Source of the DNA: a virus
Taxonomy: Duplodnaviria; Heunggongvirae; Uroviricota; Caudoviricetes
Virus record (IMG/VR): IMGVR_UViG_3300045988_163275
Span: 1-64,000 of that record
Reading direction: 5' to 3' (one strand)
Length of the DNA: 64,000 nucleotides
A model generated the notes under the pieces. The model was not told the origin of the DNA. It searched no databases and saw only the letters and a list, made by a program, of their open reading frames with translations. Shown here piece after piece: positions 1 through 64,000 of the stretch (positions within the stretch are counted from its first letter, which is position 1; each line of letters opens with the position of its first letter). Made by a program: the position numbers and the translations under genes.

Positions 1-2464
1 CATATGTATCCGTTGCCCTTCTGGCAAAAGCAGCCACATGCGCGGCGGTTAAAGTAATATCTTTTGAACCATCAAACTCAACCCCAGAAACCAGTCTTGG
101 CGTTTGCAGCTTTGTTGCTGTCAATGCGTTACCGTTCAGACTTGCAGACAGCTTGGTTCCAATAACCAGTTCGCCGGTTGCGTTATCAATAGCAAACGGT
201 CTTAATGTATTCCATCCACCATAAACATCACCTTGATTGGTAAGCAGCAGGTAAGTTTTAGCGCCATCATTACGCCATAATGCCCCATACTCCCCACCTA
301 TCATTCGAATCTGATTACCACCACGCGCTACAATTTCGTCTGTGGCAAAAAGTTTTTTGCACGACAAGTTATCGTTAACGATTAACGAATGAGACTCATA
401 AAAACCACGCCCACTCTTAAAATCAAGGATAACGTCCGCCGCGATACATTCAGTCGCTGGATTTGTTGCCCCAAACTTATAGGTCGTATCATTAACAACG
501 AGATCAGCACCAGGTGCGGATATTGACAGGCCATCTTCGATAAACGCAAAAACAGGGAAAGCAGCGCCATCAACATAGAACACAGAGCGCAAATCATCGC
601 CCTTATTACTCATCATTATTGAGTGGATGGCTCGTTCATTGTTTTGATATTGCCAGAACATTCCATAAGCATAACGCCCCCTGTCAGTCCAGCCACCAGG
701 CATAACAAATCCGTTAAACTCGCAGTTATTCATCGGATCGCCTGCGGTTCGCGTTGCCGTGGTGATAATGACCCTTGATGCCAGTTCGCTTACTGAGCCA
801 GCAGAACGCATAACAACAACAGGGTAATATTTTCCAGATGTTGCACCTGCAGGAGCGTTAACCCGCACATAACGCATACCACGCTTATCAGCAAAGTCTG
901 TTTTACTGACCGCGTTAATGTTGTTCAGGAAGCGTCCCTTATCGGGTATATCAGCGCCGTTCTGGTCTTTCTGCAGACGTTTCTCTGCATTGTCATAGGC
1001 TGATTTTACTGCCTTTGGCGTTGTCGCCAGCGTTTCAGACGTACTGTTGGTCGCACTGCTGAGCTGTACTATCCCCTTTTTCGTCGTACTTGCATCCTCA
1101 AGCGCCACGGCGGATGCAATATCCTCTGCCCGTTTTGCCGCTGTCTCAGAGCGTGTTGCCGCGGATTCTGCCGCATTTTTGCTCTGCGCAGCCGCCGTCG
1201 CACTGTCTGCCGCTTCCGTCGCCTTCGTTGATGCCGTTGTCGCACTCTCTGCTGCCGCTGACGCCTGGCGAGCGGCCTCATCTTTTGAAGATGACGCCGA
1301 GGAAGCTGAAACAGAGGCAGAGCTTGCAGATTCGGCTGCTGTCTCCTTAGAAGCAGCGGCATTGTCTTCTGAAGTCTTTGCATTGGTTTCAGAAGATTTT
1401 GCCGCCTCTGCTGACTTTTCCGCAGCTGTTGCCTGTTCCGTCGCCTCTGTCGCTTTAGCGGTGGCATTTGCCGCAGATAACGAAGCGCTTTCCGCAGACT
1501 TTTCTGCCGACGTTGCACTTGATGAAGCACTATCCGCGCTTATTGAGGCCGCGCTCGCTGACGTTTCTGCCACAGATTTAGAACTGTTTGCAGACAATGC
1601 ACTCTGTTCGGCAGCAGCTTCAGACGCTTTTGCGTTTGTCTCTGATGCTTTTGCTGCCTTACATGAATTTGCAGCTTCTGTAGCTGATGATGCTGCCGCG
1701 TTTGCACTCGATGAAGCGTTAGTCTCTGATAATTTAGCCGCATCCTTAGATGCAGAGGCACTGGACGCTGATGTGGCTGCCTCCGATGCTTTAGTCGACG
1801 CCACAGATGCTGATTTTGCTGCCGCTTCTTTTGCCGCTTCTGCGTTTGTTTCAGATTTTTCCGCAGCAGCTGCACTCTCACTCGCCGCACTTTGTGAAGA
1901 TACCGCAGCGGATGCACTTTGAGATGCCTGAGAGGCTTTTTCTACAGCAGTGTTGGCACTTTCTGCCGCAGCGACAGCACTGGCCGCCGCCTCCCGAGCT
2001 TTGTCTCCAGCGGCCTCAATCGCATCGGTGTTATTTTTATACCACTCAACGTTTTCGTTATGCTCGTTGACGATCTGCATTAGCGGCTTAACGGTCACTT
2101 CTGTACCGTCTTCACGCTCGATTGTCACATCATCCAGAGCGGTCAACCAACTGCGCATGGACTTGGAATCAGCCGACATACGCGACATTAGTGCAGTAAA
2201 GCGCGCACTAAACTGAGTTAAGTCGCCTTCATAGGTCGTAATGATTCGGCACGGAACTTTAGATTGAGTTTCGCCGGTATAAGGTTCTGAGAGGACAATG
2301 ACCGTATCACTGGTTACGCGCTTGACCTCATACAACTTATTGTCAGGACCAATGACAATCATGCCCGGTAACACGCCGTTTTCGGTCAAATTCCAACGTG
2401 TTCCGATGCCTGATATTGTGTCGCTTCCTTTTGTAAATGTAACAGTACCTTCCCTGTACCACAT
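1..2464 (-). CDS. side tail fiber protein (partial; C-terminal end runs off the window start)
   Basis: Absent from ORF track because it has no stop in the window. Minus-strand translation from ATG at 2464 (RBS AAGGAG) gives MWYREGTVTF..., a long Ala/Ser/Glu-rich repeat shaft, the fiber motif KKGIVQLSSATNSTSETLATTPKAVK and a distal LTATKLQTPRLVSGVEFDGSKDITL segment. Confidence 0.8.
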   Translation of the reverse strand, partial: MWYREGTVTFTKGSDTISGIGTRWNLTENGVLPGMIVIGPDNKLYEVKRVTSDTVIVLSEPYTGETQSKVPCRIITTYEGDLTQFSARFTALMSRMSADSKSMRSWLTALDDVTIEREDGTEVTVKPLMQIVNEHNENVEWYKNNTDAIEAAGDKAREAAASAVAAAESANTAVEKASQASQSASAAVSSQSAASESAAAAEKSETNAEAAKEAAAKSASVASTKASEAATSASSASASKDAAKLSETNASSSANAAASSATEAANSCKAAKASETNAKASEAAAEQSALSANSSKSVAETSASAASISADSASSSATSAEKSAESASLSAANATAKATEATEQATAAEKSAEAAKSSETNAKTSEDNAAASKETAAESASSASVSASSASSSKDEAARQASAAAESATTASTKATEAADSATAAAQSKNAAESAATRSETAAKRAEDIASAVALEDASTTKKGIVQLSSATNSTSETLATTPKAVKSAYDNAEKRLQKDQNGADIPDKGRFLNNINAVSKTDFADKRGMRYVRVNAPAGATSGKYYPVVVMRSAGSVSELASRVIITTATRTAGDPMNNCEFNGFVMPGGWTDRGRYAYGMFWQYQNNERAIHSIMMSNKGDDLRSVFYVDGAAFPVFAFIEDGLSISAPGADLVVNDTTYKFGATNPATECIAADVILDFKSGRGFYESHSLIVNDNLSCKKLFATDEIVARGGNQIRMIGGEYGALWRNDGAKTYLLLTNQGDVYGGWNTLRPFAIDNATGELVIGTKLSASLNGNALTATKLQTPRLVSGVEFDGSKDITLTAAHVAAFARRATDTY

Positions 2465-2508
2465 GTTCTTTTTCACTCCTTGAAGTGTGGGCGTCCTTGC
2501 CCACACAA

Positions 2509-2529
2509 ATAGGTATATACTTACTTATT
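2509..2529. repeat. TAAGTA-type AT-rich palindrome (family copy)
   Basis: ataggtatatacttacttatt; between J stop and stf start, followed by a GC hairpin. Confidence 0.5.
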
Positions 2530-2599
2530 ATCCATGATACAAAATCCTTTTGCACTAAGAAAACACGCTATATACATTGCTGCTCATTATTCCTATCAA

Positions 2600-5500
2600 T
2601 TAACTGATGCCCGACATGGAAAATGCGCCACTTCCACGGCTGATTAGCATCACGGGCGAATAAATATGTGTCTGTGATGAACTGGTCACTTTTACCGTAA
2701 CAGCAACAGTTCTTGAGGTAACATTGTTAAAAGCAGCGTAAAGAGTGCCACCGACGCCTGTAGAACTTGTCGAATTAAGATCAGGGTCTCTGTATGTTGT
2801 CCCCTTACCAGTGGTTGCGGTCTTCGTCACTCCATTGCAGGTAAATTGGGCTGCAACAGGGCCGACGCCCCCCGTATATACATTTATTGCCACATAAATA
2901 TTTTTGGGCAATGCAGACGAAGAAGAGTCTGTATATGTCATTGTATATGTGCCGTTGTAACGAACTGAGAAGTCATTGCCCACATACATGTTAGCGACAT
3001 CGCCTACGAAGTGATCTGCTTGTACCGTGCCTCTGAATGTTCCGCTGGTAGCCTGTATTTCTCCTGTGAATTTGCCATTTGTTGCGTAAACGGTGCCTCT
3101 AACAGTTACATTGTTAAACTCTGAGTTCCCGTTTTTATTAATATGCCACCCCGTCATCCCGCTTGAGTAATCGTTGGACTGAATGAAGTTGCCTATTTTG
3201 GCGTTATCAATGGTGCCGTTCTTGATATAAGCTCCGTTCATATAAGCCACACCGGCATCAATAACGAATGGCGTTGTAATTTTCCCATTAACGGAGTTCA
3301 CCAAACCAAAGCGATCTGCCTGCACCAAAAACTGCGATAGACCTGTTGTGTCGATGCCCAACGCTATGCCGGCAACATATTTTTGGCCTCCGCTGGTGGA
3401 GGTTTCCATTTTCAGCGTCCAGGCTGTTGATACCTTCTTGTTCGTATCAGCAATAGCTGTGGCCTGTTGTTGAATTGTTGCTGTATTTCCATCTACTGAT
3501 GCTTTTAAGGTGTCAACTCTCCCACTTAGTGCATTGTCGGCGCTTGTACGCGCAGTCGCTTCAGATGTAATCGCAGCATGAATATCTTTGCTCGTTTGAG
3601 CCTGTAGATTAGTGATATTAGAAGCCAAAGCGGAATCAGCATCAGTTCTGGCTTTCGTCTCTTCAGCTACAGCCGCCTTAATATCCTTGCCCGTTTGACT
3701 CTTCAATGTAGTTATCTGTTGTGCCAAAGATTCGTCGGCAGTTGCTCGGGCGTTTTTTTCTTCAGATATAGCGGCACTAATATCGCCTTCAACTTTGGCT
3801 TGTAACGATAGGACTTCTTTTGAAAGTGCTTCATCGGCACTGGCTCGCGCCTCTTGTTCACTCACAATTGCGGCAGAAATGTCATCGTTAATCTTTGATT
3901 CAAGTTTGGTGATTCTGCTTCCAATAGCATTATCCGCATCTACACGAGCCGTAGTCTCTTCAGTGATTGAAGCTCTGATATCCTCATTTATTTCAGCTCT
4001 AATCTCTTCCATTTTCGTAGCCATTGCGGACATATCATCTGCAAAAGCCTTCTGAGTTGTGGCGATCCTGGCATTGCTCACCATCTGTTTGTGCTGGTCT
4101 TCATCCTGACGCAAAGCTAAATCGATGTTTGTTTTAGCCAATGCCTCAATGTTTGTCGTCACTTCGGCACTGGAGTGCTCGACTTCAGCCACGGTTTTTT
4201 TCATCTCTTCAATGGTGGCCAAACTGCTATCTACAGTTGACTTCATTGCCTCGATTTCTTTCGCGTTCGCCAAGTCGCCTTCGACTCGTGCCTCACGTTC
4301 CTCCGCAACTAAAGCCGATGAATTGTCCAGTGCTGCATTCGCGGCCTCAACCGCTCCAGCAACGGCCTTGTCCTGCTCTGAAACAGTTTCCTTCAACTGA
4401 ATTAATGCGGCATTTGAGTTTTCAACCTCCTTAAGAGCCTCTTCCACCTTGCTGGCAGTATTAGAAACTTCCGTTCTAAGAACGTTTTGGGCTTCTTCAA
4501 TCCGTTGATCGGTCTCAGTAAATTTGTCATCAAGGCTTTTCAGGCTTTCTTCCATCTGCTTGTTGATTACGTCGACGGCTTCCTGCGAGGCTTTGGTGTC
4601 GATTTCCTCAAGCAGTTCCTGCCCCAATTCCGAAGAAGTGATCTTCCCGGTCAGGAAAGACAGAACATCTTTCGTCATCGCCTCAGTGCCTAAATTGGAG
4701 TTAGGCTGGCTCAACATTCCGCGTTTGTTTGCTGCACGAACCCAATAGAACCAAGTTTCGCTATCTCCAAGACCTGCGTGCGTAAAGGTGGTACTGGCTG
4801 CTTCGGCAATTAGTTTTGCAGTGTCCAGGTTGTTGGTCCGGGATGCATACACGTTGATGTGATCGAGGTCGATTGAGTCCGGGTTAACCCAATTCAGAAT
4901 CACGTTGCGGTAGTCGCCCACGGCCGTCAGTGCAGTCGGTGCATCCGGCGGCGTCATCGTCCCCTGAACTTTGTAGACGGTGCTGATAATTTCTGTTTTT
5001 TTACCGTTGAATGAAACCGCATACAGTTGGAAGTCGTAGCGTCCATTCTCCGCGACATTAACGATTTCGTATTGCTCTTCGGTTACACGCGCCGATTGCC
5101 AGTTCGATACATTGTTTGCATCAGAACGTCGCCAACTGATCCAATACTCTGGAGATTTCCCTTCCCATGTTGCAGTCAGTTTTACTGACAGGTTGCCCGG
5201 GCTTGAGAGATAAGTCCCTTCAGTGATTTGCAAATTAGACGGCTTGGAGTAAGTCGGGTCCAATACCGTCGTATTCTGCGGGATAAGCGTTGCACCATTG
5301 TCGATCGCCTCATATTTAGACGGATTGTTTTCAACAGCGGTGATGTCAAAGCTACCCGACGTTTCCCCCTGAGCGATGTTAACGATGCGAACGCGCATAG
5401 GTTCGAGATCTGGTTCTGTAATTGTCCAGACACCGTTCAAAACAGGCGTTTCCGCTGACGACAGGGCTTTTGAAAACGTAACTTTTGTTATATTTTCGCC

Positions 5501-7180
5501 AGTTTCAAGAACATCGCGTTCAACGATTTTGCCTTCCTGATTCAGTATTCGAATAAAGCAGCCGCCTTTGGCTAACGACACAGGCGCATCGAGTGTGACG
5601 CTGTTTTTGGTAAACGCCACAATTCGACCTGAGTTACGTTTGCCTGCGCGATATTTGTTCTGAATCAGAACGGTTTCACCAGGCATCAAAAATGACGCGT
5701 CTAAGCCGGCAGTAAATGTAATTACATCCGACTCCATTCTGGCGGTATATAAAAGCCACAAACCAACTCGGTGAGCCTGCCCTCGGCTTGTACAGCCAAA
5801 TGCTACGACTTCTGTCTTACGCTCACCATAACGGCGCATTGCGTCCTGATCTTCAACGTACTCGATGTTTTGCTTATAACCGTCCTCCTTGTTGTTGTAG
5901 GTTACGAGCGCAACGGATGGGCGATCTTTACGCGCAGAACCTTTATAGGTAAACAATCCATCTTTGACGTTAGAGTTGGTAAACATCATTACCGGATCTG
6001 ATGGGCTATCCTGCATGATGTTAACCATCCCACCAGCCCAAAACACCATGCCGCGGAATGCTCCAGCAATATCCTGAATTAGCCGGTATGCGTCCTGTCG
6101 ACTGGTGATCTGCGTATTGATTGCAAAGCGTTTCTCTTTGCCACCAAAGCCATCATCGACCTCTTCGTCACAATATCGACCAATCTGGTACAACTGGCCA
6201 AGGTCAATCATAGATTCCGACACATACTGACCAAGGCCATATCGAGCATTGGTCAGCAAATCAAAGAGAATCCACGCAGGGTTTGAAGAAGACAACAGCT
6301 TAAAAGTACCGTCCCATACGCCGACATAAGTATTGGTGTATTCGTTGTAGTTTGACGGTACTCGGATTTTGATACCGCGCACCAAATACGAACGGGAAGG
6401 CATTGTGCTACCAAACTGCTCTGAATTGACCTTCAAGCCAACAAGAGCAGAGTTAGGGTAGTTCATTGGCGTGTCGACAATTTCCCCGATGGAATCCACC
6501 CATGTATCGTTATAGAGATACTGAGTTTTGCTGTCGTCGGTTAGACGTATGACACGAACCTTATATGCACGGCCAGGTTTCGGCAGTTTGAGTTCATAGC
6601 TGCGGTAGTAAACACCTGTCTTCTTCGCTGTCAGTGCAATTTCAACGTCTTTCTCACCTTCAGCAACGACATCGGCAAATGTTCCATCGCCATTGGCAAT
6701 CTGGAACTTGTATTTGACTGTTGTACCGTTGGTGTCGCCGGATTTCTTATCCACGGAACGTAGAGAGGGGAATTTGAGAATGAGTCGAACGCGGTCAGCT
6801 TCATCGTTATCGATGGAGACCGTGACATCATGCGTCTTTTTCAACTGAATGTTGATGGACTTCGGCGTCTCGACGAAATCAAAACCGGCCATAGGCGTCT
6901 GATCTTGCGAACCATCGCGAAAATCCCATGTAATACCGCTGTAGTTTGCAGAGCCGTCTTCATTGAGGATCGGCAGGTCGTCGATAAAAATCGACTTTGC
7001 TCCGTCGACAAGACCGCCAATAGCGCCTTCCCCGAGCAAGTCGAGGATGGACGCCATAGCACGCGAGTTAACGGTATCATCGGCTTCAACCGGCGTGCGG
7101 CTGGAGCTGCTGCTTTTCTTGCCGCCTGCACCTGCGATCAGGAGAGGCAGTCTTTTCTTCTTGAACTGTTCCATGTTCAA
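2600..7180 (-). CDS. host specificity / central tail fiber protein (lambda J-like)
   Basis: 1526-aa ORF directly after I/K/L/M-like genes in lambda order; coiled-coil Ala-rich repeats in the C-terminal half and a distinct C-terminal domain. Confidence 0.85.
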   Translation of the reverse strand: MNMEQFKKKRLPLLIAGAGGKKSSSSSRTPVEADDTVNSRAMASILDLLGEGAIGGLVDGAKSIFIDDLPILNEDGSANYSGITWDFRDGSQDQTPMAGFDFVETPKSINIQLKKTHDVTVSIDNDEADRVRLILKFPSLRSVDKKSGDTNGTTVKYKFQIANGDGTFADVVAEGEKDVEIALTAKKTGVYYRSYELKLPKPGRAYKVRVIRLTDDSKTQYLYNDTWVDSIGEIVDTPMNYPNSALVGLKVNSEQFGSTMPSRSYLVRGIKIRVPSNYNEYTNTYVGVWDGTFKLLSSSNPAWILFDLLTNARYGLGQYVSESMIDLGQLYQIGRYCDEEVDDGFGGKEKRFAINTQITSRQDAYRLIQDIAGAFRGMVFWAGGMVNIMQDSPSDPVMMFTNSNVKDGLFTYKGSARKDRPSVALVTYNNKEDGYKQNIEYVEDQDAMRRYGERKTEVVAFGCTSRGQAHRVGLWLLYTARMESDVITFTAGLDASFLMPGETVLIQNKYRAGKRNSGRIVAFTKNSVTLDAPVSLAKGGCFIRILNQEGKIVERDVLETGENITKVTFSKALSSAETPVLNGVWTITEPDLEPMRVRIVNIAQGETSGSFDITAVENNPSKYEAIDNGATLIPQNTTVLDPTYSKPSNLQITEGTYLSSPGNLSVKLTATWEGKSPEYWISWRRSDANNVSNWQSARVTEEQYEIVNVAENGRYDFQLYAVSFNGKKTEIISTVYKVQGTMTPPDAPTALTAVGDYRNVILNWVNPDSIDLDHINVYASRTNNLDTAKLIAEAASTTFTHAGLGDSETWFYWVRAANKRGMLSQPNSNLGTEAMTKDVLSFLTGKITSSELGQELLEEIDTKASQEAVDVINKQMEESLKSLDDKFTETDQRIEEAQNVLRTEVSNTASKVEEALKEVENSNAALIQLKETVSEQDKAVAGAVEAANAALDNSSALVAEEREARVEGDLANAKEIEAMKSTVDSSLATIEEMKKTVAEVEHSSAEVTTNIEALAKTNIDLALRQDEDQHKQMVSNARIATTQKAFADDMSAMATKMEEIRAEINEDIRASITEETTARVDADNAIGSRITKLESKINDDISAAIVSEQEARASADEALSKEVLSLQAKVEGDISAAISEEKNARATADESLAQQITTLKSQTGKDIKAAVAEETKARTDADSALASNITNLQAQTSKDIHAAITSEATARTSADNALSGRVDTLKASVDGNTATIQQQATAIADTNKKVSTAWTLKMETSTSGGQKYVAGIALGIDTTGLSQFLVQADRFGLVNSVNGKITTPFVIDAGVAYMNGAYIKNGTIDNAKIGNFIQSNDYSSGMTGWHINKNGNSEFNNVTVRGTVYATNGKFTGEIQATSGTFRGTVQADHFVGDVANMYVGNDFSVRYNGTYTMTYTDSSSSALPKNIYVAINVYTGGVGPVAAQFTCNGVTKTATTGKGTTYRDPDLNSTSSTGVGGTLYAAFNNVTSRTVAVTVKVTSSSQTHIYSPVMLISRGSGAFSMSGIS

Positions 7181-7326
7181 AAAATCCTTATTACATAAGC
7201 TGGTCGATGGTGATAGAAGAACTCACAACCTGCGAGCCAACCAAAATTTCCTCTCCATAGATCAGCTGCACCGGGTTTCCTTGGTTAGTGGTGTTCTGCG
7301 GCCCATCGAAATAGAACGAGTCGGAG

Positions 7327-7776
7327 TTATCTGCCTGTCTCGTTAGTGGCTTGCGGAGATATGATTTGCGCTATACCGCCCATCATCAGTGACAAACCGA
7401 GAGGTGCTAAAGCAGGCATCATTACCGCCGATACAACCAACAAAGCGGCTCCTACTACCGTCTGAAACCACCCAAAAGCAGAACCGCCGCTTCCTCGCGG
7501 AACAGGGGTAATGCGGATTTTGGCTATGTTGTCAGACTGCCCCATCATCTGATATTCACTCTCGTCCACAGACCACTTGTAGCCCTGTTTATTGGTGATC
7601 TGGATGTGGTATTTGTCGTAGGTTTTGAGATTTCGCTTCATCCAGGCTTTGAATCCGGGGCGATTAGCCTCAATCAAATCCAGAGCCTGCTTGGTGTTGC
7701 GAACTTTCAAATGCCAATGACGACCAAAATGTTTGGCCATAGGGCCGCCAAGTTGCACATGAACTAACTCAGACAC
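7327..7776 (-). CDS. tail assembly protein (lambda I-like)
   Basis: 149 aa; hydrophobic Gly/Ala-rich C-terminus (GGSAFGWFQTVVGAALLVVSAVMMPALAPLGL); sits between K-like and J-like genes. Confidence 0.65.
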   Translation of the reverse strand: MSELVHVQLGGPMAKHFGRHWHLKVRNTKQALDLIEANRPGFKAWMKRNLKTYDKYHIQITNKQGYKWSVDESEYQMMGQSDNIAKIRITPVPRGSGGSAFGWFQTVVGAALLVVSAVMMPALAPLGLSLMMGGIAQIISPQATNETGR

Positions 7777-8588
7777 TTTTCATCTCCCTTGAGTAAGTCT
7801 CTGTGACGCAGATGGTGCGTCGTATGTTTCTGGTACATGCCGCCGTAATAAGCGCGACAACTCAGGCGGTCGATTTGGTGATGCAGGATCATGCCGTCTC
7901 CGATATACACCGCGCAGTGATCAGGCATTTTCCCGTACTGGATGAAGAAGACATCGCCGCGCTGCGGCTCCGTCCCTGGCGCAAGACGCACAAGCCCTTC
8001 ATTTCGATAGTTATGGTCGAGAATGTCATCATCACCCGTGTACCATGACGGAATATGCAGATGCGCATTCGGGTTCAGCTCGACACCAAACTCTCGTTTC
8101 AGATAGTCGCGACAAAGCATCCAGCAGTCGAAGACGCCGAACACATAGGGTCGGCCCAGATAAGGCATCTCAAAGCCGTCTGGGGTGATCACATTCATTT
8201 CACTGAAGTGAAATGGCGCATCGCCCTCGATGTTCTTGCGAACAGCCAGAATCAGCCACGGAACTTCCGTTGCCTCACATCCGGCGCGGTCGGCGTCTGA
8301 CGCATCAGCAGATTCGTCAGTATGGGAGTGCCAGATGGCAACCACGTCTCCCGCATCTTCCGCAGCGATAATGTCGTCAGCGTGCATAACAAACGTGTTT
8401 TCCGGGTACTCCGACACGTTCCGGGCTTCAATGAAGCGATATTTCTCGCCAGTGGTACGCACCAGAAAGCCACACGCTTCGTTCGGGTAGCGTTTGATGG
8501 CTGTCAGATAGATTTGTTGCATAACGTCCGAGCCAAGCTCAGGGAGCACTTTATTACCCATAACGTGTTGCCCCAATGAACCCGCCAA
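7764..8588 (-). CDS. tail tip assembly protein (lambda K-like; MPN/JAB + NlpC/P60)
   Basis: JAB/MPN-like motif (EACGFL...HSHTDE) followed by NlpC/P60-type Cys context (FDCWMLCRDY); position after L-like gene. Confidence 0.85.
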   Translation of the reverse strand: MAGSLGQHVMGNKVLPELGSDVMQQIYLTAIKRYPNEACGFLVRTTGEKYRFIEARNVSEYPENTFVMHADDIIAAEDAGDVVAIWHSHTDESADASDADRAGCEATEVPWLILAVRKNIEGDAPFHFSEMNVITPDGFEMPYLGRPYVFGVFDCWMLCRDYLKREFGVELNPNAHLHIPSWYTGDDDILDHNYRNEGLVRLAPGTEPQRGDVFFIQYGKMPDHCAVYIGDGMILHHQIDRLSCRAYYGGMYQKHTTHHLRHRDLLKGDEKCLS

Positions 8589-9252
8589 AGTGGATTACGC
8601 CATTGGCAAAGTAGTTGCGCCGTGCGTTGCATGAGTCGTAGCGTTTCGTGCAGTAATCCGCGCCTGACATGGTGGTTTGCTGGTTGTTTTTGTCGAAATA
8701 TGGGCCGGTGTAGCCGCACTCTGGGCCGCGGTATTTCCACGGGCAGGTGTTTTTGATGATCTGGCGGTACGGCAGCTGCACGCCCATCAGATCGAACACA
8801 CTCGACAGCTCAAACTCGACGACCTCATGGGTTTCGAGAGTCTTCTGTTCGATGAACCACATCTCATCCGGGAAGTGCTGATTTGGATCTGCGGTTGGAT
8901 TCCCGTCTTTGAAGTTGGCCTCGTCGAGAAAACGCGCCAGTGTCATCTTGCGGATGATGCGGCAACCTACCAGATCGTCGTTTGCCTGAACTTCAGCGGA
9001 GACAGTTCCGGCAAAGTTGGAGACCTGGATTTTTGGACGAGGCAAAGTACCCTGACCAGTCTTATCAAAGCCTGACGCTTTGATTGGCCACGGTTCGTAG
9101 GACACGCCTTGCCAAACAACCGGCTCCATCAGTTCGTTTGTACCAGCGTGGAAATATAGCTTGCCTCCAGAGGTGGTGTTCGACATATCAAGTTCGAACA
9201 GTTCAATGAGCGCGGAGGGCGACAAGCTCTGAATATCAGCTTTAATACCCAT
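8554..9252 (-). CDS. minor tail protein (lambda L-like)
   Basis: Conserved C-terminal Cys cluster (CPWKYRGPECGYTG ... CTKRYDSCNARRNYF); start moved to Met12 of the track ORF, which has RBS AAGGAAG and lies downstream of a terminator hairpin. Confidence 0.8.
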   Translation of the reverse strand: MGIKADIQSLSPSALIELFELDMSNTTSGGKLYFHAGTNELMEPVVWQGVSYEPWPIKASGFDKTGQGTLPRPKIQVSNFAGTVSAEVQANDDLVGCRIIRKMTLARFLDEANFKDGNPTADPNQHFPDEMWFIEQKTLETHEVVEFELSSVFDLMGVQLPYRQIIKNTCPWKYRGPECGYTGPYFDKNNQQTTMSGADYCTKRYDSCNARRNYFANGVIHFGGFIGATRYG

Positions 9253-9269
9253 TGTTTCTTCCTTGAAAT

Positions 9270-9298
9270 AAAAAGGCGCCAACATCCTGTCAGCGCCA
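9270..9298 (-). terminator. terminator/attenuator hairpin between M-like and L-like genes
   Basis: Minus strand GTGGCGCTGACAGGATGTTGGCGCC followed by TTTTT, then RBS of L. Confidence 0.55.
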
Positions 9299-9309
9299 CA
9301 ATGATAGTA

Positions 9310-9328
9310 AATTAGTACTTACTTATCC
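9310..9328. repeat. TAAGTA-type palindrome
   Basis: aattagtacttacttatcc; between M and L, directly before the terminator hairpin. Confidence 0.5.
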
Positions 9329-9334
9329 AGATAC

Positions 9335-9670
9335 TTAAGCCTCAAATACTTGTCTGAATGTAGCAGTTAAGACACAGTACCCCTGATATCGCTTGACCGT
9401 ATGACTGTCACATACAACTACAATCTGCTTGCCTCTTGGATTAACCCAATAGAACGATTCAACGCCTGATCGCTCAGTCAGGAAGTCATCGATTGCATTA
9501 ATTTCGTTGTATGATCTGGTAAAGGTTAACGACCATTCTTCTTTAATACGATTAAGACCTTGAGCCTGTCGCTGCTCGTAGTCATCACCAAAATTAAGTA
9601 CCGTTACATTCGGTTTTACGCTTTTTTCAGATTCGTAATCTGGATACCAATTAAACGTTTGTCTTTCCAT
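9335..9670 (-). CDS. minor tail protein (lambda M-like)
   Basis: 111 aa ORF immediately downstream of the tape measure gene, as in lambda. Confidence 0.7.
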   Translation of the reverse strand: MERQTFNWYPDYESEKSVKPNVTVLNFGDDYEQRQAQGLNRIKEEWSLTFTRSYNEINAIDDFLTERSGVESFYWVNPRGKQIVVVCDSHTVKRYQGYCVLTATFRQVFEA

Positions 9671-9712
9671 CTCACATCCTTGTGAGACTGCCCCGGTCGG
9701 GGCAGTCGATAG

Positions 9713-12700
9713 TTAGTTACGTTGAGTGTTTGGGTTGAGTGATCCGCCAGGGCGTTTCTCTTGAGCGATAGTCTCAAGCGCGATTGCTTTCATCCGTTGA
9801 GCGGCATTGTTCCATATGCTTTCTGTATCGCCAGATTCAGTTGTGCTACCGTCACTATGGACGTTGATCTCAATTGATACCGGAGAAAGAACATTTCCTC
9901 CTCCACTCATACCATCGGTACTGAGCGTTACAGGGATTGTTCGACCATCAGGCAATGGAACATACGCCTCATTCATAGAACCTTCCCCAAACAACGCTAA
10001 TTGAGGCGAGTTAGCAATACCGCCTTTCTGGTATGCCCGGAGCGGGATCACGCCGTCTTTTCCGAATATTCCTCCATTTGCAAACTTCGGGATTGCAGGA
10101 ATGCCTTTAGTTCCGTCAGCCACACTGCTGGTTGCGGTTTTAGCAGAGTTTGATGTCGCGCTGTCGAAACCACCACCTGCCCATACTGAAACCAACCCAG
10201 ATGCAACTGTCGCGCCGAAATTCAACCACTTATTACCAGAGCCGGAAGCATTAGCTCCAAGCATTGCGAACGCGGCAGACAGAGCACCGGTAACAGAGCT
10301 GAGGTTCTGCATCGAGAAGATGGAATCCTTCACTGCTTTTGTCTCAGCATCTTTGGCTTCGGTGCTATCAAATAGCCCTGATACCCAGCTACCAATCGCA
10401 TTTGTTGCTGTGCCAATTGCGCTGGTGGTCTGCTGTGTCGTTTGCCCCAATCCAGTTACCGAACTGGACGTCTCCTTCGTGGCTTCTCCTACCGACTTGT
10501 CGCCATTAACAGTGTTGCTTATGCGCACACCTTGATTGGCAACTGCGGAAGCAACCCCGGTGAGCAAATTACCACTCTGTGAACTACCAGCTGCGGTGGT
10601 TCCCATCCCCAACATGTTCATTAGAGGCAGCGTGATCTGCGACTTCACGACCATATTGGTGATATCTTTCAAAATGGACTGAGACAGGCTGGAGAAGCTC
10701 ATCTTCCCGTTAATAACGAAATCAGTCAGGACATCCGTTAAGCCACTAAACAAATCAGTCCAGGTGCTTTCGATCTGCTCTGCCAGGTTTTCGTATTCCA
10801 GTGCCAACTTCTGCGTCGCAGTCCCCGTCTCTTTAATAAGCGCGGTATTGCCAGCAGCAATCAGTTGATTGATTTTCTTTGTATAAAGCGCCACAACTTT
10901 AGGATCAGACGCCTTATCACGAAGTTCTATCAACGCTTTGAGATTGCGGTTGTAGGTGTCTTCGAAATCAGCAACTTTCTCTTCGCGAGACGGCGTATAG
11001 CCAGCACTAATAATGGAATCCGCCTCCGGTGCCCAAGTGGAGATCATCTGCTCAACATTGCGGCGATTAAACATCTCGCGATATTCAGGTATCGCATTTT
11101 TAAGGTCTTCAAGACGTTTTTTCGCCTTGTCGATCATCTCTTGAGTGATGAACTCGTTAGGAACCGCATTAGCCAAATCAGTCAGCGATTTCGTTGTATC
11201 GCGAAGAGACTGATCAAACGATACCGTAGCCTTAGAGCTTTCACCCATTTGCCCCATAAGCTGATCGGCTTTATCCAGAGCCTTCTGATATCCGGCCGCC
11301 AGTTTCTGTTGCGCTGCCTGTTCTTTCTTGGCCGCACGCTGAGAAGCATTGGCTGTACGTCGCCCGGCTTTTTCCGCTGCTGCGGCATCCTGTTCGCGCG
11401 CTTTGGTCAGCGCTGCAATGGCTGCGGCGCGTTCCGCATCGCTCATTTTCTCCAGAGAGCTGGCACTGGATGCTTTCTGCAAATTAAGCTGCGTCTTGAG
11501 TTGTTTAGGCCCAATAATCGGCTTACCTTCGAAGTCCATCATCGGAGTGCCGTCAGGCAAAGTACGCTGATAAGTCGCAGAATCCATCTGGTTTCGCATA
11601 TATTGCGCCAGCGCCTTCTGAGCAGCTTTATCAGTTGTACCTAACCCAAGAACAGTCCCCTGGTTTGACATTACGCCCTTACCAGTTTTGGCCGCATTAT
11701 CTCTCTCGAACTCTGCCTGAGTCAGCTCCTGAGCAACGGCTTCCAAATGCTCCTGATAACCACGAATACTGCCTTGCAGTTTCTGGATCTGCTCGGTATT
11801 GCCATCTTTTTTGGCTTTTTCAAGCTGATCATTAAGAGTCGCGATTTGCTTCTCGGTCGCATTCTTACGAGAAGAAAGTGAATCAACCAGTTTTTGCGCA
11901 GGCTCCAGATAGCTTTTGTTTACCGTTTCACGTAACGGTGCCAATAGTTTGTTCTTTTCGTCATCAGAAAGTGAATCGTCATCATTGATTTTTTGGATCT
12001 TCTCCAGAGCCTCTTGACGAGCTTTAGCGAATGTTGCCGCAAAGTCTCTATTCTCTTCCCGTATTTTCTCTATCTGTGATTCTGCCGCATCTTTTGCAAG
12101 ACGTTTGGCTACAGCAGTGTCTCCGCGTTCAATTGCCCCAGTAGTTTTATCGCGTTTCTCACGAAGGTCATTTAGCTCATTTTCTATACGCTTACGTTCA
12201 TCCTGATTAATCTTTACTGTAGTTCCGGCCATACCCGGCCCATAAACCACCTTTTCGCCAGATTTTAACTCTTGTTCCTTTTGCGTGATTTGTTGCTCAA
12301 GACGCGCTTTATACTCCGCCATTTGTGCACGTTTGGCCGCCGTCATCGCCTCTGGTATTTTCCTAATCTCGTCAACGACTTTTGACGTTTCGCTGCGAAG
12401 CATGGTCATATACGTGATCAGCCCGGCCACGGCTACGGTTGCCACGGTAAACGCAGCGCCAATTGGATTTGCTGCAATGAACGCCGTTAATCCAGCAAAA
12501 GCGCCTTTAAGCCCCGTAATCGCCCCACGGATGGCGAAAATAAGAGAGGGGATCGGAGCCAGCCCCATACGTGCCGCACGATTGAATCGAGTTACTGCTG
12601 TAGCGCCGAGGTTAAATGGAGTCTGTATGGCGGTCGCCATCGTGGCAAAGGTGCTAACCATCTGGCTCCCAGCGCCAACTACCCCCATGATCCCTGCTCG

Positions 12701-14305
12701 CATCAGTTTGAACGCAACCATCGCGGCCACGACCTTACCAAGATTAATTACCAGCTCTTGGTTCTTTGCTAACCATTGAGCAAGCTGACGCAACCCATCG
12801 ATTGCCGTCGTTAACCCCGAACCTAAAGAATTAGCAAACGAAATCCCTTCTGCGCTATTCATGATGGAGGCTAGTTCTTTCATTCCCTTAGAGAGAGAAT
12901 CCAGATAGCCCGTCTGACCGACACGATCGGCGAACAACGTAAAGGAGGTTTGTAGTTGCGCCAGCGCACCGGTGTAGGTTTGCATCATGTCTTTGGCGGC
13001 GTTTTCGTTCTCTGCACGCAGACCAACGAACATCAGCGATAACGCCTGTTTCGCTTCCACAGTACCGCTGGAGACTGCTTTGGTCAGTTCCCCCATAGTA
13101 ATGCCGGCAGCGTCTGCCATCGCTTTCATCGCGTTAGGAACGGCTTCACCTAATTGCTGACGCAGTTCTTCCATCGAAACGACGCCCTTACCGGACATCT
13201 GCTGGACGGCCACTGCTGCGCGTTTTAGCAGTTCACTATCGCCGCCGAAGCGTGCAACAGAGTCCACCAATGCTTTCAGCGAACCGTCAGTAGGATCGAG
13301 ACCTGCCGAGCGGAATTTAACGAAGGAATCGGTCAGCGCCTGCATCGCAAACGGGGCGTTTTGCGCCATATCCACGATGTACTGCATATCCTCTGCGGCT
13401 GCTTTGCCAGGGTTGGCCTTGTCCTTGTTCAGCCCGCGCAACATGACGCGCATACGCTCCATTTTGGAGGCAGCTTCGACGATTGGCTTCTGCCAGCCGA
13501 ACAGGATGTCAGTTACCGTTCTTGCCGCATCACCAATCTCGCCCAGCAGGAAAATATTGCCGCGCAGACCAGAGAACACGCCATTTTCAGCACCGCGCCC
13601 GCCGTGGCCATAGGAACCGCTGTGTCGACCGCCACCGCCATTACCACCGCCCTCACCGTAGCCGCTGGTGCGCACACGCACCGGCTTGCTGATCAGCTGC
13701 TGGCGGCCAATCACCGCATCCATCTGATCGCGGACTTTCTTCAGCCCCTCGGCAGCCTGGTTCGTTGTGACACCCCAATTACTGAGACGCTTCGTCGTGG
13801 TGTTAAGGCGCGTATTCATACCACTCACAGATGTAGAGGCTTCTTTTACCTCCGTACCGAAGCGGCTGGCGCTCTTACCAGCGAACGTTGCCCAATCGGA
13901 AAACTCATTGAGTTCAGACTGAACCTTGCGCAACGATGTGGTGAGCTTATTAACGGAAGAGGTGGTTGTGTCGACGCGCTCAATCAGGGTTTTGAGACCT
14001 GAATTGAGGCTGGTAATGTTGCCTCGCGTCTTGCGCGAAACATCAGACACAAGTTCGAAGCCGGCAGCTACATCCTGTAGTTTGTCTGCCGTGGCATCGA
14101 GCTTGGACTCCAGAACGCCGATGATGCGGGAGACCGAACCCAACGAGCGTTCCAGATTGTTAATTTTCTGAGCTGGTTTTGTGGCCTGCTCCCCGAATCT
14201 GGTAAGTAGCTTACCCGCCCGGTCGATTGACGCTGTAAACTGCTTGTCTTCCAGCGACAGGACAAACTCTACGTTTTGTGACATTCCCTTGTCATCCTCT
14301 GCCAA
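9713..14305 (-). CDS. tail tape measure protein
   Basis: 1530 aa, coiled-coil rich, Gly-rich segment (GYGEGGGNGGGGRHSGSYGHGG), hydrophobic central segments; located between G/GT chaperone and M. Confidence 0.9.
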   Translation of the reverse strand: MAEDDKGMSQNVEFVLSLEDKQFTASIDRAGKLLTRFGEQATKPAQKINNLERSLGSVSRIIGVLESKLDATADKLQDVAAGFELVSDVSRKTRGNITSLNSGLKTLIERVDTTTSSVNKLTTSLRKVQSELNEFSDWATFAGKSASRFGTEVKEASTSVSGMNTRLNTTTKRLSNWGVTTNQAAEGLKKVRDQMDAVIGRQQLISKPVRVRTSGYGEGGGNGGGGRHSGSYGHGGRGAENGVFSGLRGNIFLLGEIGDAARTVTDILFGWQKPIVEAASKMERMRVMLRGLNKDKANPGKAAAEDMQYIVDMAQNAPFAMQALTDSFVKFRSAGLDPTDGSLKALVDSVARFGGDSELLKRAAVAVQQMSGKGVVSMEELRQQLGEAVPNAMKAMADAAGITMGELTKAVSSGTVEAKQALSLMFVGLRAENENAAKDMMQTYTGALAQLQTSFTLFADRVGQTGYLDSLSKGMKELASIMNSAEGISFANSLGSGLTTAIDGLRQLAQWLAKNQELVINLGKVVAAMVAFKLMRAGIMGVVGAGSQMVSTFATMATAIQTPFNLGATAVTRFNRAARMGLAPIPSLIFAIRGAITGLKGAFAGLTAFIAANPIGAAFTVATVAVAGLITYMTMLRSETSKVVDEIRKIPEAMTAAKRAQMAEYKARLEQQITQKEQELKSGEKVVYGPGMAGTTVKINQDERKRIENELNDLREKRDKTTGAIERGDTAVAKRLAKDAAESQIEKIREENRDFAATFAKARQEALEKIQKINDDDSLSDDEKNKLLAPLRETVNKSYLEPAQKLVDSLSSRKNATEKQIATLNDQLEKAKKDGNTEQIQKLQGSIRGYQEHLEAVAQELTQAEFERDNAAKTGKGVMSNQGTVLGLGTTDKAAQKALAQYMRNQMDSATYQRTLPDGTPMMDFEGKPIIGPKQLKTQLNLQKASSASSLEKMSDAERAAAIAALTKAREQDAAAAEKAGRRTANASQRAAKKEQAAQQKLAAGYQKALDKADQLMGQMGESSKATVSFDQSLRDTTKSLTDLANAVPNEFITQEMIDKAKKRLEDLKNAIPEYREMFNRRNVEQMISTWAPEADSIISAGYTPSREEKVADFEDTYNRNLKALIELRDKASDPKVVALYTKKINQLIAAGNTALIKETGTATQKLALEYENLAEQIESTWTDLFSGLTDVLTDFVINGKMSFSSLSQSILKDITNMVVKSQITLPLMNMLGMGTTAAGSSQSGNLLTGVASAVANQGVRISNTVNGDKSVGEATKETSSSVTGLGQTTQQTTSAIGTATNAIGSWVSGLFDSTEAKDAETKAVKDSIFSMQNLSSVTGALSAAFAMLGANASGSGNKWLNFGATVASGLVSVWAGGGFDSATSNSAKTATSSVADGTKGIPAIPKFANGGIFGKDGVIPLRAYQKGGIANSPQLALFGEGSMNEAYVPLPDGRTIPVTLSTDGMSGGGNVLSPVSIEINVHSDGSTTESGDTESIWNNAAQRMKAIALETIAQEKRPGGSLNPNTQRN

Positions 14306-14561
14306 AAATTTGCATCAGTTGCTCTTTGGCGTCAGGGTCTGCCTTATCCTTGCGCGGATCGTAGACTTTATCGGTTACGACTGGTCTTCCAATCCTGAGT
14401 TGCAAACCCTCCATGAACGCCTTCACGCCCTCGCCATCTGCCTGGGCAGCGCGAGCGACTTGCAGGTTGCGGACATCCTCTTCCGCACGTAGACGGTCGA
14501 TGTTGCGACTGAGCATCCAGAACATCGTTAGAGGGACGCCCAGCAGCTCTAATGGCGACAC
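14292..14561 (-). CDS. tail assembly chaperone, T segment of G/GT (reached by programmed frameshift)
   Basis: ORF in the -1 frame relative to G; this frame stays open upstream until it overlaps the last codons of G (GAAGGGGCAAAGTAA). Classic G/GT arrangement before the tape measure gene. Confidence 0.55.
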   Translation of the reverse strand: MSPLELLGVPLTMFWMLSRNIDRLRAEEDVRNLQVARAAQADGEGVKAFMEGLQLRIGRPVVTDKVYDPRKDKADPDAKEQLMQIFGRG

Positions 14562-14641
14562 GGCGTAGTGAGCAACTACACGACTGAAATAGAATCCGAG
14601 ATCTATCGATACGGTCTTTACCCCGGATTCATCGCGGGAAA

Positions 14642-14959
14642 TTACTTTGCCCCTTCACCAGCCGCTTTTTCGTTCTCTTCATCAATCACTTCCATAGCGA
14701 AGGTGAAGATTTGCTGAAGCTGCGGAACAGTCAGTTTTTCCAGTACAGCGTCCGGCACGGATGGGATGACCTTGCGAACCAGGTCGGCGTAAGCAGTAAC
14801 CTGCTCTACAGGAGACATGTTCTGAAGATCTTTGCCTTCCATCTGCTTGATGGAGACGAACAGACCAACTGTCATTTCAACGATGGGGTATTCCTGACCG
14901 CCGAACTTGATACTTTTCTTCGGAGGTAGAATGGAGTCGAGATCGAGTAATTTGGTCAT
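14642..14959 (-). CDS. tail assembly chaperone (lambda G-like)
   Basis: 105 aa acidic protein between major tail protein and tape measure; 3' end overlapped by the T frame. Confidence 0.6.
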   Translation of the reverse strand: MTKLLDLDSILPPKKSIKFGGQEYPIVEMTVGLFVSIKQMEGKDLQNMSPVEQVTAYADLVRKVIPSVPDAVLEKLTVPQLQQIFTFAMEVIDEENEKAAGEGAK

Positions 14960-14970
14960 TGGTTAAAATC

Positions 14971-15001
14971 CTTTTAAAAGAGAGGCTCTTCCTGAGCCTC
15001 T
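14971..15001 (-). terminator. hairpin after major tail protein gene
   Basis: Minus strand AGAGGCTCAGGAAGAGCCTCT followed by CTTTTAAAAGG. Confidence 0.45.
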
Positions 15002-15018
15002 GCTTAGTTACGTCACGA

Positions 15019-15765
15019 TTATTCGGCAGAATTAACCGTTACAGCTTTGGTCGCTTTCTTGCCGCCGCTATTGCTGGTGAAGGAGATATTTGCCGAACCT
15101 TCAGCTACTCCGCGAACCAGACCAGTCTGATCAACGGTAGCCTTCTCCTGATTGTCGGACTCCCACACACCGGTTTTGTCGCCGGCATCTGCAGGTGTGA
15201 TCTGGGCTGCCAGCTGCACGCTCTCACCGGCTTTAACTTCCGGAGAATCCGGAGAGATAGAGACGGATTTAACCGGCTTTGGGCCGCTCATTTTCCCCAG
15301 AATACCGTCGTCATCCGGGTAAGCGGTGAACTGAACCGAGAACACGCGAACATCATCAGACTGGTAGGTCATGGTGAAGTTACCTGCGGTCGCAGCTTTC
15401 GGGATGGTCAGAACGTAGTCGGTGGTATCCTGCGGGGTCAGAACCAGCTCTTTAGCTACGTCGATCAGGTTGACGCCCTGTGCGGAAGTGATGGTCACAG
15501 AGTTATCTTCTTCACTCAGGGTAGAACCCGGCATCAGATCGACCATATTCTGCAACACAGACTCGGCCAGCGGCGCAGTGATAGTGATGTTACGGCCCTG
15601 TACCAGCTCGGAGATGGTGGTTTGCCCTAGCTGGTCTACGGTAACTTTCAGAGTTTCGGTCGCAACCTCAACCTGAACACCGCCTTTGGTGTAACCCAGA
15701 TCAACACCACCAAACGACACTTTGCAGGCGCCAAGTTTGATGTTTTTTACATGGGTATTGGACAT
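15019..15765 (-). CDS. major tail protein with C-terminal Ig-like domain
   Basis: 248 aa; C-terminal Big_2-like segment (VKSVSISPDSPEVKAGESVQLAAQITPADAGDKTGVWESDNQEKATVDQTGLVRGVAEGSANISF); followed by a terminator hairpin; lambda V position. Confidence 0.8.
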   Translation of the reverse strand: MSNTHVKNIKLGACKVSFGGVDLGYTKGGVQVEVATETLKVTVDQLGQTTISELVQGRNITITAPLAESVLQNMVDLMPGSTLSEEDNSVTITSAQGVNLIDVAKELVLTPQDTTDYVLTIPKAATAGNFTMTYQSDDVRVFSVQFTAYPDDDGILGKMSGPKPVKSVSISPDSPEVKAGESVQLAAQITPADAGDKTGVWESDNQEKATVDQTGLVRGVAEGSANISFTSNSGGKKATKAVTVNSAE

Positions 15766-15811
15766 TGTTGGAAAACTCCTTTTTCCGTTAAATCAGCACC
15801 TTCATGGCGCC

Positions 15812-15838
15812 AATAGTAAGTATATACTTACTTATTTT
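15812..15838. repeat. TAAGTA-type palindrome
   Basis: aatagtaagtatatacttacttatttt; between U-like and major tail protein genes. Confidence 0.5.
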
Positions 15839-15839
15839 G

Positions 15840-16223
15840 TTAATTCAACAAATAGCCCGCAAATTCAATCGGGATGCCCGCTTCAATCAACGAGCCTTCG
15901 TTTTTTGGATAAGTTATCGGCATCGACATTGGTCGTACCAACCGGAAGTAAACGCCATCTGACACGGTTTCCTCGACTGGAAACATGTCCATGATCTTAT
16001 TGGCTTTCGCCACCGCCTTTGTGATCGTCGCATTACGCACGATGACGGTAAAAGAGTCGTGATAAAAGCCTTTTAACTCATGGTCAATGGCGATCCCCGT
16101 ATTGGGAGTAACCAACAGGACGCCGGACTTCACATTGGCTGGCATGTAGTGACAGAAAATGTCAGTGCCGAGTGTGCCGATCTTCGCCTTCTGCATCAGG
16201 CTCGCAAATGCTTCAATAAACAC
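15840..16223 (-). CDS. tail terminator protein (lambda U-like, by position)
   Basis: 127 aa ORF immediately upstream of the major tail protein gene; assignment by synteny only. Confidence 0.45.
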   Translation of the reverse strand: MFIEAFASLMQKAKIGTLGTDIFCHYMPANVKSGVLLVTPNTGIAIDHELKGFYHDSFTVIVRNATITKAVAKANKIMDMFPVEETVSDGVYFRLVRPMSMPITYPKNEGSLIEAGIPIEFAGYLLN

Positions 16224-16224
16224 A

Positions 16225-16746
16225 TCAACCTCTCGTAAAACCTGCTTTCCTTGCTGCTTCAGCTATCGTCTGAGCGAACTGTTTCTCACTGACCTGTGCC
16301 GCTCTTTCAAGGAACAAAGGCCCAACGCGTGGCTTCACACCAGCAACTGGCGGGTTGGTGACGCTCTTCATGCGGGAGAGATAGCCGAGACGATACTTGC
16401 CCAACTCCATGTACTCCGCATAATCGCCAACCTCAACACCAGGGTTCCCTTCGCGCGGTTTAGCCCCAGACACCGATAACTCAATACGCAGCCCCGTATA
16501 GCCCTCTTTGACAACTCTCGCGAAAATCGCGCTTTCGAGTGAGCCAGTCTCCAGCGGAGCCATTGCCCGCGCCAGACGCTCAACCAGACGCGCCAGCTTC
16601 TCCATGTCACGAATGAGATAACGCTTAAAGGCTTTCTGGCTGTTATTGAGTCTGTCGCCAGCACGCTTAAACTGATGCGAGTCATGCTTCAGGCCCATAT
16701 GTTTGCCCCTACTTCCAGATGACCAGGGCGTCCACGTAACCCCCAA
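16225..16746 (-). CDS. head-tail joining / tail completion protein (by position)
   Basis: 173 aa ORF in the head-tail connector block; real start may be the internal Met (MGLKHDSHQF). No motif recognised. Confidence 0.4.
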   Translation of the reverse strand: MGVTWTPWSSGSRGKHMGLKHDSHQFKRAGDRLNNSQKAFKRYLIRDMEKLARLVERLARAMAPLETGSLESAIFARVVKEGYTGLRIELSVSGAKPREGNPGVEVGDYAEYMELGKYRLGYLSRMKSVTNPPVAGVKPRVGPLFLERAAQVSEKQFAQTIAEAARKAGFTRG

Positions 16747-17033
16747 CGACGATGCACACTGGATACCTTCAGCTTTAGCCCCTCCAGAATAAGAACGTCA
16801 TCAAGTTGCACTGCGGCCTCAAGTGGGACCACCAGAACGACATCGAACAATTCCATATTGGCTTTTCCGCGACTGCCGGAGCTGTCCGCACGTACCGATG
16901 ACTTCTCATTACTTTGTTCAAACTTAACGACACCGACGTTCGTCTTCCTGACGAACTGCAATTGCGCTTCACCGTAGACATTCTTCGAACCCAGACGGTA
17001 AATCGCCATCTCTGCTTGCCATGAAATGTTCAT
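16689..17033 (-). CDS. head-tail connector protein (by position)
   Basis: Track ORF 16689..17147; start moved to internal Met (MNISWQAEMAIYRL) to avoid overlap with the upstream gene. Synteny only. Confidence 0.35.
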   Translation of the reverse strand: MNISWQAEMAIYRLGSKNVYGEAQLQFVRKTNVGVVKFEQSNEKSSVRADSSGSRGKANMELFDVVLVVPLEAAVQLDDVLILEGLKLKVSSVHRRWGLRGRPGHLEVGANIWA

Positions 17034-17130
17034 GCACTCTCCCTGTGGTTGGCATCCGCACGCATTACCAGGCGAAGGCGCGATTGTGCGTCTTGAGCCT
17101 TTCGACCAGAAGTAAATAATGCGACTGGCG

Positions 17131-17964
17131 TTACGCACGGCGAACAATCATGCGGTTGTTGATGTAGCTAACCAGCAGTCTCCAGGTACTGCGAGCCACA
17201 TGTAAATTTGCCGCTTTGCCGGTGCGGTACATATTTGTCGTTTCACCAATGGATTCAGACAGGATGCCGTCCTCGCGAGCTGCCGCTACGTCATTGCCAT
17301 TAGCGATTTCGCAGGCTTCATTAACCACGGCCAGCATTAATGTCTGTTTGAAGTAGTCAGGGAATTCGTCGAATTTATCCTGCGTCATCTTCTCCCAATC
17401 AATCAGATCGTGACGATATGCCCCGTCAGCACCCCACGGTACGTCATATACGTTCAGCATGTTTTGTGGACGGTCGTACCGATCGAAATCGATACGAAGG
17501 ACTTTGCGGATTGAAAACGGCAGCGTTTTGACGCGTCTGGTGGCCTCAATGAGACGTTTGCGCATCAGCCCGTCACCATCAGCCAACAGAGTGTCGCCGT
17601 TCAGCATGTCGATGGCTTGCATCTGGGCGTCTGCGACCGTTGCGAATGACTGGCCTGGGATAGACAGCTCGAAGCTATTTAGCAGAACGTACATCTTGCG
17701 CTCTTCATGCGTCAGACCGGATGCCACCGCTTTGACGAGGACGTAACGCAGATCGCGCTCTTTGTCGGCAAGCAGGTTGTGTTCGGCCGACACGACAACC
17801 GGAATGGACATCTGCCCCTCAGTAATATCGAGAGGTTCGTTATCAACGATGATCGAACCCGCGCCATCTCTGACGGTATACGTTGCCGACTCAATATCCA
17901 GAACGTTAAATGCAAACGACAGGGAAACGGCTTCCCCGCTACGGTACGTGTCGATCTGTGCCAT
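17131..17964 (-). CDS. virion structural protein, function unknown
   Basis: 277 aa ORF in the late operon between capsid and tail genes; no recognisable motif. Confidence 0.4.
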   Translation of the reverse strand: MAQIDTYRSGEAVSLSFAFNVLDIESATYTVRDGAGSIIVDNEPLDITEGQMSIPVVVSAEHNLLADKERDLRYVLVKAVASGLTHEERKMYVLLNSFELSIPGQSFATVADAQMQAIDMLNGDTLLADGDGLMRKRLIEATRRVKTLPFSIRKVLRIDFDRYDRPQNMLNVYDVPWGADGAYRHDLIDWEKMTQDKFDEFPDYFKQTLMLAVVNEACEIANGNDVAAAREDGILSESIGETTNMYRTGKAANLHVARSTWRLLVSYINNRMIVRRA

Positions 17965-18410
17965 TACTCACCGCCCTGTGCTTTCAGGATACCCTCGATC
18001 ATTTCAACGATGCCTTTGGCTTTCACGCCAATTTGGTTGCCGATCTGACGAAGACCCGCAATACCTTCACAGTCCGCAATCGACTCCAGTTCTTCACGAG
18101 TAAAGCGCTGTACCGGTTTGGGCTTTGTTTCAGCCGCACCACGTTTCATTGGCACAATATCCGGGGCTGGCGTCTCGACAATGTCTTCCGCAGTCAAGTT
18201 ATTGCGGCTACTGTACGCGGCAGAAGGAGATACATTTTTACCTTCAACGGTAGTCGCACGCATGGAAGCACAAATCCGCTGCTGATCGACGAATGGCAGT
18301 TCAGCAACTGAGATACCGTCTACAAACTTGATACCGCAGAGAATCCCCGTGTACCCCAAAAATTGAGGCTCCAATAAACGAATTTTTGCTGGTTTCATTT
18401 TTCTTCTCAC
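17964..18410 (-). CDS. head-tail connector / head completion protein (by position)
   Basis: 148 aa ORF, start/stop coupled with the neighbouring late gene. Confidence 0.4.
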   Translation of the reverse strand: MRRKMKPAKIRLLEPQFLGYTGILCGIKFVDGISVAELPFVDQQRICASMRATTVEGKNVSPSAAYSSRNNLTAEDIVETPAPDIVPMKRGAAETKPKPVQRFTREELESIADCEGIAGLRQIGNQIGVKAKGIVEMIEGILKAQGGE

Positions 18411-18441
18411 TTAATGGACAGCTATGCTGCCCATATGTTGG

Positions 18442-18870
18442 TTACGCAGCCGGTGCTGCGGTCACTTCAACGGTCGCAGTCGCTTTGTGACTGCCATCCT
18501 GTGAAGCCACTTCAATGGTTGCCGTACCAACGGCTACGCCAACTACGTTACCGTTCTGATCCACGGTCGCTTTGTCGCTATTTTGAGAAGTCCAGGTGAC
18601 TTTTTGATTGGTTGCGTTTGACGGTTGCACATCAACTCGCAATTTGACTGACTTCCCCTTCTCAACAGAGACAGAATCAGGAGTCAGAGCAACAGACTCC
18701 ACGCTGACAGACTGCGTGAACGGAACTGTCCGGAAGCAAGCCGCAAGATGGTTCTGCTGGCGCTCGCTCAGAGGCTCGTTGGAGACGGAGTTGGTGAATC
18801 CGGCACGGCACATATGCCCTGTGAAATCCGCAAACGTCTCCTCCATGATTTTCATCTTTTGTTCTGGCAT
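18442..18870 (-). CDS. Ig-like (Big_2) domain protein, probable head decoration protein
   Basis: C-terminal Big_2-like segment (VESVALTPDSVSVEKGKSVKLRVDVQPSNATNQKVTWTSQNSDKATVDQNGNVVGVAVGTATIEVAS); immediately downstream of the capsid gene and its terminator. Confidence 0.5.
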   Translation of the reverse strand: MPEQKMKIMEETFADFTGHMCRAGFTNSVSNEPLSERQQNHLAACFRTVPFTQSVSVESVALTPDSVSVEKGKSVKLRVDVQPSNATNQKVTWTSQNSDKATVDQNGNVVGVAVGTATIEVASQDGSHKATATVEVTAAPAA

Positions 18871-18882
18871 TTATCGCTCCTA

Positions 18883-18907
18883 CAAAAAAGGTGGGCGTAT
18901 AGCCCAC
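18883..18907 (-). terminator. intrinsic terminator after major capsid gene
   Basis: Minus strand GGTGGGCTATACGCCCACC followed by TTTTTTGT. Confidence 0.65.
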
Positions 18908-18912
18908 CCATA

Positions 18913-18936
18913 TTAAGTAGATAACTATTTACCTAC
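18913..18936. repeat. TAAGTA-type palindrome (degenerate)
   Basis: ttaagtagataactatttacctac; between capsid stop and terminator. Confidence 0.4.
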
Positions 18937-18944
18937 TTTTCTGA

Positions 18945-19820
18945 TCAAATTTTTACATTGGTCAGCGCGGCGATAGCTTTGTCGTGCTTGTTCGCCAGAG
19001 AGCAGTACCACTTAACGCGGGTACGGGTTGCGTCTTTGTTCTGAACAGTACCGATGTTCTCAACAACGATACCAGCGTTTTCACCGCCATACAGACCGGT
19101 CACACCGTTCTCTTCGGACAGGTGCAGACAGTAGATGCTTGCTTTGCCCGCGTCAGTCGGGATGAAGTCGTTCACGATGAAAGGTACACCGTTGTGGCAC
19201 AACATCGGTCGACCGAAGTTTTCCATCATAATTTCGGACGGGCCGATATTAACGGTACGCAGCAGAGCGCGATAAGCACGCAGATGCTCGGAGCGCATCA
19301 TGATGCAGTCCGCACCCAGATCTTTCACCGCGTCGACCAGTTCGTCGAACATGGAGAAGGTCATGGAAGCGCCTTCGATATCGATCTTCTGATCGTCGTG
19401 CATCAGTTTCGGAATACCGTCGAACGCTTTGGTGTTGGTGCTGGAGTCGCCCAGAATCAGGTTGCGGCGGAATGCGCGAGCCAGACCTTTCACCTTCTGA
19501 CGAACCTGGATTGCCAGCTGGTTGTTGGTGTCGGACATAGTGGTCGCCAGGAATTTGTCGACGTCTACGTCGCCTGCCAGGATACGTAGCTTCGCAACGT
19601 GTTCGCTGAAGGTTGCTGCGCCTTCAGTGATGGTGTCGTTCACATCAATGAAGGTAGCTTCGCTCAGGGTAGCTTCGCGGTTGTAAAGGTATGCCTTAGA
19701 ATTAATCTTCATGAAAGGCAGAATAGCGAACAGGTCATCGCGATCGATGATGGTCTCGATCACACCCTGCTCAAGTTCGTTATTAGACAGCTTTTCAGCT
19801 TCATCACGCAGTAATGGCAT
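18945..19820 (-). CDS. major capsid protein
   Basis: 291 aa ORF between scaffold-like gene and head-tail genes; strong terminator hairpin directly downstream. Synteny plus size; no search run. Confidence 0.7.
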   Translation of the reverse strand: MPLLRDEAEKLSNNELEQGVIETIIDRDDLFAILPFMKINSKAYLYNREATLSEATFIDVNDTITEGAATFSEHVAKLRILAGDVDVDKFLATTMSDTNNQLAIQVRQKVKGLARAFRRNLILGDSSTNTKAFDGIPKLMHDDQKIDIEGASMTFSMFDELVDAVKDLGADCIMMRSEHLRAYRALLRTVNIGPSEIMMENFGRPMLCHNGVPFIVNDFIPTDAGKASIYCLHLSEENGVTGLYGGENAGIVVENIGTVQNKDATRTRVKWYCSLANKHDKAIAALTNVKI

Positions 19821-19846
19821 CTTTCATTTCCCTATGATTTAAGATG

Positions 19847-20743
19847 TTACTTGAGTCCGATTTTTCCCAGACCGGAGGTCAACTTATCCATAGTCGACTT
19901 GCTCTTCGGCTGGCTTACTTTGTGGGTCGGTTTGCTATTGGAACCAGCACCCTGCTTGGCTTCGCTACGCAACAGTGCGTCAGCTTCCGGATCTGCACGC
20001 AGAATGCGCTCAATCGCGGATTCGAACGGTAACGGCTTGCCTTCACCGTCAACCAGAACTGCACGTTCTTTCTGACCGGCTGGCTTATCAAAGCCCACAA
20101 CACTACCGTCTTCACCCACTTCGAAATGAGAGCCGTAGATAACGCGTGCCTTAGCCGGAGTCATCAGAACTTTGTCACGCAGGAAAGCAGAACTGCTGAA
20201 GGAAACACCAACAGTCATTTCGACCAGTTGAGCCTTCAGTGCGGCGTTCTCGCTCTCCAGAGCGGAGTAGCGTTCGTCGCGCTGTGCCAGTTCAGTCTGG
20301 TGTGCTTCGATCATCTGCTTTTTCACAGCATCGAACTCACCACGACGTTCCAGTTCAGCCTGCTCCGCCTCCCGACGTGCGGTTTCTGCGGCTTGTTCAG
20401 CTTCGAGAAGCTGGCGAGCACGCGTCGGGTCAATATCACCGTACTGAGCCAGCTGATCGGCCAATGTGCGCTCTTTCTCCTTGCGCTTCATGTTCTCTTT
20501 CAACAGATCTGCACCGGCTTTCTTAGACTTACGCAGTTCTGCCAGCAACTCTTCCTGAGTCATACCGGCATACTCGTCGTCGTCACCCTTCGGTTGCTCT
20601 TTTTGCTCGCCCTGTTTGCCTGGGTCTTGAATGCTCTGCTCATTGTCTCCAGCAGGAGCACCGCCACCAGCGCCGCCGCGCTCATGCGCTTCGGCTACAT
20701 CCATCAGGCCACGACGGGCCATAAGCATTTGCCACAGATTCAT
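19847..20743 (-). CDS. head scaffolding protein (putative)
   Basis: 298 aa, highly charged coiled-coil (ELLAELRKSKKAGADLLKENMKRKEKERTLADQLAQ ... AEQAELERRGEFDAVKKQM); between portal and capsid genes. Confidence 0.55.
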   Translation of the reverse strand: MNLWQMLMARRGLMDVAEAHERGGAGGGAPAGDNEQSIQDPGKQGEQKEQPKGDDDEYAGMTQEELLAELRKSKKAGADLLKENMKRKEKERTLADQLAQYGDIDPTRARQLLEAEQAAETARREAEQAELERRGEFDAVKKQMIEAHQTELAQRDERYSALESENAALKAQLVEMTVGVSFSSSAFLRDKVLMTPAKARVIYGSHFEVGEDGSVVGFDKPAGQKERAVLVDGEGKPLPFESAIERILRADPEADALLRSEAKQGAGSNSKPTHKVSQPKSKSTMDKLTSGLGKIGLK

Positions 20744-20765
20744 AGAAATACCTTTTCGTTACTTA

Positions 20766-22340
20766 TCACTCGGTCTCTTGAGTAGATGAGTCCCCATTCC
20801 CTCGGGGTTGATCTTGTCCGCTTTCTTGGACTATATCGCAATCATAAGTAAGTGCTGACTTATTTTCAAGGGCGCCAGGAGCATTTTTTAGAGGAAATTT
20901 CAAGAGATCTTTTTTAAATTCCTTTTGCATCGCTTCGGAAATATTCGGGAAGATCTTTTCTATGAGCATTTCCATCTGATGACGACGTACAGAATCAGGC
21001 GCCTGTAACAGCGACAATTTCTCAGCGACGGCAAATTCGTCAGTCAGACCACGAATATCGAAACTCTCCGGGTAAGCGATCAGAGAGTGGTCTTCATCCA
21101 ATTCGATGCCCATCCATTTCGCAGCCAACTCCATCATTTGGCGTTCTGCCCTTTCGAGGCGCTCTGCTTTTGTCACCAGCAGACTGTTAATACGTTGGAA
21201 GTCGTACATCTTCGCTGCCCCCGAAGAGTTGTCGATACCCTGCGCGTTATCCTGCTTGGTTCGCTCACCAGCCACACCAACGGAATGGTAGATCTCATTA
21301 ATCACCGTCTTAATCGTGGTGATGATCATCTGAGCCTGTTTCGGGTCTGGAGACAGATAGAATGGCTGATTACCGCTCTCAGAATCGAAGGTGAAGACAC
21401 GTTTTGTCCCCATTTCGAGCACTTTGGTGTGGTTTTCATCGCCCGGCAGCAGGGACTGAACCGGAATCGCTAACTGGCTGAATGTCTGATCCTGAATAAT
21501 CGCGTCAAGGTTCGACAGGTAGTTGGCCACGGCGCGGTCAAGATAGGCGATATCGTCAATTAACGACGGGCTAAAATACGGAGACTCGCTTTCACCAATG
21601 CAATCCACCGGAAACACCGGCACCACCCCAAGATTATGATTGCCACTATCCTCCAGAACGACTTTGGCCTGACGACGACCACTATTCCCTGAACCTTTCT
21701 TCACTTCTTCACGGAACAGATACCACTCGTTTTGCGTCCACAGACGGTAACGCTGGTATTCCTGCCCGGTTGATGTGAACGGATCTTCGTCGTCGCGCGC
21801 GATTTCAACAATCAACGCCCACAACATATTGCCATCTTCATCCCAGGCAACATCAAGCAGCTGCTGCGGCGAAATCCAGTAAGCGTAGGCACGCGCATCA
21901 TTTTTCTTCTCGTCTGCAACAGACTCAACATCGACGTTCATCGTGCTATCCACGACAACCCAGATACGGCCATAAATGGATGATTGCAGATCGATAGCCG
22001 CCATAAACGCATCGATGGAGGCGTTCTGGCGCGTGGCTCGCTTCCAGAAATTGCGGATCTGCTCCGGTGCTTCATCAGTGTTGCGGTGAATGACCTCTTT
22101 GAAGAGGTATTTGTTGATGAGGTTTACCACTTCGCGCGTATGGTTGAAGCGATAAGCGCGTTCCAGGCGCTCTTTGAACTCCTGATCGCCCTCTTTGAAG
22201 TAACGGAAGATATTGTCGTTGAACCAGGCACGCCCGCCAGCGTAGGTGCTGGCGAGGAAGTCCCAATGTTCTTTTTTCTTCTCATATTCAGGGTGGCGTC
22301 GTGCCACAAGGTCTTTGATTTGCTTGTCAGTCAATTCCAT
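20766..22340 (-). CDS. portal protein
   Basis: 524 aa ORF immediately downstream of terminase large subunit; size and position typical of a portal. Confidence 0.75.
   Translation of the reverse strand: MELTDKQIKDLVARRHPEYEKKKEHWDFLASTYAGGRAWFNDNIFRYFKEGDQEFKERLERAYRFNHTREVVNLINKYLFKEVIHRNTDEAPEQIRNFWKRATRQNASIDAFMAAIDLQSSIYGRIWVVVDSTMNVDVESVADEKKNDARAYAYWISPQQLLDVAWDEDGNMLWALIVEIARDDEDPFTSTGQEYQRYRLWTQNEWYLFREEVKKGSGNSGRRQAKVVLEDSGNHNLGVVPVFPVDCIGESESPYFSPSLIDDIAYLDRAVANYLSNLDAIIQDQTFSQLAIPVQSLLPGDENHTKVLEMGTKRVFTFDSESGNQPFYLSPDPKQAQMIITTIKTVINEIYHSVGVAGERTKQDNAQGIDNSSGAAKMYDFQRINSLLVTKAERLERAERQMMELAAKWMGIELDEDHSLIAYPESFDIRGLTDEFAVAEKLSLLQAPDSVRRHQMEMLIEKIFPNISEAMQKEFKKDLLKFPLKNAPGALENKSALTYDCDIVQESGQDQPRGNGDSSTQETE
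20843..20866. repeat. TAAGTA-type palindrome
   Basis: cataagtaagtgctgacttatttt; at the portal 3' end / scaffold upstream region. Confidence 0.45.
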
Positions 22341-22357
22341 TTGATTTTCCTTTCCGC

Positions 22358-22379
22358 TTAGGTAAGTACTTACCTATCT
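22358..22379. repeat. TAAGTA-type palindrome (near-perfect)
   Basis: cttaggtaagtacttacctatc; between TerL stop and portal start. Confidence 0.55.
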
Positions 22380-23630
22380 AGAACCACCAAGAATAACACG
22401 ATTTTTCACCGGATACCTACGATGAACCGGATAACCCAACGCATCCGCACTGTGTTCGATGCCGCCAGTCTTATCCATATCGCGTGAGCCTGGCTTGTAG
22501 ATCACCTTCTCCAGCGAGTCGATGAGGTGTTTGCACTTCGGATCGATGTACAACCGGGTTTCGCCCGAGGCACTCATCAACATGCGGTTCACTGCGTTAA
22601 CACGGTCTGCGATCGGCGGGTGCTTCTTCGGATAATCGACTCGAAGGAAACCTTTCTCTTTGAAGATGTCGACGTCAGATTCGCCGCGTGCGTGCTGGCG
22701 ATACGCACCTGCCGGGTCAGGAAAGATAGTGACCTGAGATTTCCAGCGCCAGTATCGACGCTCCAGCTCGTCACACACTTCAGCCGTGTTGGAAGAGAAC
22801 AGCACAACCTCGTCCACGGCCCACAACTCGCCATTTGGCTGCGGCTGCAGGATGACCGATGACATAGGGTCGATGTTGAAGTCCTGACCAACCCAGATCG
22901 GAAGTTTCGGATTGAACTGGAGTGGCTTCACATGCACATTGCGGTCGAACGGGTAGTAAACGCGTCCGGACATGTTTTCGAAGCTGGCCAGGTATTCCTG
23001 TGCGAACGATTTAGGGTCCATATCGTTCTTCGCTGCTTCGATTTCCGCGCTCGGTACGAACGGAGAATCGGCCGTAACGAACTGCCAGCTCTTCCACTGC
23101 CCCTTGCGTTGCAAATCTTTGTTCTGACCGATAGTCCACAGCTTGTGGAACTCGGAGAAGCCTTTTGGCGTACCGATGATCAGCGCACCGCCACGGGTGG
23201 AGGACAGTGTCGGACGCAGTACCTTGTACCAGGTGTCAGGCTTCATATCCTGAAATTCATCGAGCACCACAAAGTGCAGTGCCACACCACGAAGCGTATC
23301 GGGCTTATCCGCACCTTTCAGCGCGATTTCAGAGCCGTTCTTCAGCACGATGGTCATCGTGGTGTCGTTTTTCTTACGAACCCATTTGCGCGGCAGAACT
23401 TCCTGCAGGTCATCCCACAAGATCTGGCGAGCCATCTGGTAAGTCGGTGCGACGTACCAGACACGTTGCTTCTTCTCTTTGGCTGCCGCGCGGATGATGG
23501 TGGAGATCGACAACCGGGATTTACCCCAGCGTCGACCCGCACACACCACTTTGAAACGATGTGGCGACTGGAAGACTTGCATCTGCCCAGAATGCAGCTG
23601 TACGAGACTCAGAGACGACGGGATGGCCAT
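22374..23630 (-). CDS. terminase large subunit
   Basis: Walker A (VVCAGRRWGKS), Walker B (HFVVLDEF), C-terminal nuclease-like region (IWVGQDFNIDP...); follows the small subunit gene. Confidence 0.85.
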   Translation of the reverse strand: MAIPSSLSLVQLHSGQMQVFQSPHRFKVVCAGRRWGKSRLSISTIIRAAAKEKKQRVWYVAPTYQMARQILWDDLQEVLPRKWVRKKNDTTMTIVLKNGSEIALKGADKPDTLRGVALHFVVLDEFQDMKPDTWYKVLRPTLSSTRGGALIIGTPKGFSEFHKLWTIGQNKDLQRKGQWKSWQFVTADSPFVPSAEIEAAKNDMDPKSFAQEYLASFENMSGRVYYPFDRNVHVKPLQFNPKLPIWVGQDFNIDPMSSVILQPQPNGELWAVDEVVLFSSNTAEVCDELERRYWRWKSQVTIFPDPAGAYRQHARGESDVDIFKEKGFLRVDYPKKHPPIADRVNAVNRMLMSASGETRLYIDPKCKHLIDSLEKVIYKPGSRDMDKTGGIEHSADALGYPVHRRYPVKNRVILGGSR

Positions 23631-23632
23631 AG

Positions 23633-24274
23633 TCAGACGCTCCCATCACTTTCATCACCAGACGCTTCAGAATCGCCCTCAGCTTCGCTCAGTGCTTCCT
23701 CTTCGAGTGACTCAAGCAGATCGTCATCAATCAGATCCGGCTCATCATCTTCCTTACGCAGCTGCGCCACCTGGGAAGGCGTAAGTTCGCCAAATACCAG
23801 GTTCGGGATTTCGTCGTCCTCGTTCTCCACGCGATCCATACCGAGCGCTTTCGACGATATTTCGAAGCACTTAGCGAGTGTGCCGCTGGCACGCTGGAGA
23901 CTCTTCAGGTCATCTTCGATGGCTGCCAGTGGCCTGCCGTCCTTCTTGGCTGTGGCCACCTCATGCATCACCATACGACCGAGTGCGAACGCCCAATCGT
24001 CGTAACGAGTCCGGCGCTCTTCGATTTTCTCTGCACGCGCCTTCGCACGCAGCTCTGCGTCGGATTTGAGCGACTCGCGCACCATCTTCCCAACGGAGTC
24101 CGCGCCTTTCTCTAATCCACGCTTTTTGAAATGTCTGGAGAGCGTTTCACGACGAATGCCGTACTCTTCCTCCAGCCTGGAGAGTGTGTATTCGCCGGAA
24201 GTCCACTTCGCTTCGGCTTCTGCCCACTCAGCTGGTGTCAGGCGAGTTTTGCTCTCGTCTTTTTCTACAGTCAT
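23633..24274 (-). CDS. terminase small subunit (putative)
   Basis: 213 aa with N-terminal HTH-like region and acidic C-terminal tail; start/stop coupled to TerL; preceded by two operator palindromes and a hairpin. Confidence 0.6.
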   Translation of the reverse strand: MTVEKDESKTRLTPAEWAEAEAKWTSGEYTLSRLEEEYGIRRETLSRHFKKRGLEKGADSVGKMVRESLKSDAELRAKARAEKIEERRTRYDDWAFALGRMVMHEVATAKKDGRPLAAIEDDLKSLQRASGTLAKCFEISSKALGMDRVENEDDEIPNLVFGELTPSQVAQLRKEDDEPDLIDDDLLESLEEEALSEAEGDSEASGDESDGSV

Positions 24275-24311
24275 AGATCCCTCTAAAACACTCAGAGCGC
24301 ATCCTTGCGCT

Positions 24312-24356
24312 CCTAAACAACTTGTTTAATTCAGTGCCTAACCAATTTGTTTTCTG
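24312..24356 (-). promoter_or_regulatory. two tandem AAACAAnTTGTTT palindromes upstream of terS
   Basis: TAAACAACTTGTTTAA (24314-24329) and AACCAATTTGTTTTC (24340-24354), followed by hairpin GAGCGCAAGGATGCGCTC and the terS RBS. Confidence 0.55.
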
Positions 24357-24387
24357 GGTGTTTAAAACCGGGCTGGGGAGTATTCAG

Positions 24388-24466
24388 AACCTGCTTCCGT
24401 ATATATTTAATAAGTCACTTAGTATTTATATATACGGAAGCAGGCTCTCAAACTGGCTCCCAGACC
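24388..24466. repeat. 80-bp element: 17-bp inverted repeat around a TAAGTA-type palindrome (copy A)
   Basis: CCTGCTTCCGTATATAT, 21-nt loop (taataagtcacttagtattt), ATATATACGGAAGCAGG, then CTCTCAAACTGGCTCCCAGAC; between operon stop and terS promoter. Confidence 0.7.
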
Positions 24467-24469
24467 GAC

Positions 24470-24736
24470 TTACATCACCAGTAATTTGGCTCTGGCACGA
24501 CCTAACGTGGTCAGTCCCAGCGTGCGACGGTGGTAGCCGGAATCACCGCGCTGGCGGCACATTCCTTTCTCCACCAGCCCCTTTTTCACCAGTGCGCGGA
24601 TAGAGAACTGCATACTCTGTTTGGTCGTTTTGTACGGCAGCACTTCAAGCAGCTCGTCCAGATCGAGCAGATGCCCACGCTCATGGCCTAAATTGATGGT
24701 TTTGATGATGTCTTTTTGTTTGTCGGTCAACGTCAT
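24470..24736 (-). CDS. small winged-helix DNA-binding protein (putative regulator)
   Basis: 88 aa, HTH-like core (TTKQSMQFSIRALVKKGLVEKG); last gene of the ParB/ABC/GNAT operon, just upstream of the 17-bp IR hairpin element. Confidence 0.4.
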   Translation of the reverse strand: MTLTDKQKDIIKTINLGHERGHLLDLDELLEVLPYKTTKQSMQFSIRALVKKGLVEKGMCRQRGDSGYHRRTLGLTTLGRARAKLLVM

Positions 24737-24745
24737 GGCAAATCC

Positions 24746-25645
24746 TTATGCCGGTAATGCAATTTCAAGAGGTTTATTCAAAGGCTGTTTGTCGAATGCC
24801 AGCAGTGGCAGCGTGTCCGGCAGCTGACGACCAAAGTCCGGGTTTCGGTACACGCCATACAGCGGAGACGTGAAGCTCAGGTTGTGAATGTCCTTGAGCA
24901 GCTTCACGATGCTGGTCTCGTCCACCAGGCTGTCGGCAATGTCCTGAATCGTCGTGCCACGATTACGCCCGGCTTTGGCCAGGGAACTGTTCTTGTGGTA
25001 GTCAGCGACCAGATCACGCAGCGCACGACGACGGCGAGACTCACTCATGGCGAACAGCTCTTTGACGATCGCTTCGTTGTCGCCAGGGTCAGAACGGAAA
25101 TGACGCTGGAAGACGCGCAACGCACTCTCATAGCTCTTCGGACGCTCCGGACGGATGAACTGGAACCCTGCTTTCATGGCGAACGGGTTGTATTTGCTCA
25201 TCGACGACTGGATCTCGATGATTGGCCGGTCGTGCATCCTGCTAACCAGGTTAATCATTCGATAGGAGACGCCGACACCGCGGTACTGAGTGTCAACAAC
25301 GGAACGGCTGATCACGGCAAAGTTGTTGTTCACGTACCGGCCCCAATACTGGTTGGCCACGGTGGTATTGGTGGTTGGCTTCAGCTTAGGAAACATGCGA
25401 TGGCGAGGCGCCAGCAGCAGTTTCGGGTAAGCCATAACCACGACGCCCACCAGCCGGTCGTCCAGTTCGCAGCGATAATACGTTGGCGCGAACGGCTTAC
25501 CATCCGTCTTGTAGTGCAGCGACTTCAGCGCGTGCCAGTCTTCAACCGTGCCTTTGGTAACGGTCATACGCTCCAGAAAGTCCAGATGACGCGGGAACTC
25601 TTCCGGGCGGTAGCGTTTGATGATGATGCCTGTCATGTCGATCAC
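24746..25645 (-). CDS. GNAT-like acyltransferase domain protein with C-terminal extension
   Basis: GNAT-type motifs (VVDTQYRGVGVSYRMINLV ... NPFAMKAGFQFI) in the N-terminal half, plus about 130 aa of unknown C-terminal sequence. Confidence 0.4.
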   Translation of the reverse strand: MIDMTGIIIKRYRPEEFPRHLDFLERMTVTKGTVEDWHALKSLHYKTDGKPFAPTYYRCELDDRLVGVVVMAYPKLLLAPRHRMFPKLKPTTNTTVANQYWGRYVNNNFAVISRSVVDTQYRGVGVSYRMINLVSRMHDRPIIEIQSSMSKYNPFAMKAGFQFIRPERPKSYESALRVFQRHFRSDPGDNEAIVKELFAMSESRRRRALRDLVADYHKNSSLAKAGRNRGTTIQDIADSLVDETSIVKLLKDIHNLSFTSPLYGVYRNPDFGRQLPDTLPLLAFDKQPLNKPLEIALPA

Positions 25646-25896
25646 CTGCGCTCGATATTGGTATTGATGAAGTCCAGACGAAGCGATTCCATCGCCCCCA
25701 CCATGACGTATGGGCGCCCACCGTTATGCCAGCAATCCATAACATTGCCGTCGTTGTCGATCATCAGCAGAGCCAGGCTCTGACTTTTGCCTTCTCTTGC
25801 GTACTGGAGTGCTTCTTCCAGCAGGCGGATGACTTCAACGTTGTTGTTGTCAGTCTCTTTCGATGGCTTCAGCTCTACGATCTTCAAATCAGGCAT
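25642..25896 (-). CDS. hypothetical protein
   Basis: 84 aa ORF overlapping its neighbours by a few nt (operon context). Confidence 0.35.
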   Translation of the reverse strand: MPDLKIVELKPSKETDNNNVEVIRLLEEALQYAREGKSQSLALLMIDNDGNVMDCWHNGGRPYVMVGAMESLRLDFINTNIERR

Positions 25897-26527
25897 ATTC
25901 CACCTTCACGCGTTCTTTGTAGTGCTTGGTGATCTGCATATCCGGGCGCAGCGCGTTCTTCAGGTCTTCGTGGGTCGTCGCCACCATTACCGTCGCACCA
26001 ACCTTACGGGCGGCACGCTGGAGGTTCGACGCCACAACCTGGGCGGTTACACGGTCGAGAACAGCGCCAAATTCGTCGGCAGCCCAGACTTTCGCGCCGG
26101 ACTCGATCAGCTTGGCGATCTTGAGACGGTATTTCTGGCCGTCAGACATCTCGGATGGCTTACGCACAAAGAGATAGGCGTCATTCAATCCGGCCATAGA
26201 CAGCAGCCCCAGCGCTTCGCTGGTGGTTTTGCCCAGCTGGTCAATGACGTTAACCTCATTGTCGAAGGCAAAGTCATCGATGGAGGCTACAGAAAGCCCT
26301 TCATCCTTCATCTGGCGTTGCAGCTCGCGCAGCACAACGGATTTACCGGAACCGGATTGGCCGGTGATGTACACCACATCGCCCTGCTTCACTTCCAGCT
26401 CCAGATTGTCGTAAAGCGTCCACTCTTTTTCGTCCAGGCCAAGACCGAACGATTCGGCAATCTCCAGCGTGCGCGTGGTTTTGTTCACGCGGGTCTGAAA
26501 CGATACGTTGATGGTGTATTTGCTCAT
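25889..26527 (-). CDS. ABC-type ATPase (stand-alone nucleotide-binding domain)
   Basis: Walker A (GQSGSGKS), ABC signature-like (MSDGQKYRL), Walker B (VWAADEFGAVLD), H-loop (ATTHE). Confidence 0.65.
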   Translation of the reverse strand: MSKYTINVSFQTRVNKTTRTLEIAESFGLGLDEKEWTLYDNLELEVKQGDVVYITGQSGSGKSVVLRELQRQMKDEGLSVASIDDFAFDNEVNVIDQLGKTTSEALGLLSMAGLNDAYLFVRKPSEMSDGQKYRLKIAKLIESGAKVWAADEFGAVLDRVTAQVVASNLQRAARKVGATVMVATTHEDLKNALRPDMQITKHYKERVKVEYA

Positions 26528-27192
26528 GCGGCCAGCTCCCCAGAAGAAACTTTCTCCGCATACGCCACGAAAGCGTCTACCCCGCTCTCTCCCGTGATTT
26601 CTTCCATGTGGGCAAGCAAATCCCCAACCACAATGGCAGAGCCAGCAGGGAGCGTTTTAAAGCCCAATACGTCGATGACGCGGACTTCTTCAGAGGCCAC
26701 TTCGCGACTGATCTCGGTGTGCTCTTCCTTCTGGCGCTCCGTCTCTTCGCCCAGATCGAGCACCAGAGAGCCGGTTTCCATCTCTTCGGTCATGCTGCCG
26801 ACAAGCACGTTCAGCTCGCGCTCTTCAAAACCGAAGACCTCGACGTCGCCCAGCACCAGGGATTCCAGTTCCTGCTGCAATTTGATGGCGTCGTAGTCAA
26901 TACTGGCCAGGCGGTTGTCTTCCAGACGCTTAGCCTTCACTTCTTCTTCGCTCAGATCGTCGCGAACAATGACCGGCACACGCTCCAGACCAGCCAGAAG
27001 AGCCGCCTCGCGACGACCGTGGCCAGTAATGATGACGTCGTGCTTGTCGACAGTGATCGGCTGGTCAAAACCGCGCTTTTTGATGGCGGCCGCCAGATCG
27101 CGGATCTGCTGTTCGTCATGTTTTTTGGCGTTCATCTCATACGGGATGAGTTCTGCCGGGTTTCGATAGACGATTTCAAAGTTTTTGGTCAT
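26524..27192 (-). CDS. ParB-like nuclease domain protein
   Basis: ParB N-terminal domain motif (VIITGHGRREAALLAGLERVPVIV); acidic C-terminal half; start taken at MTKNFEIV, overlapping the upstream stop. Confidence 0.6.
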   Translation of the reverse strand: MTKNFEIVYRNPAELIPYEMNAKKHDEQQIRDLAAAIKKRGFDQPITVDKHDVIITGHGRREAALLAGLERVPVIVRDDLSEEEVKAKRLEDNRLASIDYDAIKLQQELESLVLGDVEVFGFEERELNVLVGSMTEEMETGSLVLDLGEETERQKEEHTEISREVASEEVRVIDVLGFKTLPAGSAIVVGDLLAHMEEITGESGVDAFVAYAEKVSSGELAA

Positions 27193-27890
27193 TACATACG
27201 CTCCTTGTAGTAGTCGACCAGCCACACCAGGGCTTCCCCGGCGTTCTCCATTTCGTTACCGGTATTGATTCCCTGCTCTTTGATGATGGTTTTGATGGTG
27301 TCGGCGACGCGATCTGACGCATCAAACGTCACCTTGAAGCGCATCGTCTGGTGTTCAGCGCCGACTCGCTCGGTTTTCTCGCGTTTGTCCTCATCGACCG
27401 GCTCGTCATCGCCACGGGAGAGCGCTTCCAGCGCTTCAAGATCGATAACGGACGCTTTGGCGAGTGTTGCCGCCATTTCGTCGTCATACGGGGCGATATC
27501 GGACAACCGGTAGTCGATTTCAGACTGGATTTCTTCGATTAAGCGCTGCAAAGCGACCTGATCGTCTTCGCCGTAGCGCTCGTTGTCGACGAGGGAAATC
27601 TGTTTGGCCACCAGATCGTTAATTTTGCCCACGGAGATGACGGGAACCGTTGAAATGCCCTGCTCCATCGCGGCACGCCAGCGGTGTTCACCACCGAGGA
27701 TCTCAAAAATGCCCCCGTCCAACTCCCGCGCCAGAATTGGCTTAAAAAAGCCCAATTTTTCGATAGAGCCTTTCAGTTTTTCGAAGTTTTGCGCCCCAAC
27801 GGAGTTGGTATTCCAGGGATTCGGACGCAGGTTCGCGACTTCCACCTGCAGAATCGTAATTTTCACACCCATAGTTCTGATACAATCCAT
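27192..27890 (-). CDS. ParB-like nuclease domain protein
   Basis: ParB N-terminal motif (FEILGGEHRWRAAMEQGISTVPVI); first gene of the operon, divergent from the helicase gene. Confidence 0.6.
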   Translation of the reverse strand: MDCIRTMGVKITILQVEVANLRPNPWNTNSVGAQNFEKLKGSIEKLGFFKPILARELDGGIFEILGGEHRWRAAMEQGISTVPVISVGKINDLVAKQISLVDNERYGEDDQVALQRLIEEIQSEIDYRLSDIAPYDDEMAATLAKASVIDLEALEALSRGDDEPVDEDKREKTERVGAEHQTMRFKVTFDASDRVADTIKTIIKEQGINTGNEMENAGEALVWLVDYYKERM

Positions 27891-27893
27891 TGT

Positions 27894-27910
27894 ATAAGTA
27901 CTTACTTACC
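27894..27910. repeat. TAAGTA-type palindrome
   Basis: tataagtacttacttacc; in the 64-bp divergent region between the ParB-like operon and the helicase gene. Confidence 0.5.
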
Positions 27911-27954
27911 ATAATAGCCAATTACCATACAAAAGGCACGAAGGAAAGAGGTTT

Positions 27955-29514
27955 ATGACAGTTCGGATTGTATCGAATGCAGTCAATGCGCTGATTTCTA
28001 GCGCTGATGACAACGTGAAGCGGCTCGTTCAGGAGATGTTGAGCTATGAAGTGGAGGCTGGGGACTGGAAAGGAACCAGCACGATGTTCAACTGGAGCAA
28101 AAACGCGTTCCCGGCTGGGTTTGCGAAGCCAGTTGCAGCCAACCTTCTGAAAGCTGGCATCAAATGCGTGCATGTGCGCAAGGAAAAAGCTCCCGCGCTG
28201 GGCAAGCCGAACCCGGTAGTTAACCCATTCCCGTATAACCCGGACTATGCGTATCAGGATCAGACAGTGGAAACACTGGTGCGCGAAGGGATGATGATTG
28301 CCCAGATTGCGACGGGTGGCGGTAAATCGAACGTAGCGTGTAAGGCTGCTGCTCGCATTGGTCGTATGACGCTGTTTTTAACCACGCGATCGGTTCTGAT
28401 GTTCCAGATGGCAGAGAACTTCCAGAAATCCATCGACTACCGCGCGGAGAATGGCGAGCCGTGGCTGAAAGGTCAGAGAGTTGGGGTGATTGGATCGGGT
28501 GAGTTCCAGGTCTCGCGCCATATCAACGTTGCCACGGTGCAGACCCTGGCCAGTTTTCTCGAAGAGCCACCGCGCGACGCATCACCGGAGAAAAAACAGT
28601 ACCACCTGAAGCGCCGGGAACTGGTTAAACGCTTCCTGTCCAGCGTTTCTCTGCTGATTCTGGAAGAGGCACACGAATCATCTGGTTCTAACTTCTACGA
28701 CATCGCCCGGTTGTGCATCAATGCCGACTACCGTCTGGCGCTGACAGCTACGCCGTTCATGAAGGACTCGACTGAAGCAAATATGCGTCTCATGGCCGTT
28801 GCGGGTCGCATCGAGATAAAAGTAACGGAGAAATATTTGATCGACAGAGGTATTTTAGCGAAACCATACTTTTTATATCATAAAATCGCGTACACTCCAG
28901 ATGAGGCGCGGATTAGAGCCGAACTTGCTTCAAAACACCTGAATTTTCGGGTTGGAATGAGCACGGCTTACCAGAAAGCCTATCAGTTAGGCATCGTCTA
29001 TAATCTGGGCCGCAACGAAGCTATTGTGCGTGAAGCGCTAATGTACAAGAGTCACGGTCTGAACTGTATGACATTGGTTCGTCTGAAGCGTCATGGTCAG
29101 ATCTTGATGGAAATGATGAAAGAGAGTGGCCTCAAGGTCGATTTCATCTACGGAGAATCAAACCAGACTACCCGACAAGCAAAACTTAATAGTCTGGCGG
29201 CAGGCAAGATAGATGTTCTCATTGGTTCAACCATTCTGGATGTTGGTGTCGACGTTCCAAGCGTAGGCGCGGTGATTCTGGGTGGTGGCGGGAAAGCAGA
29301 AGTTGAAATGAGACAGCGTGTCGGTCGTGGCTTACGAGCCAAGAAAAATCAGGCTAACGTGTGCTTTATTACCGACTTCATCGACGTGAGCAACAAATAC
29401 CTCATGTCGCATTCATATGAGCGGAAACACATTATCGACACGACGCCTGGGTTTGCCGAGGGGGTCTTGCCGGTTGGCAGCACATTCGATTTCACTGTTT
29501 TGGATAGAGAGTAA
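27955..29514 (+). CDS. SF2 DNA helicase (DEAH-like)
   Basis: Motif I (ATGGGKS), motif II (LEEAHE), motif III (TATP), motif VI (QRVGRGLR). Confidence 0.8.
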   Translation: MTVRIVSNAVNALISSADDNVKRLVQEMLSYEVEAGDWKGTSTMFNWSKNAFPAGFAKPVAANLLKAGIKCVHVRKEKAPALGKPNPVVNPFPYNPDYAYQDQTVETLVREGMMIAQIATGGGKSNVACKAAARIGRMTLFLTTRSVLMFQMAENFQKSIDYRAENGEPWLKGQRVGVIGSGEFQVSRHINVATVQTLASFLEEPPRDASPEKKQYHLKRRELVKRFLSSVSLLILEEAHESSGSNFYDIARLCINADYRLALTATPFMKDSTEANMRLMAVAGRIEIKVTEKYLIDRGILAKPYFLYHKIAYTPDEARIRAELASKHLNFRVGMSTAYQKAYQLGIVYNLGRNEAIVREALMYKSHGLNCMTLVRLKRHGQILMEMMKESGLKVDFIYGESNQTTRQAKLNSLAAGKIDVLIGSTILDVGVDVPSVGAVILGGGGKAEVEMRQRVGRGLRAKKNQANVCFITDFIDVSNKYLMSHSYERKHIIDTTPGFAEGVLPVGSTFDFTVLDRE

Positions 29515-29516
29515 GC

Positions 29517-29795
29517 ATGAGCGAGAAACGCGCTATTAACTGCCAGGTTAAGTTAACCGAAAAAGCAAACGATAAACTAGAGACCTTTCAGAATCGACTG
29601 CGTGAACGCAGCATAAAACTGTCAAAGGCAGACATCATCAATCTGGTGCTGTCCAATATGACGATGGGTGATTTTGATAAGATAGCTACGTCATTAGAGA
29701 CTACTGCAAAGGCTCGTGAAAAGGTCATGAAGATTTACGAAAACTCGGGTATGACCAAAGAAGATCTGGCCGATATTCTAAAACGCCTCGATTGA
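29517..29795 (+). CDS. hypothetical protein
   Basis: 92 aa ORF starting 3 nt after the helicase stop. Confidence 0.4.
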   Translation: MSEKRAINCQVKLTEKANDKLETFQNRLRERSIKLSKADIINLVLSNMTMGDFDKIATSLETTAKAREKVMKIYENSGMTKEDLADILKRLD

Positions 29796-29854
29796 GCATT
29801 ATGGCGCCTTGAGGCGCCATGATTTTCGTAAAGATAAGGATTTTGTTCGGCACA

Positions 29855-30277
29855 ATGAAACACGTATTACTTCCTCTGGTTGCTGCCTCCGCGTTACTTA
29901 TCACTGCATGTCAATCTCGTCCTATTCCTGTCTCTGAGGCAAAGCCAGCACCGCAGACCAGAATATTCAAATACCAATCTCCGGCGGCATCGACGCTGGT
30001 GGTTATGAGAGATAAAAGCATGGTGGGCGCCGGTTGCGACGCATCGATCTTCATCAATGGCGAAACCGTTGCAAAACTGGAAACAGGTGAAAAAGTCACT
30101 TTTCATCTGGATGCCGGAGAATGGATTGTTGGCGCCTCACTCGAAGACGCTGGGCTGTGCGCACTGAATCCTGCTCGTCAGGAACGCGAGACGATTACCA
30201 AAGCTGGCGAGACGAAAGTCTTCCGGGTGTTCACCAGTAATGCTGGTGACATCGATATCTTACCAACGACACTGTGA
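29855..30277 (+). CDS. lipoprotein (candidate superinfection-exclusion protein)
   Basis: Start at MKHVLLPLVAASALLITAC: signal peptide with lipobox LITA-C; mature domain about 120 aa with 2 further Cys. Confidence 0.5.
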   Translation: MKHVLLPLVAASALLITACQSRPIPVSEAKPAPQTRIFKYQSPAASTLVVMRDKSMVGAGCDASIFINGETVAKLETGEKVTFHLDAGEWIVGASLEDAGLCALNPARQERETITKAGETKVFRVFTSNAGDIDILPTTL

Positions 30278-30281
30278 CGAT

Positions 30282-30809
30282 ATGACGAATATTACTGACA
30301 TCACCTACGGGATTCCTGCAGAAGTCTGGCCGCGCGATTACACCAACGTGGAGAAAGCGCTGATGTTCTGGCGCAAGTCTCTTATTCCTGTAAGGGTCAC
30401 GATGGAAGATGGTCAGGTGTTCTGCATGTATGTTCAGGGTCTCATGTCGTCACGCAACAAGGTCGACCTTTGCCCTGCCCCGTTCGACAAAGATAATCGT
30501 ATAAGGCTCCCACTTGAGCGAATCAGCACGATTGAATCAGGTGTGACAGAAGGCATTGCACACGACTTCACGGGTCGGACAACGATACACCCAGACTATG
30601 TGGACAATCGGCCATCTCGCCGTGATTTCTTCAAAATTTGTCGCCAGGCCCATGAGATGCAGAAGTCTATAAGGGTCTACATGGCGGATGGCCGTGAAAT
30701 TGAGGGGGTGTCTTCAGGCGTTGACGCTTGTCAGGTCACACTCAACATGGGGGACGGTAGGAAGACAGTCGCCATGTTCGATTGGGTCGAACGGATTTTA
30801 CCGTTTTAA
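30282..30809 (+). CDS. hypothetical protein
   Basis: 175 aa from MTNITDITYG; last gene before the AT-rich island. Confidence 0.4.
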   Translation: MTNITDITYGIPAEVWPRDYTNVEKALMFWRKSLIPVRVTMEDGQVFCMYVQGLMSSRNKVDLCPAPFDKDNRIRLPLERISTIESGVTEGIAHDFTGRTTIHPDYVDNRPSRRDFFKICRQAHEMQKSIRVYMADGREIEGVSSGVDACQVTLNMGDGRKTVAMFDWVERILPF

Positions 30810-31054
30810 ATCTATAAGGGTAATAACCGGCTAAGTCCGGTTATTATTTTATTCGTCACTTCCCGTTATATTTATTTCCCACAAACTCGATTCCAATTTA
30901 AATATATAAGGGTGATTGGCTGAATAGAGAATTTATTTAGGCAACACCTTCGAGAAAATGCATTTTATTTCTAAGACTTTGATTTTTATTGAATAAAATT
31001 TTTCATTCCCGAACAAAAAAACTCTTGATTTTATTTTCTGTATGTCGATAATTA

Positions 31055-31125
31055 ATCACATCGAAAGCGAACGCGCTAACGATAAATAAATAAAAAATTA
31101 AGTTATCAATATTACATAAGGATTA
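31055..31125 (+). promoter_or_regulatory. sigma70-like promoter without operator palindrome (low-GC island)
   Basis: cTTGATTttattttctgtatgtcGATAATtaatcac in a roughly 320-bp AT-rich region upstream of 31131..31781; no AAACAAnTTGTTT copy. Confidence 0.45.
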
Positions 31126-31130
31126 ACATC

Positions 31131-31781
31131 ATGTCTAACGTTACCATTTCTAAAAAATCCATCATCGACGCTGCTGTAGTTATCGCTAATGAATTGCAAG
31201 TTGCAGCCAACAACGCTACTCAGACTTATAACAATCATTATCAGAATGGTACACACACAAAAGCGGATAAAGCCAACATGCTTGCAGCGTCTACCAAACT
31301 AGCATACTTCACCAACAACGTTTTAAACGCTGTTAATGATGAGAAATTAGCTGGTGTCTTTTACTACGCGATTAAAGCAAGCAAACAAGCGCCAGAAGTG
31401 TTTTTCCGCGAAGCTATGACAAATAGCTATTCACTCGAAAAATTGGTTTATCTGGTTAAATCAATTAAATCTGGCAAATGCGTTTATTCCGTCGCTGATA
31501 TGTCCGGATCTCGTGTATTCGCGTTAATCGATATGATTAACGACGAGATCGACACGTTCACTAATGGCGCTGTTTTCGATTTAATGAATGAAGCGAAAAA
31601 AGCCAACGAAATAAAATTAGACGCTGGATACACTCAAGCCAACCAGCTTATCAATCTTTGCGAACGTCTGGGACTGGTCGAAAAAATCAAAGGAATGGGT
31701 GCAGCGAAAAACGGATCACAGCAATATCGCTTCGTTAAAAATGATTTTTATAACTATCTGGCTGATGCTTTCAAAGCGTAA
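31131..31781 (+). CDS. hypothetical protein (low-GC island gene 1)
   Basis: 216 aa, Asn/Lys-rich, markedly lower GC than flanks; upstream AT-rich region with sigma70-like TTGATT-N16-GATAAT and no operator palindrome; hairpin immediately downstream. Confidence 0.5.
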   Translation: MSNVTISKKSIIDAAVVIANELQVAANNATQTYNNHYQNGTHTKADKANMLAASTKLAYFTNNVLNAVNDEKLAGVFYYAIKASKQAPEVFFREAMTNSYSLEKLVYLVKSIKSGKCVYSVADMSGSRVFALIDMINDEIDTFTNGAVFDLMNEAKKANEIKLDAGYTQANQLINLCERLGLVEKIKGMGAAKNGSQQYRFVKNDFYNYLADAFKA

Positions 31782-31787
31782 TTAGAT

Positions 31788-31812
31788 GGATATAGCGCCC
31801 ATAGTGGGCGCT
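31788..31812 (+). terminator. intergenic hairpin between island genes (attenuator-like)
   Basis: AGCGCCCATAGTGGGCGCT followed by a short T-run, then RBS AAGGAG. Confidence 0.4.
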
Positions 31813-31831
31813 AGTTTTAAGGAGCTTAATC

Positions 31832-32062
31832 ATGTTTGTTCTTATTGCTGGCGTTAACGTGCGCAATGATTATTTTGTTAATCGCATCGCTGGGATCGCG
31901 GGGTACGCTGGGCGCTCAGTCGAGTTTATAAATGAAACAACGCGCAAAATTGACTTATTGAACGACCAGGAGCGAAAAAAAGCAGACGTGAATGACGCTG
32001 ATATATTTTTAATGTTAAAAGCGTTTGTAGAAATAGGATTTGAAATCAGTTTACACAAATAA
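31832..32062 (+). CDS. hypothetical protein (low-GC island gene 2)
   Basis: 76 aa; RBS AAGGAG; followed by an intrinsic terminator. Confidence 0.45.
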   Translation: MFVLIAGVNVRNDYFVNRIAGIAGYAGRSVEFINETTRKIDLLNDQERKKADVNDADIFLMLKAFVEIGFEISLHK

Positions 32063-32092
32063 AATCGAGCGCCCACTATGGGCGCTTTTTTC
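32062..32092 (+). terminator. intrinsic terminator after low-GC island
   Basis: AGCGCCCACTATGGGCGC followed by TTTTTTCG; same stem as the intergenic hairpin. Confidence 0.7.
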
Positions 32093-32107
32093 GTTTCCAA
32101 TACTCCC

Positions 32108-32136
32108 ACCATAACGCGCCATCATTGGCGCGTTTT
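32108..32136 (+). terminator. second intrinsic terminator
   Basis: AACGCGCCATCATTGGCGCGTT followed by TTTTTATT. Confidence 0.65.
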
Positions 32137-32679
32137 TTATTGTCCGAAGTTAGCCAAAACAGACCAAAGGCAAGCGCCATAAAAGCGCCAATTTAACGCA
32201 TTTTTGCGAGTCGCAGTATCTGACCATTACCCACAATAAAAACACGTTATAGCACGTTTTACAGCGTTTTAGCGTGTTGCTTATTTTGTCGTGTCGTTGG
32301 CGTGATCCGCGCTATCCTTCGGGACGTGTCGGCAATATTGGCGCTATCCGTGGGCGCTCGCATATGATTGCCACGTTGGGCAACGTGTACGCGCTTACAG
32401 TGGTTTACCCACGGATTCACATAATCACATAGCGAAAGCTATCTGGATGGCCCAGGGGCTGAAACCCCACCAGCGCTACCCCAGCGCCGCTACGCAATTT
32501 CTGGCGCGATTCCGGGTTTCTCCCGCTCAGTTTTCTACATAAAGGCGACCCCCGCCGTTTCCCGAAAAAATCTTGGCCGTTTCCCGTCGGCTCATGAATG
32601 CGTTCCTCGCCGTTTCTGAAAATTTCCCTGCGGCAGCTGGTGGCTATAGAGAAAGGGCCGTTTCTGGCCCTCTTCTCAG

Positions 32680-33162
32680 TTACACGCCATCAAGGATGTG
32701 GATGCGGTTGCTTGCGTATACATTCAGCATAAAGTTAGCGCAAAACAGTTTCCATGTGTCAACGCCAGCGGCATACGTAATGTTTTTGCATTTTATTGCA
32801 TTGTTGGCGATCCACATCCCCTGCGATACTGCTTCATCGTCGGAAAATTTGAACGACGATTGAGTTTTAATCCAGACAGAAATCTGCGTAGCGAACTCAA
32901 TCAGCTTGGACTGGCAGAATCGCCCGGAGCGCACCGGAAAGACGAACGTTCCGAATCCAGAATTTACCACATATGCTTTCTCAAATACCCGCGAGTAACG
33001 ACGATTGCCAATGATGTCGCGTGCAATAATGCATTTTTCTTGTGCTGACAGTTCTACCGTCTCATTGTCGCGCCATGCACCAAGTACTCGTTTTTCAATG
33101 TCAGAGAACGTTACAGCGATATTGCCATGTGCGGGTGCGTTTACAGTAGCGATAAAATTCAT
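32680..33162 (-). CDS. hypothetical early protein
   Basis: 160 aa; conserved promoter plus palindrome module directly upstream. Confidence 0.45.
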   Translation of the reverse strand: MNFIATVNAPAHGNIAVTFSDIEKRVLGAWRDNETVELSAQEKCIIARDIIGNRRYSRVFEKAYVVNSGFGTFVFPVRSGRFCQSKLIEFATQISVWIKTQSSFKFSDDEAVSQGMWIANNAIKCKNITYAAGVDTWKLFCANFMLNVYASNRIHILDGV

Positions 33163-33179
33163 GATTAATTACTTATCGT

Positions 33180-33240
33180 AAATAACAAATTGTTTTCTTG
33201 TTGGTGTTAATTATCGTTGTACGAATAAGGCGTCAAAGTG
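33180..33240 (-). promoter_or_regulatory. promoter plus AAACAAnTTGTTT palindrome module
   Basis: Minus strand: CTTTGACG-N16-GATAAT-taacaccaacaag-AAAACAATTTGTTA, upstream of 32680..33162. Confidence 0.55.
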
Positions 33241-33366
33241 GAAAGTTGCGGTAGCCGGACGGGAACAGGTGGGTTTGTCGGTTGCCTGGAGGTAAGAGGT
33301 TGGTGTTTTTAGCCTGCGGGAAACAGGATGGTCATTTAAGGCCACCAGCATTGGTGGCCTTACTCT

Positions 33367-33648
33367 TTAGTGGAGCAGACCGATGTCGATGGTATCCCCT
33401 GAATCATCCACACGGATCATCAGCATGGCGAAGGCGTTTAGTGGATAGCTTGCGTGCCATTCAGGGAAGCGGTCATCTCGCATGAAGTCGGCAATGTCGT
33501 AAACGCAGCCCTCAAAGTGGAAGAATCGCGTGCTTACCTGCTCGTCATATTCCACATGATCCATTTCTTGCTGTTCTGTTTCCGGCAAGTCCAGCCATGA
33601 TTCAAGGAATACATTTTGTGCTTTAGGGGTAATGGTGAAATCAGTCAT
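33367..33648 (-). CDS. hypothetical early protein (acidic)
   Basis: Start at MTDFTITPKA with RBS GAGGA; promoter plus palindrome module upstream. Confidence 0.45.
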   Translation of the reverse strand: MTDFTITPKAQNVFLESWLDLPETEQQEMDHVEYDEQVSTRFFHFEGCVYDIADFMRDDRFPEWHASYPLNAFAMLMIRVDDSGDTIDIGLLH

Positions 33649-33664
33649 GAGCATATCCTCACTG

Positions 33665-33722
33665 CGTAAACATATTGTTTTCTTGTTGGTGTAATTATCG
33701 CAGTGTAGATAAGGCATAAAAG
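33665..33722 (-). promoter_or_regulatory. promoter plus palindrome module
   Basis: Minus strand: ...GCGATAATtacaccaacaagAAAACAATATGTTT, upstream of 33367..33648. Confidence 0.55.
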
Positions 33723-33983
33723 ACGTTAATACAGGCTGAATACACAAGAAAGGTTCTGGAAGTTGATAGCCAGGTTTCAAACTAACCTTCGGTTATTAAA
33801 AGTCATTTAAGACCACCAATGCTGGTGGCCTTAATAATTATCGCCCGATTACGCTAAGGATCTTTTCCTCAACTGATTTGTTGTTGCGACTAAACTGCCT
33901 TGCGTATCTTATGACAGAAGAGGCGTTTCGCTTTCTGACCATCTCGGCTCTCTCCTTCAGGCGTTTCTTGAAATCGCCCATAT

Positions 33984-34358
33984 TTACCACCAGGCGCAGA
34001 AGGTCAGTCTATTATTGTGAAAGTCGTGGTTCTTAATCAGATCTTCCACAATCTCTTTCAACTCCCCCACATCATGCCAGTAACCTTCATCGTACTCCTG
34101 ACTGCCGAAGAAAAAACCTTCCTGGGTAGGCAAGTACTCTTCGCAATTACTTTCGTTTATGTGCATCAAATGAGCCTTCAGAAAACAAATGTCATTCATC
34201 GTTAATTCTAAAAGCTCACAATTTTCGACTTCACCTACGTTGCGCTCCATCCACCCAACGAGCGCATTGAACTTACGGAAGTAAGCAACCTGCTTTCTGG
34301 ATGCCTCGTTATTCAGATCGTTTTTTGGCTGCGTCTCGATGTAGATATCAAGCCCCAT
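33984..34358 (-). CDS. hypothetical early protein
   Basis: Start at MGLDIYIETQ (RBS AAGGAAACC); palindrome copy upstream. Confidence 0.4.
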   Translation of the reverse strand: MGLDIYIETQPKNDLNNEASRKQVAYFRKFNALVGWMERNVGEVENCELLELTMNDICFLKAHLMHINESNCEEYLPTQEGFFFGSQEYDEGYWHDVGELKEIVEDLIKNHDFHNNRLTFCAWW

Positions 34359-34414
34359 GATGGTTTCCTTATTAAGTTGCTTCAGTGAAATCATTTTCAC
34401 AAATCAGATAAGGC

Positions 34415-34435
34415 AGAAAACAAATTGTTATCGGG
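34415..34435. promoter_or_regulatory. AAACAAnTTGTTT-type palindrome copy
   Basis: GAAAACAAATTGTTAT upstream of 33984..34358; flanked by the recurring GCCTTATCT block. Confidence 0.4.
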
Positions 34436-34475
34436 CATAAGAAAATGGCGCGGGGTACGCGCCATTCAAAGAGGA

Positions 34476-34871
34476 TTAAGCGAATACGCTTTCAGGGACA
34501 ATGGTGTCGATCTTTTCGCCGGAGATTATTCGCAGACCGTGTTGTCCCATCCAGGTACTATTGGTATTTAAACTCGATGTATAAACCGCATCGACCTTTT
34601 TCATCAAATTTTCAAACAACGTCTGATCCGCGCCACGGAAATGAGTTTCCAGTTTTATCAGTAAAGGGTCAGAAGCATTACTGATGCTTTGGTAACGCAC
34701 CGAATATTTCCCCTTTGTCGCCTCGCCGGTGCGAGTTAAGGTACTGGTGTGAACTTCTTCGCCGGAGGCATTATCGCGTAGCACAATTGTAATTTTTGCA
34801 ACTTTGTCTCCATTTTCCGTCTCTGATGCATAATACATATCCAGGGTCAGATTTTCGCGTTTAACGGTCAT
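34476..34871 (-). CDS. hypothetical early protein
   Basis: 131 aa; TAAGTA-type palindrome upstream. Confidence 0.4.
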   Translation of the reverse strand: MTVKRENLTLDMYYASETENGDKVAKITIVLRDNASGEEVHTSTLTRTGEATKGKYSVRYQSISNASDPLLIKLETHFRGADQTLFENLMKKVDAVYTSSLNTNSTWMGQHGLRIISGEKIDTIVPESVFA

Positions 34872-34908
34872 TTCACTCTCCTTAGTGTTTAATTTTTAAT
34901 TTTATTAT

Positions 34909-34927
34909 CATAAGTAAGTACTTACAA
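34909..34927. repeat. TAAGTA-type palindrome
   Basis: cataagtaagtacttacaat; upstream of 34476..34871. Confidence 0.5.
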
Positions 34928-34992
34928 TACAAAAAAGCCCCGAAGGATTGGCGGGGCTGTCGTACATTCGACTAACTACTGCTTGCACATGT

Positions 34993-35304
34993 TTAAGCTA
35001 CCGCCTGAACAGACGCTCGTTGGATCTCTTGTTGGGCGACACGGTTGGCTTCCATCAGCGCCAGTTCAAGCTGGTCCTCTGGCCACATTTTCTGGACCGA
35101 CATCCACCCTCTTCCACGCTGGCGACGAACTACCATCACATAGCGCGTAAAATTGCCCGCGTCGAAGGTAATGGCTTTTTCACGAAACAGACGGATAGAA
35201 GTCCCATTCGCTACGATATCCAGCAATGTGAGATGCCCCATTAAGGTTGGTTTTTCTTTTCTATCCTGGCCTTCAGCAAGACCCAGCACCAATGAAGTAT
35301 TCAT
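34993..35304 (-). CDS. hypothetical early protein
   Basis: Start at MNTSLVLGLAEG (RBS GGAG); promoter plus palindrome module upstream. Confidence 0.4.
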   Translation of the reverse strand: MNTSLVLGLAEGQDRKEKPTLMGHLTLLDIVANGTSIRLFREKAITFDAGNFTRYVMVVRRQRGRGWMSVQKMWPEDQLELALMEANRVAQQEIQRASVQAVA

Positions 35305-35311
35305 CACCACT

Positions 35312-35385
35312 CCGTAAACAAATTGTTTTCTCAATGGCGTAAATAATACCAGTGTAAAAACGGCTACAAAGCATATTGCTCAGGC
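35312..35385 (-). promoter_or_regulatory. promoter plus palindrome module
   Basis: Minus strand: TTTGTAGCC...TATTATttacgccattgagAAAACAATTTGTTTacGGAG, upstream of 34993..35304. Confidence 0.5.
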
Positions 35386-35464
35386 ACATGAATTATCTAA
35401 AGGTGGTTCTGCCCTGCGGCTACAGAGAAGTTAAGCCAGCAGGCGGTGCTGGCTTTGGTTGGGC

Positions 35465-35794
35465 TTACGCGAATAACTCAAGGAATTCCTGCACGTCCCA
35501 ATGCTGGACAAGGTGAAGATAGAGCTTAGAAATCACGTCATTCTCGCTATCGCATGTGAAGTAGTACTTCTGGCTGCGGTTGTATGTGTCCACACAAAAT
35601 TCGCTCATATCCATAAAGTCAGCATCTTCACCCATGTCGCAAATAATCAAAGCAGGAGCATCATCACGAGTCATCAGCTCAAGCACCCAGCGCGAATTGA
35701 TCAGCGTGGAAGACCAACCTTCTAACTCATAAAACTGGTCAAACTCTTTTTGAGTCATTTTCTTGATTTGGTTGATGTCGATATTTGCAAACAT
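35465..35794 (-). CDS. hypothetical early protein (acidic)
   Basis: Start at MFANIDINQ (RBS AAGGAT); promoter plus palindrome module upstream; acidic (DMGEDADFMDMSEF). Confidence 0.4.
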   Translation of the reverse strand: MFANIDINQIKKMTQKEFDQFYELEGWSSTLINSRWVLELMTRDDAPALIICDMGEDADFMDMSEFCVDTYNRSQKYYFTCDSENDVISKLYLHLVQHWDVQEFLELFA

Positions 35795-35802
35795 AAAGCA
35801 AT

Positions 35803-35882
35803 CCTTAAACATGTTGTTTTCTGAATTGCGTAAACAATACCAGTAAGAAAACGGCCACAAAGTATATCGTTACGGTGCTGCG
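35803..35882 (-). promoter_or_regulatory. promoter plus palindrome module
   Basis: Minus strand: ...TATTGTttacgcaattcagAAAACAACATGTTTAAGGAT, upstream of 35465..35794. Confidence 0.5.
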
Positions 35883-35933
35883 CTGCCCCGGAGGTTAATA
35901 GCGACAAAAGCCACCGTGCTGGTGGTCTCACTC

Positions 35934-36152
35934 TTAATCTTCGTCGTCCGGGAACTCGCTGTGTACCGCGTCCACCAGCTCCCGCTTTTCATCTTCACTA
36001 AGCAGGTGCCAGATATCCTTCCCTTTGGGCGATTCCCCTTCTGCCGGGACGAACGACCACAACTTGCGGTACAACTCCGGCCCCACTGCATCCAGACACT
36101 CAGCCAGGGAATCCACGCCCCACACCTCAACCGTCACAGGCATCTTAATCAT
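35934..36152 (-). CDS. hypothetical small acidic protein
   Basis: 72 aa, very acidic C-terminus (LLSEDEKRELVDAVHSEFPDDED); RBS GAGGA; promoter plus palindrome module upstream. Confidence 0.45.
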   Translation of the reverse strand: MIKMPVTVEVWGVDSLAECLDAVGPELYRKLWSFVPAEGESPKGKDIWHLLSEDEKRELVDAVHSEFPDDED

Positions 36153-36181
36153 CTCTTCATCCTCACTTCGTTTCTATAACG

Positions 36182-36242
36182 TCTAAATATGTTGTTTACT
36201 TGTTGGTGTTATTATCGCAATAAGACAAAGGCGAAAAAGGAT
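36182..36242 (-). promoter_or_regulatory. promoter plus palindrome module
   Basis: Minus strand: CCTTTTTCGCCTTTG...GCGATAATaacaccaacaagTAAACAACATATTT, upstream of 35934..36152. Confidence 0.55.
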
Positions 36243-37382
36243 TTTATGTCGTGAAAGCCAGGCTGGGCAGTGAATATCCGGGAACGACACGGGAACCAGT
36301 ATTTACGATATTCTGCTCTACGCGCGCCGCAGGGCTGGTGGGCAGAATTTTCTTCTCCCCGAAAACCTACTGAAATCGCTTGAGACCCGAGGATGGTCTG
36401 GCAGACTGGAGTTCAGCAGCTGCACGAGAGGGAACGACACTCCCCCGCGATTTTCAGGCGAGTGAAGAGTAAGGCGCACTCCCGAAGATTTCCCGCACCG
36501 CTCCCGCAGTCGTCTCTCACTCTGTACCGGGATGTACCCGTTTCCCGACCGGCAGCCAGCCTTTTCCCGGTTCGTATAGCGAGATTCCCACCGTTTCCCT
36601 GAAAAACCTCCAGCCTTTTCCCTGCGGCGACGTTCCCGTTCCTGAAAAGGGACATGGCCTTTTCCCTGGATGGCCCGAAGGCTGACCGAAGGGGTGGATA
36701 GGGACGTTACGGGGGATGAAAGCTATGGCTTGAATTTATACGAAGAAAGTGGCGATACCCCTCCTTCCCTTCCCACTTATACCTCCCACGAATTTTCTCT
36801 CTTATGTGGGCATAAATCTTCTCTCTGATAACGCTCAATACGGCGACTATTCCTGTGGGTGAAATGGGTGGTTTGTTCTTTCTACCGGCATATGTGGTTT
36901 CGTTCTTCTTGAGGTGGTTCTTCTCTGTGTTTTCGTCAGGGTTGTTCTCGTTGTTTTGGTGATTGTTCTTCTCTGTGTATGGAGTAATGGCAGGTGGGCG
37001 ATTCCTTTCGTTATTGTATTTGAGTTGTTTGTCTTGAGAGCGTGAAAGGCTTTTGTGGTTATTTGTGTATTGAGTAATGGCGTTTCCCCGCGAATGTTCT
37101 GTTTCGTGTCTTTGGGGATTGAGGGAGTCCTTGCGGTAACAGGCTTCGTTAGAGTTTCAGTGGTTCTGGTGTTTATTCGCTGTTTGGGGAATGGCGTGTA
37201 GTGGGTATCGCATGTATGAATGTTTCGAGTTGCCTGTGAAAGTTAGGTTGGTTGTCCGGTAGCCTGGGAAGAAGAGGTGGGTCTTTTCAGTAGCCTGCCA
37301 TAAAGAGGTTGGTTGTTTTTGGGAATGTGGGTAATGGCGTCTCTGGGTTTCCTGTGGGTGTGGTTAGCTTGTTTTCTTGTGT

Positions 37383-37403
37383 CTGAAAACAACTTGTTTA
37401 GAT
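37383..37403 (+). promoter_or_regulatory. plus-oriented palindrome copy inside the gene-free region
   Basis: ttgttttcttgtgtctGAAAACAACTTGTTTAG on the plus strand; no obvious downstream protein gene. Confidence 0.35.
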
Positions 37404-37741
37404 GTCCAATATAACGCAACGGGAGCGCTTCTGAGCGTGTCTGTTTTTGGGTGGTATCACGAGTCGTTTTTGACGTTTTGGTCGCAGGGAGATGGATTCT
37501 GGTACGCTGGATTTGGGTATAAGAGATGGCGTGCGAAAACATCAACTTTTTAGACCAAATCAGGGGAAAGCGTTGACTTTACGTTGATGTGTTATTTATT
37601 TGTTTTCTTATGGGTGTAATTAGCTTAAATGCCTTGTCACGCCTGGGATTGAGTGGGGTAGGGTGGTGGGGAAAGTGGCGATCAACGGACTCTTATAGAA
37701 ATCCTCAATTTGTGACCGCCAATATCAACGAGTTGCAGCCG

Positions 37742-38311
37742 TTAGTTGTTCAGATAGGCATCCGGAACGCGCACATAAAAGTTTCTTTCGCCGGTCAGTT
37801 CCAGAGTAACGTTTATGTCGTTGCCGTTATCCAGCGTAGCCGTCGCTTTATAGAACTTGTCCGTCACCTTGTCCTGAATTGTCACCTTCATACATTTCGG
37901 CGCTGTGGTTCCGTTATTCTCTTTCAGAATGGTCGTTACGAGAGGACAAGCCGCTTCTTCAAGAGCAACCTCTTCCTGGTGTGGGATACCGATGAAGATG
38001 TTACCAGCAAGCAACGCGACGATTACGATAAAAGGAAGTCGACTGCCTTTTGTAACGGTGGCACGTTTCCAGAGATAGACCGGAAGGAGAAATACTCCCC
38101 ACAGGATGGCCGGTGGTTCATACCCTGCATCAGACAATGCCATTCTGTCAGCCACCAGAAAGCCGAGTCCAGCGACTCCACCTATCACTATTGCATAATT
38201 CAAATACTCATCTGGCGGTACTCCAAAGAAGAGAGGCAGTAAAGCTAGAAGCCACGCATAAGCATTATTCAGAGGTTTTGTTTGTTGGTTCTGGGTTTCC
38301 ATCACATCCAT
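37742..38311 (-). CDS. integral membrane protein (candidate exclusion protein)
   Basis: Three predicted TM helices (WLLALLPLFFGV, AIVIGGVAGLGFLV, ILWGVFLLPVYLW, FIVIVALLAGNIFIGI) and a C-terminal soluble domain; last gene of a three-gene early operon. Confidence 0.5.
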   Translation of the reverse strand: MDVMETQNQQTKPLNNAYAWLLALLPLFFGVPPDEYLNYAIVIGGVAGLGFLVADRMALSDAGYEPPAILWGVFLLPVYLWKRATVTKGSRLPFIVIVALLAGNIFIGIPHQEEVALEEAACPLVTTILKENNGTTAPKCMKVTIQDKVTDKFYKATATLDNGNDINVTLELTGERNFYVRVPDAYLNN

Positions 38312-38387
38312 TCCATCAGATTAAAAAGCGGTACTATGTTACCAATTTTCTTCGCTTATATGACATGATTACTCAACGAGTGGGCGA

Positions 38388-38708
38388 TCACCATTCCCAT
38401 GCAGGTAGCCCATCCACCAGCTCGGCGTCGCAATCGAAGTGAACCACGTCAAAGCCGTCATCCAGTATGGTCTGTATGTTGGAGATCGCCTCTTGGGAAA
38501 TGCCGTACTCACGCAGTTCTTCCTTCCAGTCATTCCCTCGCATTCCAGCACGAACAATCCAGCCGTACTGTGTACCGTGTACCCAATTCAACCCGCGATC
38601 AGTAAGTGGGTCGAAGCAGGCAATGGGTAGCCGTTCTGAATCCGCTGCCGTGACGTGGGCGGTGCTGATCACCGCCGTCTTATACGATTCGGTGATTTTC
38701 AGCATCAT
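38388..38708 (-). CDS. hypothetical early protein
   Basis: 106 aa, start/stop coupled to the upstream gene. Confidence 0.45.
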   Translation of the reverse strand: MMLKITESYKTAVISTAHVTAADSERLPIACFDPLTDRGLNWVHGTQYGWIVRAGMRGNDWKEELREYGISQEAISNIQTILDDGFDVVHFDCDAELVDGLPAWEW

Positions 38709-38938
38709 GCCTTCTCCTTTGGAAACAGAATGTTGGCCGTGTCAGAAATGACATCCCAATTCACGCCGACGCTGGCGTCATGGCACTCTTTGATTTTTCG
38801 CAAAACCTGAACGCACTGTTCGTCAGTCAGGTCTGGTCGCCCTTCACCTACATCTTCCTTGTGCCACATCACCATCAGCAGCGGCTCGTCTTCTGGGTAG
38901 TTCTCCAGCTTTTCGATAATTTCTTTCGCGGTTCCGAA
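38705..38938 (-). CDS. hypothetical early protein
   Basis: Start at MFGTAKEIIEKL with RBS AAGGAG; promoter plus palindrome module upstream. Confidence 0.45.
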   Translation of the reverse strand, partial: FGTAKEIIEKLENYPEDEPLLMVMWHKEDVGEGRPDLTDEQCVQVLRKIKECHDASVGVNWDVISDTANILFPKEKA

Positions 38939-38949
38939 CATGATTAACT

Positions 38950-39012
38950 CCTTAAACAATTTGTTTTCTTATTGGTATTATTATCTCAAATAACGAAAGG
39001 CAGAAAACAAGA
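38950..39012 (-). promoter_or_regulatory. promoter plus palindrome module
   Basis: Minus strand: CCTTTTCTGCCTTTCG...GAGATAATaataccaataagAAAACAAATTGTTTAAGGAG, upstream of the 38938-37742 operon. Confidence 0.55.
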
Positions 39013-39026
39013 TGTTTAAGGGATGA

Positions 39027-39350
39027 CTAGGTGAGTTTGAAGTCGTCTATGTCATCAACAAACTCCATATACCTGGCTTCGACACTCGACAATCTGATCA
39101 GATACGCAAGCCCGTAACTTAGTGAAGTGGGTTGCTCCAGCACAAATTCGAACCCATCCTCATGCGTTTTACCAAGCCAGAACCCCCCACCGTATTCTTT
39201 TTCACGTTGGAAGAAAACGAACTGTCCGGGTATTAGGTGCTTGAGTGCTTCGCCCCTATAGACGATCACATATTTAGAATTCTTGCTGCCCATTGCTCGC
39301 CTCGCAATACTGCACATATAAACAGTGGTATTTATTACGGTACTGGTCAA
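39027..39350 (-). CDS. hypothetical protein
   Basis: 107 aa ORF (true start may be internal MGSKNSKYVIVYRG); palindrome copy upstream. Confidence 0.35.
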   Translation of the reverse strand: MTSTVINTTVYMCSIARRAMGSKNSKYVIVYRGEALKHLIPGQFVFFQREKEYGGGFWLGKTHEDGFEFVLEQPTSLSYGLAYLIRLSSVEARYMEFVDDIDDFKLT

Positions 39351-39377
39351 CTTTACGGGTTAATTGAATAACAAGAT

Positions 39378-39400
39378 GGTGAAAACAATTTGTTTTGGCG
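39378..39400. promoter_or_regulatory. palindrome copy in the region between genes 39350 and 39481
   Basis: GAAAACAATTTGTTTTGG. Confidence 0.4.
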
Positions 39401-39480
39401 CTTGAGATTTTGCAAATCGCACCTACATGGAAAACGGCAATTTTTGAAACCTGATTTGACCCATGTGAAAGGAGGAAACG

Positions 39481-39684
39481 ATGAAGACCTATGATCGCAA
39501 CCGTAACACTATCACTACCGGCAGCCGAGTGATGGTGGCAACGAATGGTGCAACGGGAGTCATCAAGGAAATCTGCGGAGAAGGCAAATCAGAAGAACAA
39601 TTACGCCGCTCTGACTGCGTGTCTATCGAAGGTGTGGAAGATCTGTTCTGCCCAATGGATTTAGTTCGCCTGGGATTCCAATAA
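39481..39684 (+). CDS. hypothetical small protein
   Basis: 67 aa with strong RBS AGGAGG; terminated by palindrome plus hairpin. Confidence 0.45.
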   Translation: MKTYDRNRNTITTGSRVMVATNGATGVIKEICGEGKSEEQLRRSDCVSIEGVEDLFCPMDLVRLGFQ

Positions 39685-39704
39685 TTACACCACTAATTAA
39701 ACAA

Positions 39705-39745
39705 ATTGTTTAAGGCCACAAATAATGGCCTTATCTGGCTTACGG
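39705..39745. terminator. palindrome plus hairpin between convergent genes
   Basis: TTAAACAAATTGTTTAAGG followed by hairpin AAGGCCACAAATAATGGCCTT, between 3' ends of 39481..39684 (+) and 39740..40444 (-). Confidence 0.4.
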
Positions 39746-40444
39746 AACAGCAGTAATCAGATCGCAAATGCCTGTTTTAGTTAAATCACTATTTAGCTTC
39801 TGAAAATTGGCATTCAGCATTGCGGTATGTATTCGATTCTCAAGTTCAAAGAAGAGATCGATCTTGCCCTCTTTGGCTGCCACCTTCTTCCAAATATTCA
39901 CCTGGTCATCTGCGATACGACTTGCGCAGGTGAACAAGAACGAACTCCCTCTGGGAAGGGATGTCGTGCTGTAGTATTCACCGTCAACTTCAATATACTT
40001 AGCTCGGAATGACTCCAGAGTTAGCTTTTTACCGCTCTCAGCCTGCTTTGTGTCTGCCTTGCTTGTCTTTTCCTGAACTTCAGGCTGTTTCTGCACAGGC
40101 TTTGGTGTCTCATTGACCACCGCAGTGCTGGCCGAACCATCCAAACTCTTGAGGCCATTAATTTGGATTAGATAAGCCAACTCCAGAGTCTTATCACCAG
40201 TGAGTTTTCCACGCATACTTACCCATTGACGCTGAACCGTCTTTAAGGCGTCTGCGTCCCCCGGGTTTGCTTTGAGTGCGTTGGAATAGGTAGAGCTAAG
40301 TTGTTCGTCTAATTTTGACAGGCGTTCGTTATCGCAGATTTTGTGTTCGATTTCTGCCGAAGCCTTTTGGCAGTCAAAGCTGGCTGCAAATACAGCCGGC
40401 GATGCCACCAACAATGATGCCAGTAGGATATTTTTCATATTCAC
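39740..40444 (-). CDS. secreted protein with lysozyme-inhibitor-like (LprI/DUF1311-type) N-terminal domain
   Basis: Signal peptide (MNMKNILLASLLVASPAVFA), then FDCQKASAEIEHKICDNERLSKLDEQLSSTYSNALK...QRQWVSMRG, resembling the Cys-containing DUF1311 pattern; family assignment from memory. Confidence 0.45.
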   Translation of the reverse strand: MNMKNILLASLLVASPAVFAASFDCQKASAEIEHKICDNERLSKLDEQLSSTYSNALKANPGDADALKTVQRQWVSMRGKLTGDKTLELAYLIQINGLKSLDGSASTAVVNETPKPVQKQPEVQEKTSKADTKQAESGKKLTLESFRAKYIEVDGEYYSTTSLPRGSSFLFTCASRIADDQVNIWKKVAAKEGKIDLFFELENRIHTAMLNANFQKLNSDLTKTGICDLITAVP

Positions 40445-40476
40445 TCCATAAATATAAAAGCGCCTGACTATAGCAC

Positions 40477-40692
40477 TTAACCGATTGCTTCTCTCATCTG
40501 ATTGTGAAGCTCTTTCAGCCCATTACGTACCGCGTTCATGATACGTTCCAGGTATTGGTATCTGGGGTTTGGCACCGTTGGCCAACCGGCATACCACGGA
40601 TCGTCACCAAACAGACTCAGCAGTTCGTTACCGACACCGAAACAGCAGCAACTTTCTTTTACGTCATCAGCGTTTTCTGCCTCGTCCCACAT
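40477..40692 (-). CDS. hypothetical small protein
   Basis: 71 aa ORF in the early cluster. Confidence 0.3.
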   Translation of the reverse strand: MWDEAENADDVKESCCCFGVGNELLSLFGDDPWYAGWPTVPNPRYQYLERIMNAVRNGLKELHNQMREAIG

Positions 40693-40738
40693 ATTGCGGG
40701 CCTGCTCTGCGTCGATTTCTCTCTCTCCCTGCGCAACT

Positions 40739-40978
40739 TTATGATTTCGGATTTGACGAAAAGCAGGTTTGCGTCGTTGTCATCGTCGACCGTACTGAAG
40801 TGGCACACTGAATTTGGCCGTCTGTAATGGGCAGATCCGGCAACTGTTTAAAAACTTCCATCTGCTCATGGATACGCAGAAACCACCTTGCCAGCTCCAT
40901 CTGCTCACCGCGGGTGAGGGGATTATTCAGCGGGGACTTAACAAAAGCGGAGACTCGCTCGACAAGCAGATCATTCAT
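40739..40978 (-). CDS. hypothetical small protein
   Basis: Start at MNDLLVERVS, ATGA-coupled to the upstream gene. Confidence 0.35.
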   Translation of the reverse strand: MNDLLVERVSAFVKSPLNNPLTRGEQMELARWFLRIHEQMEVFKQLPDLPITDGQIQCATSVRSTMTTTQTCFSSNPKS

Positions 40979-41664
40979 GCCGCGCACCTCTCTGCTTTCT
41001 CCTGCAATTCGCGAACGAACTCGACCAAAGAGCCACCTGGCGGGATCTGGCATTCCTCAACCAACTGGAAGTATATGTCTGCGGCCGCGCGTGTGTTCGA
41101 GCCTTTGTTTAGCTGCTCTTCGCGCAGCGCATCACGTTCATTAATCAAACGGACGCACTCGCCGTTACGCTGATCCACAACGGCCTCAAGTTCAGCGATA
41201 CGTTCGCCAGGAGTCTTACCTTCTTTACGTTGAATGGTGACGGTAAACTCACCCATTTCAGGAACGTCGTACCCCAGCTCCAGGTAGTTTCTGGCCCCGC
41301 TACGAACAAACTCACCGGCAAACATGGTTGCGAACATCGCAGAGGCCATTTCACCTTTAAACAGAGACTCCAAATCTAACGGAGTACCCGCAGCCAGAGC
41401 CGTTTTTTCTGTATCAATTGCAGACATGAATGCATCAAATTCACGAGCACGTTTTTCCAGGTCTCTCCATTGCTCGCTCCAACGTTTAGCAACGAAGTCT
41501 ATGAATGTTTTCGCGGATTCATCATAATCCCCTTCAAACTTAACAGTGCCTTTGTCAATGATGATCTGGTCTACTGCTTCCTCTGCATAACCTCTCATTA
41601 CAAATTTGAAAGGAAAGTCGGCATGGCTTTTGACGTTAAAACGCTCTAACGGAAGATTGCTCAT
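40975..41664 (-). CDS. hypothetical protein
   Basis: 229 aa; TAAGTA-type palindrome upstream; no recognisable motif. Confidence 0.45.
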   Translation of the reverse strand: MSNLPLERFNVKSHADFPFKFVMRGYAEEAVDQIIIDKGTVKFEGDYDESAKTFIDFVAKRWSEQWRDLEKRAREFDAFMSAIDTEKTALAAGTPLDLESLFKGEMASAMFATMFAGEFVRSGARNYLELGYDVPEMGEFTVTIQRKEGKTPGERIAELEAVVDQRNGECVRLINERDALREEQLNKGSNTRAAADIYFQLVEECQIPPGGSLVEFVRELQEKAERCAA

Positions 41665-41706
41665 GTGTTTTTTCTCTTATCATATAGTCACTATATTCTT
41701 ACATAG

Positions 41707-41728
41707 ATTAGGTAAGTATTTACCTCTC
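41707..41728. repeat. TAAGTA-type palindrome
   Basis: attaggtaagtatttacctctc; between the methyltransferase stop and 41664 start. Confidence 0.5.
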
Positions 41729-43412
41729 ATTTAACGCGTTTAAAAACGTATACGCTGACAGTAATCCCGGTGTCTTCAAACATGTTAGTAAACGACTTCC
41801 CTTTGGCATAAACGTAATTATCCAGCGTCATCCAGTTTAGAATTGGCGCGTCGCCCGGCAGCACTGCTACCAGACGCCCACCGACTTTCAGATGTCCCAG
41901 CGCGGCCAACGTGTGCTCTCTGTGACGGCCAAGAGAGTAGGGCGGGTTCATGACGATTTTGTCGAACTGATAACCTGCGTTGTCCTCAGACCACTTCATG
42001 AAGTCGCAGCAGACCGTATTTGTGTACCCCTTGCCAAGCAGGATATCAGCGAAGAGAGGTGCGACTTCTATGCAGGTAACGTCTTCCGGATTGGCGTCGA
42101 TGCAGGCCAGCAGATCTCCGCGCCCGGCTTCAGGCTCCAGCAGCTTCTCACCTGGCTTCAGCTCGATGGCTCTGGCAACGTACTCCGCTATCAAACGCGG
42201 GGTAGGGTAGAACTGGTGTGATTTTGTATCCGGTATTAAGCCGGTGGCCACAATCGTATTGAGCGTATGGCCGATCTCATACGGGAACTGCCAGTGCTTG
42301 TTCTCCTGCACGCCGCCAATAAAGCTCAGTGTACGCTCCAGCTCTTCCACCTGTGACTTCTGAAGACCGGAATCAGAGAAGTACCATACGCGTTTGTCAT
42401 TGCCAGATCGCCCGTCGCGAAGCGCAGTACGCACCGGCTCGGAGATCGTCTTCTGGATTAACCCGAACTGTTTTGGTGCCCGTGTTTTGGGCGCAGTACG
42501 ACATGGAGCCGGGATTGCAGCGGGCATACTGTAAGCCAGCACCTCATTCAGCTTCCAGGCTACGTCAGGATGTATTTCAAAGTGAACGTTGCCGTTCTTA
42601 AACATCTTCACACGCATCAGGTTTCCGTCGACATTCATCCAGTCGCCGGTCTGGCAGTCATTTGCTCGATACGCAGCTGACAGCATCTCGGCCGTGCGGT
42701 TGATGGTGATAAATTCTTTGTGTGCAAAGAAATGCAACATGACGCGCAGGTCGTCTATGTAATCCTCTTTCCGGTAGTTAACGCTGACGCTGTCCCGCCA
42801 GAAATCGGAAATGCAGTCGGCGATGATCAGACGCTCGCTGAAGCCGTTCGTCTTATTGGTCTTGTGAGCAGGACTCAACGCCTTAAACAAGCCATACACG
42901 CGCTCAGAGAGATATTTGTGCCTGTCATTCAGCAAATTAAGCATCGTTGGTATGACCGTTTCTGCTTTGAACTCAGGTACACCAACGAACTCTTTAACCT
43001 TCATTTGATAGCCAGTTCTGTCAGTCTTGATCGTTTCCTGCTTGCCCTCGATAAACTGTTCACGCCACTCGTCGCGGCGGGATGCTGGCATGATCAGCAG
43101 AACGTTGGTCATATCCGTGACCTTCTTCCAGTACTCGGCCCAGATATTTTGTTTCACCCATTCCAGGTCGACTTTGTCCAGCCAGGTTCTGTTAAAGCGT
43201 GTGCGCTCGTCGTCCGGCCGGTGGTTAAGTCGCAGTAGACGGTTAATCATGTTGTGGCGTTCGTCGCCATAAACGAAGTCGTGAACCTTATTCATGAACG
43301 CAATCTCTTTCTCGCATTCGGCCACAATTTCGTGGATAACATTCATTTCCTGCCGGTAGTCAATACCGGTGTCTGGAGTGATAGAGTCAATGATGGAAAG
43401 GGCTGTATTCAT
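41727..43412 (-). CDS. DNA methyltransferase (N6-adenine/N4-cytosine type) with large N-terminal domain
   Basis: C-terminal methyltransferase motifs: motif I (LLEPEAGRGDLL) and motif IV (VMNPPYS); about 390-aa N-terminal region of unknown function; true ATG at MNTALSIIDS; promoter plus palindrome module upstream. Confidence 0.7.
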   Translation of the reverse strand: MNTALSIIDSITPDTGIDYRQEMNVIHEIVAECEKEIAFMNKVHDFVYGDERHNMINRLLRLNHRPDDERTRFNRTWLDKVDLEWVKQNIWAEYWKKVTDMTNVLLIMPASRRDEWREQFIEGKQETIKTDRTGYQMKVKEFVGVPEFKAETVIPTMLNLLNDRHKYLSERVYGLFKALSPAHKTNKTNGFSERLIIADCISDFWRDSVSVNYRKEDYIDDLRVMLHFFAHKEFITINRTAEMLSAAYRANDCQTGDWMNVDGNLMRVKMFKNGNVHFEIHPDVAWKLNEVLAYSMPAAIPAPCRTAPKTRAPKQFGLIQKTISEPVRTALRDGRSGNDKRVWYFSDSGLQKSQVEELERTLSFIGGVQENKHWQFPYEIGHTLNTIVATGLIPDTKSHQFYPTPRLIAEYVARAIELKPGEKLLEPEAGRGDLLACIDANPEDVTCIEVAPLFADILLGKGYTNTVCCDFMKWSEDNAGYQFDKIVMNPPYSLGRHREHTLAALGHLKVGGRLVAVLPGDAPILNWMTLDNYVYAKGKSFTNMFEDTGITVSVYVFKRVK

Positions 43413-43421
43413 GATTGCACC

Positions 43422-43482
43422 ATTAAACAAATTGTTTTCTTATTGGTGTTATTTTCTCAAAGCTAAAAAGGCGTAAAAGCAG
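43422..43482 (-). promoter_or_regulatory. promoter plus palindrome module
   Basis: Minus strand: GCTTTTACGCCTTTTT...GAAAATAACACCAATAAGAAAACAATTTGTTTAATGG, upstream of the methyltransferase gene. Confidence 0.55.
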
Positions 43483-43552
43483 CATTCACAGGCGTTGCAG
43501 CTGATTTAAGACGTAAAAAGGGGGCTTTCGTCCCCTGTACGCAGGTGAGAGA

Positions 43553-44125
43553 TTAGTGGTGTACGTGCTGCGTTTTGTACGGCTGTTTGTTCAGGTTGTG
43601 GCGGTGCATAAGCTCGCGCATCATGTCTTCAAGACGGCTCTTGGTGTCGTCAAGCTGGTCGGCCATTGCCCCCAGCAGCTGGCGAAGGGCCATCGGATCG
43701 TCGCTGTTCAGCTCAGGCATTTTGAACCCAGCCTGGGAAGACATCAGTTTGAAAGCGGCCAGCAACATCGCCAGAGAAGACTTCAGCCCGGCGATTTCAT
43801 GATCTTTGCTGGCGTTGGTTTCATCTGCCTTGACTGAATCCAGTGAGCACTTCGGCTTGCTTACCATTTCCAGAGTTGCCTGAAGTTTGTCGGCGCGTTC
43901 TTTCTCTTCCAGATACGCTTCGCCGAAATGACGCGCCAGCATCACAATTTCAATCGGATCATCAATCATGCTTGAGAACTTGAGAACGCTGAAAAGGCGG
44001 TCAATAGGGGAGGCGTCGTCTTCGTGACCAACCACAAGACCCATGATCTCAACCAGTTCGGCCGCACCAACTTTTTTAATCACGCTTTCAACTTTGGCAT
44101 TAGTTTTTTTGCATTTTTCACACAT
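43553..44125 (-). CDS. hypothetical protein
   Basis: 190 aa, N-terminal CxxC (MCEKCKK); promoter plus palindrome module upstream. Confidence 0.45.
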   Translation of the reverse strand: MCEKCKKTNAKVESVIKKVGAAELVEIMGLVVGHEDDASPIDRLFSVLKFSSMIDDPIEIVMLARHFGEAYLEEKERADKLQATLEMVSKPKCSLDSVKADETNASKDHEIAGLKSSLAMLLAAFKLMSSQAGFKMPELNSDDPMALRQLLGAMADQLDDTKSRLEDMMRELMHRHNLNKQPYKTQHVHH

Positions 44126-44141
44126 GTGTTCTTCCTTATGC

Positions 44142-44205
44142 TTTTAAACAAGTTGTTTTCTTAATTGTTTAATTGTCTCAAATTCTATGATGATGTGAAG
44201 AGTTG
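44142..44205 (-). promoter_or_regulatory. promoter plus palindrome module
   Basis: Minus strand: ...ACAATTAAACAATTAAGAAAACAACTTGTTTAAAAG, upstream of 43553..44125. Confidence 0.5.
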
Positions 44206-44333
44206 CATTAAGGCGAAAAGACACGCAAAAGGAAAAATCAGGCATACCAGACATTTATTTAAAGTGGCATTCATAGCAGAATGTTCTCATTGCCGAAGTT
44301 CTATTCAGACGTCAGTCCCTAAGAGAGAGCAAA

Positions 44334-45293
44334 ATGTTTGGTAATCTTTTCAAAACGGAAGAAACTAAGGCCCGGGAGGGCTTGGAGTCTCATTATCAGA
44401 AAGTCATGAGCTTCGTTGCTGAAAATGATCTACATGAAGCATGGGAAAAAACACGCAATATCATTTTTCGAAATATGGAAGTTAGAAGCTACATCACGCA
44501 AAACGGCGCGTTCGATCGTAACGATTTTTACTATAAGTCAGCCAAAGAGAAGCTTATTCAAAGCGCCTTCACTTCATACCTACTCATAAAAGTTTTACCT
44601 CAGTTCTATGAAATGCATCTCACCACTTTGAAAAGAAAAGAAAAAACACTCACAACACAGGATGAATACGGGGTCTGGAACTTTGACAAGTGGTTTGATG
44701 AAGTAGACTACTTTTATGACAAGGTAGTAAAAGAGAAAGTTTACGATTGGATCGAAGAGAACACAGGCCGGCTCAACAACCTTTGGTTGGCAGAGTCGGA
44801 GGACAAGAATGCCTGGGGGCGGCCAGTTTACTTTAAATTCCAGTTGCCTGAACAATTTGATCGCTGCGCAATAAATCACATTATGACGGTGGTAGACAAT
44901 ACACCAGAACCTGAATTACCTGAGTACACTTCGCTACTGACCGGGCACGAATATGAGCATTTTGTCGCTGGGGAGTTTATGAAGTATGGATCCGACACCC
45001 AAGTAACTAAGGGCAGCGGCGATCACGGTCTGGATATCCTTGTAACCTATAGAGAAGTTCGAATGGCTGTTCAGTGCAAACACTACCAGTCTAAAGTAGG
45101 CAACAAAGCTATTCAGGAAGCATTTTCCGCGAAACAGTTCTACGATTGCTCCCTCGCAATAGTAGTCAGCAACAGCGAGTTTACCCCTCACGCCAGACAA
45201 GCAGCCAAAAAACTGGACGTTTATCTGTATCACCATGAAGATATACACTTAATAATAGACGCCATTAATAATTGGCTGGATGCGCCGGAGTGA
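44334..45293 (+). CDS. Mrr-type restriction endonuclease domain protein with novel N-terminal domain
   Basis: C-terminal PD-(D/E)xK Mrr-catalytic pattern (GHEYEHFVAGEFMKYG...GSGDHGLDILVT...VQCKHYQSKVGNKAIQEAFSA...VVSNSEFTPHARQAAKK); aromatic-rich N-terminal region of about 200 aa. Confidence 0.65.
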   Translation: MFGNLFKTEETKAREGLESHYQKVMSFVAENDLHEAWEKTRNIIFRNMEVRSYITQNGAFDRNDFYYKSAKEKLIQSAFTSYLLIKVLPQFYEMHLTTLKRKEKTLTTQDEYGVWNFDKWFDEVDYFYDKVVKEKVYDWIEENTGRLNNLWLAESEDKNAWGRPVYFKFQLPEQFDRCAINHIMTVVDNTPEPELPEYTSLLTGHEYEHFVAGEFMKYGSDTQVTKGSGDHGLDILVTYREVRMAVQCKHYQSKVGNKAIQEAFSAKQFYDCSLAIVVSNSEFTPHARQAAKKLDVYLYHHEDIHLIIDAINNWLDAPE

Positions 45294-45328
45294 AGATTGA
45301 GGGGCTAATGCCCCCCCCTATTCGTCGG

Positions 45329-45517
45329 TTAAAAGAACCCGAGGATGCCGCCCACTGGAACAATGAAAACTCCCACGACACGCGCAAGTGTCACTCCGGC
45401 ATGAGACTGGAGATCGCCATCGTTCACAAGTTTCACCAGATTCATGATCCAGCCGCTAAACAAAAAAACGGTAAAGCCAACAATCATCAAGGTGAATTTC
45501 TGGAAGTTCCATTTCAT
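45329..45517 (-). CDS. small two-helix membrane protein
   Basis: 62 aa with two hydrophobic helices (FTLMIVGFTVFLFSGWIMNLV; VVGVFIVPVGGILGFF); ATGA-coupled to the upstream ORF. Confidence 0.4.
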   Translation of the reverse strand: MKWNFQKFTLMIVGFTVFLFSGWIMNLVKLVNDGDLQSHAGVTLARVVGVFIVPVGGILGFF

Positions 45518-45771
45518 ACAATAGCCTCAGTCACAGCAGAAGGAAGATCCGGAGTCGCAGGTCGAGCTGGAATCGTGTCCATCAGCATCCCATCCAGAGA
45601 GACAGGAGGTCGTTCGGGCAGGGGGGTCATCTGCAAGGCCGTGGTGGCAGTGGAAGTAGTTGTGCCCGGCATCAAAAGGCTCTGACCGGCTGGTACGGTA
45701 ACCGCTGCCAGAGTTGCCAAAATCACTCCGTAGGCCATTGGCTTCAGTCGATTTCGTTGAAAATTTTCCAT
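45514..45771 (-). CDS. secreted Pro/Thr-rich small protein (embedded ORF)
   Basis: Start at MENFQRNRLK with RBS AAGGA; signal-peptide-like segment (MAYGVILATLAAVTVPAG) then Thr/Pro-rich tail; lies in another frame inside the 3' half of ORF 45527..46120. Confidence 0.35.
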   Translation of the reverse strand: MENFQRNRLKPMAYGVILATLAAVTVPAGQSLLMPGTTTSTATTALQMTPLPERPPVSLDGMLMDTIPARPATPDLPSAVTEAIV

Positions 45772-46120
45772 GAGAACTGTCCTTGTGTGTCCGGGTTTCA
45801 CGCAAAACACGAGAAGCAACGCTATTACGCACCTTCTCCATGCCTACTGTCGTGCCCAGATTAGCTATGGCGGTAGCTTGCGCATTAATGCGCTTCTCCA
45901 GTTCAAACACTCGTTCTTCCAGTTCCGCAAGGCGTGCGGAAACACGACCACTAAACAGCTCGGTCAGCACCAGGCGAATTGAACGGGGACGTTTATTGAA
46001 AGAAGTGAAAGACGTTTGACGGGCCATGTGGATTCCATTCAGTGTCAGAAAGAGTTGCGGCTGGCCAAGCCGCCTTTTGGCGTTCCATCCTGGAACCGTA
46101 CCTAACCGGTACTTCGTCAT
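45527..46120 (-). CDS. hypothetical protein with coiled-coil segment (overlaps embedded ORF)
   Basis: 197-aa ORF; N-terminal half protein-like with coiled coil (RLAELEERVFELEKRINAQATAIANL); C-terminal half low-complexity and overlapped out of frame by 45514..45771. Confidence 0.25.
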   Translation of the reverse strand: MTKYRLGTVPGWNAKRRLGQPQLFLTLNGIHMARQTSFTSFNKRPRSIRLVLTELFSGRVSARLAELEERVFELEKRINAQATAIANLGTTVGMEKVRNSVASRVLRETRTHKDSSHGKFSTKSTEANGLRSDFGNSGSGYRTSRSEPFDAGHNYFHCHHGLADDPPARTTSCLSGWDADGHDSSSTCDSGSSFCCD

Positions 46121-46152
46121 CCTGACGATTTATAAGATACCTGATTTATTAT

Positions 46153-46174
46153 AGTAGGTAAATACTTACTTATC
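46153..46174. repeat. TAAGTA-type palindrome
   Basis: agtaggtaaatacttacttatc; between rnhA stop and 46120 start. Confidence 0.5.
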
Positions 46175-46177
46175 TTT

Positions 46178-46774
46178 TTATGACAAAAACCCAATGTCAT
46201 GCTTGTGAGGCATATCAGCTGCGGAATAGGCGGCGATCTTCGCCAGACGGTCACACATTTCGTTCTCGCGATGACCTGCATGGCCTTTAACCCACTTCCA
46301 GCGGACATTATGACGACTGGCGGCCGCGTCGAGACGTTTCCAGAGATCCACGTTTTTGACTGGCTTCTTCTCAGACGTGATCCATCCGTTACGCTTCCAG
46401 CCTTTCATCCAGAGCGTCATGCCGTTTTTAAGATACTGGCTGTCGGAATGCAGGATCACGTTGCAGGGGTACTTCAGACGCTCCAGCGCAATCAGGGCGC
46501 CCATCATCTCCATCCGATTGTTGGTCGTGCTGTGGAAGCCCTCAGAAAGCTCGCGCTCTTCGCCTCGATACTGGAGAACGATGCCGTAACCGCCCGGCCC
46601 GCCCGGATTTTTGAGGCAGGAGCCATCACTGAATACTTTTACGGTTTTGAGCTGGGGATTGAACTCGACTACGGGTGTGTTGAAATTGGTACGGGAATGC
46701 TGGTGGGTTTGGCATCTGGCTTTAGACTTCGTGCGGCAGCCAGTGCGTTGCCGGACTGGGTTCTTGGTCGTCAT
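46178..46774 (-). CDS. rnhA: ribonuclease HI
   Basis: Close match to E. coli RnhA pattern ([20 protein letters not shown]...[12 protein letters not shown]...[11 protein letters not shown]...[10 protein letters not shown]...[18 protein letters not shown]); about 40-aa basic N-terminal extension; RBS GGAG. Confidence 0.85.
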
Positions 46775-47350
46775 TTTGGCTCCAGAATCGTGCGCCGCGA
46801 CGATTTTTGTTTTCTCGCGCGTGTGCGCACGCGTGCGTGTAAATAATAAAAAATTTTATAAAAGAAAAACTTACTTCCCAGAACAGGTTTTAATAAAACC
46901 TGAACTGAACGAACGAAGTGAGTGAAGTTCACCTCGAACGAAGTGAGAGGTTGTCTTTTCAGGTAATACTCTCCCAGGGAGGTGAGTACAAAATTTCCTC
47001 ACCAACCTGGTCGTTTCATAACCTGAAAAGTTATGACCTAAGTCTACTGCCAGCTTAGGCTTGGGAAGTTATGGATGACAGCACCCCAGAACCGAGATCT
47101 TCCCACACTTTATGAAGGGGAGTACTGGAATCAACCTCTCGAAACACTCCAGACTCGACAATCATAAAGTGACCCTTCTCTCTGCTCACTTTGGTTCCCC
47201 CTTCCCCAACCCCTAAACGGTGCTGGTTCTACGCTGGTAGTGAGCTTTTTTAAACCTGACGCCAGTGACGCAATCCCCCACCCATCAGGTCGAGCTGCCG
47301 AAAGTATCCGGAAGCGGATAGATTGTATCACTGGTTAGTGGCGCTTTGAA

Positions 47351-47368
47351 TGGTAAGTACTTACCTAT
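47351..47368. repeat. TAAGTA-type palindrome
   Basis: tggtaagtacttacctat; overlaps the stop codon of 47368..47598. Confidence 0.5.
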
Positions 47369-47598
47369 TATATTGATTGATTAATTTCTCGCCCATGCAG
47401 CTGGACATTCAGAGCAAACACCTCATTGATCAGCTCACCCAACAACTGCTCCACCAGTTCTATGTGCTCGCCTGAATGAAGACACTTGAGCGACCATTCG
47501 TAGAGACTGAAAGCCTTATCGCGATCTTTCATCATGTCGCGTATCTTGGCCAGAAAATCGCTCTCAACGAGCGCTACGACGTTCGTCGGGTATATCAT
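47368..47598 (-). CDS. hypothetical protein
   Basis: 76 aa ORF downstream of the 17-bp IR hairpin element. Confidence 0.4.
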   Translation of the reverse strand: MIYPTNVVALVESDFLAKIRDMMKDRDKAFSLYEWSLKCLHSGEHIELVEQLLGELINEVFALNVQLHGREINQSI

Positions 47599-47714
47599 GA
47601 TAATTTTCCTTACTGTGGTTCATAAAATCGATTCTAGAGCGTCTGGAGAGGGACTCCAGTGGGTTCTGGAGGTGTAAAACGGTCTGGGAGTTGTTTGGAA
47701 ATCACGTCTTAAAA

Positions 47715-47795
47715 AGCCTGCGTCTGTATATATTAATAATTAGTACTTAGTTATTTATATATACGGAAGCAGGTTCTCAAACTAACTCCCAGACT
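47715..47795. repeat. 80-bp element: 17-bp inverted repeat around a TAAGTA-type palindrome (copy B)
   Basis: CCTGCGTCTGTATATAT ... ATATATACGGAAGCAGG then TTCTCAAACTAACTCCCAGAC; right arm identical to copy A; immediately 3' of dam. Confidence 0.7.
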
Positions 47796-47800
47796 GGTGT

Positions 47801-48394
47801 TTACGCTGCCTTTTTACGTGGTCTCTTCTTCCTGACAACATTGGCAGGGTCATAACCACCCAGCTTTTTCATCACCGCCAGCGGTATCTTGCTGATGGTG
47901 TGCCCAGCTTCCTGACAGTAGCCACGGAAGATAAGCAACATGCTGCCACCAGGGTTGATGTTCACCTCCACCAGCCCAAGTTCAACATCCGGCTCAACGA
48001 ACGCCACGCGGCCGCCAGACAAGATGACGGTTTCGTTGGCGCATTCAGCCGCACGCTCGTACCACTGCGTATCGAGGGATTGTGGTATCAGCATGACCGT
48101 CGTCACTCCACGCGCCTGCTCGCGAATGGCTGCGTCTATCCAGGGGGTGATTTTGGAGTAGGGCGGGTTAAGGAACGCCACAGTGCCAGGTTCTCCCCAA
48201 CTGCACTTGAGCGCATCACGCTCAACACCGATAAAGTTCGGCAGGAGAGCATTATCTTTGTTGCAGGCGACGTCCACATCGAACTTTACGCCTATGTAAC
48301 GTTGGATGGCGACAAACAACCACTGCGGTGTGCGCCAAAGGTCGCGAAGAGAGGCATCACGCTCTCGCTTTTTGATTTTTTCGGCTGCGATCAT
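47801..48394 (-). CDS. dam: DNA N6-adenine methyltransferase (phage Dam-type)
   Basis: NPPY motif in context FLNPPYSKITPWIDAAI; about 197 aa as in small phage Dam enzymes. Confidence 0.75.
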   Translation of the reverse strand: MIAAEKIKKRERDASLRDLWRTPQWLFVAIQRYIGVKFDVDVACNKDNALLPNFIGVERDALKCSWGEPGTVAFLNPPYSKITPWIDAAIREQARGVTTVMLIPQSLDTQWYERAAECANETVILSGGRVAFVEPDVELGLVEVNINPGGSMLLIFRGYCQEAGHTISKIPLAVMKKLGGYDPANVVRKKRPRKKAA

Positions 48395-48403
48395 TACTTT
48401 ACT

Positions 48404-48427
48404 CTGATAGGTAAATACTTACCTATT
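48404..48427. repeat. TAAGTA-type palindrome
   Basis: ctgataggtaaatacttacctatt; 10-15 nt upstream of the dam start. Confidence 0.55.
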
Positions 48428-48548
48428 TTTTCATTTAATCCAACGGATAGCAAACAAAGAAGAACGCGCCAGATTCGCAAACGGGAAGCTCTCTGGCGCG
48501 TTTTATCGATGCTGGGTAAGCCAATTCATACCCAGCATCCTAAAGCTC

Positions 48549-49421
48549 TCAGGGTGCTTTAGATCGTGCAGAGGAACATTGTTCAATGGAATACTCCGCT
48601 ATGAATTTTTTGACGATCGGCGACTCTTTATTAAGCGTTAGATTTCCACCTTCTCTGGTGGCAATGCCTGTGGCCGGAAACACAGCCATCATCTGGCCAG
48701 CCTGAGTCGAAGCCGTGTTAAGTGGATATGGTTTCTCCGGGTAGCTCATTAGCGCCAGTTTGATGCTATTGCTGGTCGCCGTGTTCGTATCAAGAATATG
48801 GCGCATTGCGATTACCGTGTAGACGCTGATTTCCGGGCCACCACTAAACCAGTTCAGGAGGTTTAAGATTTTGTCTTTCGCTTTGACCGGCGCGCCTTCA
48901 AATGCGGCAGTAAAGCGCTCACTATCCAGACCGGCTGTCACATAGAACGATTCATCCTTACCCTCCAGCGTGAAGCGAGGTTTGGTCGGCGCACGCTTTG
49001 ATTGTGCCTTCTGGTGTTTTGGCTGCTCTTCTTCAGGTTTAGGCCCAGACTCCACTGAAGGTAAAAGCGTTGGAGCTATATCGGTGGTCTCAGCGCTTCG
49101 AGCATCAAGTTCAGGTGTTGGCTCGTCCACTATCTCCGCAATAGGGCCACGCTCTGGCTCCTCGACCTTCACCGATTCGTGTGCAATCTCAAGCTCTTCC
49201 AGAACGCCACTCAGATCGCCGGTAGAGCTGACATTCATGACTTCATCTGCCACCGCCTCGACTGGTTTTGCGATTGCATCATCCAGACCAGAAAGAAGAT
49301 CGTCGATCTCGTCGACACCGCTCATTTTCGCAGCTTTCTGAACCGGTTCTTCGAGAGATTGCAGCATTGCAGTCAATTCATCCAGGTCATCGTTTTTAAC
49401 AATGTTTGAAACTGCGCTCAT
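48549..49421 (-). CDS. hypothetical protein with acidic N-terminal region
   Basis: Start at MSAVSNIV; Asp/Glu-rich N-terminal 150 aa then a C-terminal domain; terminator hairpins downstream. Confidence 0.4.
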   Translation of the reverse strand: MSAVSNIVKNDDLDELTAMLQSLEEPVQKAAKMSGVDEIDDLLSGLDDAIAKPVEAVADEVMNVSSTGDLSGVLEELEIAHESVKVEEPERGPIAEIVDEPTPELDARSAETTDIAPTLLPSVESGPKPEEEQPKHQKAQSKRAPTKPRFTLEGKDESFYVTAGLDSERFTAAFEGAPVKAKDKILNLLNWFSGGPEISVYTVIAMRHILDTNTATSNSIKLALMSYPEKPYPLNTASTQAGQMMAVFPATGIATREGGNLTLNKESPIVKKFIAEYSIEQCSSARSKAP

Positions 49422-49549
49422 TTTTAACTCCTTATGTTTTCGTTGGTGCATTTCCGCGTTTTGGTTGAGCTTATTCTGGCAAAACCTATCAGGCAGAAAA
49501 GTCATAACTACAGGCAGTTAAAGGAACTGGAGGCAAAGAAAAAGCGCCA

Positions 49550-50104
49550 TCAGGCGCTTTCGAATGGGAGTTTGAAGAAGCCGTATTTCTCTCGGGCTTT
49601 GAAGAAACACTGCATCATCAGATCAGTATCGTAGAGAGCACTGTGGGCTTTCTCACGGTCGTAAGTGAACCCAAGTGAGAATGCCAGCTCTTCCAGGCGT
49701 GGGCGCTTCCCATCCTCGGTAGCCCACAGGGAAAATAGAGTGTCAACCAGAGGGATTTCTGGCAATTTCACTCCATAGCTTCCGAACTCGTGGCGAATGA
49801 ACGGAAGGTCAAAAGCCTCCCCGTTATGGGCGACTAACGCGCTACATGCCCCCATATATGCAGCAATCTTACCTGCGTGATCAGCCAACAGCGGTTCAGC
49901 AGCCAGTTCTTCCAGAGAGATACCATGTACAGCCTGCGCCTTCGGATCGATGCTACGACGCGGGTTGAAGCGCATCTCAAGGCTGTCAATGCGCTTCTGG
50001 GTTTCCAGTTCATAACGAGATATCGCGATTTCGATAATTTTGTGGCCGGATGTGAAGTCCAGCCCCGTGGACTCAATATCGACGCCACCGACAATCGTGG
50101 TCAT
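49550..50104 (-). CDS. DEDDh 3'-5' exonuclease (DnaQ-like)
   Basis: Exo I (VDIESTGL), Exo II (HNGEAFDLPFI), Exo III (HSALYDTD). Confidence 0.75.
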   Translation of the reverse strand: MTTIVGGVDIESTGLDFTSGHKIIEIAISRYELETQKRIDSLEMRFNPRRSIDPKAQAVHGISLEELAAEPLLADHAGKIAAYMGACSALVAHNGEAFDLPFIRHEFGSYGVKLPEIPLVDTLFSLWATEDGKRPRLEELAFSLGFTYDREKAHSALYDTDLMMQCFFKAREKYGFFKLPFESA

Positions 50105-50113
50105 TGGTACTCC

Positions 50114-50548
50114 TTACAGCTTCTTCGCGCCTTTCAGCAGTGCGCCACGCACAAACTGAGCAGCCTTTTTTAGTGCGTCCTCGCCGCTTTCGCAGACGAC
50201 CGGCTCACGCCATTCGCCCGTTGACGTGTTGAGGAGCTGAATTTGGTTAGTCTCCAGGCAAACGGACACATACAAAACCGTACCGCCCGAGAGTTTGAGA
50301 TGCATAGGAAACAGAGAGCGCTTGGTGCCGCCATTGAATTGCGACATCGCCGCATTAATGGCTTCACCAACCTCTTCCCCAACAAGACCTTGAACGGACT
50401 CAAACACTGCTCGGATAGCCAGACGTGCTTCACGTTCACTCATTAAGGAACGGGATTGTTCGTCAGCAATACGGATCAGTGCTTCAATCGCTTTGCGATC
50501 TAATTCATCCGACAGGGGAAGTTCATCTATCATTCTGTTTTTCCTCAA
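50114..50548 (-). CDS. hypothetical protein
   Basis: 144 aa ORF in the replication/nucleotide-metabolism block. Confidence 0.4.
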   Translation of the reverse strand: MRKNRMIDELPLSDELDRKAIEALIRIADEQSRSLMSEREARLAIRAVFESVQGLVGEEVGEAINAAMSQFNGGTKRSLFPMHLKLSGGTVLYVSVCLETNQIQLLNTSTGEWREPVVCESGEDALKKAAQFVRGALLKGAKKL

Positions 50549-50596
50549 TTTATTTAGCGTGTCTTATTGTCACACTGCCCAACAGGGGAACAACAT

Positions 50597-51241
50597 TCAG
50601 TGGAAGGTCACTCGTCCTGTTATACGGCTCTCGATGTTTTCAGTGGCTCTTTCCAGCACACGCAATACCGATCTGGCTCGCGCCTCAACCGTGCGGCACT
50701 TTTCAGAGATAATGAAAACCTGCAAATCGCCGGTATGGGGAAGGGCGCTAATTTTCGTCAGCTCGCCACACATAAGTGCATCGATGCGAGCAACATAGAG
50801 ACGGTCAAGCGATCCTCGCTGGGGACGCGCGAGATCTTTGCTGGAAAGCTCAACGCCCGGGCGAAGACCCGCTATAGCATTAAAGTTGGAAATGGCCGCT
50901 TTGTGGCAAAACTGCTCAATGTCGAGAGCCAGCTCGATGCAGCGGTCTTCGTTGGTCTGGCCGACCAGGTCAAGCGTATAAGCCATGACATCGGCTGGCG
51001 TGCGGTCGATGACAAAACCTTCAACGCCGCGGGTGATCATCTCGATGTGTCTGGCAATCTCCATCTGAACCTGAAGACGCTCGTAAAGGGGCAAACGCTC
51101 GCCAACCTTCACCCCCAGACTGCTCATCAGCTTGCCAACACCGGCATCCACATACGGAATGCCATAGTGCGCATCGATGTACCTTGCCAGGGTTGTTTTC
51201 CCACTGCCCTGTGCGCCAGTGATTCCAATCCGGTAATCCAT
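50597..51241 (-). CDS. P-loop NTPase, putative (deoxy)nucleotide kinase
   Basis: Walker A (GITGAQGSGKTT) near the N-terminus; stop overlaps DHFR gene context. Confidence 0.45.
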   Translation of the reverse strand: MDYRIGITGAQGSGKTTLARYIDAHYGIPYVDAGVGKLMSSLGVKVGERLPLYERLQVQMEIARHIEMITRGVEGFVIDRTPADVMAYTLDLVGQTNEDRCIELALDIEQFCHKAAISNFNAIAGLRPGVELSSKDLARPQRGSLDRLYVARIDALMCGELTKISALPHTGDLQVFIISEKCRTVEARARSVLRVLERATENIESRITGRVTFH

Positions 51242-51717
51242 TACGACCTTCTGTATACGATCTGCAAAAAGCCAGGCTCATCCTCATTTGCACGTTGGGT
51301 ATAAGCCGTTTCGACTGGTACGAACCCTAAAGAACGCATCATTGGCGCCGGGAAGAACGCATCCGCGCCCGACACATCCACGCCAATATGCGACAGCCAG
51401 ATCTCTTCAACGTGTGGCATAAAGAGCGAGTAAATCTGCCCGCCACCAATCACCCAGACCGGATCTGGTAGTTTTAAAACGTCATCGATGCCAGCGGGGT
51501 AGAAACCATTGGGGATATAGCCACGAGAGCGCGTCAAAACGAGGTTATGGCGCTCTGGCAGCGGGCGTTTGAGACTTTCCATCGTCTTACGTCCCATCAC
51601 GACAGTGGCGTTTTTGGTGAGTTGTTTGAACAGTTTCAGATCGGTCGGGCAACGCCAGGGAAGTTCGTTGCCAATGCCGATTTCATAGTTGCGGCCGACA
51701 GCTGCAATCATCTTCAT
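51241..51717 (-). CDS. folA: dihydrofolate reductase
   Basis: FolA-like pattern (MIAAVGRNYEIGIGNELPWRCPTDLKLFKQLT...VVMGRKT...VWVIGGGQIY). Confidence 0.8.
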   Translation of the reverse strand: MKMIAAVGRNYEIGIGNELPWRCPTDLKLFKQLTKNATVVMGRKTMESLKRPLPERHNLVLTRSRGYIPNGFYPAGIDDVLKLPDPVWVIGGGQIYSLFMPHVEEIWLSHIGVDVSGADAFFPAPMMRSLGFVPVETAYTQRANEDEPGFLQIVYRRS

Positions 51718-52127
51718 TGGCTTACCTCATAGATGGTTGGTCGCTGGTGAGAATCTGCCAGCGCAGAACGCAGACGCGGATCATGAACCAGTGCGGCGAT
51801 AAGTAAGTCGCCTTTGTGCTCTGCCAGCGTGCGCTTGATATGGGTTTCAAAACTGACACCGCGCGGAACCAGGTGGAGCCAGTCATAATCAATGCCGAAG
51901 TCCTTCAGCCAGCGCTTGGTTGGGCCTTCGAGCGCTTCCGGACGACTACTGATAAGCACCACTTCAGCACCGGAGCGAGCAAAACCACGCAACATGCGGC
52001 TGGTGGGAAAGATGAGTTCATCACCGGCAATGAGAGCGCCTGCATCCGCATCAGGCACTGCTTTGCGATGGCTGGCTCTCGCCAGCACACCTTCAATTTC
52101 ACACAACACATACATCCCTCTGGCCAT
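51714..52127 (-). CDS. hypothetical protein, possibly HAD-like nucleotidase
   Basis: Start at MARGMYVLCEIEGVL, 2 nt after the TS stop; HAD-like first-motif position has E instead of D, so assignment is weak. Confidence 0.3.
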   Translation of the reverse strand: MARGMYVLCEIEGVLARASHRKAVPDADAGALIAGDELIFPTSRMLRGFARSGAEVVLISSRPEALEGPTKRWLKDFGIDYDWLHLVPRGVSFETHIKRTLAEHKGDLLIAALVHDPRLRSALADSHQRPTIYEVSQ

Positions 52128-52128
52128 A

Positions 52129-53244
52129 TCACACCGCCACTGGAACCTTGATCCACGGAAGAGGGCTGTAGCCGCACACCTGCACACCTTCCCATTTGAA
52201 GTCGTCCAGTTCGGCCCATTCATGCGGGAAGATGACAACCGGGTCGGACTCTTTGGGCGGCTCGCACTTCATCAGTTCCTCAACGCCTTCCATGTGGTTG
52301 TCGTAGAGATGAACGTCAAAGCCAAAATGCACGAATGCGCCAGCCATGTGGCCGGTGATCTTCGCGAGGAAGTGGGTGAGAATGCCGTAACCGGCGATGT
52401 TGAACGGCATACCAACAAAGGTATCGACACTGCGTTGAACCAGGCATGAGTTCAGAATGCGTTTCGGGATGCCCAGCTCGTCCAGCATGTTCTCAGTAAT
52501 GCCGCCATCTCTTTCCAGAAGACACAGCATCTGGGTGTAAATGGACTCGTGGCCGTGGCGGTTGTGCTGTATGCCAATGTCGGTGGCCATAGTCAGTCGG
52601 GTCTCAAAGTCCAGCTCGCGACTCCACAGTGAAAACACGAAATGGCATGGCGGCAGCTTCATATCTTCCAGTTCGCCAACATTCCAGGCATTCAGCAGGA
52701 TGCGACGATCTGTAGGGTTGGTGCGAAGCGTGTCAACGATACGCTGTAGCTGGTCAATTTCACGGGACAACACAACGCGATCTTCACTTACGCCCAGATA
52801 CCCCTCGACCTTGTACCCGCGCTCACGGAACGTGTCGATTTTGCGCAGATACTCGCTATGGCTCACGATGCGAGTGTCTTCCCACCGACGCCATTGCTTG
52901 CCATAGACCGGGCCTAAATCGCCATTTTCATCGGCCCAGGCATCCCAGATTTTGACGCCATTGTCTTTCAGGAACTGGATGTTGCCTGTTCCTTTGAGAT
53001 ACCACTCCAGCTCAACCAGTAACGGCTTCAGATTGACGGCTTTTCCGGAGATAAGTGGAACAGATCCGCCCGTCAGCATGTAGTAGGAAGGGACATATGA
53101 AACACTTTTTGTGCCGGTTCCGGTGCGATCACCCGCGTGAACGCCAGTGTTGAGCACCGTTTCAACCACTTTGGCATACGAATCACTGGCAAACTGACCG
53201 TTCGTAAAGTCTCGATTCAGTAGGATAGACAAAATCAACCTCAC
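52129..53244 (-). CDS. thyA: thymidylate synthase (ThyA family) with two insertions
   Basis: DRTGTGT, WADENGDLGPVYGKQWR, catalytic LPPCH, QRSVD, MPFNIAGY all present; two extra segments (about 38 and 50 aa) relative to E. coli ThyA; GTG/TTG start near 53244. Confidence 0.8.
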   Translation of the reverse strand: MRLILSILLNRDFTNGQFASDSYAKVVETVLNTGVHAGDRTGTGTKSVSYVPSYYMLTGGSVPLISGKAVNLKPLLVELEWYLKGTGNIQFLKDNGVKIWDAWADENGDLGPVYGKQWRRWEDTRIVSHSEYLRKIDTFRERGYKVEGYLGVSEDRVVLSREIDQLQRIVDTLRTNPTDRRILLNAWNVGELEDMKLPPCHFVFSLWSRELDFETRLTMATDIGIQHNRHGHESIYTQMLCLLERDGGITENMLDELGIPKRILNSCLVQRSVDTFVGMPFNIAGYGILTHFLAKITGHMAGAFVHFGFDVHLYDNHMEGVEELMKCEPPKESDPVVIFPHEWAELDDFKWEGVQVCGYSPLPWIKVPVAV

Positions 53245-53247
53245 ACA

Positions 53248-53270
53248 AGATAAGTAAGTACATACCTATT
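53248..53270. repeat. TAAGTA-type palindrome
   Basis: agataagtaagtacatacctatt; immediately upstream of the thyA start. Confidence 0.5.
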
Positions 53271-53319
53271 ATTTTATACAAGTTTATCTGTCAGAAGTGT
53301 GTAAGGCTAGGAGGGGAGT

Positions 53320-53347
53320 AAAAAAAATGGTGGCTCTTCGGCCACCA
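53320..53347 (-). terminator. intrinsic terminator between MazG-like gene and thyA
   Basis: Minus strand TGGTGGCCGAAGAGCCACCA followed by TTTTTTTT. Confidence 0.7.
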
Positions 53348-53402
53348 TTGCAATGAGCAATTAAGAACTTGGACAATAAAACACGCCAAGGCAATATATA
53401 AT

Positions 53403-53419
53403 GATAAGTACTCACTTAC
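53403..53419. repeat. TAAGTA-type palindrome
   Basis: gataagtactcacttac; at the MazG-like stop, before the terminator. Confidence 0.45.
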
Positions 53420-54290
53420 AATTATTTTTTACCATCTCGTAAAGAGATGAGGACTTCGCCTTCTCAACAAAGCAAGTCAGATCCACATCGCTGTAGGTTG
53501 GGGATTTGAGGATCTTGCCATCAGAAACTCTGAAGCCGATCATCATGTCAGTCCCTTCAGCATGGCGGAACCCCAGATCTTCCTTATCGTATTTGCAATT
53601 CTCTACCGCCACACGACGCTCTTCGGCGTCAGCCGGCCACAGCTTGGTCATGTTGGAACGGTGGATTTCTGCCACCAGCTCAACAATATCGATTCCGAGA
53701 AAATCAGCCAGACGGTAGGTCATCATGCAGGCAACGTAGATTTTGTTCATCACGCGGCGCAGCTCCTGCACCAATTCGGAATCGCTTATCGGCTTCGCTT
53801 CAAGTTTGTCAGCCAGCGCATTCAGCATTAATGCAGCTTCTTTTGCTTCTTCAAACGGGATAGCCATATCGTCAAAGACCGTGTTGCCCGGAACCATGAT
53901 GGTGTGGATGAAGCGATCAACACTCTGCTCTTGGGTGTAGTAACTCATGCCCGTCGAGATGCCGCCTTTGATGGCCACCATTGTGCCGACGCCCACGTAA
54001 AGGAAGTCAGCCATCGCGTCCAGCAGTGCCGTCATATCCCCATTTTTGGCTGCCGGGATGCCCTCGGTAACTGCTTCTTCGTGGATCAGCTTGGCACGCA
54101 GACGCAGTAATGCCGGATCTGGAATGGCACGGCGTGGGTGCTGAAACAGTGTGTGGAACTGGTCAACCATCAGGTAGATGCTTTCCGTTGTCTTGCCGAA
54201 ACCGGGATTCAACTCGTAAGGCTCTGGTTTAAACCCCACGAGTTTGTCTGCGGCAAGTTTCAGATGATCGGTCAGTTTCGTAAATTTCAT
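53412..54290 (-). CDS. hypothetical protein, possibly MazG-like NTP pyrophosphohydrolase
   Basis: All-alpha segments with acidic motifs (RAKLIHEEAVTE; EAKEAALMLNALADKLE) reminiscent of MazG/HisE-type enzymes; weak. Confidence 0.3.
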   Translation of the reverse strand: MKFTKLTDHLKLAADKLVGFKPEPYELNPGFGKTTESIYLMVDQFHTLFQHPRRAIPDPALLRLRAKLIHEEAVTEGIPAAKNGDMTALLDAMADFLYVGVGTMVAIKGGISTGMSYYTQEQSVDRFIHTIMVPGNTVFDDMAIPFEEAKEAALMLNALADKLEAKPISDSELVQELRRVMNKIYVACMMTYRLADFLGIDIVELVAEIHRSNMTKLWPADAEERRVAVENCKYDKEDLGFRHAEGTDMMIGFRVSDGKILKSPTYSDVDLTCFVEKAKSSSLYEMVKNNCK

Positions 54291-54496
54291 GTTTTCTTTC
54301 CTTTAGACTTCTCTTGATACGCCAATTTTGACCCAGCAGCGCCAGGCCACAAAGTGGTTAAACTCGGCTTAGAGGTATTCGAACTGGCTCAGGCCAGTGC
54401 AATCGACAGCGAACTTTGTCAGCGCTTCATGCAACTGGCAGCGGCTCGGTGGGCGTTACGTTTTACGATGCTTATTATGTGTAGCCCAATTAAAAA

Positions 54497-54516
54497 GACC
54501 ACTATATATAGTGGTC
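54497..54516. repeat. perfect 20-bp palindrome GACCACTATATATAGTGGTC
   Basis: Perfect inverted repeat whose arms (CCACTATA) match the repA iteron core; about 7 kb from the origin. Confidence 0.5.
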
Positions 54517-54524
54517 TCATGGTA

Positions 54525-54545
54525 ATAGATAAGCACTTACCTATC
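54525..54545. repeat. TAAGTA-type palindrome
   Basis: atagataagcacttacctatc; downstream of the RuvC-like stop. Confidence 0.45.
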
Positions 54546-54555
54546 AATTATCAAC

Positions 54556-55125
54556 TTATAAAATTCCAGCAAGAACATCGCGAACCTGACGGAATTGATC
54601 AGTTTGCATACCGGTGTAAATCGATGCGACAGCGTCCGCAAGGTGCTCGTTTTTATTCACCAGCACTTCCTTGCCCGATTGCTTCCGGCGCAACCACGGG
54701 GCGTTTGGCTGCTTCTGCGTAGCCCACTGAATGATCTCTTCTTTCGACGTAGTCAGCTTATTCCCGACATAGTACTTAATCTCGTTTGGCGTGACCTGTA
54801 TCAGTGGCTTATCCACACACGCCAGTACGCCAAGACAACCACCATAAGAAACCATCGCTCTAGCAGATTGACTGCCTACTGGCAGTTCACAGAACACTAA
54901 ATGAACTTGGTCAATCAGTGGCTTAATACCACGCCAAATCTCGTTCAACCGCCGCATATCGTCACTGTTAACGCGAACTTGCTTTTTCGTATCACCAGCT
55001 TTCGTCTCAATGAGATGCAACTTATTGACCTGCAATGCACCTGAATCCAGTTCTATTTCTCCGATGGCAACGCCAAAATTTGACAGAGATGGATCGAGAC
55101 CTGCAACTTTGATTACTTTTTTCAC
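54556..55125 (-). CDS. RuvC-like Holliday junction resolvase
   Basis: N-terminal GLDPSLSNFGVAIGE (first catalytic Asp), FCELP, C-terminal EHLADAVASIY, consistent with the RuvC/RNase H-like fold. Confidence 0.6.
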   Translation of the reverse strand: MKKVIKVAGLDPSLSNFGVAIGEIELDSGALQVNKLHLIETKAGDTKKQVRVNSDDMRRLNEIWRGIKPLIDQVHLVFCELPVGSQSARAMVSYGGCLGVLACVDKPLIQVTPNEIKYYVGNKLTTSKEEIIQWATQKQPNAPWLRRKQSGKEVLVNKNEHLADAVASIYTGMQTDQFRQVRDVLAGIL

Positions 55126-55898
55126 TCTGTGACCTCCATTTCAACAAAATGCGGTAGATTGTGCTCTTCGATAAATCGCTTACGCGCTAAGTAAGCCTCC
55201 AATTCATCGTGACATTGATACAAGAAGACACACTCTCCTTTCCACACAACTCTAGCAACCCAAACCTTGTTCGTTTTGCAGTAATGAACGCCAGTAAACT
55301 TCGACGTACTACCATCCACTTTCCCTTGTTTATTTGCACTCTGGACGTGCTTGTCAGCCCACCTCAGATTCCCTGGTTCATATCCCTTGCTGGAGTCGAT
55401 GCGATCAAGCGTAACCCCCTCTACAACTCTCTCCGTATCGGAAAACGGATAGCCCTCAAGTACGGAAACATACCTGTAAAAATTATCAAAATCCTCGAAC
55501 CCGGTGGCGTAAGATATTCCCCGTCCACCATACTTTTCGTATCTTGCCCGATTTGGATTGTTACAACGCGCCTTCATACTTGCCCAAGTCCAGTACAGAG
55601 GGTTTTCCATGACTTTATATTCTGCGTTCTGGCGATATATCCCGGCACATTTATTTGAGCAGGTCTTCTGTCTGACTCGCTTCGCGTTCTCAAGGTTTGC
55701 AGAGAATCGATGACCGCAGATAAAGCATTCAAGCTCAACAATTCGGCGCTTACGCTCCCTTGAATCAAATATTGGCTCCAACTCTCTAATGAAATTTCCG
55801 TCGAAATCGTCGGGATTGATAGGTTTCGCATCTTTTCTTAATTTTGTCGCTCTTCCTCTCACTTTTGGTCTCCTTACCACGTAGCCCAGGTTGGGCAT
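55122..55898 (-). CDS. HNH homing endonuclease with AP2 DNA-binding domain
   Basis: HNH_3-like motif (LDRIDSSKGYEPGNLRWADKHVQSANK) plus AP2-like C-terminus (KFTGVHYCKTNKVWVARVVWKGECVFLYQCHDELEAYLARKRF). Confidence 0.7.
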   Translation of the reverse strand: MPNLGYVVRRPKVRGRATKLRKDAKPINPDDFDGNFIRELEPIFDSRERKRRIVELECFICGHRFSANLENAKRVRQKTCSNKCAGIYRQNAEYKVMENPLYWTWASMKARCNNPNRARYEKYGGRGISYATGFEDFDNFYRYVSVLEGYPFSDTERVVEGVTLDRIDSSKGYEPGNLRWADKHVQSANKQGKVDGSTSKFTGVHYCKTNKVWVARVVWKGECVFLYQCHDELEAYLARKRFIEEHNLPHFVEMEVTE

Positions 55899-56620
55899 TC
55901 CATTAGTTTCTGTTCAAGTGTCTTCTCCGGCTCGCGAGTTGGCGGCTTCGGAATGTCGTTAACTACGTGAATGCCATCGTTGATCAGAACGCCTGCAGCA
56001 ATATCTGCATCAATCATGCTCTGGCCGATGAAATGCCGCATGATGTCAATAAGTTGGCACGCAGCCTTTTCATTCGCGTTGAATACGTGGGGGAGGAGAA
56101 CTTCAATAATCGCTACTTCACATCCCTTCTCGTAAAAGCAGAGTTTCGCCCGCTTTGAAATTGGCGCGTGCCGGTCATAGTCAACAGAGAAGCTGGCGAA
56201 GGCAGCACCCGGCATTGCAACGTGATCCGCGCGTGCGTTAGCGTGTCGAATCAGATTAGTGAATGCGGTGCTGATGTGCGTCTCCATTGCATTGAAGAGT
56301 GCATTTTCTTGGATGTTCAGCGTTCCGGTTTCAGGAATCACAACGAACCCCGGCCCAGAATGTGGGAGATATCCACCTTCCGTAAATGGATTAATAAGGA
56401 TCGGCGCAGTGCTTCCTGACGGCAGATTAGCCAAGCTCGGCATCAAAGGAGTCGATGACAATAGATTGGTTAATACCGAGAACTGGTTGTCGCTGATGTT
56501 TACGTTTTTCCACAAAAGTGCAGGCGGAGTTACTTTTGCTGTATGGTTGTTTATCAGCTTTATAGACTGCATCACGGCAAACATCTGCAAAAACTGCGTG
56601 CGGCTCAAGTTAAACGACAT
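55874..56620 (-). CDS. hypothetical protein
   Basis: 248 aa ORF between SbcC-like and HNH genes. Confidence 0.4.
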   Translation of the reverse strand: MSFNLSRTQFLQMFAVMQSIKLINNHTAKVTPPALLWKNVNISDNQFSVLTNLLSSTPLMPSLANLPSGSTAPILINPFTEGGYLPHSGPGFVVIPETGTLNIQENALFNAMETHISTAFTNLIRHANARADHVAMPGAAFASFSVDYDRHAPISKRAKLCFYEKGCEVAIIEVLLPHVFNANEKAACQLIDIMRHFIGQSMIDADIAAGVLINDGIHVVNDIPKPPTREPEKTLEQKLMECPTWATW

Positions 56621-58526
56621 AGCTGCGCCCCTCTTTAACTTCGACAGTGATAATTTCCCGGAACCACGATTTCATCTCTTTGTGGGAGATGATCATCACT
56701 GTGCCACGTTCACGCGCTTTGGCTTCCAGAATCCCCATGAGACGCTCCAGACCGGCTGTGTCGAGCGCGTCGTCAATTTCATCACCGATAAATAGCTCGA
56801 TATTCTTACTGGCGCGACTGGCAACCAGATCCTGCAAAGCCAGAGAGCACGCAATACGTACCTTACGCTTCTCACCACCAGACAAAGTCTGGAAGGATTT
56901 GCTGGAGCCTGTTTTGATTACGCTGATATTGAATTTGTCGCGATACTCACCTTTCTTCGTTGTCTCCATTGTCGACCATTCGGCAACGATATTGCCGTCC
57001 GACAGCGTGTTGAGATACTCCGCAGTCCTGATGTTCAGGAAAGGCGTAACGGAGGTCAGGATGTGTGAACGCACGCCTGCTGGGGAGTAAACCTGGCGGG
57101 CCTTCTCCAGCAACAGAGCCTGTTTCTGAATGCTCTTTAACTCATTTTTAAGTACTGCATGATTAGATTTATTGGCAGCCAGGTTGTCTTCATGGCGCTT
57201 AATAACGGCCAGAAATGGGTTTGCTTCCGCCATGATGCGATTCACTTCAGTACGCGCCCGCGCAACCATCGCTTCGACGGCCACAACTTCACGTTCGCGA
57301 TGACGCAGCGCACTTAGCTCATTGGTCAGGCGTTCTATTGTGGAGATGATTTCTGAGACGTCGGGTGTGGCTGCGACCAGTGCAGACTCGATACCGAGCG
57401 CTTTCTCAAGACGAGCCTTGTGTTGAGCCACTGCCGCTGCTGATGTCTGCGCAAGGCCGATCTCATTGCGCGCTTGTTCAATGAAGCTCTCCTTCACCGT
57501 GGATAAATCTTCTTCGCAGTAGGGCTTTCCGCACGTAATGCAGGGTGCCCCGATCTTTGTGCTGACCTCTTCAGCTTTGGTTTTAAACGAGCGAGCACGG
57601 TTTATCGACTCGTTCTGTGCCGCTTCTGAAGTACGGATGCTTGAGCGGATCTCAGTAATAGCACTGCGCACCTTCAGCAGTTTGGCGTCATGCTCTTCTT
57701 TGGAGGCCAGCTTGCTGCGTTCGCCAGCAATCGCGTTTTCCGTATCACGGATCTGTTCCGGCAGCGAGCGAATTTCCATCTCGACTTCAGACAGTGTTAC
57801 CTCCGCGCCAGCCAAATCGGCTCGGGCCTTGTCCAGACGCTCGCCGCGATCGCGCTCCCAGCTTTCAGAGGACGCTTTGGCCGCCTCAATCTCTGACTGT
57901 GCAGTCTCGATAAGCGTGAGACAGGCGTCCATTTTGGATTTGGTAACGTCCATACGTGCGGCAGCTGCATTAGCACGCTCGCGGGCAATGGCATAGGCTC
58001 GCGTCAATCGGTCGACGCCAGCAGCTTCTTCAACGATGGTTTTGAGGCTCTTGTCGGACATACCGGGCAGATCTGGCATCGCTTCCTGACTGGCGTAGAT
58101 GGACGCCATGAACACCTCTTTCGATGCCCCAATCAGACGTTCTACGAACGTCTGTGTCAGCGTGTCCTTGCCTTTGGTCATATCACCGTCTTCACCACGG
58201 ACGATTAGTCGGTTCTTGAACTCTTTGTGTTTACGATGGCGAATGATCGCGTATTTCTTACCTTCGTCTTCAACTGTAACCATCACACGGCAGTTCTTCT
58301 CATGGCCCGTCGACAGCACGTCATCGCCTTTGACGCCATGTGCAGTCTCACCATACAGACACCACATTAAGCTATTCATCAGAGTGGATTTCCCGGCGCC
58401 ATTGCTGGCAGCAGACGTATCGCCACTGTTCACACCCTGGATCAGCACCAGTCCACGCTGGTCTAACTCGACTTCTGCGCTGGCGATTGCCATAAAATTT
58501 TCAACCTGGAGCTTTAAAAACTTCAT
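56610..58526 (-). CDS. sbcC: SbcC/Rad50-like recombination ATPase
   Basis: Start moved to MKFLKLQVENF (E. coli SbcC begins MKILSLRLKNL); Walker A (NGAGKST), long coiled coil with CxxC hook-like (CITCGKPYC), C-terminal signature (LSGGEKRKVRIACSLAL) and Walker B (LFIGDEID). Confidence 0.8.
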   Translation of the reverse strand: MKFLKLQVENFMAIASAEVELDQRGLVLIQGVNSGDTSAASNGAGKSTLMNSLMWCLYGETAHGVKGDDVLSTGHEKNCRVMVTVEDEGKKYAIIRHRKHKEFKNRLIVRGEDGDMTKGKDTLTQTFVERLIGASKEVFMASIYASQEAMPDLPGMSDKSLKTIVEEAAGVDRLTRAYAIARERANAAAARMDVTKSKMDACLTLIETAQSEIEAAKASSESWERDRGERLDKARADLAGAEVTLSEVEMEIRSLPEQIRDTENAIAGERSKLASKEEHDAKLLKVRSAITEIRSSIRTSEAAQNESINRARSFKTKAEEVSTKIGAPCITCGKPYCEEDLSTVKESFIEQARNEIGLAQTSAAAVAQHKARLEKALGIESALVAATPDVSEIISTIERLTNELSALRHREREVVAVEAMVARARTEVNRIMAEANPFLAVIKRHEDNLAANKSNHAVLKNELKSIQKQALLLEKARQVYSPAGVRSHILTSVTPFLNIRTAEYLNTLSDGNIVAEWSTMETTKKGEYRDKFNISVIKTGSSKSFQTLSGGEKRKVRIACSLALQDLVASRASKNIELFIGDEIDDALDTAGLERLMGILEAKARERGTVMIISHKEMKSWFREIITVEVKEGRSYVV

Positions 58527-58714
58527 ATAACACCTCTGATATCGTGTGTTAACTTTTGACCATCTTTCAATCTGAACTCCGTATGCGCGGGGAAGGATCT
58601 GCGATTCAATAAGCCTTTTCTGGTTAGCCTTCCAAGATAAAACGCTACGGGATTTCCTCCTGAAGGGTATGGCTTGTGAAACATAACCGTCTGGCCTTTT
58701 TGAAGTTTTTTCAT
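58523..58714 (-). CDS. hypothetical small protein between sbcD and sbcC
   Basis: About 63 aa from MKKLQKGQTV; stop overlaps the sbcC start (ATGA). Confidence 0.25.
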   Translation of the reverse strand: MKKLQKGQTVMFHKPYPSGGNPVAFYLGRLTRKGLLNRRSFPAHTEFRLKDGQKLTHDIRGVI

Positions 58715-58755
58715 CACGATGGCAAACTCTCGAAAGCTCCCATAATAACGTTGCC

Positions 58756-59841
58756 TCACACAGCCTCCGCACTCTCTGCTTCGGTCAAGATCTCCTGACA
58801 CAGTATGTCCAGCTTGCTCAGGTCGAAGCCACCGTCAGTGTCGTGAACGATCTTGCAGTACGCCGCAACGGACTCTCCCAGGCTGTCAATTTTGCTGGTT
58901 TCCGCAGTACTGGCAGCGCCTTCCATCATCGATGCCTTGCGAATGAAGTTGCAGACGACACCCTTCGCGCCCATTGTTTTCAGGACATTCTGAAGTTTGA
59001 TGCCTTCTTCATCGCTCTCAACAACGGCACGGAAGCGCACGTAGTTGCCGCGAATCTGATCGTCATCTACATCGTCCTCAAGGTTCACGAATTTAGGTGC
59101 CGAGGTTTCGTGGTGAGTGAATGAGCCGTCCGGTTTGACGATCATGAAGCCGGCCAGTGAACCAACATCCCCCCAATTCTGGTGTGTCAGCGCCCCGATA
59201 CTTACCACTCCAGGCAGCACTTCTTTGTGGTTGTGGTAGTGCCCGGACAACAATAAACGGAAGCCGATATCTTTCAGTTCCTGTGCGTCGATGCCGACAT
59301 CGGGCATGGTGGGGATCGCTTTGTTGATTGAGGTATGTACAACAACATCATGGTTGTCACCATCCAGCCCGGAACGCAGCGTTTTGAGATCGCTGATAAG
59401 TTCTGCGTGGTTATTACGCCAGCTAATCAGATGGACGGTTACGTCGCCCATTTTGATGGAATGAGGACGTTTGCCGCAGACGATTTCCACACCGATTGAG
59501 CGCAGAGAGGCTGCTGCATTGGCGCTGTATACGGAATCGTTGGTTTCGAGGTCGTGGTTGCCAGCCAGCATTACCACCTTGAGACCCAACTCTTTGATGA
59601 TCCACTCGTAAGTTTCGGTCACGAAATGCAGAACGGAAGGTGATATAGCACCGCGAACATGGAAGGTATCACCAGCTACCAGCATGTGCTTACAGCCAGC
59701 AGCTTTCATCGCTTTGGCCGCCTCCTTCGTAGCGTCCAATTGGATCTCCAGCCGAGAGTTAAGCCCGTCAGCGTTTGTTGTCGCAAAAGCATCCCAACGA
59801 TGATAATGGGGATCTGATATTACCCCGTATGGCAATGTCAT
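58756..59841 (-). CDS. sbcD: SbcD/Mre11-like nuclease
   Basis: Calcineurin-like phosphoesterase motifs (VISDPHYH; AGDTFH; LAGNHD; GHYH). Confidence 0.8.
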   Translation of the reverse strand: MTLPYGVISDPHYHRWDAFATTNADGLNSRLEIQLDATKEAAKAMKAAGCKHMLVAGDTFHVRGAISPSVLHFVTETYEWIIKELGLKVVMLAGNHDLETNDSVYSANAAASLRSIGVEIVCGKRPHSIKMGDVTVHLISWRNNHAELISDLKTLRSGLDGDNHDVVVHTSINKAIPTMPDVGIDAQELKDIGFRLLLSGHYHNHKEVLPGVVSIGALTHQNWGDVGSLAGFMIVKPDGSFTHHETSAPKFVNLEDDVDDDQIRGNYVRFRAVVESDEEGIKLQNVLKTMGAKGVVCNFIRKASMMEGAASTAETSKIDSLGESVAAYCKIVHDTDGGFDLSKLDILCQEILTEAESAEAV

Positions 59842-59956
59842 GTGTCTTTTCCTTTGTGGTTATTTTGATACAAATTCTAAGCGTGCATAAGAGGCGTACA
59901 ACCCAGACAACACGGCACACGAAAGAATATAAAGGCACATGATAATGACAAAAAAA

Positions 59957-59977
59957 ATAAGTAAGTAAATACCTATC
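59957..59977. repeat. TAAGTA-type palindrome
   Basis: ataagtaagtaaatacctatc; upstream of sbcD. Confidence 0.45.
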
Positions 59978-60238
59978 AGATAGGGCAGCAACGATTTCTA
60001 AACGTCACAAGCAATTTTATGAGAGCAGTCATTTACTGATGACAAGAAATGAAAAAGGAGAACGGACGGTGAAGTTGTGAGATGACATTTACGGCGTTTG
60101 CGTGCGTCGTCTTCAAACGCATCCGTCGGCCACAGTTTCTGCTCTTGAATAAAATTCACTCATGCATTAATCCCTAAAGCTCTCAGTGTCTTTCTAAGAC
60201 ACCATATTTTATGCCCGGTAAAAAGCATGAGTTTGCCT

Positions 60239-60883
60239 TTAAAACGTCTCTGAGGGCTTCTGACGCGCTCTGCTGATGTCTATTACCCCAGCTTTTGGAC
60301 GAGGGTCTACAAGATTCAACTCTTCAGCACTGTGATACTCCGTGTCGAACTCCCGATCGACATGGCGAATGTAAATGGCTGTCAGAAGGCTGTTATCATT
60401 CAGAAAGTGTCCGTAAGATTTGCGAATTACTTCGCCAACCTTCTCAATCTTCTCTCCGCCCATGCAGAGATGGTTAAATCGGCTGTGTTTCCGCAGCATT
60501 TCATCCACCGGGCCTGAGTAGACCTTATCAACTCTCCCGAACCGGATGACATTTCCGGTATCAGCTTCAACCAGACAAACGAGTTTGCCAGGTTCGACAC
60601 GATCTCGCCAAGTGACACCAGAGCGCAGTGTGTTGAAGTAGGGAGCATCCAATCCGATGATCGGTTTACGAAATGCTAGTAGTGGCACGTAACGTATGCA
60701 GCTGTTTAGGTGGAAATGCGCACCGGCGTCGTGGAGTTTAAGCCGGGTTTCGTTAATCGGGCATTTCGAAGCAATGCCGCAAAGGTCGCAGAGCAACTTC
60801 TGTTTGTTCAGACTAGTGTTTGATTCAATGGTGTAGGAGCCATCTTCAAGACGGCGAACCCAGCGCGTGCGTTTAAGATCCAT
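60239..60883 (-). CDS. hypothetical protein
   Basis: 214 aa ORF between the sbcD upstream region and the repA origin; no motif recognised. Confidence 0.4.
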   Translation of the reverse strand: MDLKRTRWVRRLEDGSYTIESNTSLNKQKLLCDLCGIASKCPINETRLKLHDAGAHFHLNSCIRYVPLLAFRKPIIGLDAPYFNTLRSGVTWRDRVEPGKLVCLVEADTGNVIRFGRVDKVYSGPVDEMLRKHSRFNHLCMGGEKIEKVGEVIRKSYGHFLNDNSLLTAIYIRHVDREFDTEYHSAEELNLVDPRPKAGVIDISRARQKPSETF

Positions 60884-61069
60884 AATTCTTGTTCAAATAA
60901 TTTTGTCCGGGGCAACGATAACGGATAAGGCGCACCGGAGTTTGCAAATGCCTGTTTACTTATTCACTTTATTCACAGGCCCGATCCAATATTTAGATCC
61001 CCAGAGAGATCCTACAGAAGATCAAAAGAGATCCCCGATCGTCTCCAGCGCTTGCGGTTACTGGCTTGA

Positions 61070-61590
61070 GAAGGGGTTACTATCCACTATAGGGAGCAAA
61101 ATAACCACTGTAGAGAGCATAATAACCGCTATGAAGAGCAAAACAACCTCTCTGGAGAGTAGTCGGTATCCACTGTAGTGAGTAGGAGACAATGTTTTAA
61201 CTGGATAACTCCGAGCCTGTTTTTCTGCGGCAGATGGCTGATATTCTTGGAAATATTGTAAATTTTGCGTTGCGGCGTGTTTATTTCGATCACACATTAT
61301 CCCCAGAAGGGGAGTGATGCCTGATTTTGTAATTATCTGATTTTTATACACAGGCCCGATCCAGTAATTCAGATCCCTGTTAGAACCAAAGAGAACCACA
61401 AAGACCCAAAGAGATCCCCGGACCCTGCAAACCGTTGTGCCACATGGCTTTAGAGGTTATCGATATCCACTATAGCGAGAATAACAACCACTATGGAGAG
61501 TAAATCAACCACTATGGAGAGTAGAAAAACCGCTGTAGGCGGTAGGATAACCACTGTGATGGGTGCTACTATCCACTGTAATCAGTAAAG
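61070..61590 (+). repeat. origin iteron arrays upstream of repA
   Basis: About 11 direct repeats of roughly 20 bp (TATCCACTATAGGGAG, TAACCACTGTAGAGAG, CAACCACTATGGAGAG ...) in two clusters (61076-61185; 61460-61585) separated by an AT-rich segment; GATC clusters at 60990-61040 and 61350-61420. Confidence 0.8.
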
Positions 61591-61625
61591 GCACCCAAGC
61601 CGTCGAATAAAAAGAGACATTTGGA

Positions 61626-62681
61626 ATGAGCGTAAACGACAATAAAAACATTGCGATAAGCGAAGCATTTTCCGAAACAGACAAAAAGACCGGCGAAGTT
61701 GTTACGTTAGTTCCTAACACCAACAACACAGTTCAGCCTGTTGCTCTGATGCGTCTTGGTCTCTTCGTTCCGACGCTGAAATCGACATCCAGGGGTAGAA
61801 AGGGGCAAATGGTCTCTATGGACGCCTCCGCTGAACTCAAACAGCTGTCTCTGGCCAAAGCCGAAGGGTACGAGGATATAAGGATTGCTGGTCTTCGTCT
61901 TGATATGGATAACGATTTCAAAACATGGGTGGGCATCATCCACGCGTTCGCCAAGCACAAGGTTGTTGGTGACACCGTCACGTTGCCGTTCGTCGAGTTC
62001 GTCAGACTTTGTGGCATACCAACAGCCAGATCGTCCGCGAAGTTACGTAAGCGCCTGGACAGCTCTCTAAGTCGTATCGCCACAAACACCATCTCATTCC
62101 GCAGCAAAGGCTCTGAAGAGTATTACGTTACGCACCTTGTGCAGACGGCAAAGTACAGTACCAAGAATGACACGGTCGAACTGAAGGCCGATCCTAAGAT
62201 TTTCGAACTTTACCAGTTCGACAAAAAGGTGCTTTTGCAACTTCGGGCCATCAACGAACTCTCCAGAAAGGAATCCGCGCAGGCGCTCTACACCTTCATT
62301 GAAAGTTTGCCACCAGACCCGGCGCCAATCTCATTGGCTCGCTTACGCGCCAGACTTAACTTAACCAGCCGCACCATTACCCAGAATGCGACAGTCAGGA
62401 AGGCGATGGAGCAACTGCGAGAGATCGGCTATCTCGATTACACTGAAGTGAAACGCGGCAGCTCGGTCTACTTCGTCATCCACTATAGACGGCCGAAGTT
62501 ACGTTCGGCACTGCCGCCATCTATGGCCACGCCTGAAGATCCAGAAGATATCTTGCCAGGTGATGATCCGGAGGACATTATCGATGTTGCTCCTGAAGAA
62601 AAAGACGGGGAAATGGTCATGTTGAGCAAGGAAGAACTGGCGATTCTCGAAGAGCTGCGCAAGGCAAAGGCTCGCAAATAG
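61626..62681 (+). CDS. repA: iteron-binding replication initiator (P1/RepFIB-type RepA)
   Basis: N-terminal [21 protein letters not shown] and central [78 protein letters not shown] resemble RepFIB/P1 RepA; flanked by iteron arrays. Confidence 0.85.
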
Positions 62682-62684
62682 CCC

Positions 62685-63245
62685 AACCACTGTAGAGAGT
62701 AAAAAGGCTCACTATCCACTGTAGTGAGCCTTTTTGTTTATCGGAAATGCAATATCCACTGTAGTGAGTAAAAGAAACCGAAGAATAACCACTGTAGGCA
62801 GTGCGCACAAATCGCGAAGTAAATGTTAGTGGTTGCAAACATAGATAAAACAAGGGCTGAGAGGTTAGCGGTCACTGGGTATCCATGTTAAGTCTACTCT
62901 CTACAGCGGTTATCGTCGCTCTCTTCATTGTTGACTATCCACTGTGAAGAGCAGAATTGGCTGACTTGACCTTTATCCACTGTAGTGAGTGGATATCTGT
63001 TTAAAACAGCGAAGATTTACTCTCCATAGTGGATATCCGCTGGAGGAGGCATTCCATCACTCTCTATAGTGGTTGTTTGTAGTCAGTGAACGCCTGTTTA
63101 CTCACTACAGTGGATAGTTGATATCGTGGCAGAGGGTTTGCTCACTACAGTGGTTGGGGTGCATACCTGAAGGGTGTTCTACTCGCTACAGTGGTTATGA
63201 GCCGGATTCACACACGGTGAGCTGGCTACTCACCGCAGTGGATAG
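62685..63245. repeat. iteron array downstream of repA (incA-like)
   Basis: About 13 copies of the same CCACTGTAG core in both orientations (e.g. CTCACTATCCACTGTAGTGAG; CTCACTACAGTGGATAG). Confidence 0.8.
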
Positions 63246-63250
63246 TGTTA

Positions 63251-63466
63251 TCAGTGGATTTTCTTCAGCAGACCCCAGAGTGTCCCGGCCTTCGTTGCGA
63301 GCTTACCTGTTTCCGGATCGTACATGTGCCATTCACGTCGCTGGTGGACAATATACCCATCTTCACGTTCCAGTCGTTCCAGTACGCCGGACTGCTTGAA
63401 CCCTTTGGCACGCCAGTAGCCGCTTGTTTTTTCGATTTCCAGACCTGTCAGTGTAACCGCCATCAA
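63251..63466 (-). CDS. hypothetical small protein
   Basis: 71 aa; last gene of a three-gene operon ending at the downstream iteron array. Confidence 0.35.
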   Translation of the reverse strand: MMAVTLTGLEIEKTSGYWRAKGFKQSGVLERLEREDGYIVHQRREWHMYDPETGKLATKAGTLWGLLKKIH

Positions 63467-63798
63467 CTAATCTCCTTGCAGTCATCGAAAAGGTAGCTGT
63501 CGTTCTTCGCGTGAACGCCGTATACATCACCCGATTTGTTGTAAACGAACCTATCTTTACCTACGCCAGATAGTTCGCCGTTACGTTTAGTGAGAAACGG
63601 GGAAGACAGGACGCGATCATCGCGTACCACATAAAACTGTTCGCCGCGGTCCACAACCATCGCGCCGTAATTAGCTTTAACGACGTTACGGATCAGGCCG
63701 TTTTTCGCTTCGACCACAAACATTTCGCACTCATAGACATGTGTGTCCGCAAAGACGGGGAGAGTGAGCAGCGCCAGTACCAGGGCTGTTTTCTTCAT
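63463..63798 (-). CDS. secreted small protein
   Basis: Signal peptide MKKTALVLALLTLPVFA; mature part about 94 aa with 2 Cys. Confidence 0.45.
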   Translation of the reverse strand: MKKTALVLALLTLPVFADTHVYECEMFVVEAKNGLIRNVVKANYGAMVVDRGEQFYVVRDDRVLSSPFLTKRNGELSGVGKDRFVYNKSGDVYGVHAKNDSYLFDDCKEIS

Positions 63799-63974
63799 GC
63801 CACGACTCCTTTGAAAACGCCTAATGCTGAGTCGAAGACCAGTACTACGGCCAGCGCATTGATCATCACATCATTAACAGGCGCCAGCGCTTTACGGATT
63901 GCCTCTGTGAAGATGCAGTCGAGCACAAAGGCTATCGAGATAATAAGTAACGTAATATCTAATAAAATTTTCAT
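63795..63974 (-). CDS. small membrane protein (59 aa; below ORF-track cutoff)
   Basis: Minus-strand translation MKILLDITLLIISIAFVLDCIFTEAIRKALAPVNDVMINALAVVLVFDSALGVFKGVVA; stop overlaps the ATG of the next gene. Confidence 0.35.
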   Translation of the reverse strand: MKILLDITLLIISIAFVLDCIFTEAIRKALAPVNDVMINALAVVLVFDSALGVFKGVVA

Positions 63975-63995
63975 GATAGGTAAATGCTAACTTAT
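63975..63995. repeat. TAAGTA-type palindrome
   Basis: gataggtaaatgctaacttat; immediately upstream of the 59-aa membrane ORF. Confidence 0.45.
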
Positions 63996-64000
63996 ATATT

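Follow-up and report, generated by a model that had tools for sequence, protein, structure and literature searches.

The initiator gene repA lies between two sets of iterons at the locus studied here, positions 60960-63250 of the window (the whole 64-kb stretch of viral DNA that was analysed). Iterons were searched for with the core CCACTGTAG, allowing up to 2 mismatches, and with a 25-column weight matrix; the iterons at 61126 and 61147 were chosen by eye from the 21-bp register and then put into the matrix. This gave 24 iterons in total with scores of 20-33 bits, all 24 being the training set of the matrix. Outside these, four sites in the 64 kb reach at least 10 bits (34880, 48320, 59205 and 62480), and mononucleotide shuffles of the window yield about two sites at the same threshold. 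The isolated site at 34880 (18 bits) overlaps a GGAGAG stretch resembling a ribosome binding site and probably matches by chance. The upstream half of the locus is divided below into a repA-distal module A and a repA-proximal module B.

60960..60977, + strand: two tandem DnaA-box-like 9-mers of module A, TTATTCACT and TTATTCACA, putative DnaA sites
60982..61042: six GATC heptamers of module A (CGATCCA, AGATCCC, AGATCCT, AGATCAA, AGATCCC, CGATCGT), the densest GATC cluster
61077..61190, + strand: array A, five direct iterons of module A, cores at 61084, 61105, 61126, 61147 and 61170, spaced 21, 21, 21 and 23 bp
61191..61342: inter-module spacer, poorly conserved, 60.5% AT (GC 0.395) against 50.5% AT for the window
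61344..61352, + strand: single DnaA-box-like 9-mer of module B, TTATACACA, putative
61357..61418: six heptamers of module B, three with GATC (61358, 61372, 61413) and three with GAACC/GACCC, not Dam-methylatable
61460..61593, + strand: array B, six direct iterons of module B, cores at 61467, 61488, 61509, 61530, 61551 and 61573, spaced 21-22 bp
61564..61572, + strand: candidate extended -10 (TGcTACTAT) between iterons 5 and 6 of module B, putative repA promoter
61626..62681, + strand: repA, 351 aa, predicted iteron-binding initiator of the Rep_3 family
62473..62497, + strand: intragenic iteron-like site in repA (core CCACTATAG at 62480)
62680..62810, + strand: proximal downstream block, four forward iterons, cores at 62687, 62716, 62756 and 62789
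62889..62998: middle downstream block, one reverse iteron (62901) and two forward iterons (62939, 62977)
63012..63250, - strand: distal downstream block, six reverse iterons, cores at 63024, 63064, 63105, 63145, 63186 and 63233
47801..48394, - strand: Dam-family N6-adenine DNA methyltransferase, 197 aa, NPPY motif, GATC specificity putative

An earlier reading made from the sequence alone (hereafter the sequence-only reading) had counted about 11 iterons upstream of repA, in two clusters and about 21 bp apart, and about 13 downstream in both orientations. Both counts proved exact, with 11 iterons upstream (5 + 6, spaced 21-23 bp) and 13 downstream (62687-63241; six forward and seven reverse). 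Tandem Repeats Finder reports a period of 21 for both array A and array B, and the consensus of array A is approximately ATAACCACTGTAGAGAGTAAA. The repeats, which resemble binding sites, are 19-21 bp long.

RepA and its gene

The assignment of RepA to the Rep_3 family is supported by a Pfam Rep3_N match of 44.6 bits (cut-off 22.4) and a Rep3_C match of 20.7 bits, just below its cut-off; RepA also matches phrog_775 (E 1.6e-146). The protein and WP_033545611.1, given as the product of repA in the RefSeq plasmid NZ_CP100974.1, are 100% identical; its counterparts in SSU5 and Cyrano are 92.9% and 90.3% identical to it, respectively. A comparison with the RepA proteins of P1 and RepFIB had been proposed as a check, and its outcome is favorable: identity is 49% over 267 aa to P1 RepA (E 1e-92) and 59% over 283 aa to the RepA of Klebsiella IncFIB(K). 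The RepA of the window carries an acidic C-terminal tail of about 58 aa (approximately aa 294-351) that P1 RepA lacks. Searches of the RepA sequence against PDB chains gave no match at E up to 1, no NCBIfam model matched, and a single-sequence AlphaFold2 model was unusable (mean pLDDT 39.5). The Pfam matches and the homology to P1 RepA point to a WH1-WH2 fold.

The pECOH89 (H89) replicon type was considered and rejected; at 90% identity to pLF82/Cyrano and 93% to SSU5, the window's RepA falls in the pHCM2/SSU5/pLF82 clade. The RepA of pECOH89 is only 48% similar to that of pLF82 (PMC3999498), and PhiR41_1, at 48.5%, may be a representative of the pECOH89 RepA type. The iteron-like site inside repA scores 16.7 bits, outside the training set, and occurs at the same codons in five of five relatives including the Rahnella plasmid, for which coding constraint is a possible cause.

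The downstream array

The second iteron of the proximal block, at 62716, is embedded in the intrinsic terminator hairpin of repA (62700-62736; AAAAAGGCUCACUA/UAGUGAGCCUUUUU followed by a U-tract), which has a centroid energy of -21.4 kcal/mol and a z score of -4.35. An Rfam scan of 59800-64000 returned only a sub-threshold match, on this same terminator. Iterons of the distal block are spaced 40-41 bp apart with a final gap of 47 bp, and by analogy with P1 the block is presumed to be an incA-like copy-control element. Among E. coli plasmids 98.8-99.7% identical, the number of 41-bp units varies, with up to five extra; downstream totals of 13, 15, 17 and 19 iterons are seen at a 12-bit cut-off, and the upstream set is constant at 5 + 6. 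NZ_CP100974.1, NZ_CP010244.1, NZ_CP081792.1 and CP088502.1 are examples of these natural variants. The window has the shortest distal block observed, with 13 downstream iterons versus 15-19 in near-identical plasmids and 15 in SSU5 and pMT1.

Tandem duplication of the origin module

The region upstream of repA is a tandem duplication, at an offset of approximately 375-383 bp, of a whole P1-oriR-like module consisting of DnaA box(es), GATC heptamers and iterons. This upstream layout had been described as that of P1 oriR and incC. It is instead made up of two whole oriR-like modules in tandem, not of incC with an AT-rich GATC spacer.

The DnaA-box-like 9-mers of module A match the consensus, align with the annotated P1 DnaA site and stand in a corresponding position to the GATC block; in P1 oriR that site spans 18 bp, and its first base lies 23 bp ahead of the first GATC. 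TTATTCACA fits the pattern TTWTNCACA, found just six times in the 64 kb. The six GATC sites fall within 58 bp (60983-61040) and form the densest 100-bp stretch of the window; with 278 GATC sites in total (4.3 per kb), the Poisson probability of at least six in 58 bp is 2.9e-7. All six persist in SSU5, pMT1, E. albertii, Cyrano and the Rahnella plasmid, and in alignment with P1 oriR the block falls on the five Dam sites annotated there (sites 1-5). By analogy, the module A heptamers are presumed to be the Dam/SeqA-controlled opening region.

The sequence-only reading had placed the clustered GATC sites in an AT-rich segment between the two arrays. That segment is indeed moderately AT-rich, but the dense cluster lies instead upstream of array A, and between the arrays there are only three clustered sites (those of module B) and one isolated site (61288). 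Folding of the spacer 61191-61342 as single-stranded DNA, in search of a primosome-assembly-type hairpin, gave z scores near 0 on both strands.

In module B, the DnaA-box-like 9-mer, a consensus match, aligns with the annotated P1 DnaA site; it lies at -282 from the repA start, and the P1 DnaA boxes lie at -277 and -268. Tandem Repeats Finder gives the module B heptamers a period of 10. The three middle, non-GATC repeats are common to SSU5, pMT1, E. albertii and Cyrano, and two of the three are present in the Rahnella plasmid. The candidate extended -10 is conserved in six of six relatives, reading TGCTAATAT in pMT1 and TGTTAGTAT in Rahnella, and a conserved TGnTAnTAT is present in module B only, not in module A. 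In P1, the annotated -10 of PrepA likewise lies between the last two iterons. A strict two-hexamer (-35/-10) sigma-70 scan found no repA promoter in module B, with counts within shuffle expectation. Array B, which lies directly upstream of repA, is presumed by analogy to be the operator of the repA promoter.

Conservation among relatives

The Salmonella phage SSU5 carries the same replicon with the same neighbors, at 89.5% DNA identity across the replicon, and Yersinia pestis pMT1 is 89.8% identical over the origin. The replicons of SSU5, pHCM2, pMT1 and pLF82 (Cyrano) share with the window the 5 + 6 upstream iterons, the six module A GATC sites, the downstream orientation pattern and the flanking genes. 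Architecture is essentially alike in SSU5, pMT1, E. albertii, Cyrano and a 230-kb Rahnella plasmid, with 12-15 downstream iterons. The offsets of array A are the same in the first four of these; at a 12-bit cut-off the Rahnella plasmid has four of its five iterons, and 4 + 5 upstream iterons overall. DNA identity between the Rahnella plasmid and the window is 71.5% over matched parts and 47-78% block by block. Invariant columns make up 54-67% of the functional blocks and 26-35% of the linkers and spacer (spacer 30%).

Comparison with P1, IncFIB(K) and Vibrio cholerae ori2

The P1 replicon has the same order of elements: tandem DnaA boxes, GATC heptamers, five direct iterons (21 bp), repA and a downstream array. 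In P1 incA three forward iterons are followed by six reverse ones, and the array of the window is likewise forward in its proximal part and reverse in its distal part. The core of P1 oriR, consisting of the DnaA boxes, GATC sites and a CTGGCTT linker, aligns with the window at 58-66% DNA identity. The RepA homology, this DNA-level match to oriR and the incA-like order support what had been read from the sequence, namely a P1/RepFIB-type replicon in a siphovirus genome.

The two replicons also differ. The origin module is a tandem pair in the window and single in P1, the downstream iterons number 13 versus 9, and the phage backbone is that of a siphovirus versus the P1 myovirus. The iteron sequences are unrelated (ATAACCACTGTAGAGAGTAAA in the window, GATGTGTGCTGGAGGGAAA in P1), and RepA specificity and incompatibility would therefore differ. 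In P1, parAB follows incA, whereas in the window the array is followed by a cra-like ORF of 71 aa, and the only ParB_N genes seen in the window lie at 26524-27890, 34 kb from the replicon. On the grounds of the unrelated iteron consensus and the missing par operon after the array, a P1/IncY replicon specifically was rejected.

With the classical P307/F RepFIB replicon outside the comparison, the initiator nearest to this RepA beyond the SSU5-type group is that of Klebsiella IncFIB(K). Its repA is flanked by iterons on both sides, as in the window, but it has a single origin module, with six GATC sites at -239 to -186, and iterons unlike those of the window. The DnaA and GATC core shows 76-81% DNA identity in most of the approximately 2,500 plasmid records that match the query in part only.

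A more distant parallel is ori2 of Vibrio cholerae chromosome 2, an iteron origin at which Dam methylation of GATC sites is required for initiation, SeqA acts by sequestration, and a separate negative-control region acts by titration and handcuffing (PMC6090056). Its initiator, RctB, is unrelated to the RepA of the window, and its GATC sites are part of the iterons themselves, whereas those of the window and of P1 occupy heptamers of their own next to the iterons. The likeness is one of mechanism only.

Proposed division of labor between the modules

We favor, with moderate confidence, a division of labor between module A and module B. Module A, with two DnaA boxes, six invariant GATC sites and the greater resemblance to P1 oriR, would be the methylation-controlled origin. 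Module B, with one DnaA box, three GATC sites and the conserved extended -10, would act chiefly as promoter and operator of repA and would provide extra control iterons.

In the single-module relatives P1, PhiR41_1, pJN2-26 and IncFIB(K), the origin module sits at the position of module B, with DnaA boxes at about -240 to -280 and GATC sites at about -250 to -170 from the repA start. This placement is counted both for the division of labor and for its rival. Module B is the positional orthologue of the working origin of P1, and B rather than A could fire. It is conceivable, if rather doubtful, that only module B fires and that module A is either an extra negative-control or pairing element, comparable to a second, upstream incA, or a spare origin. 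Module B keeps six well-conserved iterons, its DnaA box and three conserved GATC sites, and it is not simply decaying, because its three non-GATC heptamers are themselves conserved. Nevertheless, two tandem DnaA boxes and all six GATC sites are kept in A, not in B, down to the Rahnella plasmid, a degree of conservation not readily accounted for if A were only a titration site, since iterons alone would suffice for that. Module A is also closer than module B to the origin cores of P1 and IncFIB(K), with identities of 66% and 65%, respectively, versus 58% and 61%.

Beyond the division of labor, we tentatively suggest that the doubled module is a two-part origin design and not a neutral duplication, in which A would fire under Dam/SeqA control, B would be a promoter, operator and pairing site insensitive to methylation, and gain or loss of 41-bp units would tune copy number.

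Evidence for a plasmid state

The 2.4-kb region is 99.2-99.7% identical to dozens of deposited E. coli plasmids, and near-identical plasmids are assigned to IncFIB by MOB-suite. Among 5,426 complete E. coli genomes there are 160 matching places, all on plasmids and none chromosomal. The window is collinear with the 111.7-kb E. coli plasmid NZ_CP100974.1 from 39.5 to 103 kb, with identities of 88.5-99.7% block by block, and that plasmid has genes for tail fibre, tail, tape measure, major capsid and large terminase. Collinearity with a plasmid bearing siphovirus genes, together with the 160 of 160 plasmid matches, agrees with the phage-plasmid lifestyle that had been proposed. SSU5-type phage-plasmids are a described group (PMC7969092), and the relative Cyrano is by experiment a plasmid of about 5.5 copies that is inducible by ciprofloxacin and makes siphovirus virions (PMC9928086). 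Elsewhere in the literature on phage-plasmids, a 2026 heteroresistance preprint concerns an unrelated IncFII-type element, and the IncpKPHS1 paper concerns another replicon of the SSU5 group.

No tRNAs were found in the window. The sequence-only reading had also pointed to a lack of integrase, and this is true within the window; a conserved tyrosine recombinase is nevertheless present elsewhere on the collinear plasmid, Cyrano, PhiR41_1 and pJN2-26. Since these relatives carry the recombinase elsewhere, taking an integrase outside the window as refutation of the extrachromosomal state would mislead.

The locus has the features of a P1/RepFIB-type replicon (a Rep_3 initiator, phased upstream iterons, DnaA boxes, GATC heptamers and a downstream array), and the similarity in sequence and gene order and the siphovirus structural module place the element in the SSU5 supergroup. 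We conclude that 60960-63250 very probably serves an SSU5-supergroup siphovirus phage-plasmid for plasmid maintenance in the prophage state, as a theta replicon under iteron control that belongs to the P1/RepFIB family; autonomous replication, RepA binding, Dam dependence and handcuffing would be expected of it by analogy with P1.

It is highly unlikely that the RepA-iteron region is instead a lytic replication origin of the phage. The region does sit in a phage genome beside DNA-metabolism genes, with an SbcCD-like nuclease in the window and, on other parts of the collinear plasmid, DnaE, a primase and a DnaB-like helicase. P1, however, has a separate lytic origin; the same replicon, with a closely similar iteron layout, drives the 230-kb non-phage Rahnella plasmid; and it is typed as IncFIB in many plasmids. 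A large downstream control array suits a low copy number, not runaway lytic replication, and the copy number of about 5.5 given for Cyrano refers to uninduced cells (PMC9928086). Less probable still is an integrated or defective prophage with the replicon as an inactive remnant: relatives encode a tyrosine recombinase annotated as integrase and the window is without ends that would show its topology, but no chromosomal place was matched in the complete E. coli genomes, repA is intact and identical to the repA of circular 106-113 kb plasmids, in the examined stretches of which it is the sole replication-initiator gene annotated, and constraint on the functional blocks is visible.

Proposed mechanism

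By analogy with P1 and other iteron plasmids, RepA monomers would occupy the phased iterons; acting with the DnaA of the host, they would melt the neighboring heptamers and bring in DnaB. Firing would need full Dam methylation of the heptamers, and once initiation had occurred SeqA would sequester the origin in its hemimethylated form. From the repA-proximal iterons, RepA would repress its own promoter, and the 13 downstream iterons would keep copy number low through titration of RepA and pairing (handcuffing) with the origin. The Dam dependence of the origin and the copy control by the array are both carried over from P1.

The methyltransferase at 47801..48394 had been taken as encoded by the replicon. 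The ORF and its Dam family are confirmed (Pfam Dam PF05869, 127.8 bits; TIGR01712 phage_N6A_met, 111.8 bits, cut-off 97), but the gene is on the minus strand and 13 kb away. It is an associated DNA-metabolism gene of the phage that lies outside the replicon, and the known hosts possess their own Dam.

Significance

The sequence-only reading is correct, yet the replicon it identified was already known and catalogued, as part of a familiar group of E. coli and Salmonella phages that persist as plasmids. SSU5-like phage-plasmids with an IncFIB replicon are typed by standard replicon-typing tools and are tracked as carriers of resistance genes, such as blaCTX-M-15, and the exact RepA of the window is already in RefSeq. 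The tandem doubling of the origin module is the only point for which we found no earlier account in the literature, in a search whose scope did not extend to the pMT1 sequence papers of 1998 (Lindler et al.; Hu et al.), where these repeats may be described; the doubling may be new to the literature. The remaining value lies in the anatomy. If a doubled origin with unequal Dam sites is both undescribed and functional, it would offer a natural system in which to separate origin firing from initiator autoregulation in a P1-type replicon. The natural variants with 13 to 19 downstream iterons among near-identical plasmids are ready material for relating the length of the control array to phage-plasmid copy number and, in turn, to resistance-gene dosage.

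RepA and the iteron arrays

repA (61626..62681, + strand, 351 aa) is the sole long open reading frame within 60950-63245. Its product is 100% identical to WP_033545611.1, the repA product annotated in RefSeq plasmid NZ_CP100974.1, and shares 92.9% identity with SSU5 RepA and 90.3% with Cyrano RepA. The assignment of RepA to the P1/RepFIB type in the sequence-only reading was borne out by comparison with P1 RepA (49% identity over 267 aa, E 1e-92) and IncFIB(K) RepA (59%). Pfam detects Rep3_N, with Rep3_C slightly under the cut-off. Compared with P1 RepA, the window's RepA has an additional acidic C-terminal tail (about 58 residues).

Iterons, with a consensus of about ATAACCACTGTAGAGAGTAAA, were located by core search and a weight matrix. 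The counts given in the sequence-only reading, about 11 upstream and about 13 downstream, were exact.

61084-61170 (cores): array A, five direct iterons
61467-61573 (cores): array B, six direct iterons
62687, 62716, 62756, 62789, 62939 and 62977, + strand: six downstream forward iterons
62901 and 63024-63233, - strand: seven downstream reverse iterons
62700-62736: repA intrinsic terminator hairpin (centroid -21.4 kcal/mol, z -4.35)

Arrays A and B are spaced at 21-23 bp, with a period of 21 for each in Tandem Repeats Finder, and the 13 downstream iterons run in the order ++++-++------. Elsewhere in the 64 kb only four further sites reach at least 10 bits, and shuffles yield about two. An isolated site far from the replicon (34870-34895, - strand, 18.1 bits) shares bases with a GGAGAG stretch that precedes a gene start; it is probably a chance match. 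Another iteron-like site lies within repA itself (62473-62497, core 62480, + strand, 16.7 bits) and is found at identical codons (+851 to +854) in SSU5, pMT1, the E. albertii plasmid, Cyrano and the Rahnella plasmid; this may reflect either a genuine RepA site or coding constraint alone (VIHYRR). The second downstream iteron falls in the loop and 3' arm of the terminator hairpin, so RepA binding and termination could interfere with each other.

A duplicated origin module upstream of repA

The region upstream of repA is a tandem duplication, with the same order of parts in both copies. A repeat finder paired 60968-60994 with 61343-61369, 61018-61037 with 61401-61420, and 61062-61162 with 61445-61545, at offsets of 375-383 bp.

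60960-61190, module A (distal): two DnaA-box-like 9-mers (TTATTCACT and TTATTCACA), six AGATCCn heptamers (GATC in all six), a linker with a CTGGCTT motif, five iterons
61344-61593, module B (repA-proximal): one DnaA-box-like 9-mer (TTATACACA), six AGATCCn heptamers (GATC in three, GAACC/GACCC in the others), a linker with a CTGGCTT motif, six iterons

The 152-bp spacer separating the modules is 60.5% AT, compared to 50.5% in the window, and showed no notable single-strand structure on folding. The window has 278 GATC sites, and six of them fall at 60983-61040, making this its most GATC-rich 100 bp (for six sites within 58 bp, the Poisson P is about 3e-7). The upstream layout first proposed, two iteron clusters separated by an AT-rich segment with clustered GATC sites, was close; missing from it were the position of the strongest GATC cluster, ahead of the first array, and the repetition of the whole module.

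We aligned the upstream regions of six sequences: the window, SSU5, Y. pestis pMT1, an E. albertii plasmid, Cyrano (pLF82) and a Rahnella 230-kb plasmid, in which SSU5-type flanking genes were not seen. The SSU5-type relatives all carry 5+6 upstream iterons at identical offsets; the Rahnella plasmid has 4+5 at a 12-bit cut-off, and downstream iterons number 12-15 in all relatives compared. In every one of the six sequences, module A retains its six GATCs. In module B the same three GATCs are kept in the SSU5-type sequences, two of these also in Rahnella, and the same three heptamers are without GATC in all SSU5-type relatives (two in Rahnella). Invariant columns make up 54-67% of the functional blocks versus 26-35% of the linkers, spacer and leader.

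Comparison with P1 and proposed roles of the two modules

In its GenBank annotation, P1 oriR consists of an 18-bp DnaA site, five Dam sites and five incC iterons, followed by repA, nine incA iterons and parAB; the incC iterons are spaced 21 bp with the repA promoter between them. In the segment made up of DnaA boxes, GATCs and linker, both modules align to P1 oriR and to the origin of Klebsiella IncFIB(K), at 66% and 65% identity respectively for module A and 58% and 61% for module B, whereas the iteron sequences of P1 and IncFIB(K) are unrelated to those of the window. Downstream, P1 incA has three forward then six reverse iterons, against ++++-++------ here, and no par operon follows the window's array at the place where P1 has parAB. 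Three consecutive genes about 34 kb from the replicon (25889-27890, - strand) code for a 212-aa ABC-type ATPase and two ParB_N proteins of 233 and 232 aa; they may serve in partition or form a ParB-like nuclease system. One ParB gene is annotated as frameshifted in NZ_CP100974.1 and is intact in the window.

How P1 and other iteron plasmids work has been established in studies by Abeles, Austin, Chattoraj and Brendler. While the layout and homologies of the replicon are observed directly, its mechanism we infer from those plasmids. RepA monomers on phased iterons, together with DnaA, would open the heptamer region; full GATC methylation would be needed, and the hemimethylated origin would be sequestered by SeqA after firing. 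RepA would repress its own promoter in array B, and titration and handcuffing by the downstream array would lower copy number (general principles reviewed in PMC6090056). A conserved candidate extended -10 (TGcTACTAT) occupies 61564-61572, between the final two iterons of module B, and the -10 of P1 is placed likewise. A strict promoter scan did not detect it in the window.

A single module, at the position of B, is found in P1, IncFIB(K), pJN2-26 and PhiR41_1, an SSU5-like phage with a RepA 48.5% identical to the window's. By position, module B is thus the orthologue of the P1 origin; in the rival reading it is module B that fires, with module A as a control element. Module A is an old extra copy in which the canonical origin features are better kept than in B. 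We favour, at about an even chance, an arrangement in which the methylation-controlled origin is module A, and module B provides the promoter/operator and extra control iterons.

A variable downstream array and a replicon slot with differing cassettes

The distal reverse block (63012-63250) is built of 40-41-bp units, and E. coli plasmids 98.8-99.7% identical carry different numbers of them, up to five extra. With a 12-bit cut-off, 13, 15, 17 or 19 downstream iteron-like sites were counted across the set compared (NZ_CP010244.1, CP088502.1 and NZ_CP081792.1 among them); upstream, 5+6 is constant throughout. The window has the shortest form and the minimum count of 13.

The replicon slot (window 60884-63250; PhiR41_1 1348-3256; pJN2-26 1349-3197) is bounded by a conserved 214-aa gene (phrog_2105; ASCH-domain in the Cyrano annotation) and a cra-like 71-aa gene. 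Across SSU5-supergroup members it holds different RepFIB-family cassettes, with RepA 48-50% identical, differing iterons and a single or double origin, which points to replicon cassette exchange on a shared phage backbone. The GenBank annotation of the circular phage-plasmid pJN2-26 (MZ779062.1) places attR/attL at 1546-1565 and 2816-2835, either side of repB; these look like artefacts of an automated prophage finder on repeats around the replicon rather than genuine att sites.

Evidence for a plasmid state of the element

Many circular E. coli plasmids of 106-113 kb, typed IncFIB by MOB-suite, match the 2.4-kb region at 99.2-99.7% identity, and Salmonella phage SSU5 matches it at 89.5%. The region occurs in 130 of 5,426 complete E. 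coli genomes, with all 160 match places on plasmids and none on the chromosome. The window is collinear with the 39.5-103 kb part of NZ_CP100974.1, where genes for tail fibre, tail, tape measure, major capsid and large terminase lie. Elements of the SSU5 type form a recognised group of phage-plasmids (PMC7969092; PMC3999498) whose IncFIB replicons are included in typing databases (bioRxiv 10.1101/2025.09.12.675607; PMC12838234). Cyrano, with the same replicon architecture, has a measured copy number of 5.5 per cell; ciprofloxacin induces it, and it produces siphovirus particles (PMC9928086). Together these data support the phage-plasmid lifestyle that had been proposed.

The absence of an integrase, also claimed, holds within the window but not for collinear NZ_CP100974.1, which beyond the window's span encodes a tyrosine recombinase of 367 aa (15702-16805), labelled a site-specific integrase in the annotation. 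Homologues of 80-86% identity occur in Cyrano, where the gene adjoins a putative repressor, and in PhiR41_1, pJN2-26 and other SSU5-supergroup elements; SSU5 is absent from the nine records with at least 80% identity. Since its carriers were found only as plasmids, the recombinase may act in multimer resolution, the role of Cre in P1, and its presence would not refute a plasmid lifestyle.

The proposed Dam-like methyltransferase is an open reading frame of the Dam N6-adenine family (47801..48394; PF05869, 127.8 bits; TIGR01712, 111.8 bits), with the correction that it lies on the - strand, 13 kb from the origin, amid DNA-metabolism genes. Known hosts have a Dam of their own; a role of the predicted enzyme at the origin is possible, not needed. 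Elsewhere in the window, a 319-aa reading frame with an Mrr_cat restriction-endonuclease domain (44334..45293, + strand, 76.6 bits) sits in a stretch of about 1.15 kb (44177-45330) missing from NZ_CP100974.1, the closest complete plasmid, probably a small defence-gene insertion. A phage dihydrofolate reductase gene (51241..51717, - strand; DHFR_1, 121 bits) adjoins thymidylate synthase in a nucleotide-metabolism module, and its counterpart in NZ_CP100974.1 is RefSeq-annotated as trimethoprim-resistant DfrA51.

The replicon observation is confirmed and its interpretation, with corrections, supported; the element, its replicon and the phage-plasmid reading were already known. In the available literature, whose scope does not include the 1998 pMT1 papers, we found no description of an origin-module duplication with unequal Dam-site retention or of a variable downstream control array. 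The duplicated origin module and the variable control array are two points of modest interest.

Follow-up and report, generated by a model that had tools for sequence, protein, structure and literature searches.

Among the described systems with which the locus reported here can be compared, Imm of phage T4 is a small membrane protein and Sp of the same phage acts in the periplasm, where it inhibits the tail lysozyme. Toxin-antitoxin modules generally belong to the accessory genes, and Hok-type toxins have a single helix. The C1 operators of phage P1 are dispersed across the phage, each being an asymmetric site of 17 bp, and Cra, a further product of P1, carries only the annotation 'putative cre associated function'. 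SSU5-type phage-plasmids are common in clinical Enterobacteriaceae and include pHCM2 of Salmonella Typhi and pMT1 of Yersinia pestis. We analysed a stretch of 64,000 nt (hereafter the window) that ends within the control region of three small overlapping genes, designated g1, g2 and g3, located beside an iteron-bearing replicon (Table 1).

The window also encodes a portal protein, a minor tail protein L, dam, thyA and an sbcD-like nuclease. Based on these genes and on the synteny with Salmonella phage SSU5 and Escherichia phage Cyrano, we assigned it to the phage-plasmids of the SSU5/pHCM2/pMT1 type. The region was 99.6% identical to Escherichia coli plasmids of approx. 105–185 kb, typed as IncFIB/IncY and non-mobilizable. 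Further upstream, these E. coli relatives have a variable content, including a type I restriction system, a group II intron and IS fragments.

Table 1. Positions of the three genes and of the neighbouring control and replication features in the window.
Feature	Position	Strand	Description
g1	63974..63795	-	59 aa, ATG start, PHROG 2535; ORF call from sequence
g2	63798..63463	-	111 aa, signal-peptide-bearing protein, PHROG 2077
g3	63463..63251	-	70 aa from ATG, P1 Cra homologue, PHROG 804
Upstream control element, truncated by window end	63975..64000	-	Palindrome copy and -10
Iteron array, incA-like, 3' of repA	62684..63246	.	13 iterons, core (T/A)ATCCACTGTAG
repA	61626-62681		Rep3 WH1/WH2 domains

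The first-pass annotation of this DNA had described a hydrophobic 59-aa ORF translationally coupled to a secreted 111-aa protein and followed by a protein of 71 aa. The coupling was confirmed, as g1 and g2 overlap by ATGA. A signal peptide is predicted for g2. The third small protein is likewise present; its length is 70 aa when counted from the ATG at 63463, the start used in RefSeq, and a TTG one codon upstream (63466) would give 71 aa. With the ATG start, g2 and g3 overlap by a single base (TGATG). The sequence AAGGAG is located 8 nt before the ATG of g3 and 7 nt before the start of g2, and g1 has no Shine-Dalgarno sequence.

To assess the coding capacity of the three frames, we compared them with their counterparts in SSU5 (89% DNA identity), Cyrano (75%) and a Klebsiella phage (68%), in all of which the gene lengths and overlaps were identical. 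With the Nei-Gojobori method (NG86), dN/dS in the annotated frames against these three phages was 0.09–0.37 for g1, 0.05–0.20 for g2 and 0.04–0.13 for g3, with synonymous sites often being saturated in these comparisons. In the two shifted frames, values of approximately 1 or above were obtained in nearly all comparisons. As the purifying selection was restricted to their own frames, we consider g1–g3 to be genuine genes, g3 being the most conserved of them, and the products of three coupled genuine genes are probably made together. RefSeq already lists all three as hypothetical proteins (WP_023135695 for g1, WP_023135694 for g2 and WP_001711118 for g3), and PHROG places each in a separate family without an assigned function (2535, 2077 and 804, respectively); some records annotate only two of the three. 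The 59-aa ORF, which had been noticed from the letters of the window alone, is thus a real gene that was already known (WP_023135695, PHROG 2535), with selection specific to its frame.

The product of g1 is very hydrophobic (GRAVY 1.59). In a Kyte-Doolittle profile averaged over 19 residues, two maxima, 2.57 at residues 3–21 and 2.19 at residues 36–54, exceeded the threshold for membrane helices, and we therefore predict a two-helix inner-membrane peptide with helices at about residues 3–23 and 36–57. The two hydrophobic segments are separated by the loop EAIRKALAPVND, whose motif (R/K)KA(L/F)(A/E)P(V/M)xG is the best-conserved part of the protein and occurs also in distant versions of 45–51 aa found in diverged lineages (L011, L012, L013 and L017). 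Mean column identity in the alignment of the g1 family was 87%, and g1 matched PHROG 2535 at an E value of 3e-32. At E ≤ 0.1, the PHROG matches of g1 and g2 comprised families 2535 and 2077 and one further family of unknown function (E = 0.04). A PADLOC match of g1 to typeIV_Cas5 (E = 1.2e-4) appeared in only one of 14 members of the g1 family and was regarded as spurious.

The g2 protein begins with a Sec signal peptide, MKKTALVLALLTLPVFA followed by D, with predicted cleavage between VFA and D. The AlphaFold model was confident (pLDDT 87) and consisted of a small barrel of ten strands, the first and last of which hold Cys24 and Cys107, respectively. Both cysteines are invariant and are probably joined by a disulfide bond. 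From the model and the signal peptide, g2 is predicted to be an exported periplasmic beta-barrel. Its fold resembles those of periplasmic barrels, among them lysozyme inhibitors, and the best matches in a library of viral structures were uncharacterised secreted proteins of phages and 'lipoproteins'. The fold as such is generic. The profile of the g2 family had no match among PDB sequences at E ≤ 10, and g2 had none in Pfam at E ≤ 1. Homology of the family to E. coli MliC was rejected (hhalign probability of 7% with the family profile), as was homology to the LprI-like secreted protein encoded elsewhere in the window (7%).

The g2 family is very small, with 25 cluster representatives retrieved at E ≤ 1e-3 among 1.84 billion. 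These 25 include several fragments and a spurious-looking repeat protein of 744 aa. The convincing members are all of about 110–118 aa and possess the signal peptide and both cysteines. Two homologues outside the SSU5-type elements have informative neighbours, each context being a single example: the Pantoea phage PdC23, which is unrelated, encodes a g2 homologue in translational coupling with a small membrane peptide that is not homologous to g1, and in a Pantoea island a distant homologue is located approximately 800 nt from a gene with a Tlde1 domain, a peptidoglycan-targeting effector. A borderline relative in a phage tail module (P0119, E = 4e-4) was too distant to be used.

For g3, a connection with a named protein could be made. 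It shares 39–41% identity with Cra of phage P1 over nearly the full length (41% by tblastn, E = 8e-5), and comparison by hhalign gave a probability of 98.3% and an E value of 1.6e-14. Both proteins also matched the same family, PHROG 804 (E = 5e-34 for g3 and 1e-34 for P1 Cra), and the g3 motif LE(I/L)EKxxGYWRAKGF contains the string GYWRAKGF common to the two. By these sequence comparisons, g3, a cytoplasmic protein, is a homologue of P1 Cra, and proteins of this kind are already labelled 'Cre-associated' in some phage records. The homology names g3 without explaining its role. The structural model was mediocre (pLDDT 71) and matched no known fold in the fold libraries, and the family profile gave only noise against PDB sequences. 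Gp50 of PdC23 was considered as a further Cra homologue and rejected (hhalign 1.4%), as only a C-terminal LLKK(I/V)H is common to the two proteins.

The trio was found in 787 plasmids of PLSDB, the carriers including Klebsiella (312), Escherichia (226), Enterobacter (91), Yersinia pestis (63) and Salmonella (49). It adjoins the replicon throughout the SSU5-type lineages examined, despite synonymous divergence that has reached saturation. The four diverged lineages, which were reached via distant g2 homologues, have the same order of genes, namely an 89–90-aa protein (PHROG 2209), the two-helix peptide of 45–51 aa, g2 and a Cra-like protein of 66–70 aa, and in the three whose contigs are long enough (L011–L013) the cassette is convergent with a Rep3 gene. 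The relatives of the window carry a gene for a 91-aa protein 40 nt upstream of g1, beyond the end of the window. In the Klebsiella lineage this gene is degraded and the trio is intact, which identifies the trio as the constant core. We conclude that g1–g3 form a core cassette of SSU5/pHCM2/pMT1-type phage-plasmids with a control element of its own.

As no more than 26 nt of the window precede g1, neither this control element nor the 91-aa gene could be seen in the first-pass annotation. The 91-aa gene and g1 are separated by 40 nt that hardly vary among E. coli, SSU5, Cyrano and the Klebsiella phage (ATTTACAGC-AAAAATATATAAGTTAGyATyTACCTATCATG). Synonymous sites of the flanking genes are saturated over the same distances at which the 40-nt element stays near-invariant. 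A promoter scan of the 99.6%-identical plasmid (L001) revealed a promoter-like TTTACA-N16-TAG(C/T)AT upstream of g1, with TAGCAT in the window; the -35, which would fall past base 64000, is visible in the relatives only. A distance of 9 nt separates the -10 from the ATG of g1, so that the mRNA would have almost no leader, which would fit the lack of a Shine-Dalgarno sequence at this gene. This promoter and the start almost without a leader are inferences from sequence motifs. In the distant lineages the element is followed by a leader of 15–20 nt with a Shine-Dalgarno sequence.

The 3' part of this element holds one copy of a dispersed palindrome of 18 bp, TAGGTAAGTAyTTACCTA, with the perfect form TAGGTAAGT joined to ACTTACCTA and, as a DNA probe, the form TAGGTAAGTACTTACCTA. 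The 20-nt consensus, with up to three mismatches allowed, had 16 matches in the window against 0.03 expected, which correspond to approximately ten sites, most of them counted on both strands. The 9-nt half-site occurred 10 times in the window against an expected 0.38. One further, weaker site was located at 9312. Most of the sites lie not more than about 60 nt upstream of gene starts, for example those of portal, dam and thyA; the nearest site to the sbcD-like start is 126 nt away and that to the mazG-like start 245 nt. A second copy precedes the adjoining 91-aa gene. The copy at g1, TAAGTTAGCATTTACCTATC (63994..63975), overlaps the -10 TAGCAT and ends at the ATG of g1. It is imperfect, with three mismatches and one degenerate half-site, and regulation at this copy may thus be weak; it is kept in all lineages examined, among them SSU5, Cyrano and the Klebsiella phage (sites seen in L001, L002, L003 and L006).

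We considered whether the palindrome is a directional phage promoter, which is unlikely, as its orientation shows no bias and the best-matching strand is independent of the direction of the downstream gene. A half-iteron, which would make the promoter RepA-regulated, was also rejected, because the lineage L012 has quite different iterons (CATACCTCAGTCAA) and yet keeps the element, which is therefore unrelated to the iterons. In the simplest reading, the palindrome would be the operator of a dimeric phage regulator acting on many phage units, comparable to the C1 operators of P1. No mention of the sequence was found in the literature searched. Because the site is common to the cassette and to phage units, the cassette looks wired to the phage programme and not to plasmid maintenance, and a phage regulator binding the palindrome would switch it along with that programme.

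Taking these observations together, we propose, at a probability of roughly one in three, that the trio is a core cassette switched by the phage, in which g1 and g2 serve in envelope protection or exclusion and g3 has a separate role. When the cell is infected or induced, the two products would work jointly at its envelope, and their most likely role, which we hold with still lower confidence, would be to stop either the entry of an incoming phage or damage to the cell wall by phage or other peptidoglycan hydrolases. This proposal draws on the predicted location of both g1 and g2 at the envelope, on the lysozyme-inhibitor-like fold of g2, on the small membrane peptide to which the g2 homologue is again coupled in PdC23, and on the Tlde1-domain gene near the distant homologue in Pantoea. 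The third product would act in the cytoplasm, in a role in common with P1 Cra. Since P1 has Cra but neither g1 nor g2, and PdC23 has g2 but no Cra, the three products need not share one pathway. Entry exclusion, which the first-pass annotation had named as an alternative, would be compatible with these observations.

Four other explanations were weighed against this proposal. The first concerns the boundary with the replicon, where the stop codon of g3 (63251–63253) is 4 nt from the end iteron (63226–63246) and the terminator scan found no terminator-like site between g3 and the array. The earlier suggestion that the operon reads into the iterons therefore holds at the level of prediction, and transcription of the cassette would probably enter the incA-like repeats, of which 6 are oriented in the plus and 7 in the minus direction, and run up to a hairpin at approx. 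62703–62737. This hairpin, just 3' of the repA stop, was read by eye; the terminator scan gave no flag there. It is conceivable that such transcription is itself the function: driven from the palindrome-controlled promoter, it would displace RepA from the iterons, relieve handcuffing and link induction to copy number, the proteins being secondary. The convergent order of trio, iterons and rep, which recurs in those diverged lineages whose contigs reach rep, is consistent with a replication switch of this kind. However, the strong purifying selection on all three proteins indicates that they matter in themselves, in L012 g3 and the first iteron are approximately 190 nt apart, with other sequence between them, and the common arrangement may just reflect a conserved gene order. 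We regard transcription through the iterons as an improbable primary function.

Improbable, too, in our judgement, is a pathway centred on the Cra homologue, in which all three products would belong to one cytoplasmic or membrane-bound regulatory route, for example in recombination or in the establishment of lysogeny. The conservation of g3, the highest in the trio, its clear homology to Cra and the tight coupling, which suggests co-production, all speak for a common pathway. Against it, g2 is exported, Cra in P1 stands alone beside cre, whereas no recombinase adjoins g3 in the window or in the relatives examined, and the annotation of the P1 protein ('putative cre-associated/regulatory function') is only a guess.

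We find it highly improbable that the cassette is an accessory to lysis timing, with g1 as a holin- or antiholin-like membrane peptide and g2 modulating, from the periplasm, the endolysin encoded by the phage itself. The combination of a two-helix membrane protein of small size with a periplasmic protein of lysozyme-inhibitor-like fold would suit this function, as would the apparent co-regulation with lytic units; yet no PHROG family of holins, antiholins or spanins was matched at E ≤ 0.1, g1 as read from its sequence has no charged C-terminal tail typical of holins, and the neighbours of the cassette are the replicon and genes of DNA metabolism, with no endolysin adjoining.

The least probable explanation is the one favoured in the first-pass annotation, a stability or post-segregational killing module in which g1 would be a membrane-damaging toxin, restrained by a partner, that kills plasmid-free cells: short and very hydrophobic peptides are often toxic if over-produced and the cassette does adjoin the replicon, but the trio has no match above cut-off to toxin-antitoxin or defence families in Pfam, NCBIfam or PADLOC (the Cas5 match being spurious) and no match to Sok-like or other RNAs in Rfam at E ≤ 1, the scan of L001 predicted no antisense promoter-like site within g1 (consensus scans being weak tests), the sole promoter match on the plus strand, at the window end (63973–64000), is directed away from g1, g1 has two hydrophobic segments, unlike the single-helix Hok, TisB and Ldr, and is coupled upstream of a secreted protein and not to a labile antitoxin, the trio is core and syntenic in every lineage examined, its control site is common to the cassette and to phage lytic units, and g3 is a homologue of P1 Cra that had gone unrecognised.

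In the annotation and literature searched, we did not find the trio recognised as a coupled and conserved cassette bordering the replicon in every SSU5-type lineage examined, nor profile evidence tying g3 to P1 Cra, nor a report of the phage-wide palindromic site being represented in the cassette; the literature searched, which covered Cra, SSU5 phage-plasmids, pMT1/pHCM2 and the motif, held no functional or expression data on the trio. Consistent annotation of the 59-aa gene is warranted, and a toxin label for g1 is not. A role for the membrane peptide and the barrel, once shown, would fill in an always-present core part of SSU5-type elements, and the palindromic regulon, once defined, would offer a handle on the switching between plasmid and phage life. 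Should the proposed function at the envelope fail, these would be ordinary small phage genes and the practical gains would be smaller.

The comparison with the described systems gives the following picture. Hok/Sok resembles the locus in having a short hydrophobic peptide encoded by a plasmid, and it differs in several respects: g1 has two segments around a conserved charged loop, lacks a mok-like leader ORF and has neither a predicted antisense promoter nor a predicted antisense RNA, and its coupling is to protein genes downstream, in a set that is core instead of accessory. The C1 operators of P1 are likewise short sites scattered before many transcription units of a phage-plasmid; they differ in sequence and in their asymmetry over 17 bp, the putative operator described here being a perfect palindrome of 18 bp. 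Cra of P1 (73 aa) and g3 (70 aa) are both encoded by phage-plasmids, cra (207–428) standing alone just upstream of cre (436–1467) and lox, and g3 being the last of a coupled trio beside a replicon. With the lysozyme inhibitors MliC, PliC, PhiA and ACP, g2 has in common that it is a predicted small periplasmic beta-barrel with a probable disulfide; neither sequence homology to MliC/PliC nor their lysozyme-binding motifs (SxSGAxY and YxxxTKG) were found in g2.

A specific form of the proposal for the envelope takes T4 Imm and Sp as its model. In it, g1 and g2 would constitute an envelope lock of the Imm/Sp type that is unrelated in sequence, with g1 anchoring or partnering the g2 barrel, which would inhibit the cell-wall hydrolase of incoming phages or other weapons aimed at peptidoglycan, the whole being placed under the palindrome regulon of the phage programme; transcription continuing into the incA iterons might in that case also tie the switch to plasmid copy number. 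We consider this specific form unlikely. The PHROG search showed no sequence relationship between the two pairs, Sp is a helical protein and g2 a predicted beta-barrel, and imm and sp are neither adjacent nor coupled, in contrast to g1 and g2. As a point in common, Sp is an inhibitor of a peptidoglycan hydrolase and the fold of g2 is one that occurs in lysozyme inhibitors. The resemblance is one of layout only, and in this the two pairs are alike: each combines a small protein of the inner membrane with a small periplasmic protein bearing a signal peptide, as part of a phage programme.

The window contains dispersed copies of an 18-bp perfect palindrome, TAGGTAAGTAyTTACCTA, with 16 matches observed against 0.03 expected, falling at approximately 10 distinct sites (see table). 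Most copies are followed within about 60 nt or less by a gene start, those of portal, dam and thyA among them, and the sbcD-like and MazG-like starts lie at a greater distance from their sites. The palindrome has the appearance of an operator through which a phage-wide regulator would act; no mention of it was found in the literature searched.

A further copy, together with a Shine-Dalgarno sequence, precedes the gene encoded ahead of the trio (g1-g3) in most lineages, whose product is a conserved acidic protein of 89-91 aa (PHROG 2209) with a CW(Y/H/N) motif and no match in Pfam. This gene is degraded in the Klebsiella lineage. The variable spot upstream of it is occupied in E. coli relatives by IS-like fragments, a group II intron and a type I restriction-modification system, and in SSU5 by NinX-like and SPFH genes.

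Features and their coordinates
Feature	Location	Strand	Remark
Palindrome sites	window 2508, 22359, 41709, 46155, 47350, 48408, 53251, 54526, 59958, 63975
Weaker palindrome site	window 9312
Secreted protein, 234 aa	window 39740-40444	minus	N-terminal LprI (lysozyme inhibitor) domain, Pfam E 3.6e-5
Hairpin AAAAAGGCTCAC-(iteron core)-GTGAGCCTTTTT	window 62703-62737		shortly 3' of repA stop; read by eye
91-aa gene, PHROG 2209	L001 (99.6%-identical plasmid) 2389-2664		just past window end
Variable insertion spot	L001 2700-8375; L005 5240-14100		upstream of 91-aa gene; E. coli relatives
gp50-gp48, Pantoea phage PdC23	L008 4717-5443		gp49 is a g2-family protein
Pantoea sp. chromosome island	L016 1176-3211		adjoins integrase; carries distant g2 homologue

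Within the trio, g1 begins with GTG rather than ATG in the 99.6%-identical plasmid p2017-01-4CC_1 (L001 2349), which should weaken its translation if the mRNA is nearly leaderless. In the Enterobacter-type lineage L011 (about 3950-4100), the gene caller over-extended g2 to 155 aa and left unannotated a 49-aa g1 counterpart in a different frame; several PLSDB records likewise annotate just two of the three genes.

At the other end of the iterons, the hairpin after repA carries T-runs on either strand, with which it could stop transcripts from both directions, making it a candidate terminator for repA and for leftward trio transcripts crossing the iterons. The terminator scan made no call here because the loop exceeds the length that it permits.

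The 234-aa secreted protein is labelled LprI family protein by RefSeq in a plasmid that is near-identical; kinship of g2 with it was ruled out (hhalign 7%).

Homologues of g2 occur in two Pantoea settings. On the chromosomal island, a gene for a protein with a Tlde1 domain, a peptidoglycan-targeting effector domain, is followed by those for a 104-aa membrane protein, the distant g2 homologue and another secreted protein of 117 aa, an order that could represent an effector-immunity-like island. In PdC23, a Cro-like regulator gene is divergent from the gp50-gp48 unit, and gp49 has for neighbours a membrane peptide of 46 aa with a single helix, to which it is translationally coupled, and, on its other side, a 76-aa protein with a C-terminal LLKKVH; the latter resembles Cra at this C-terminus, yet the two are not homologous.
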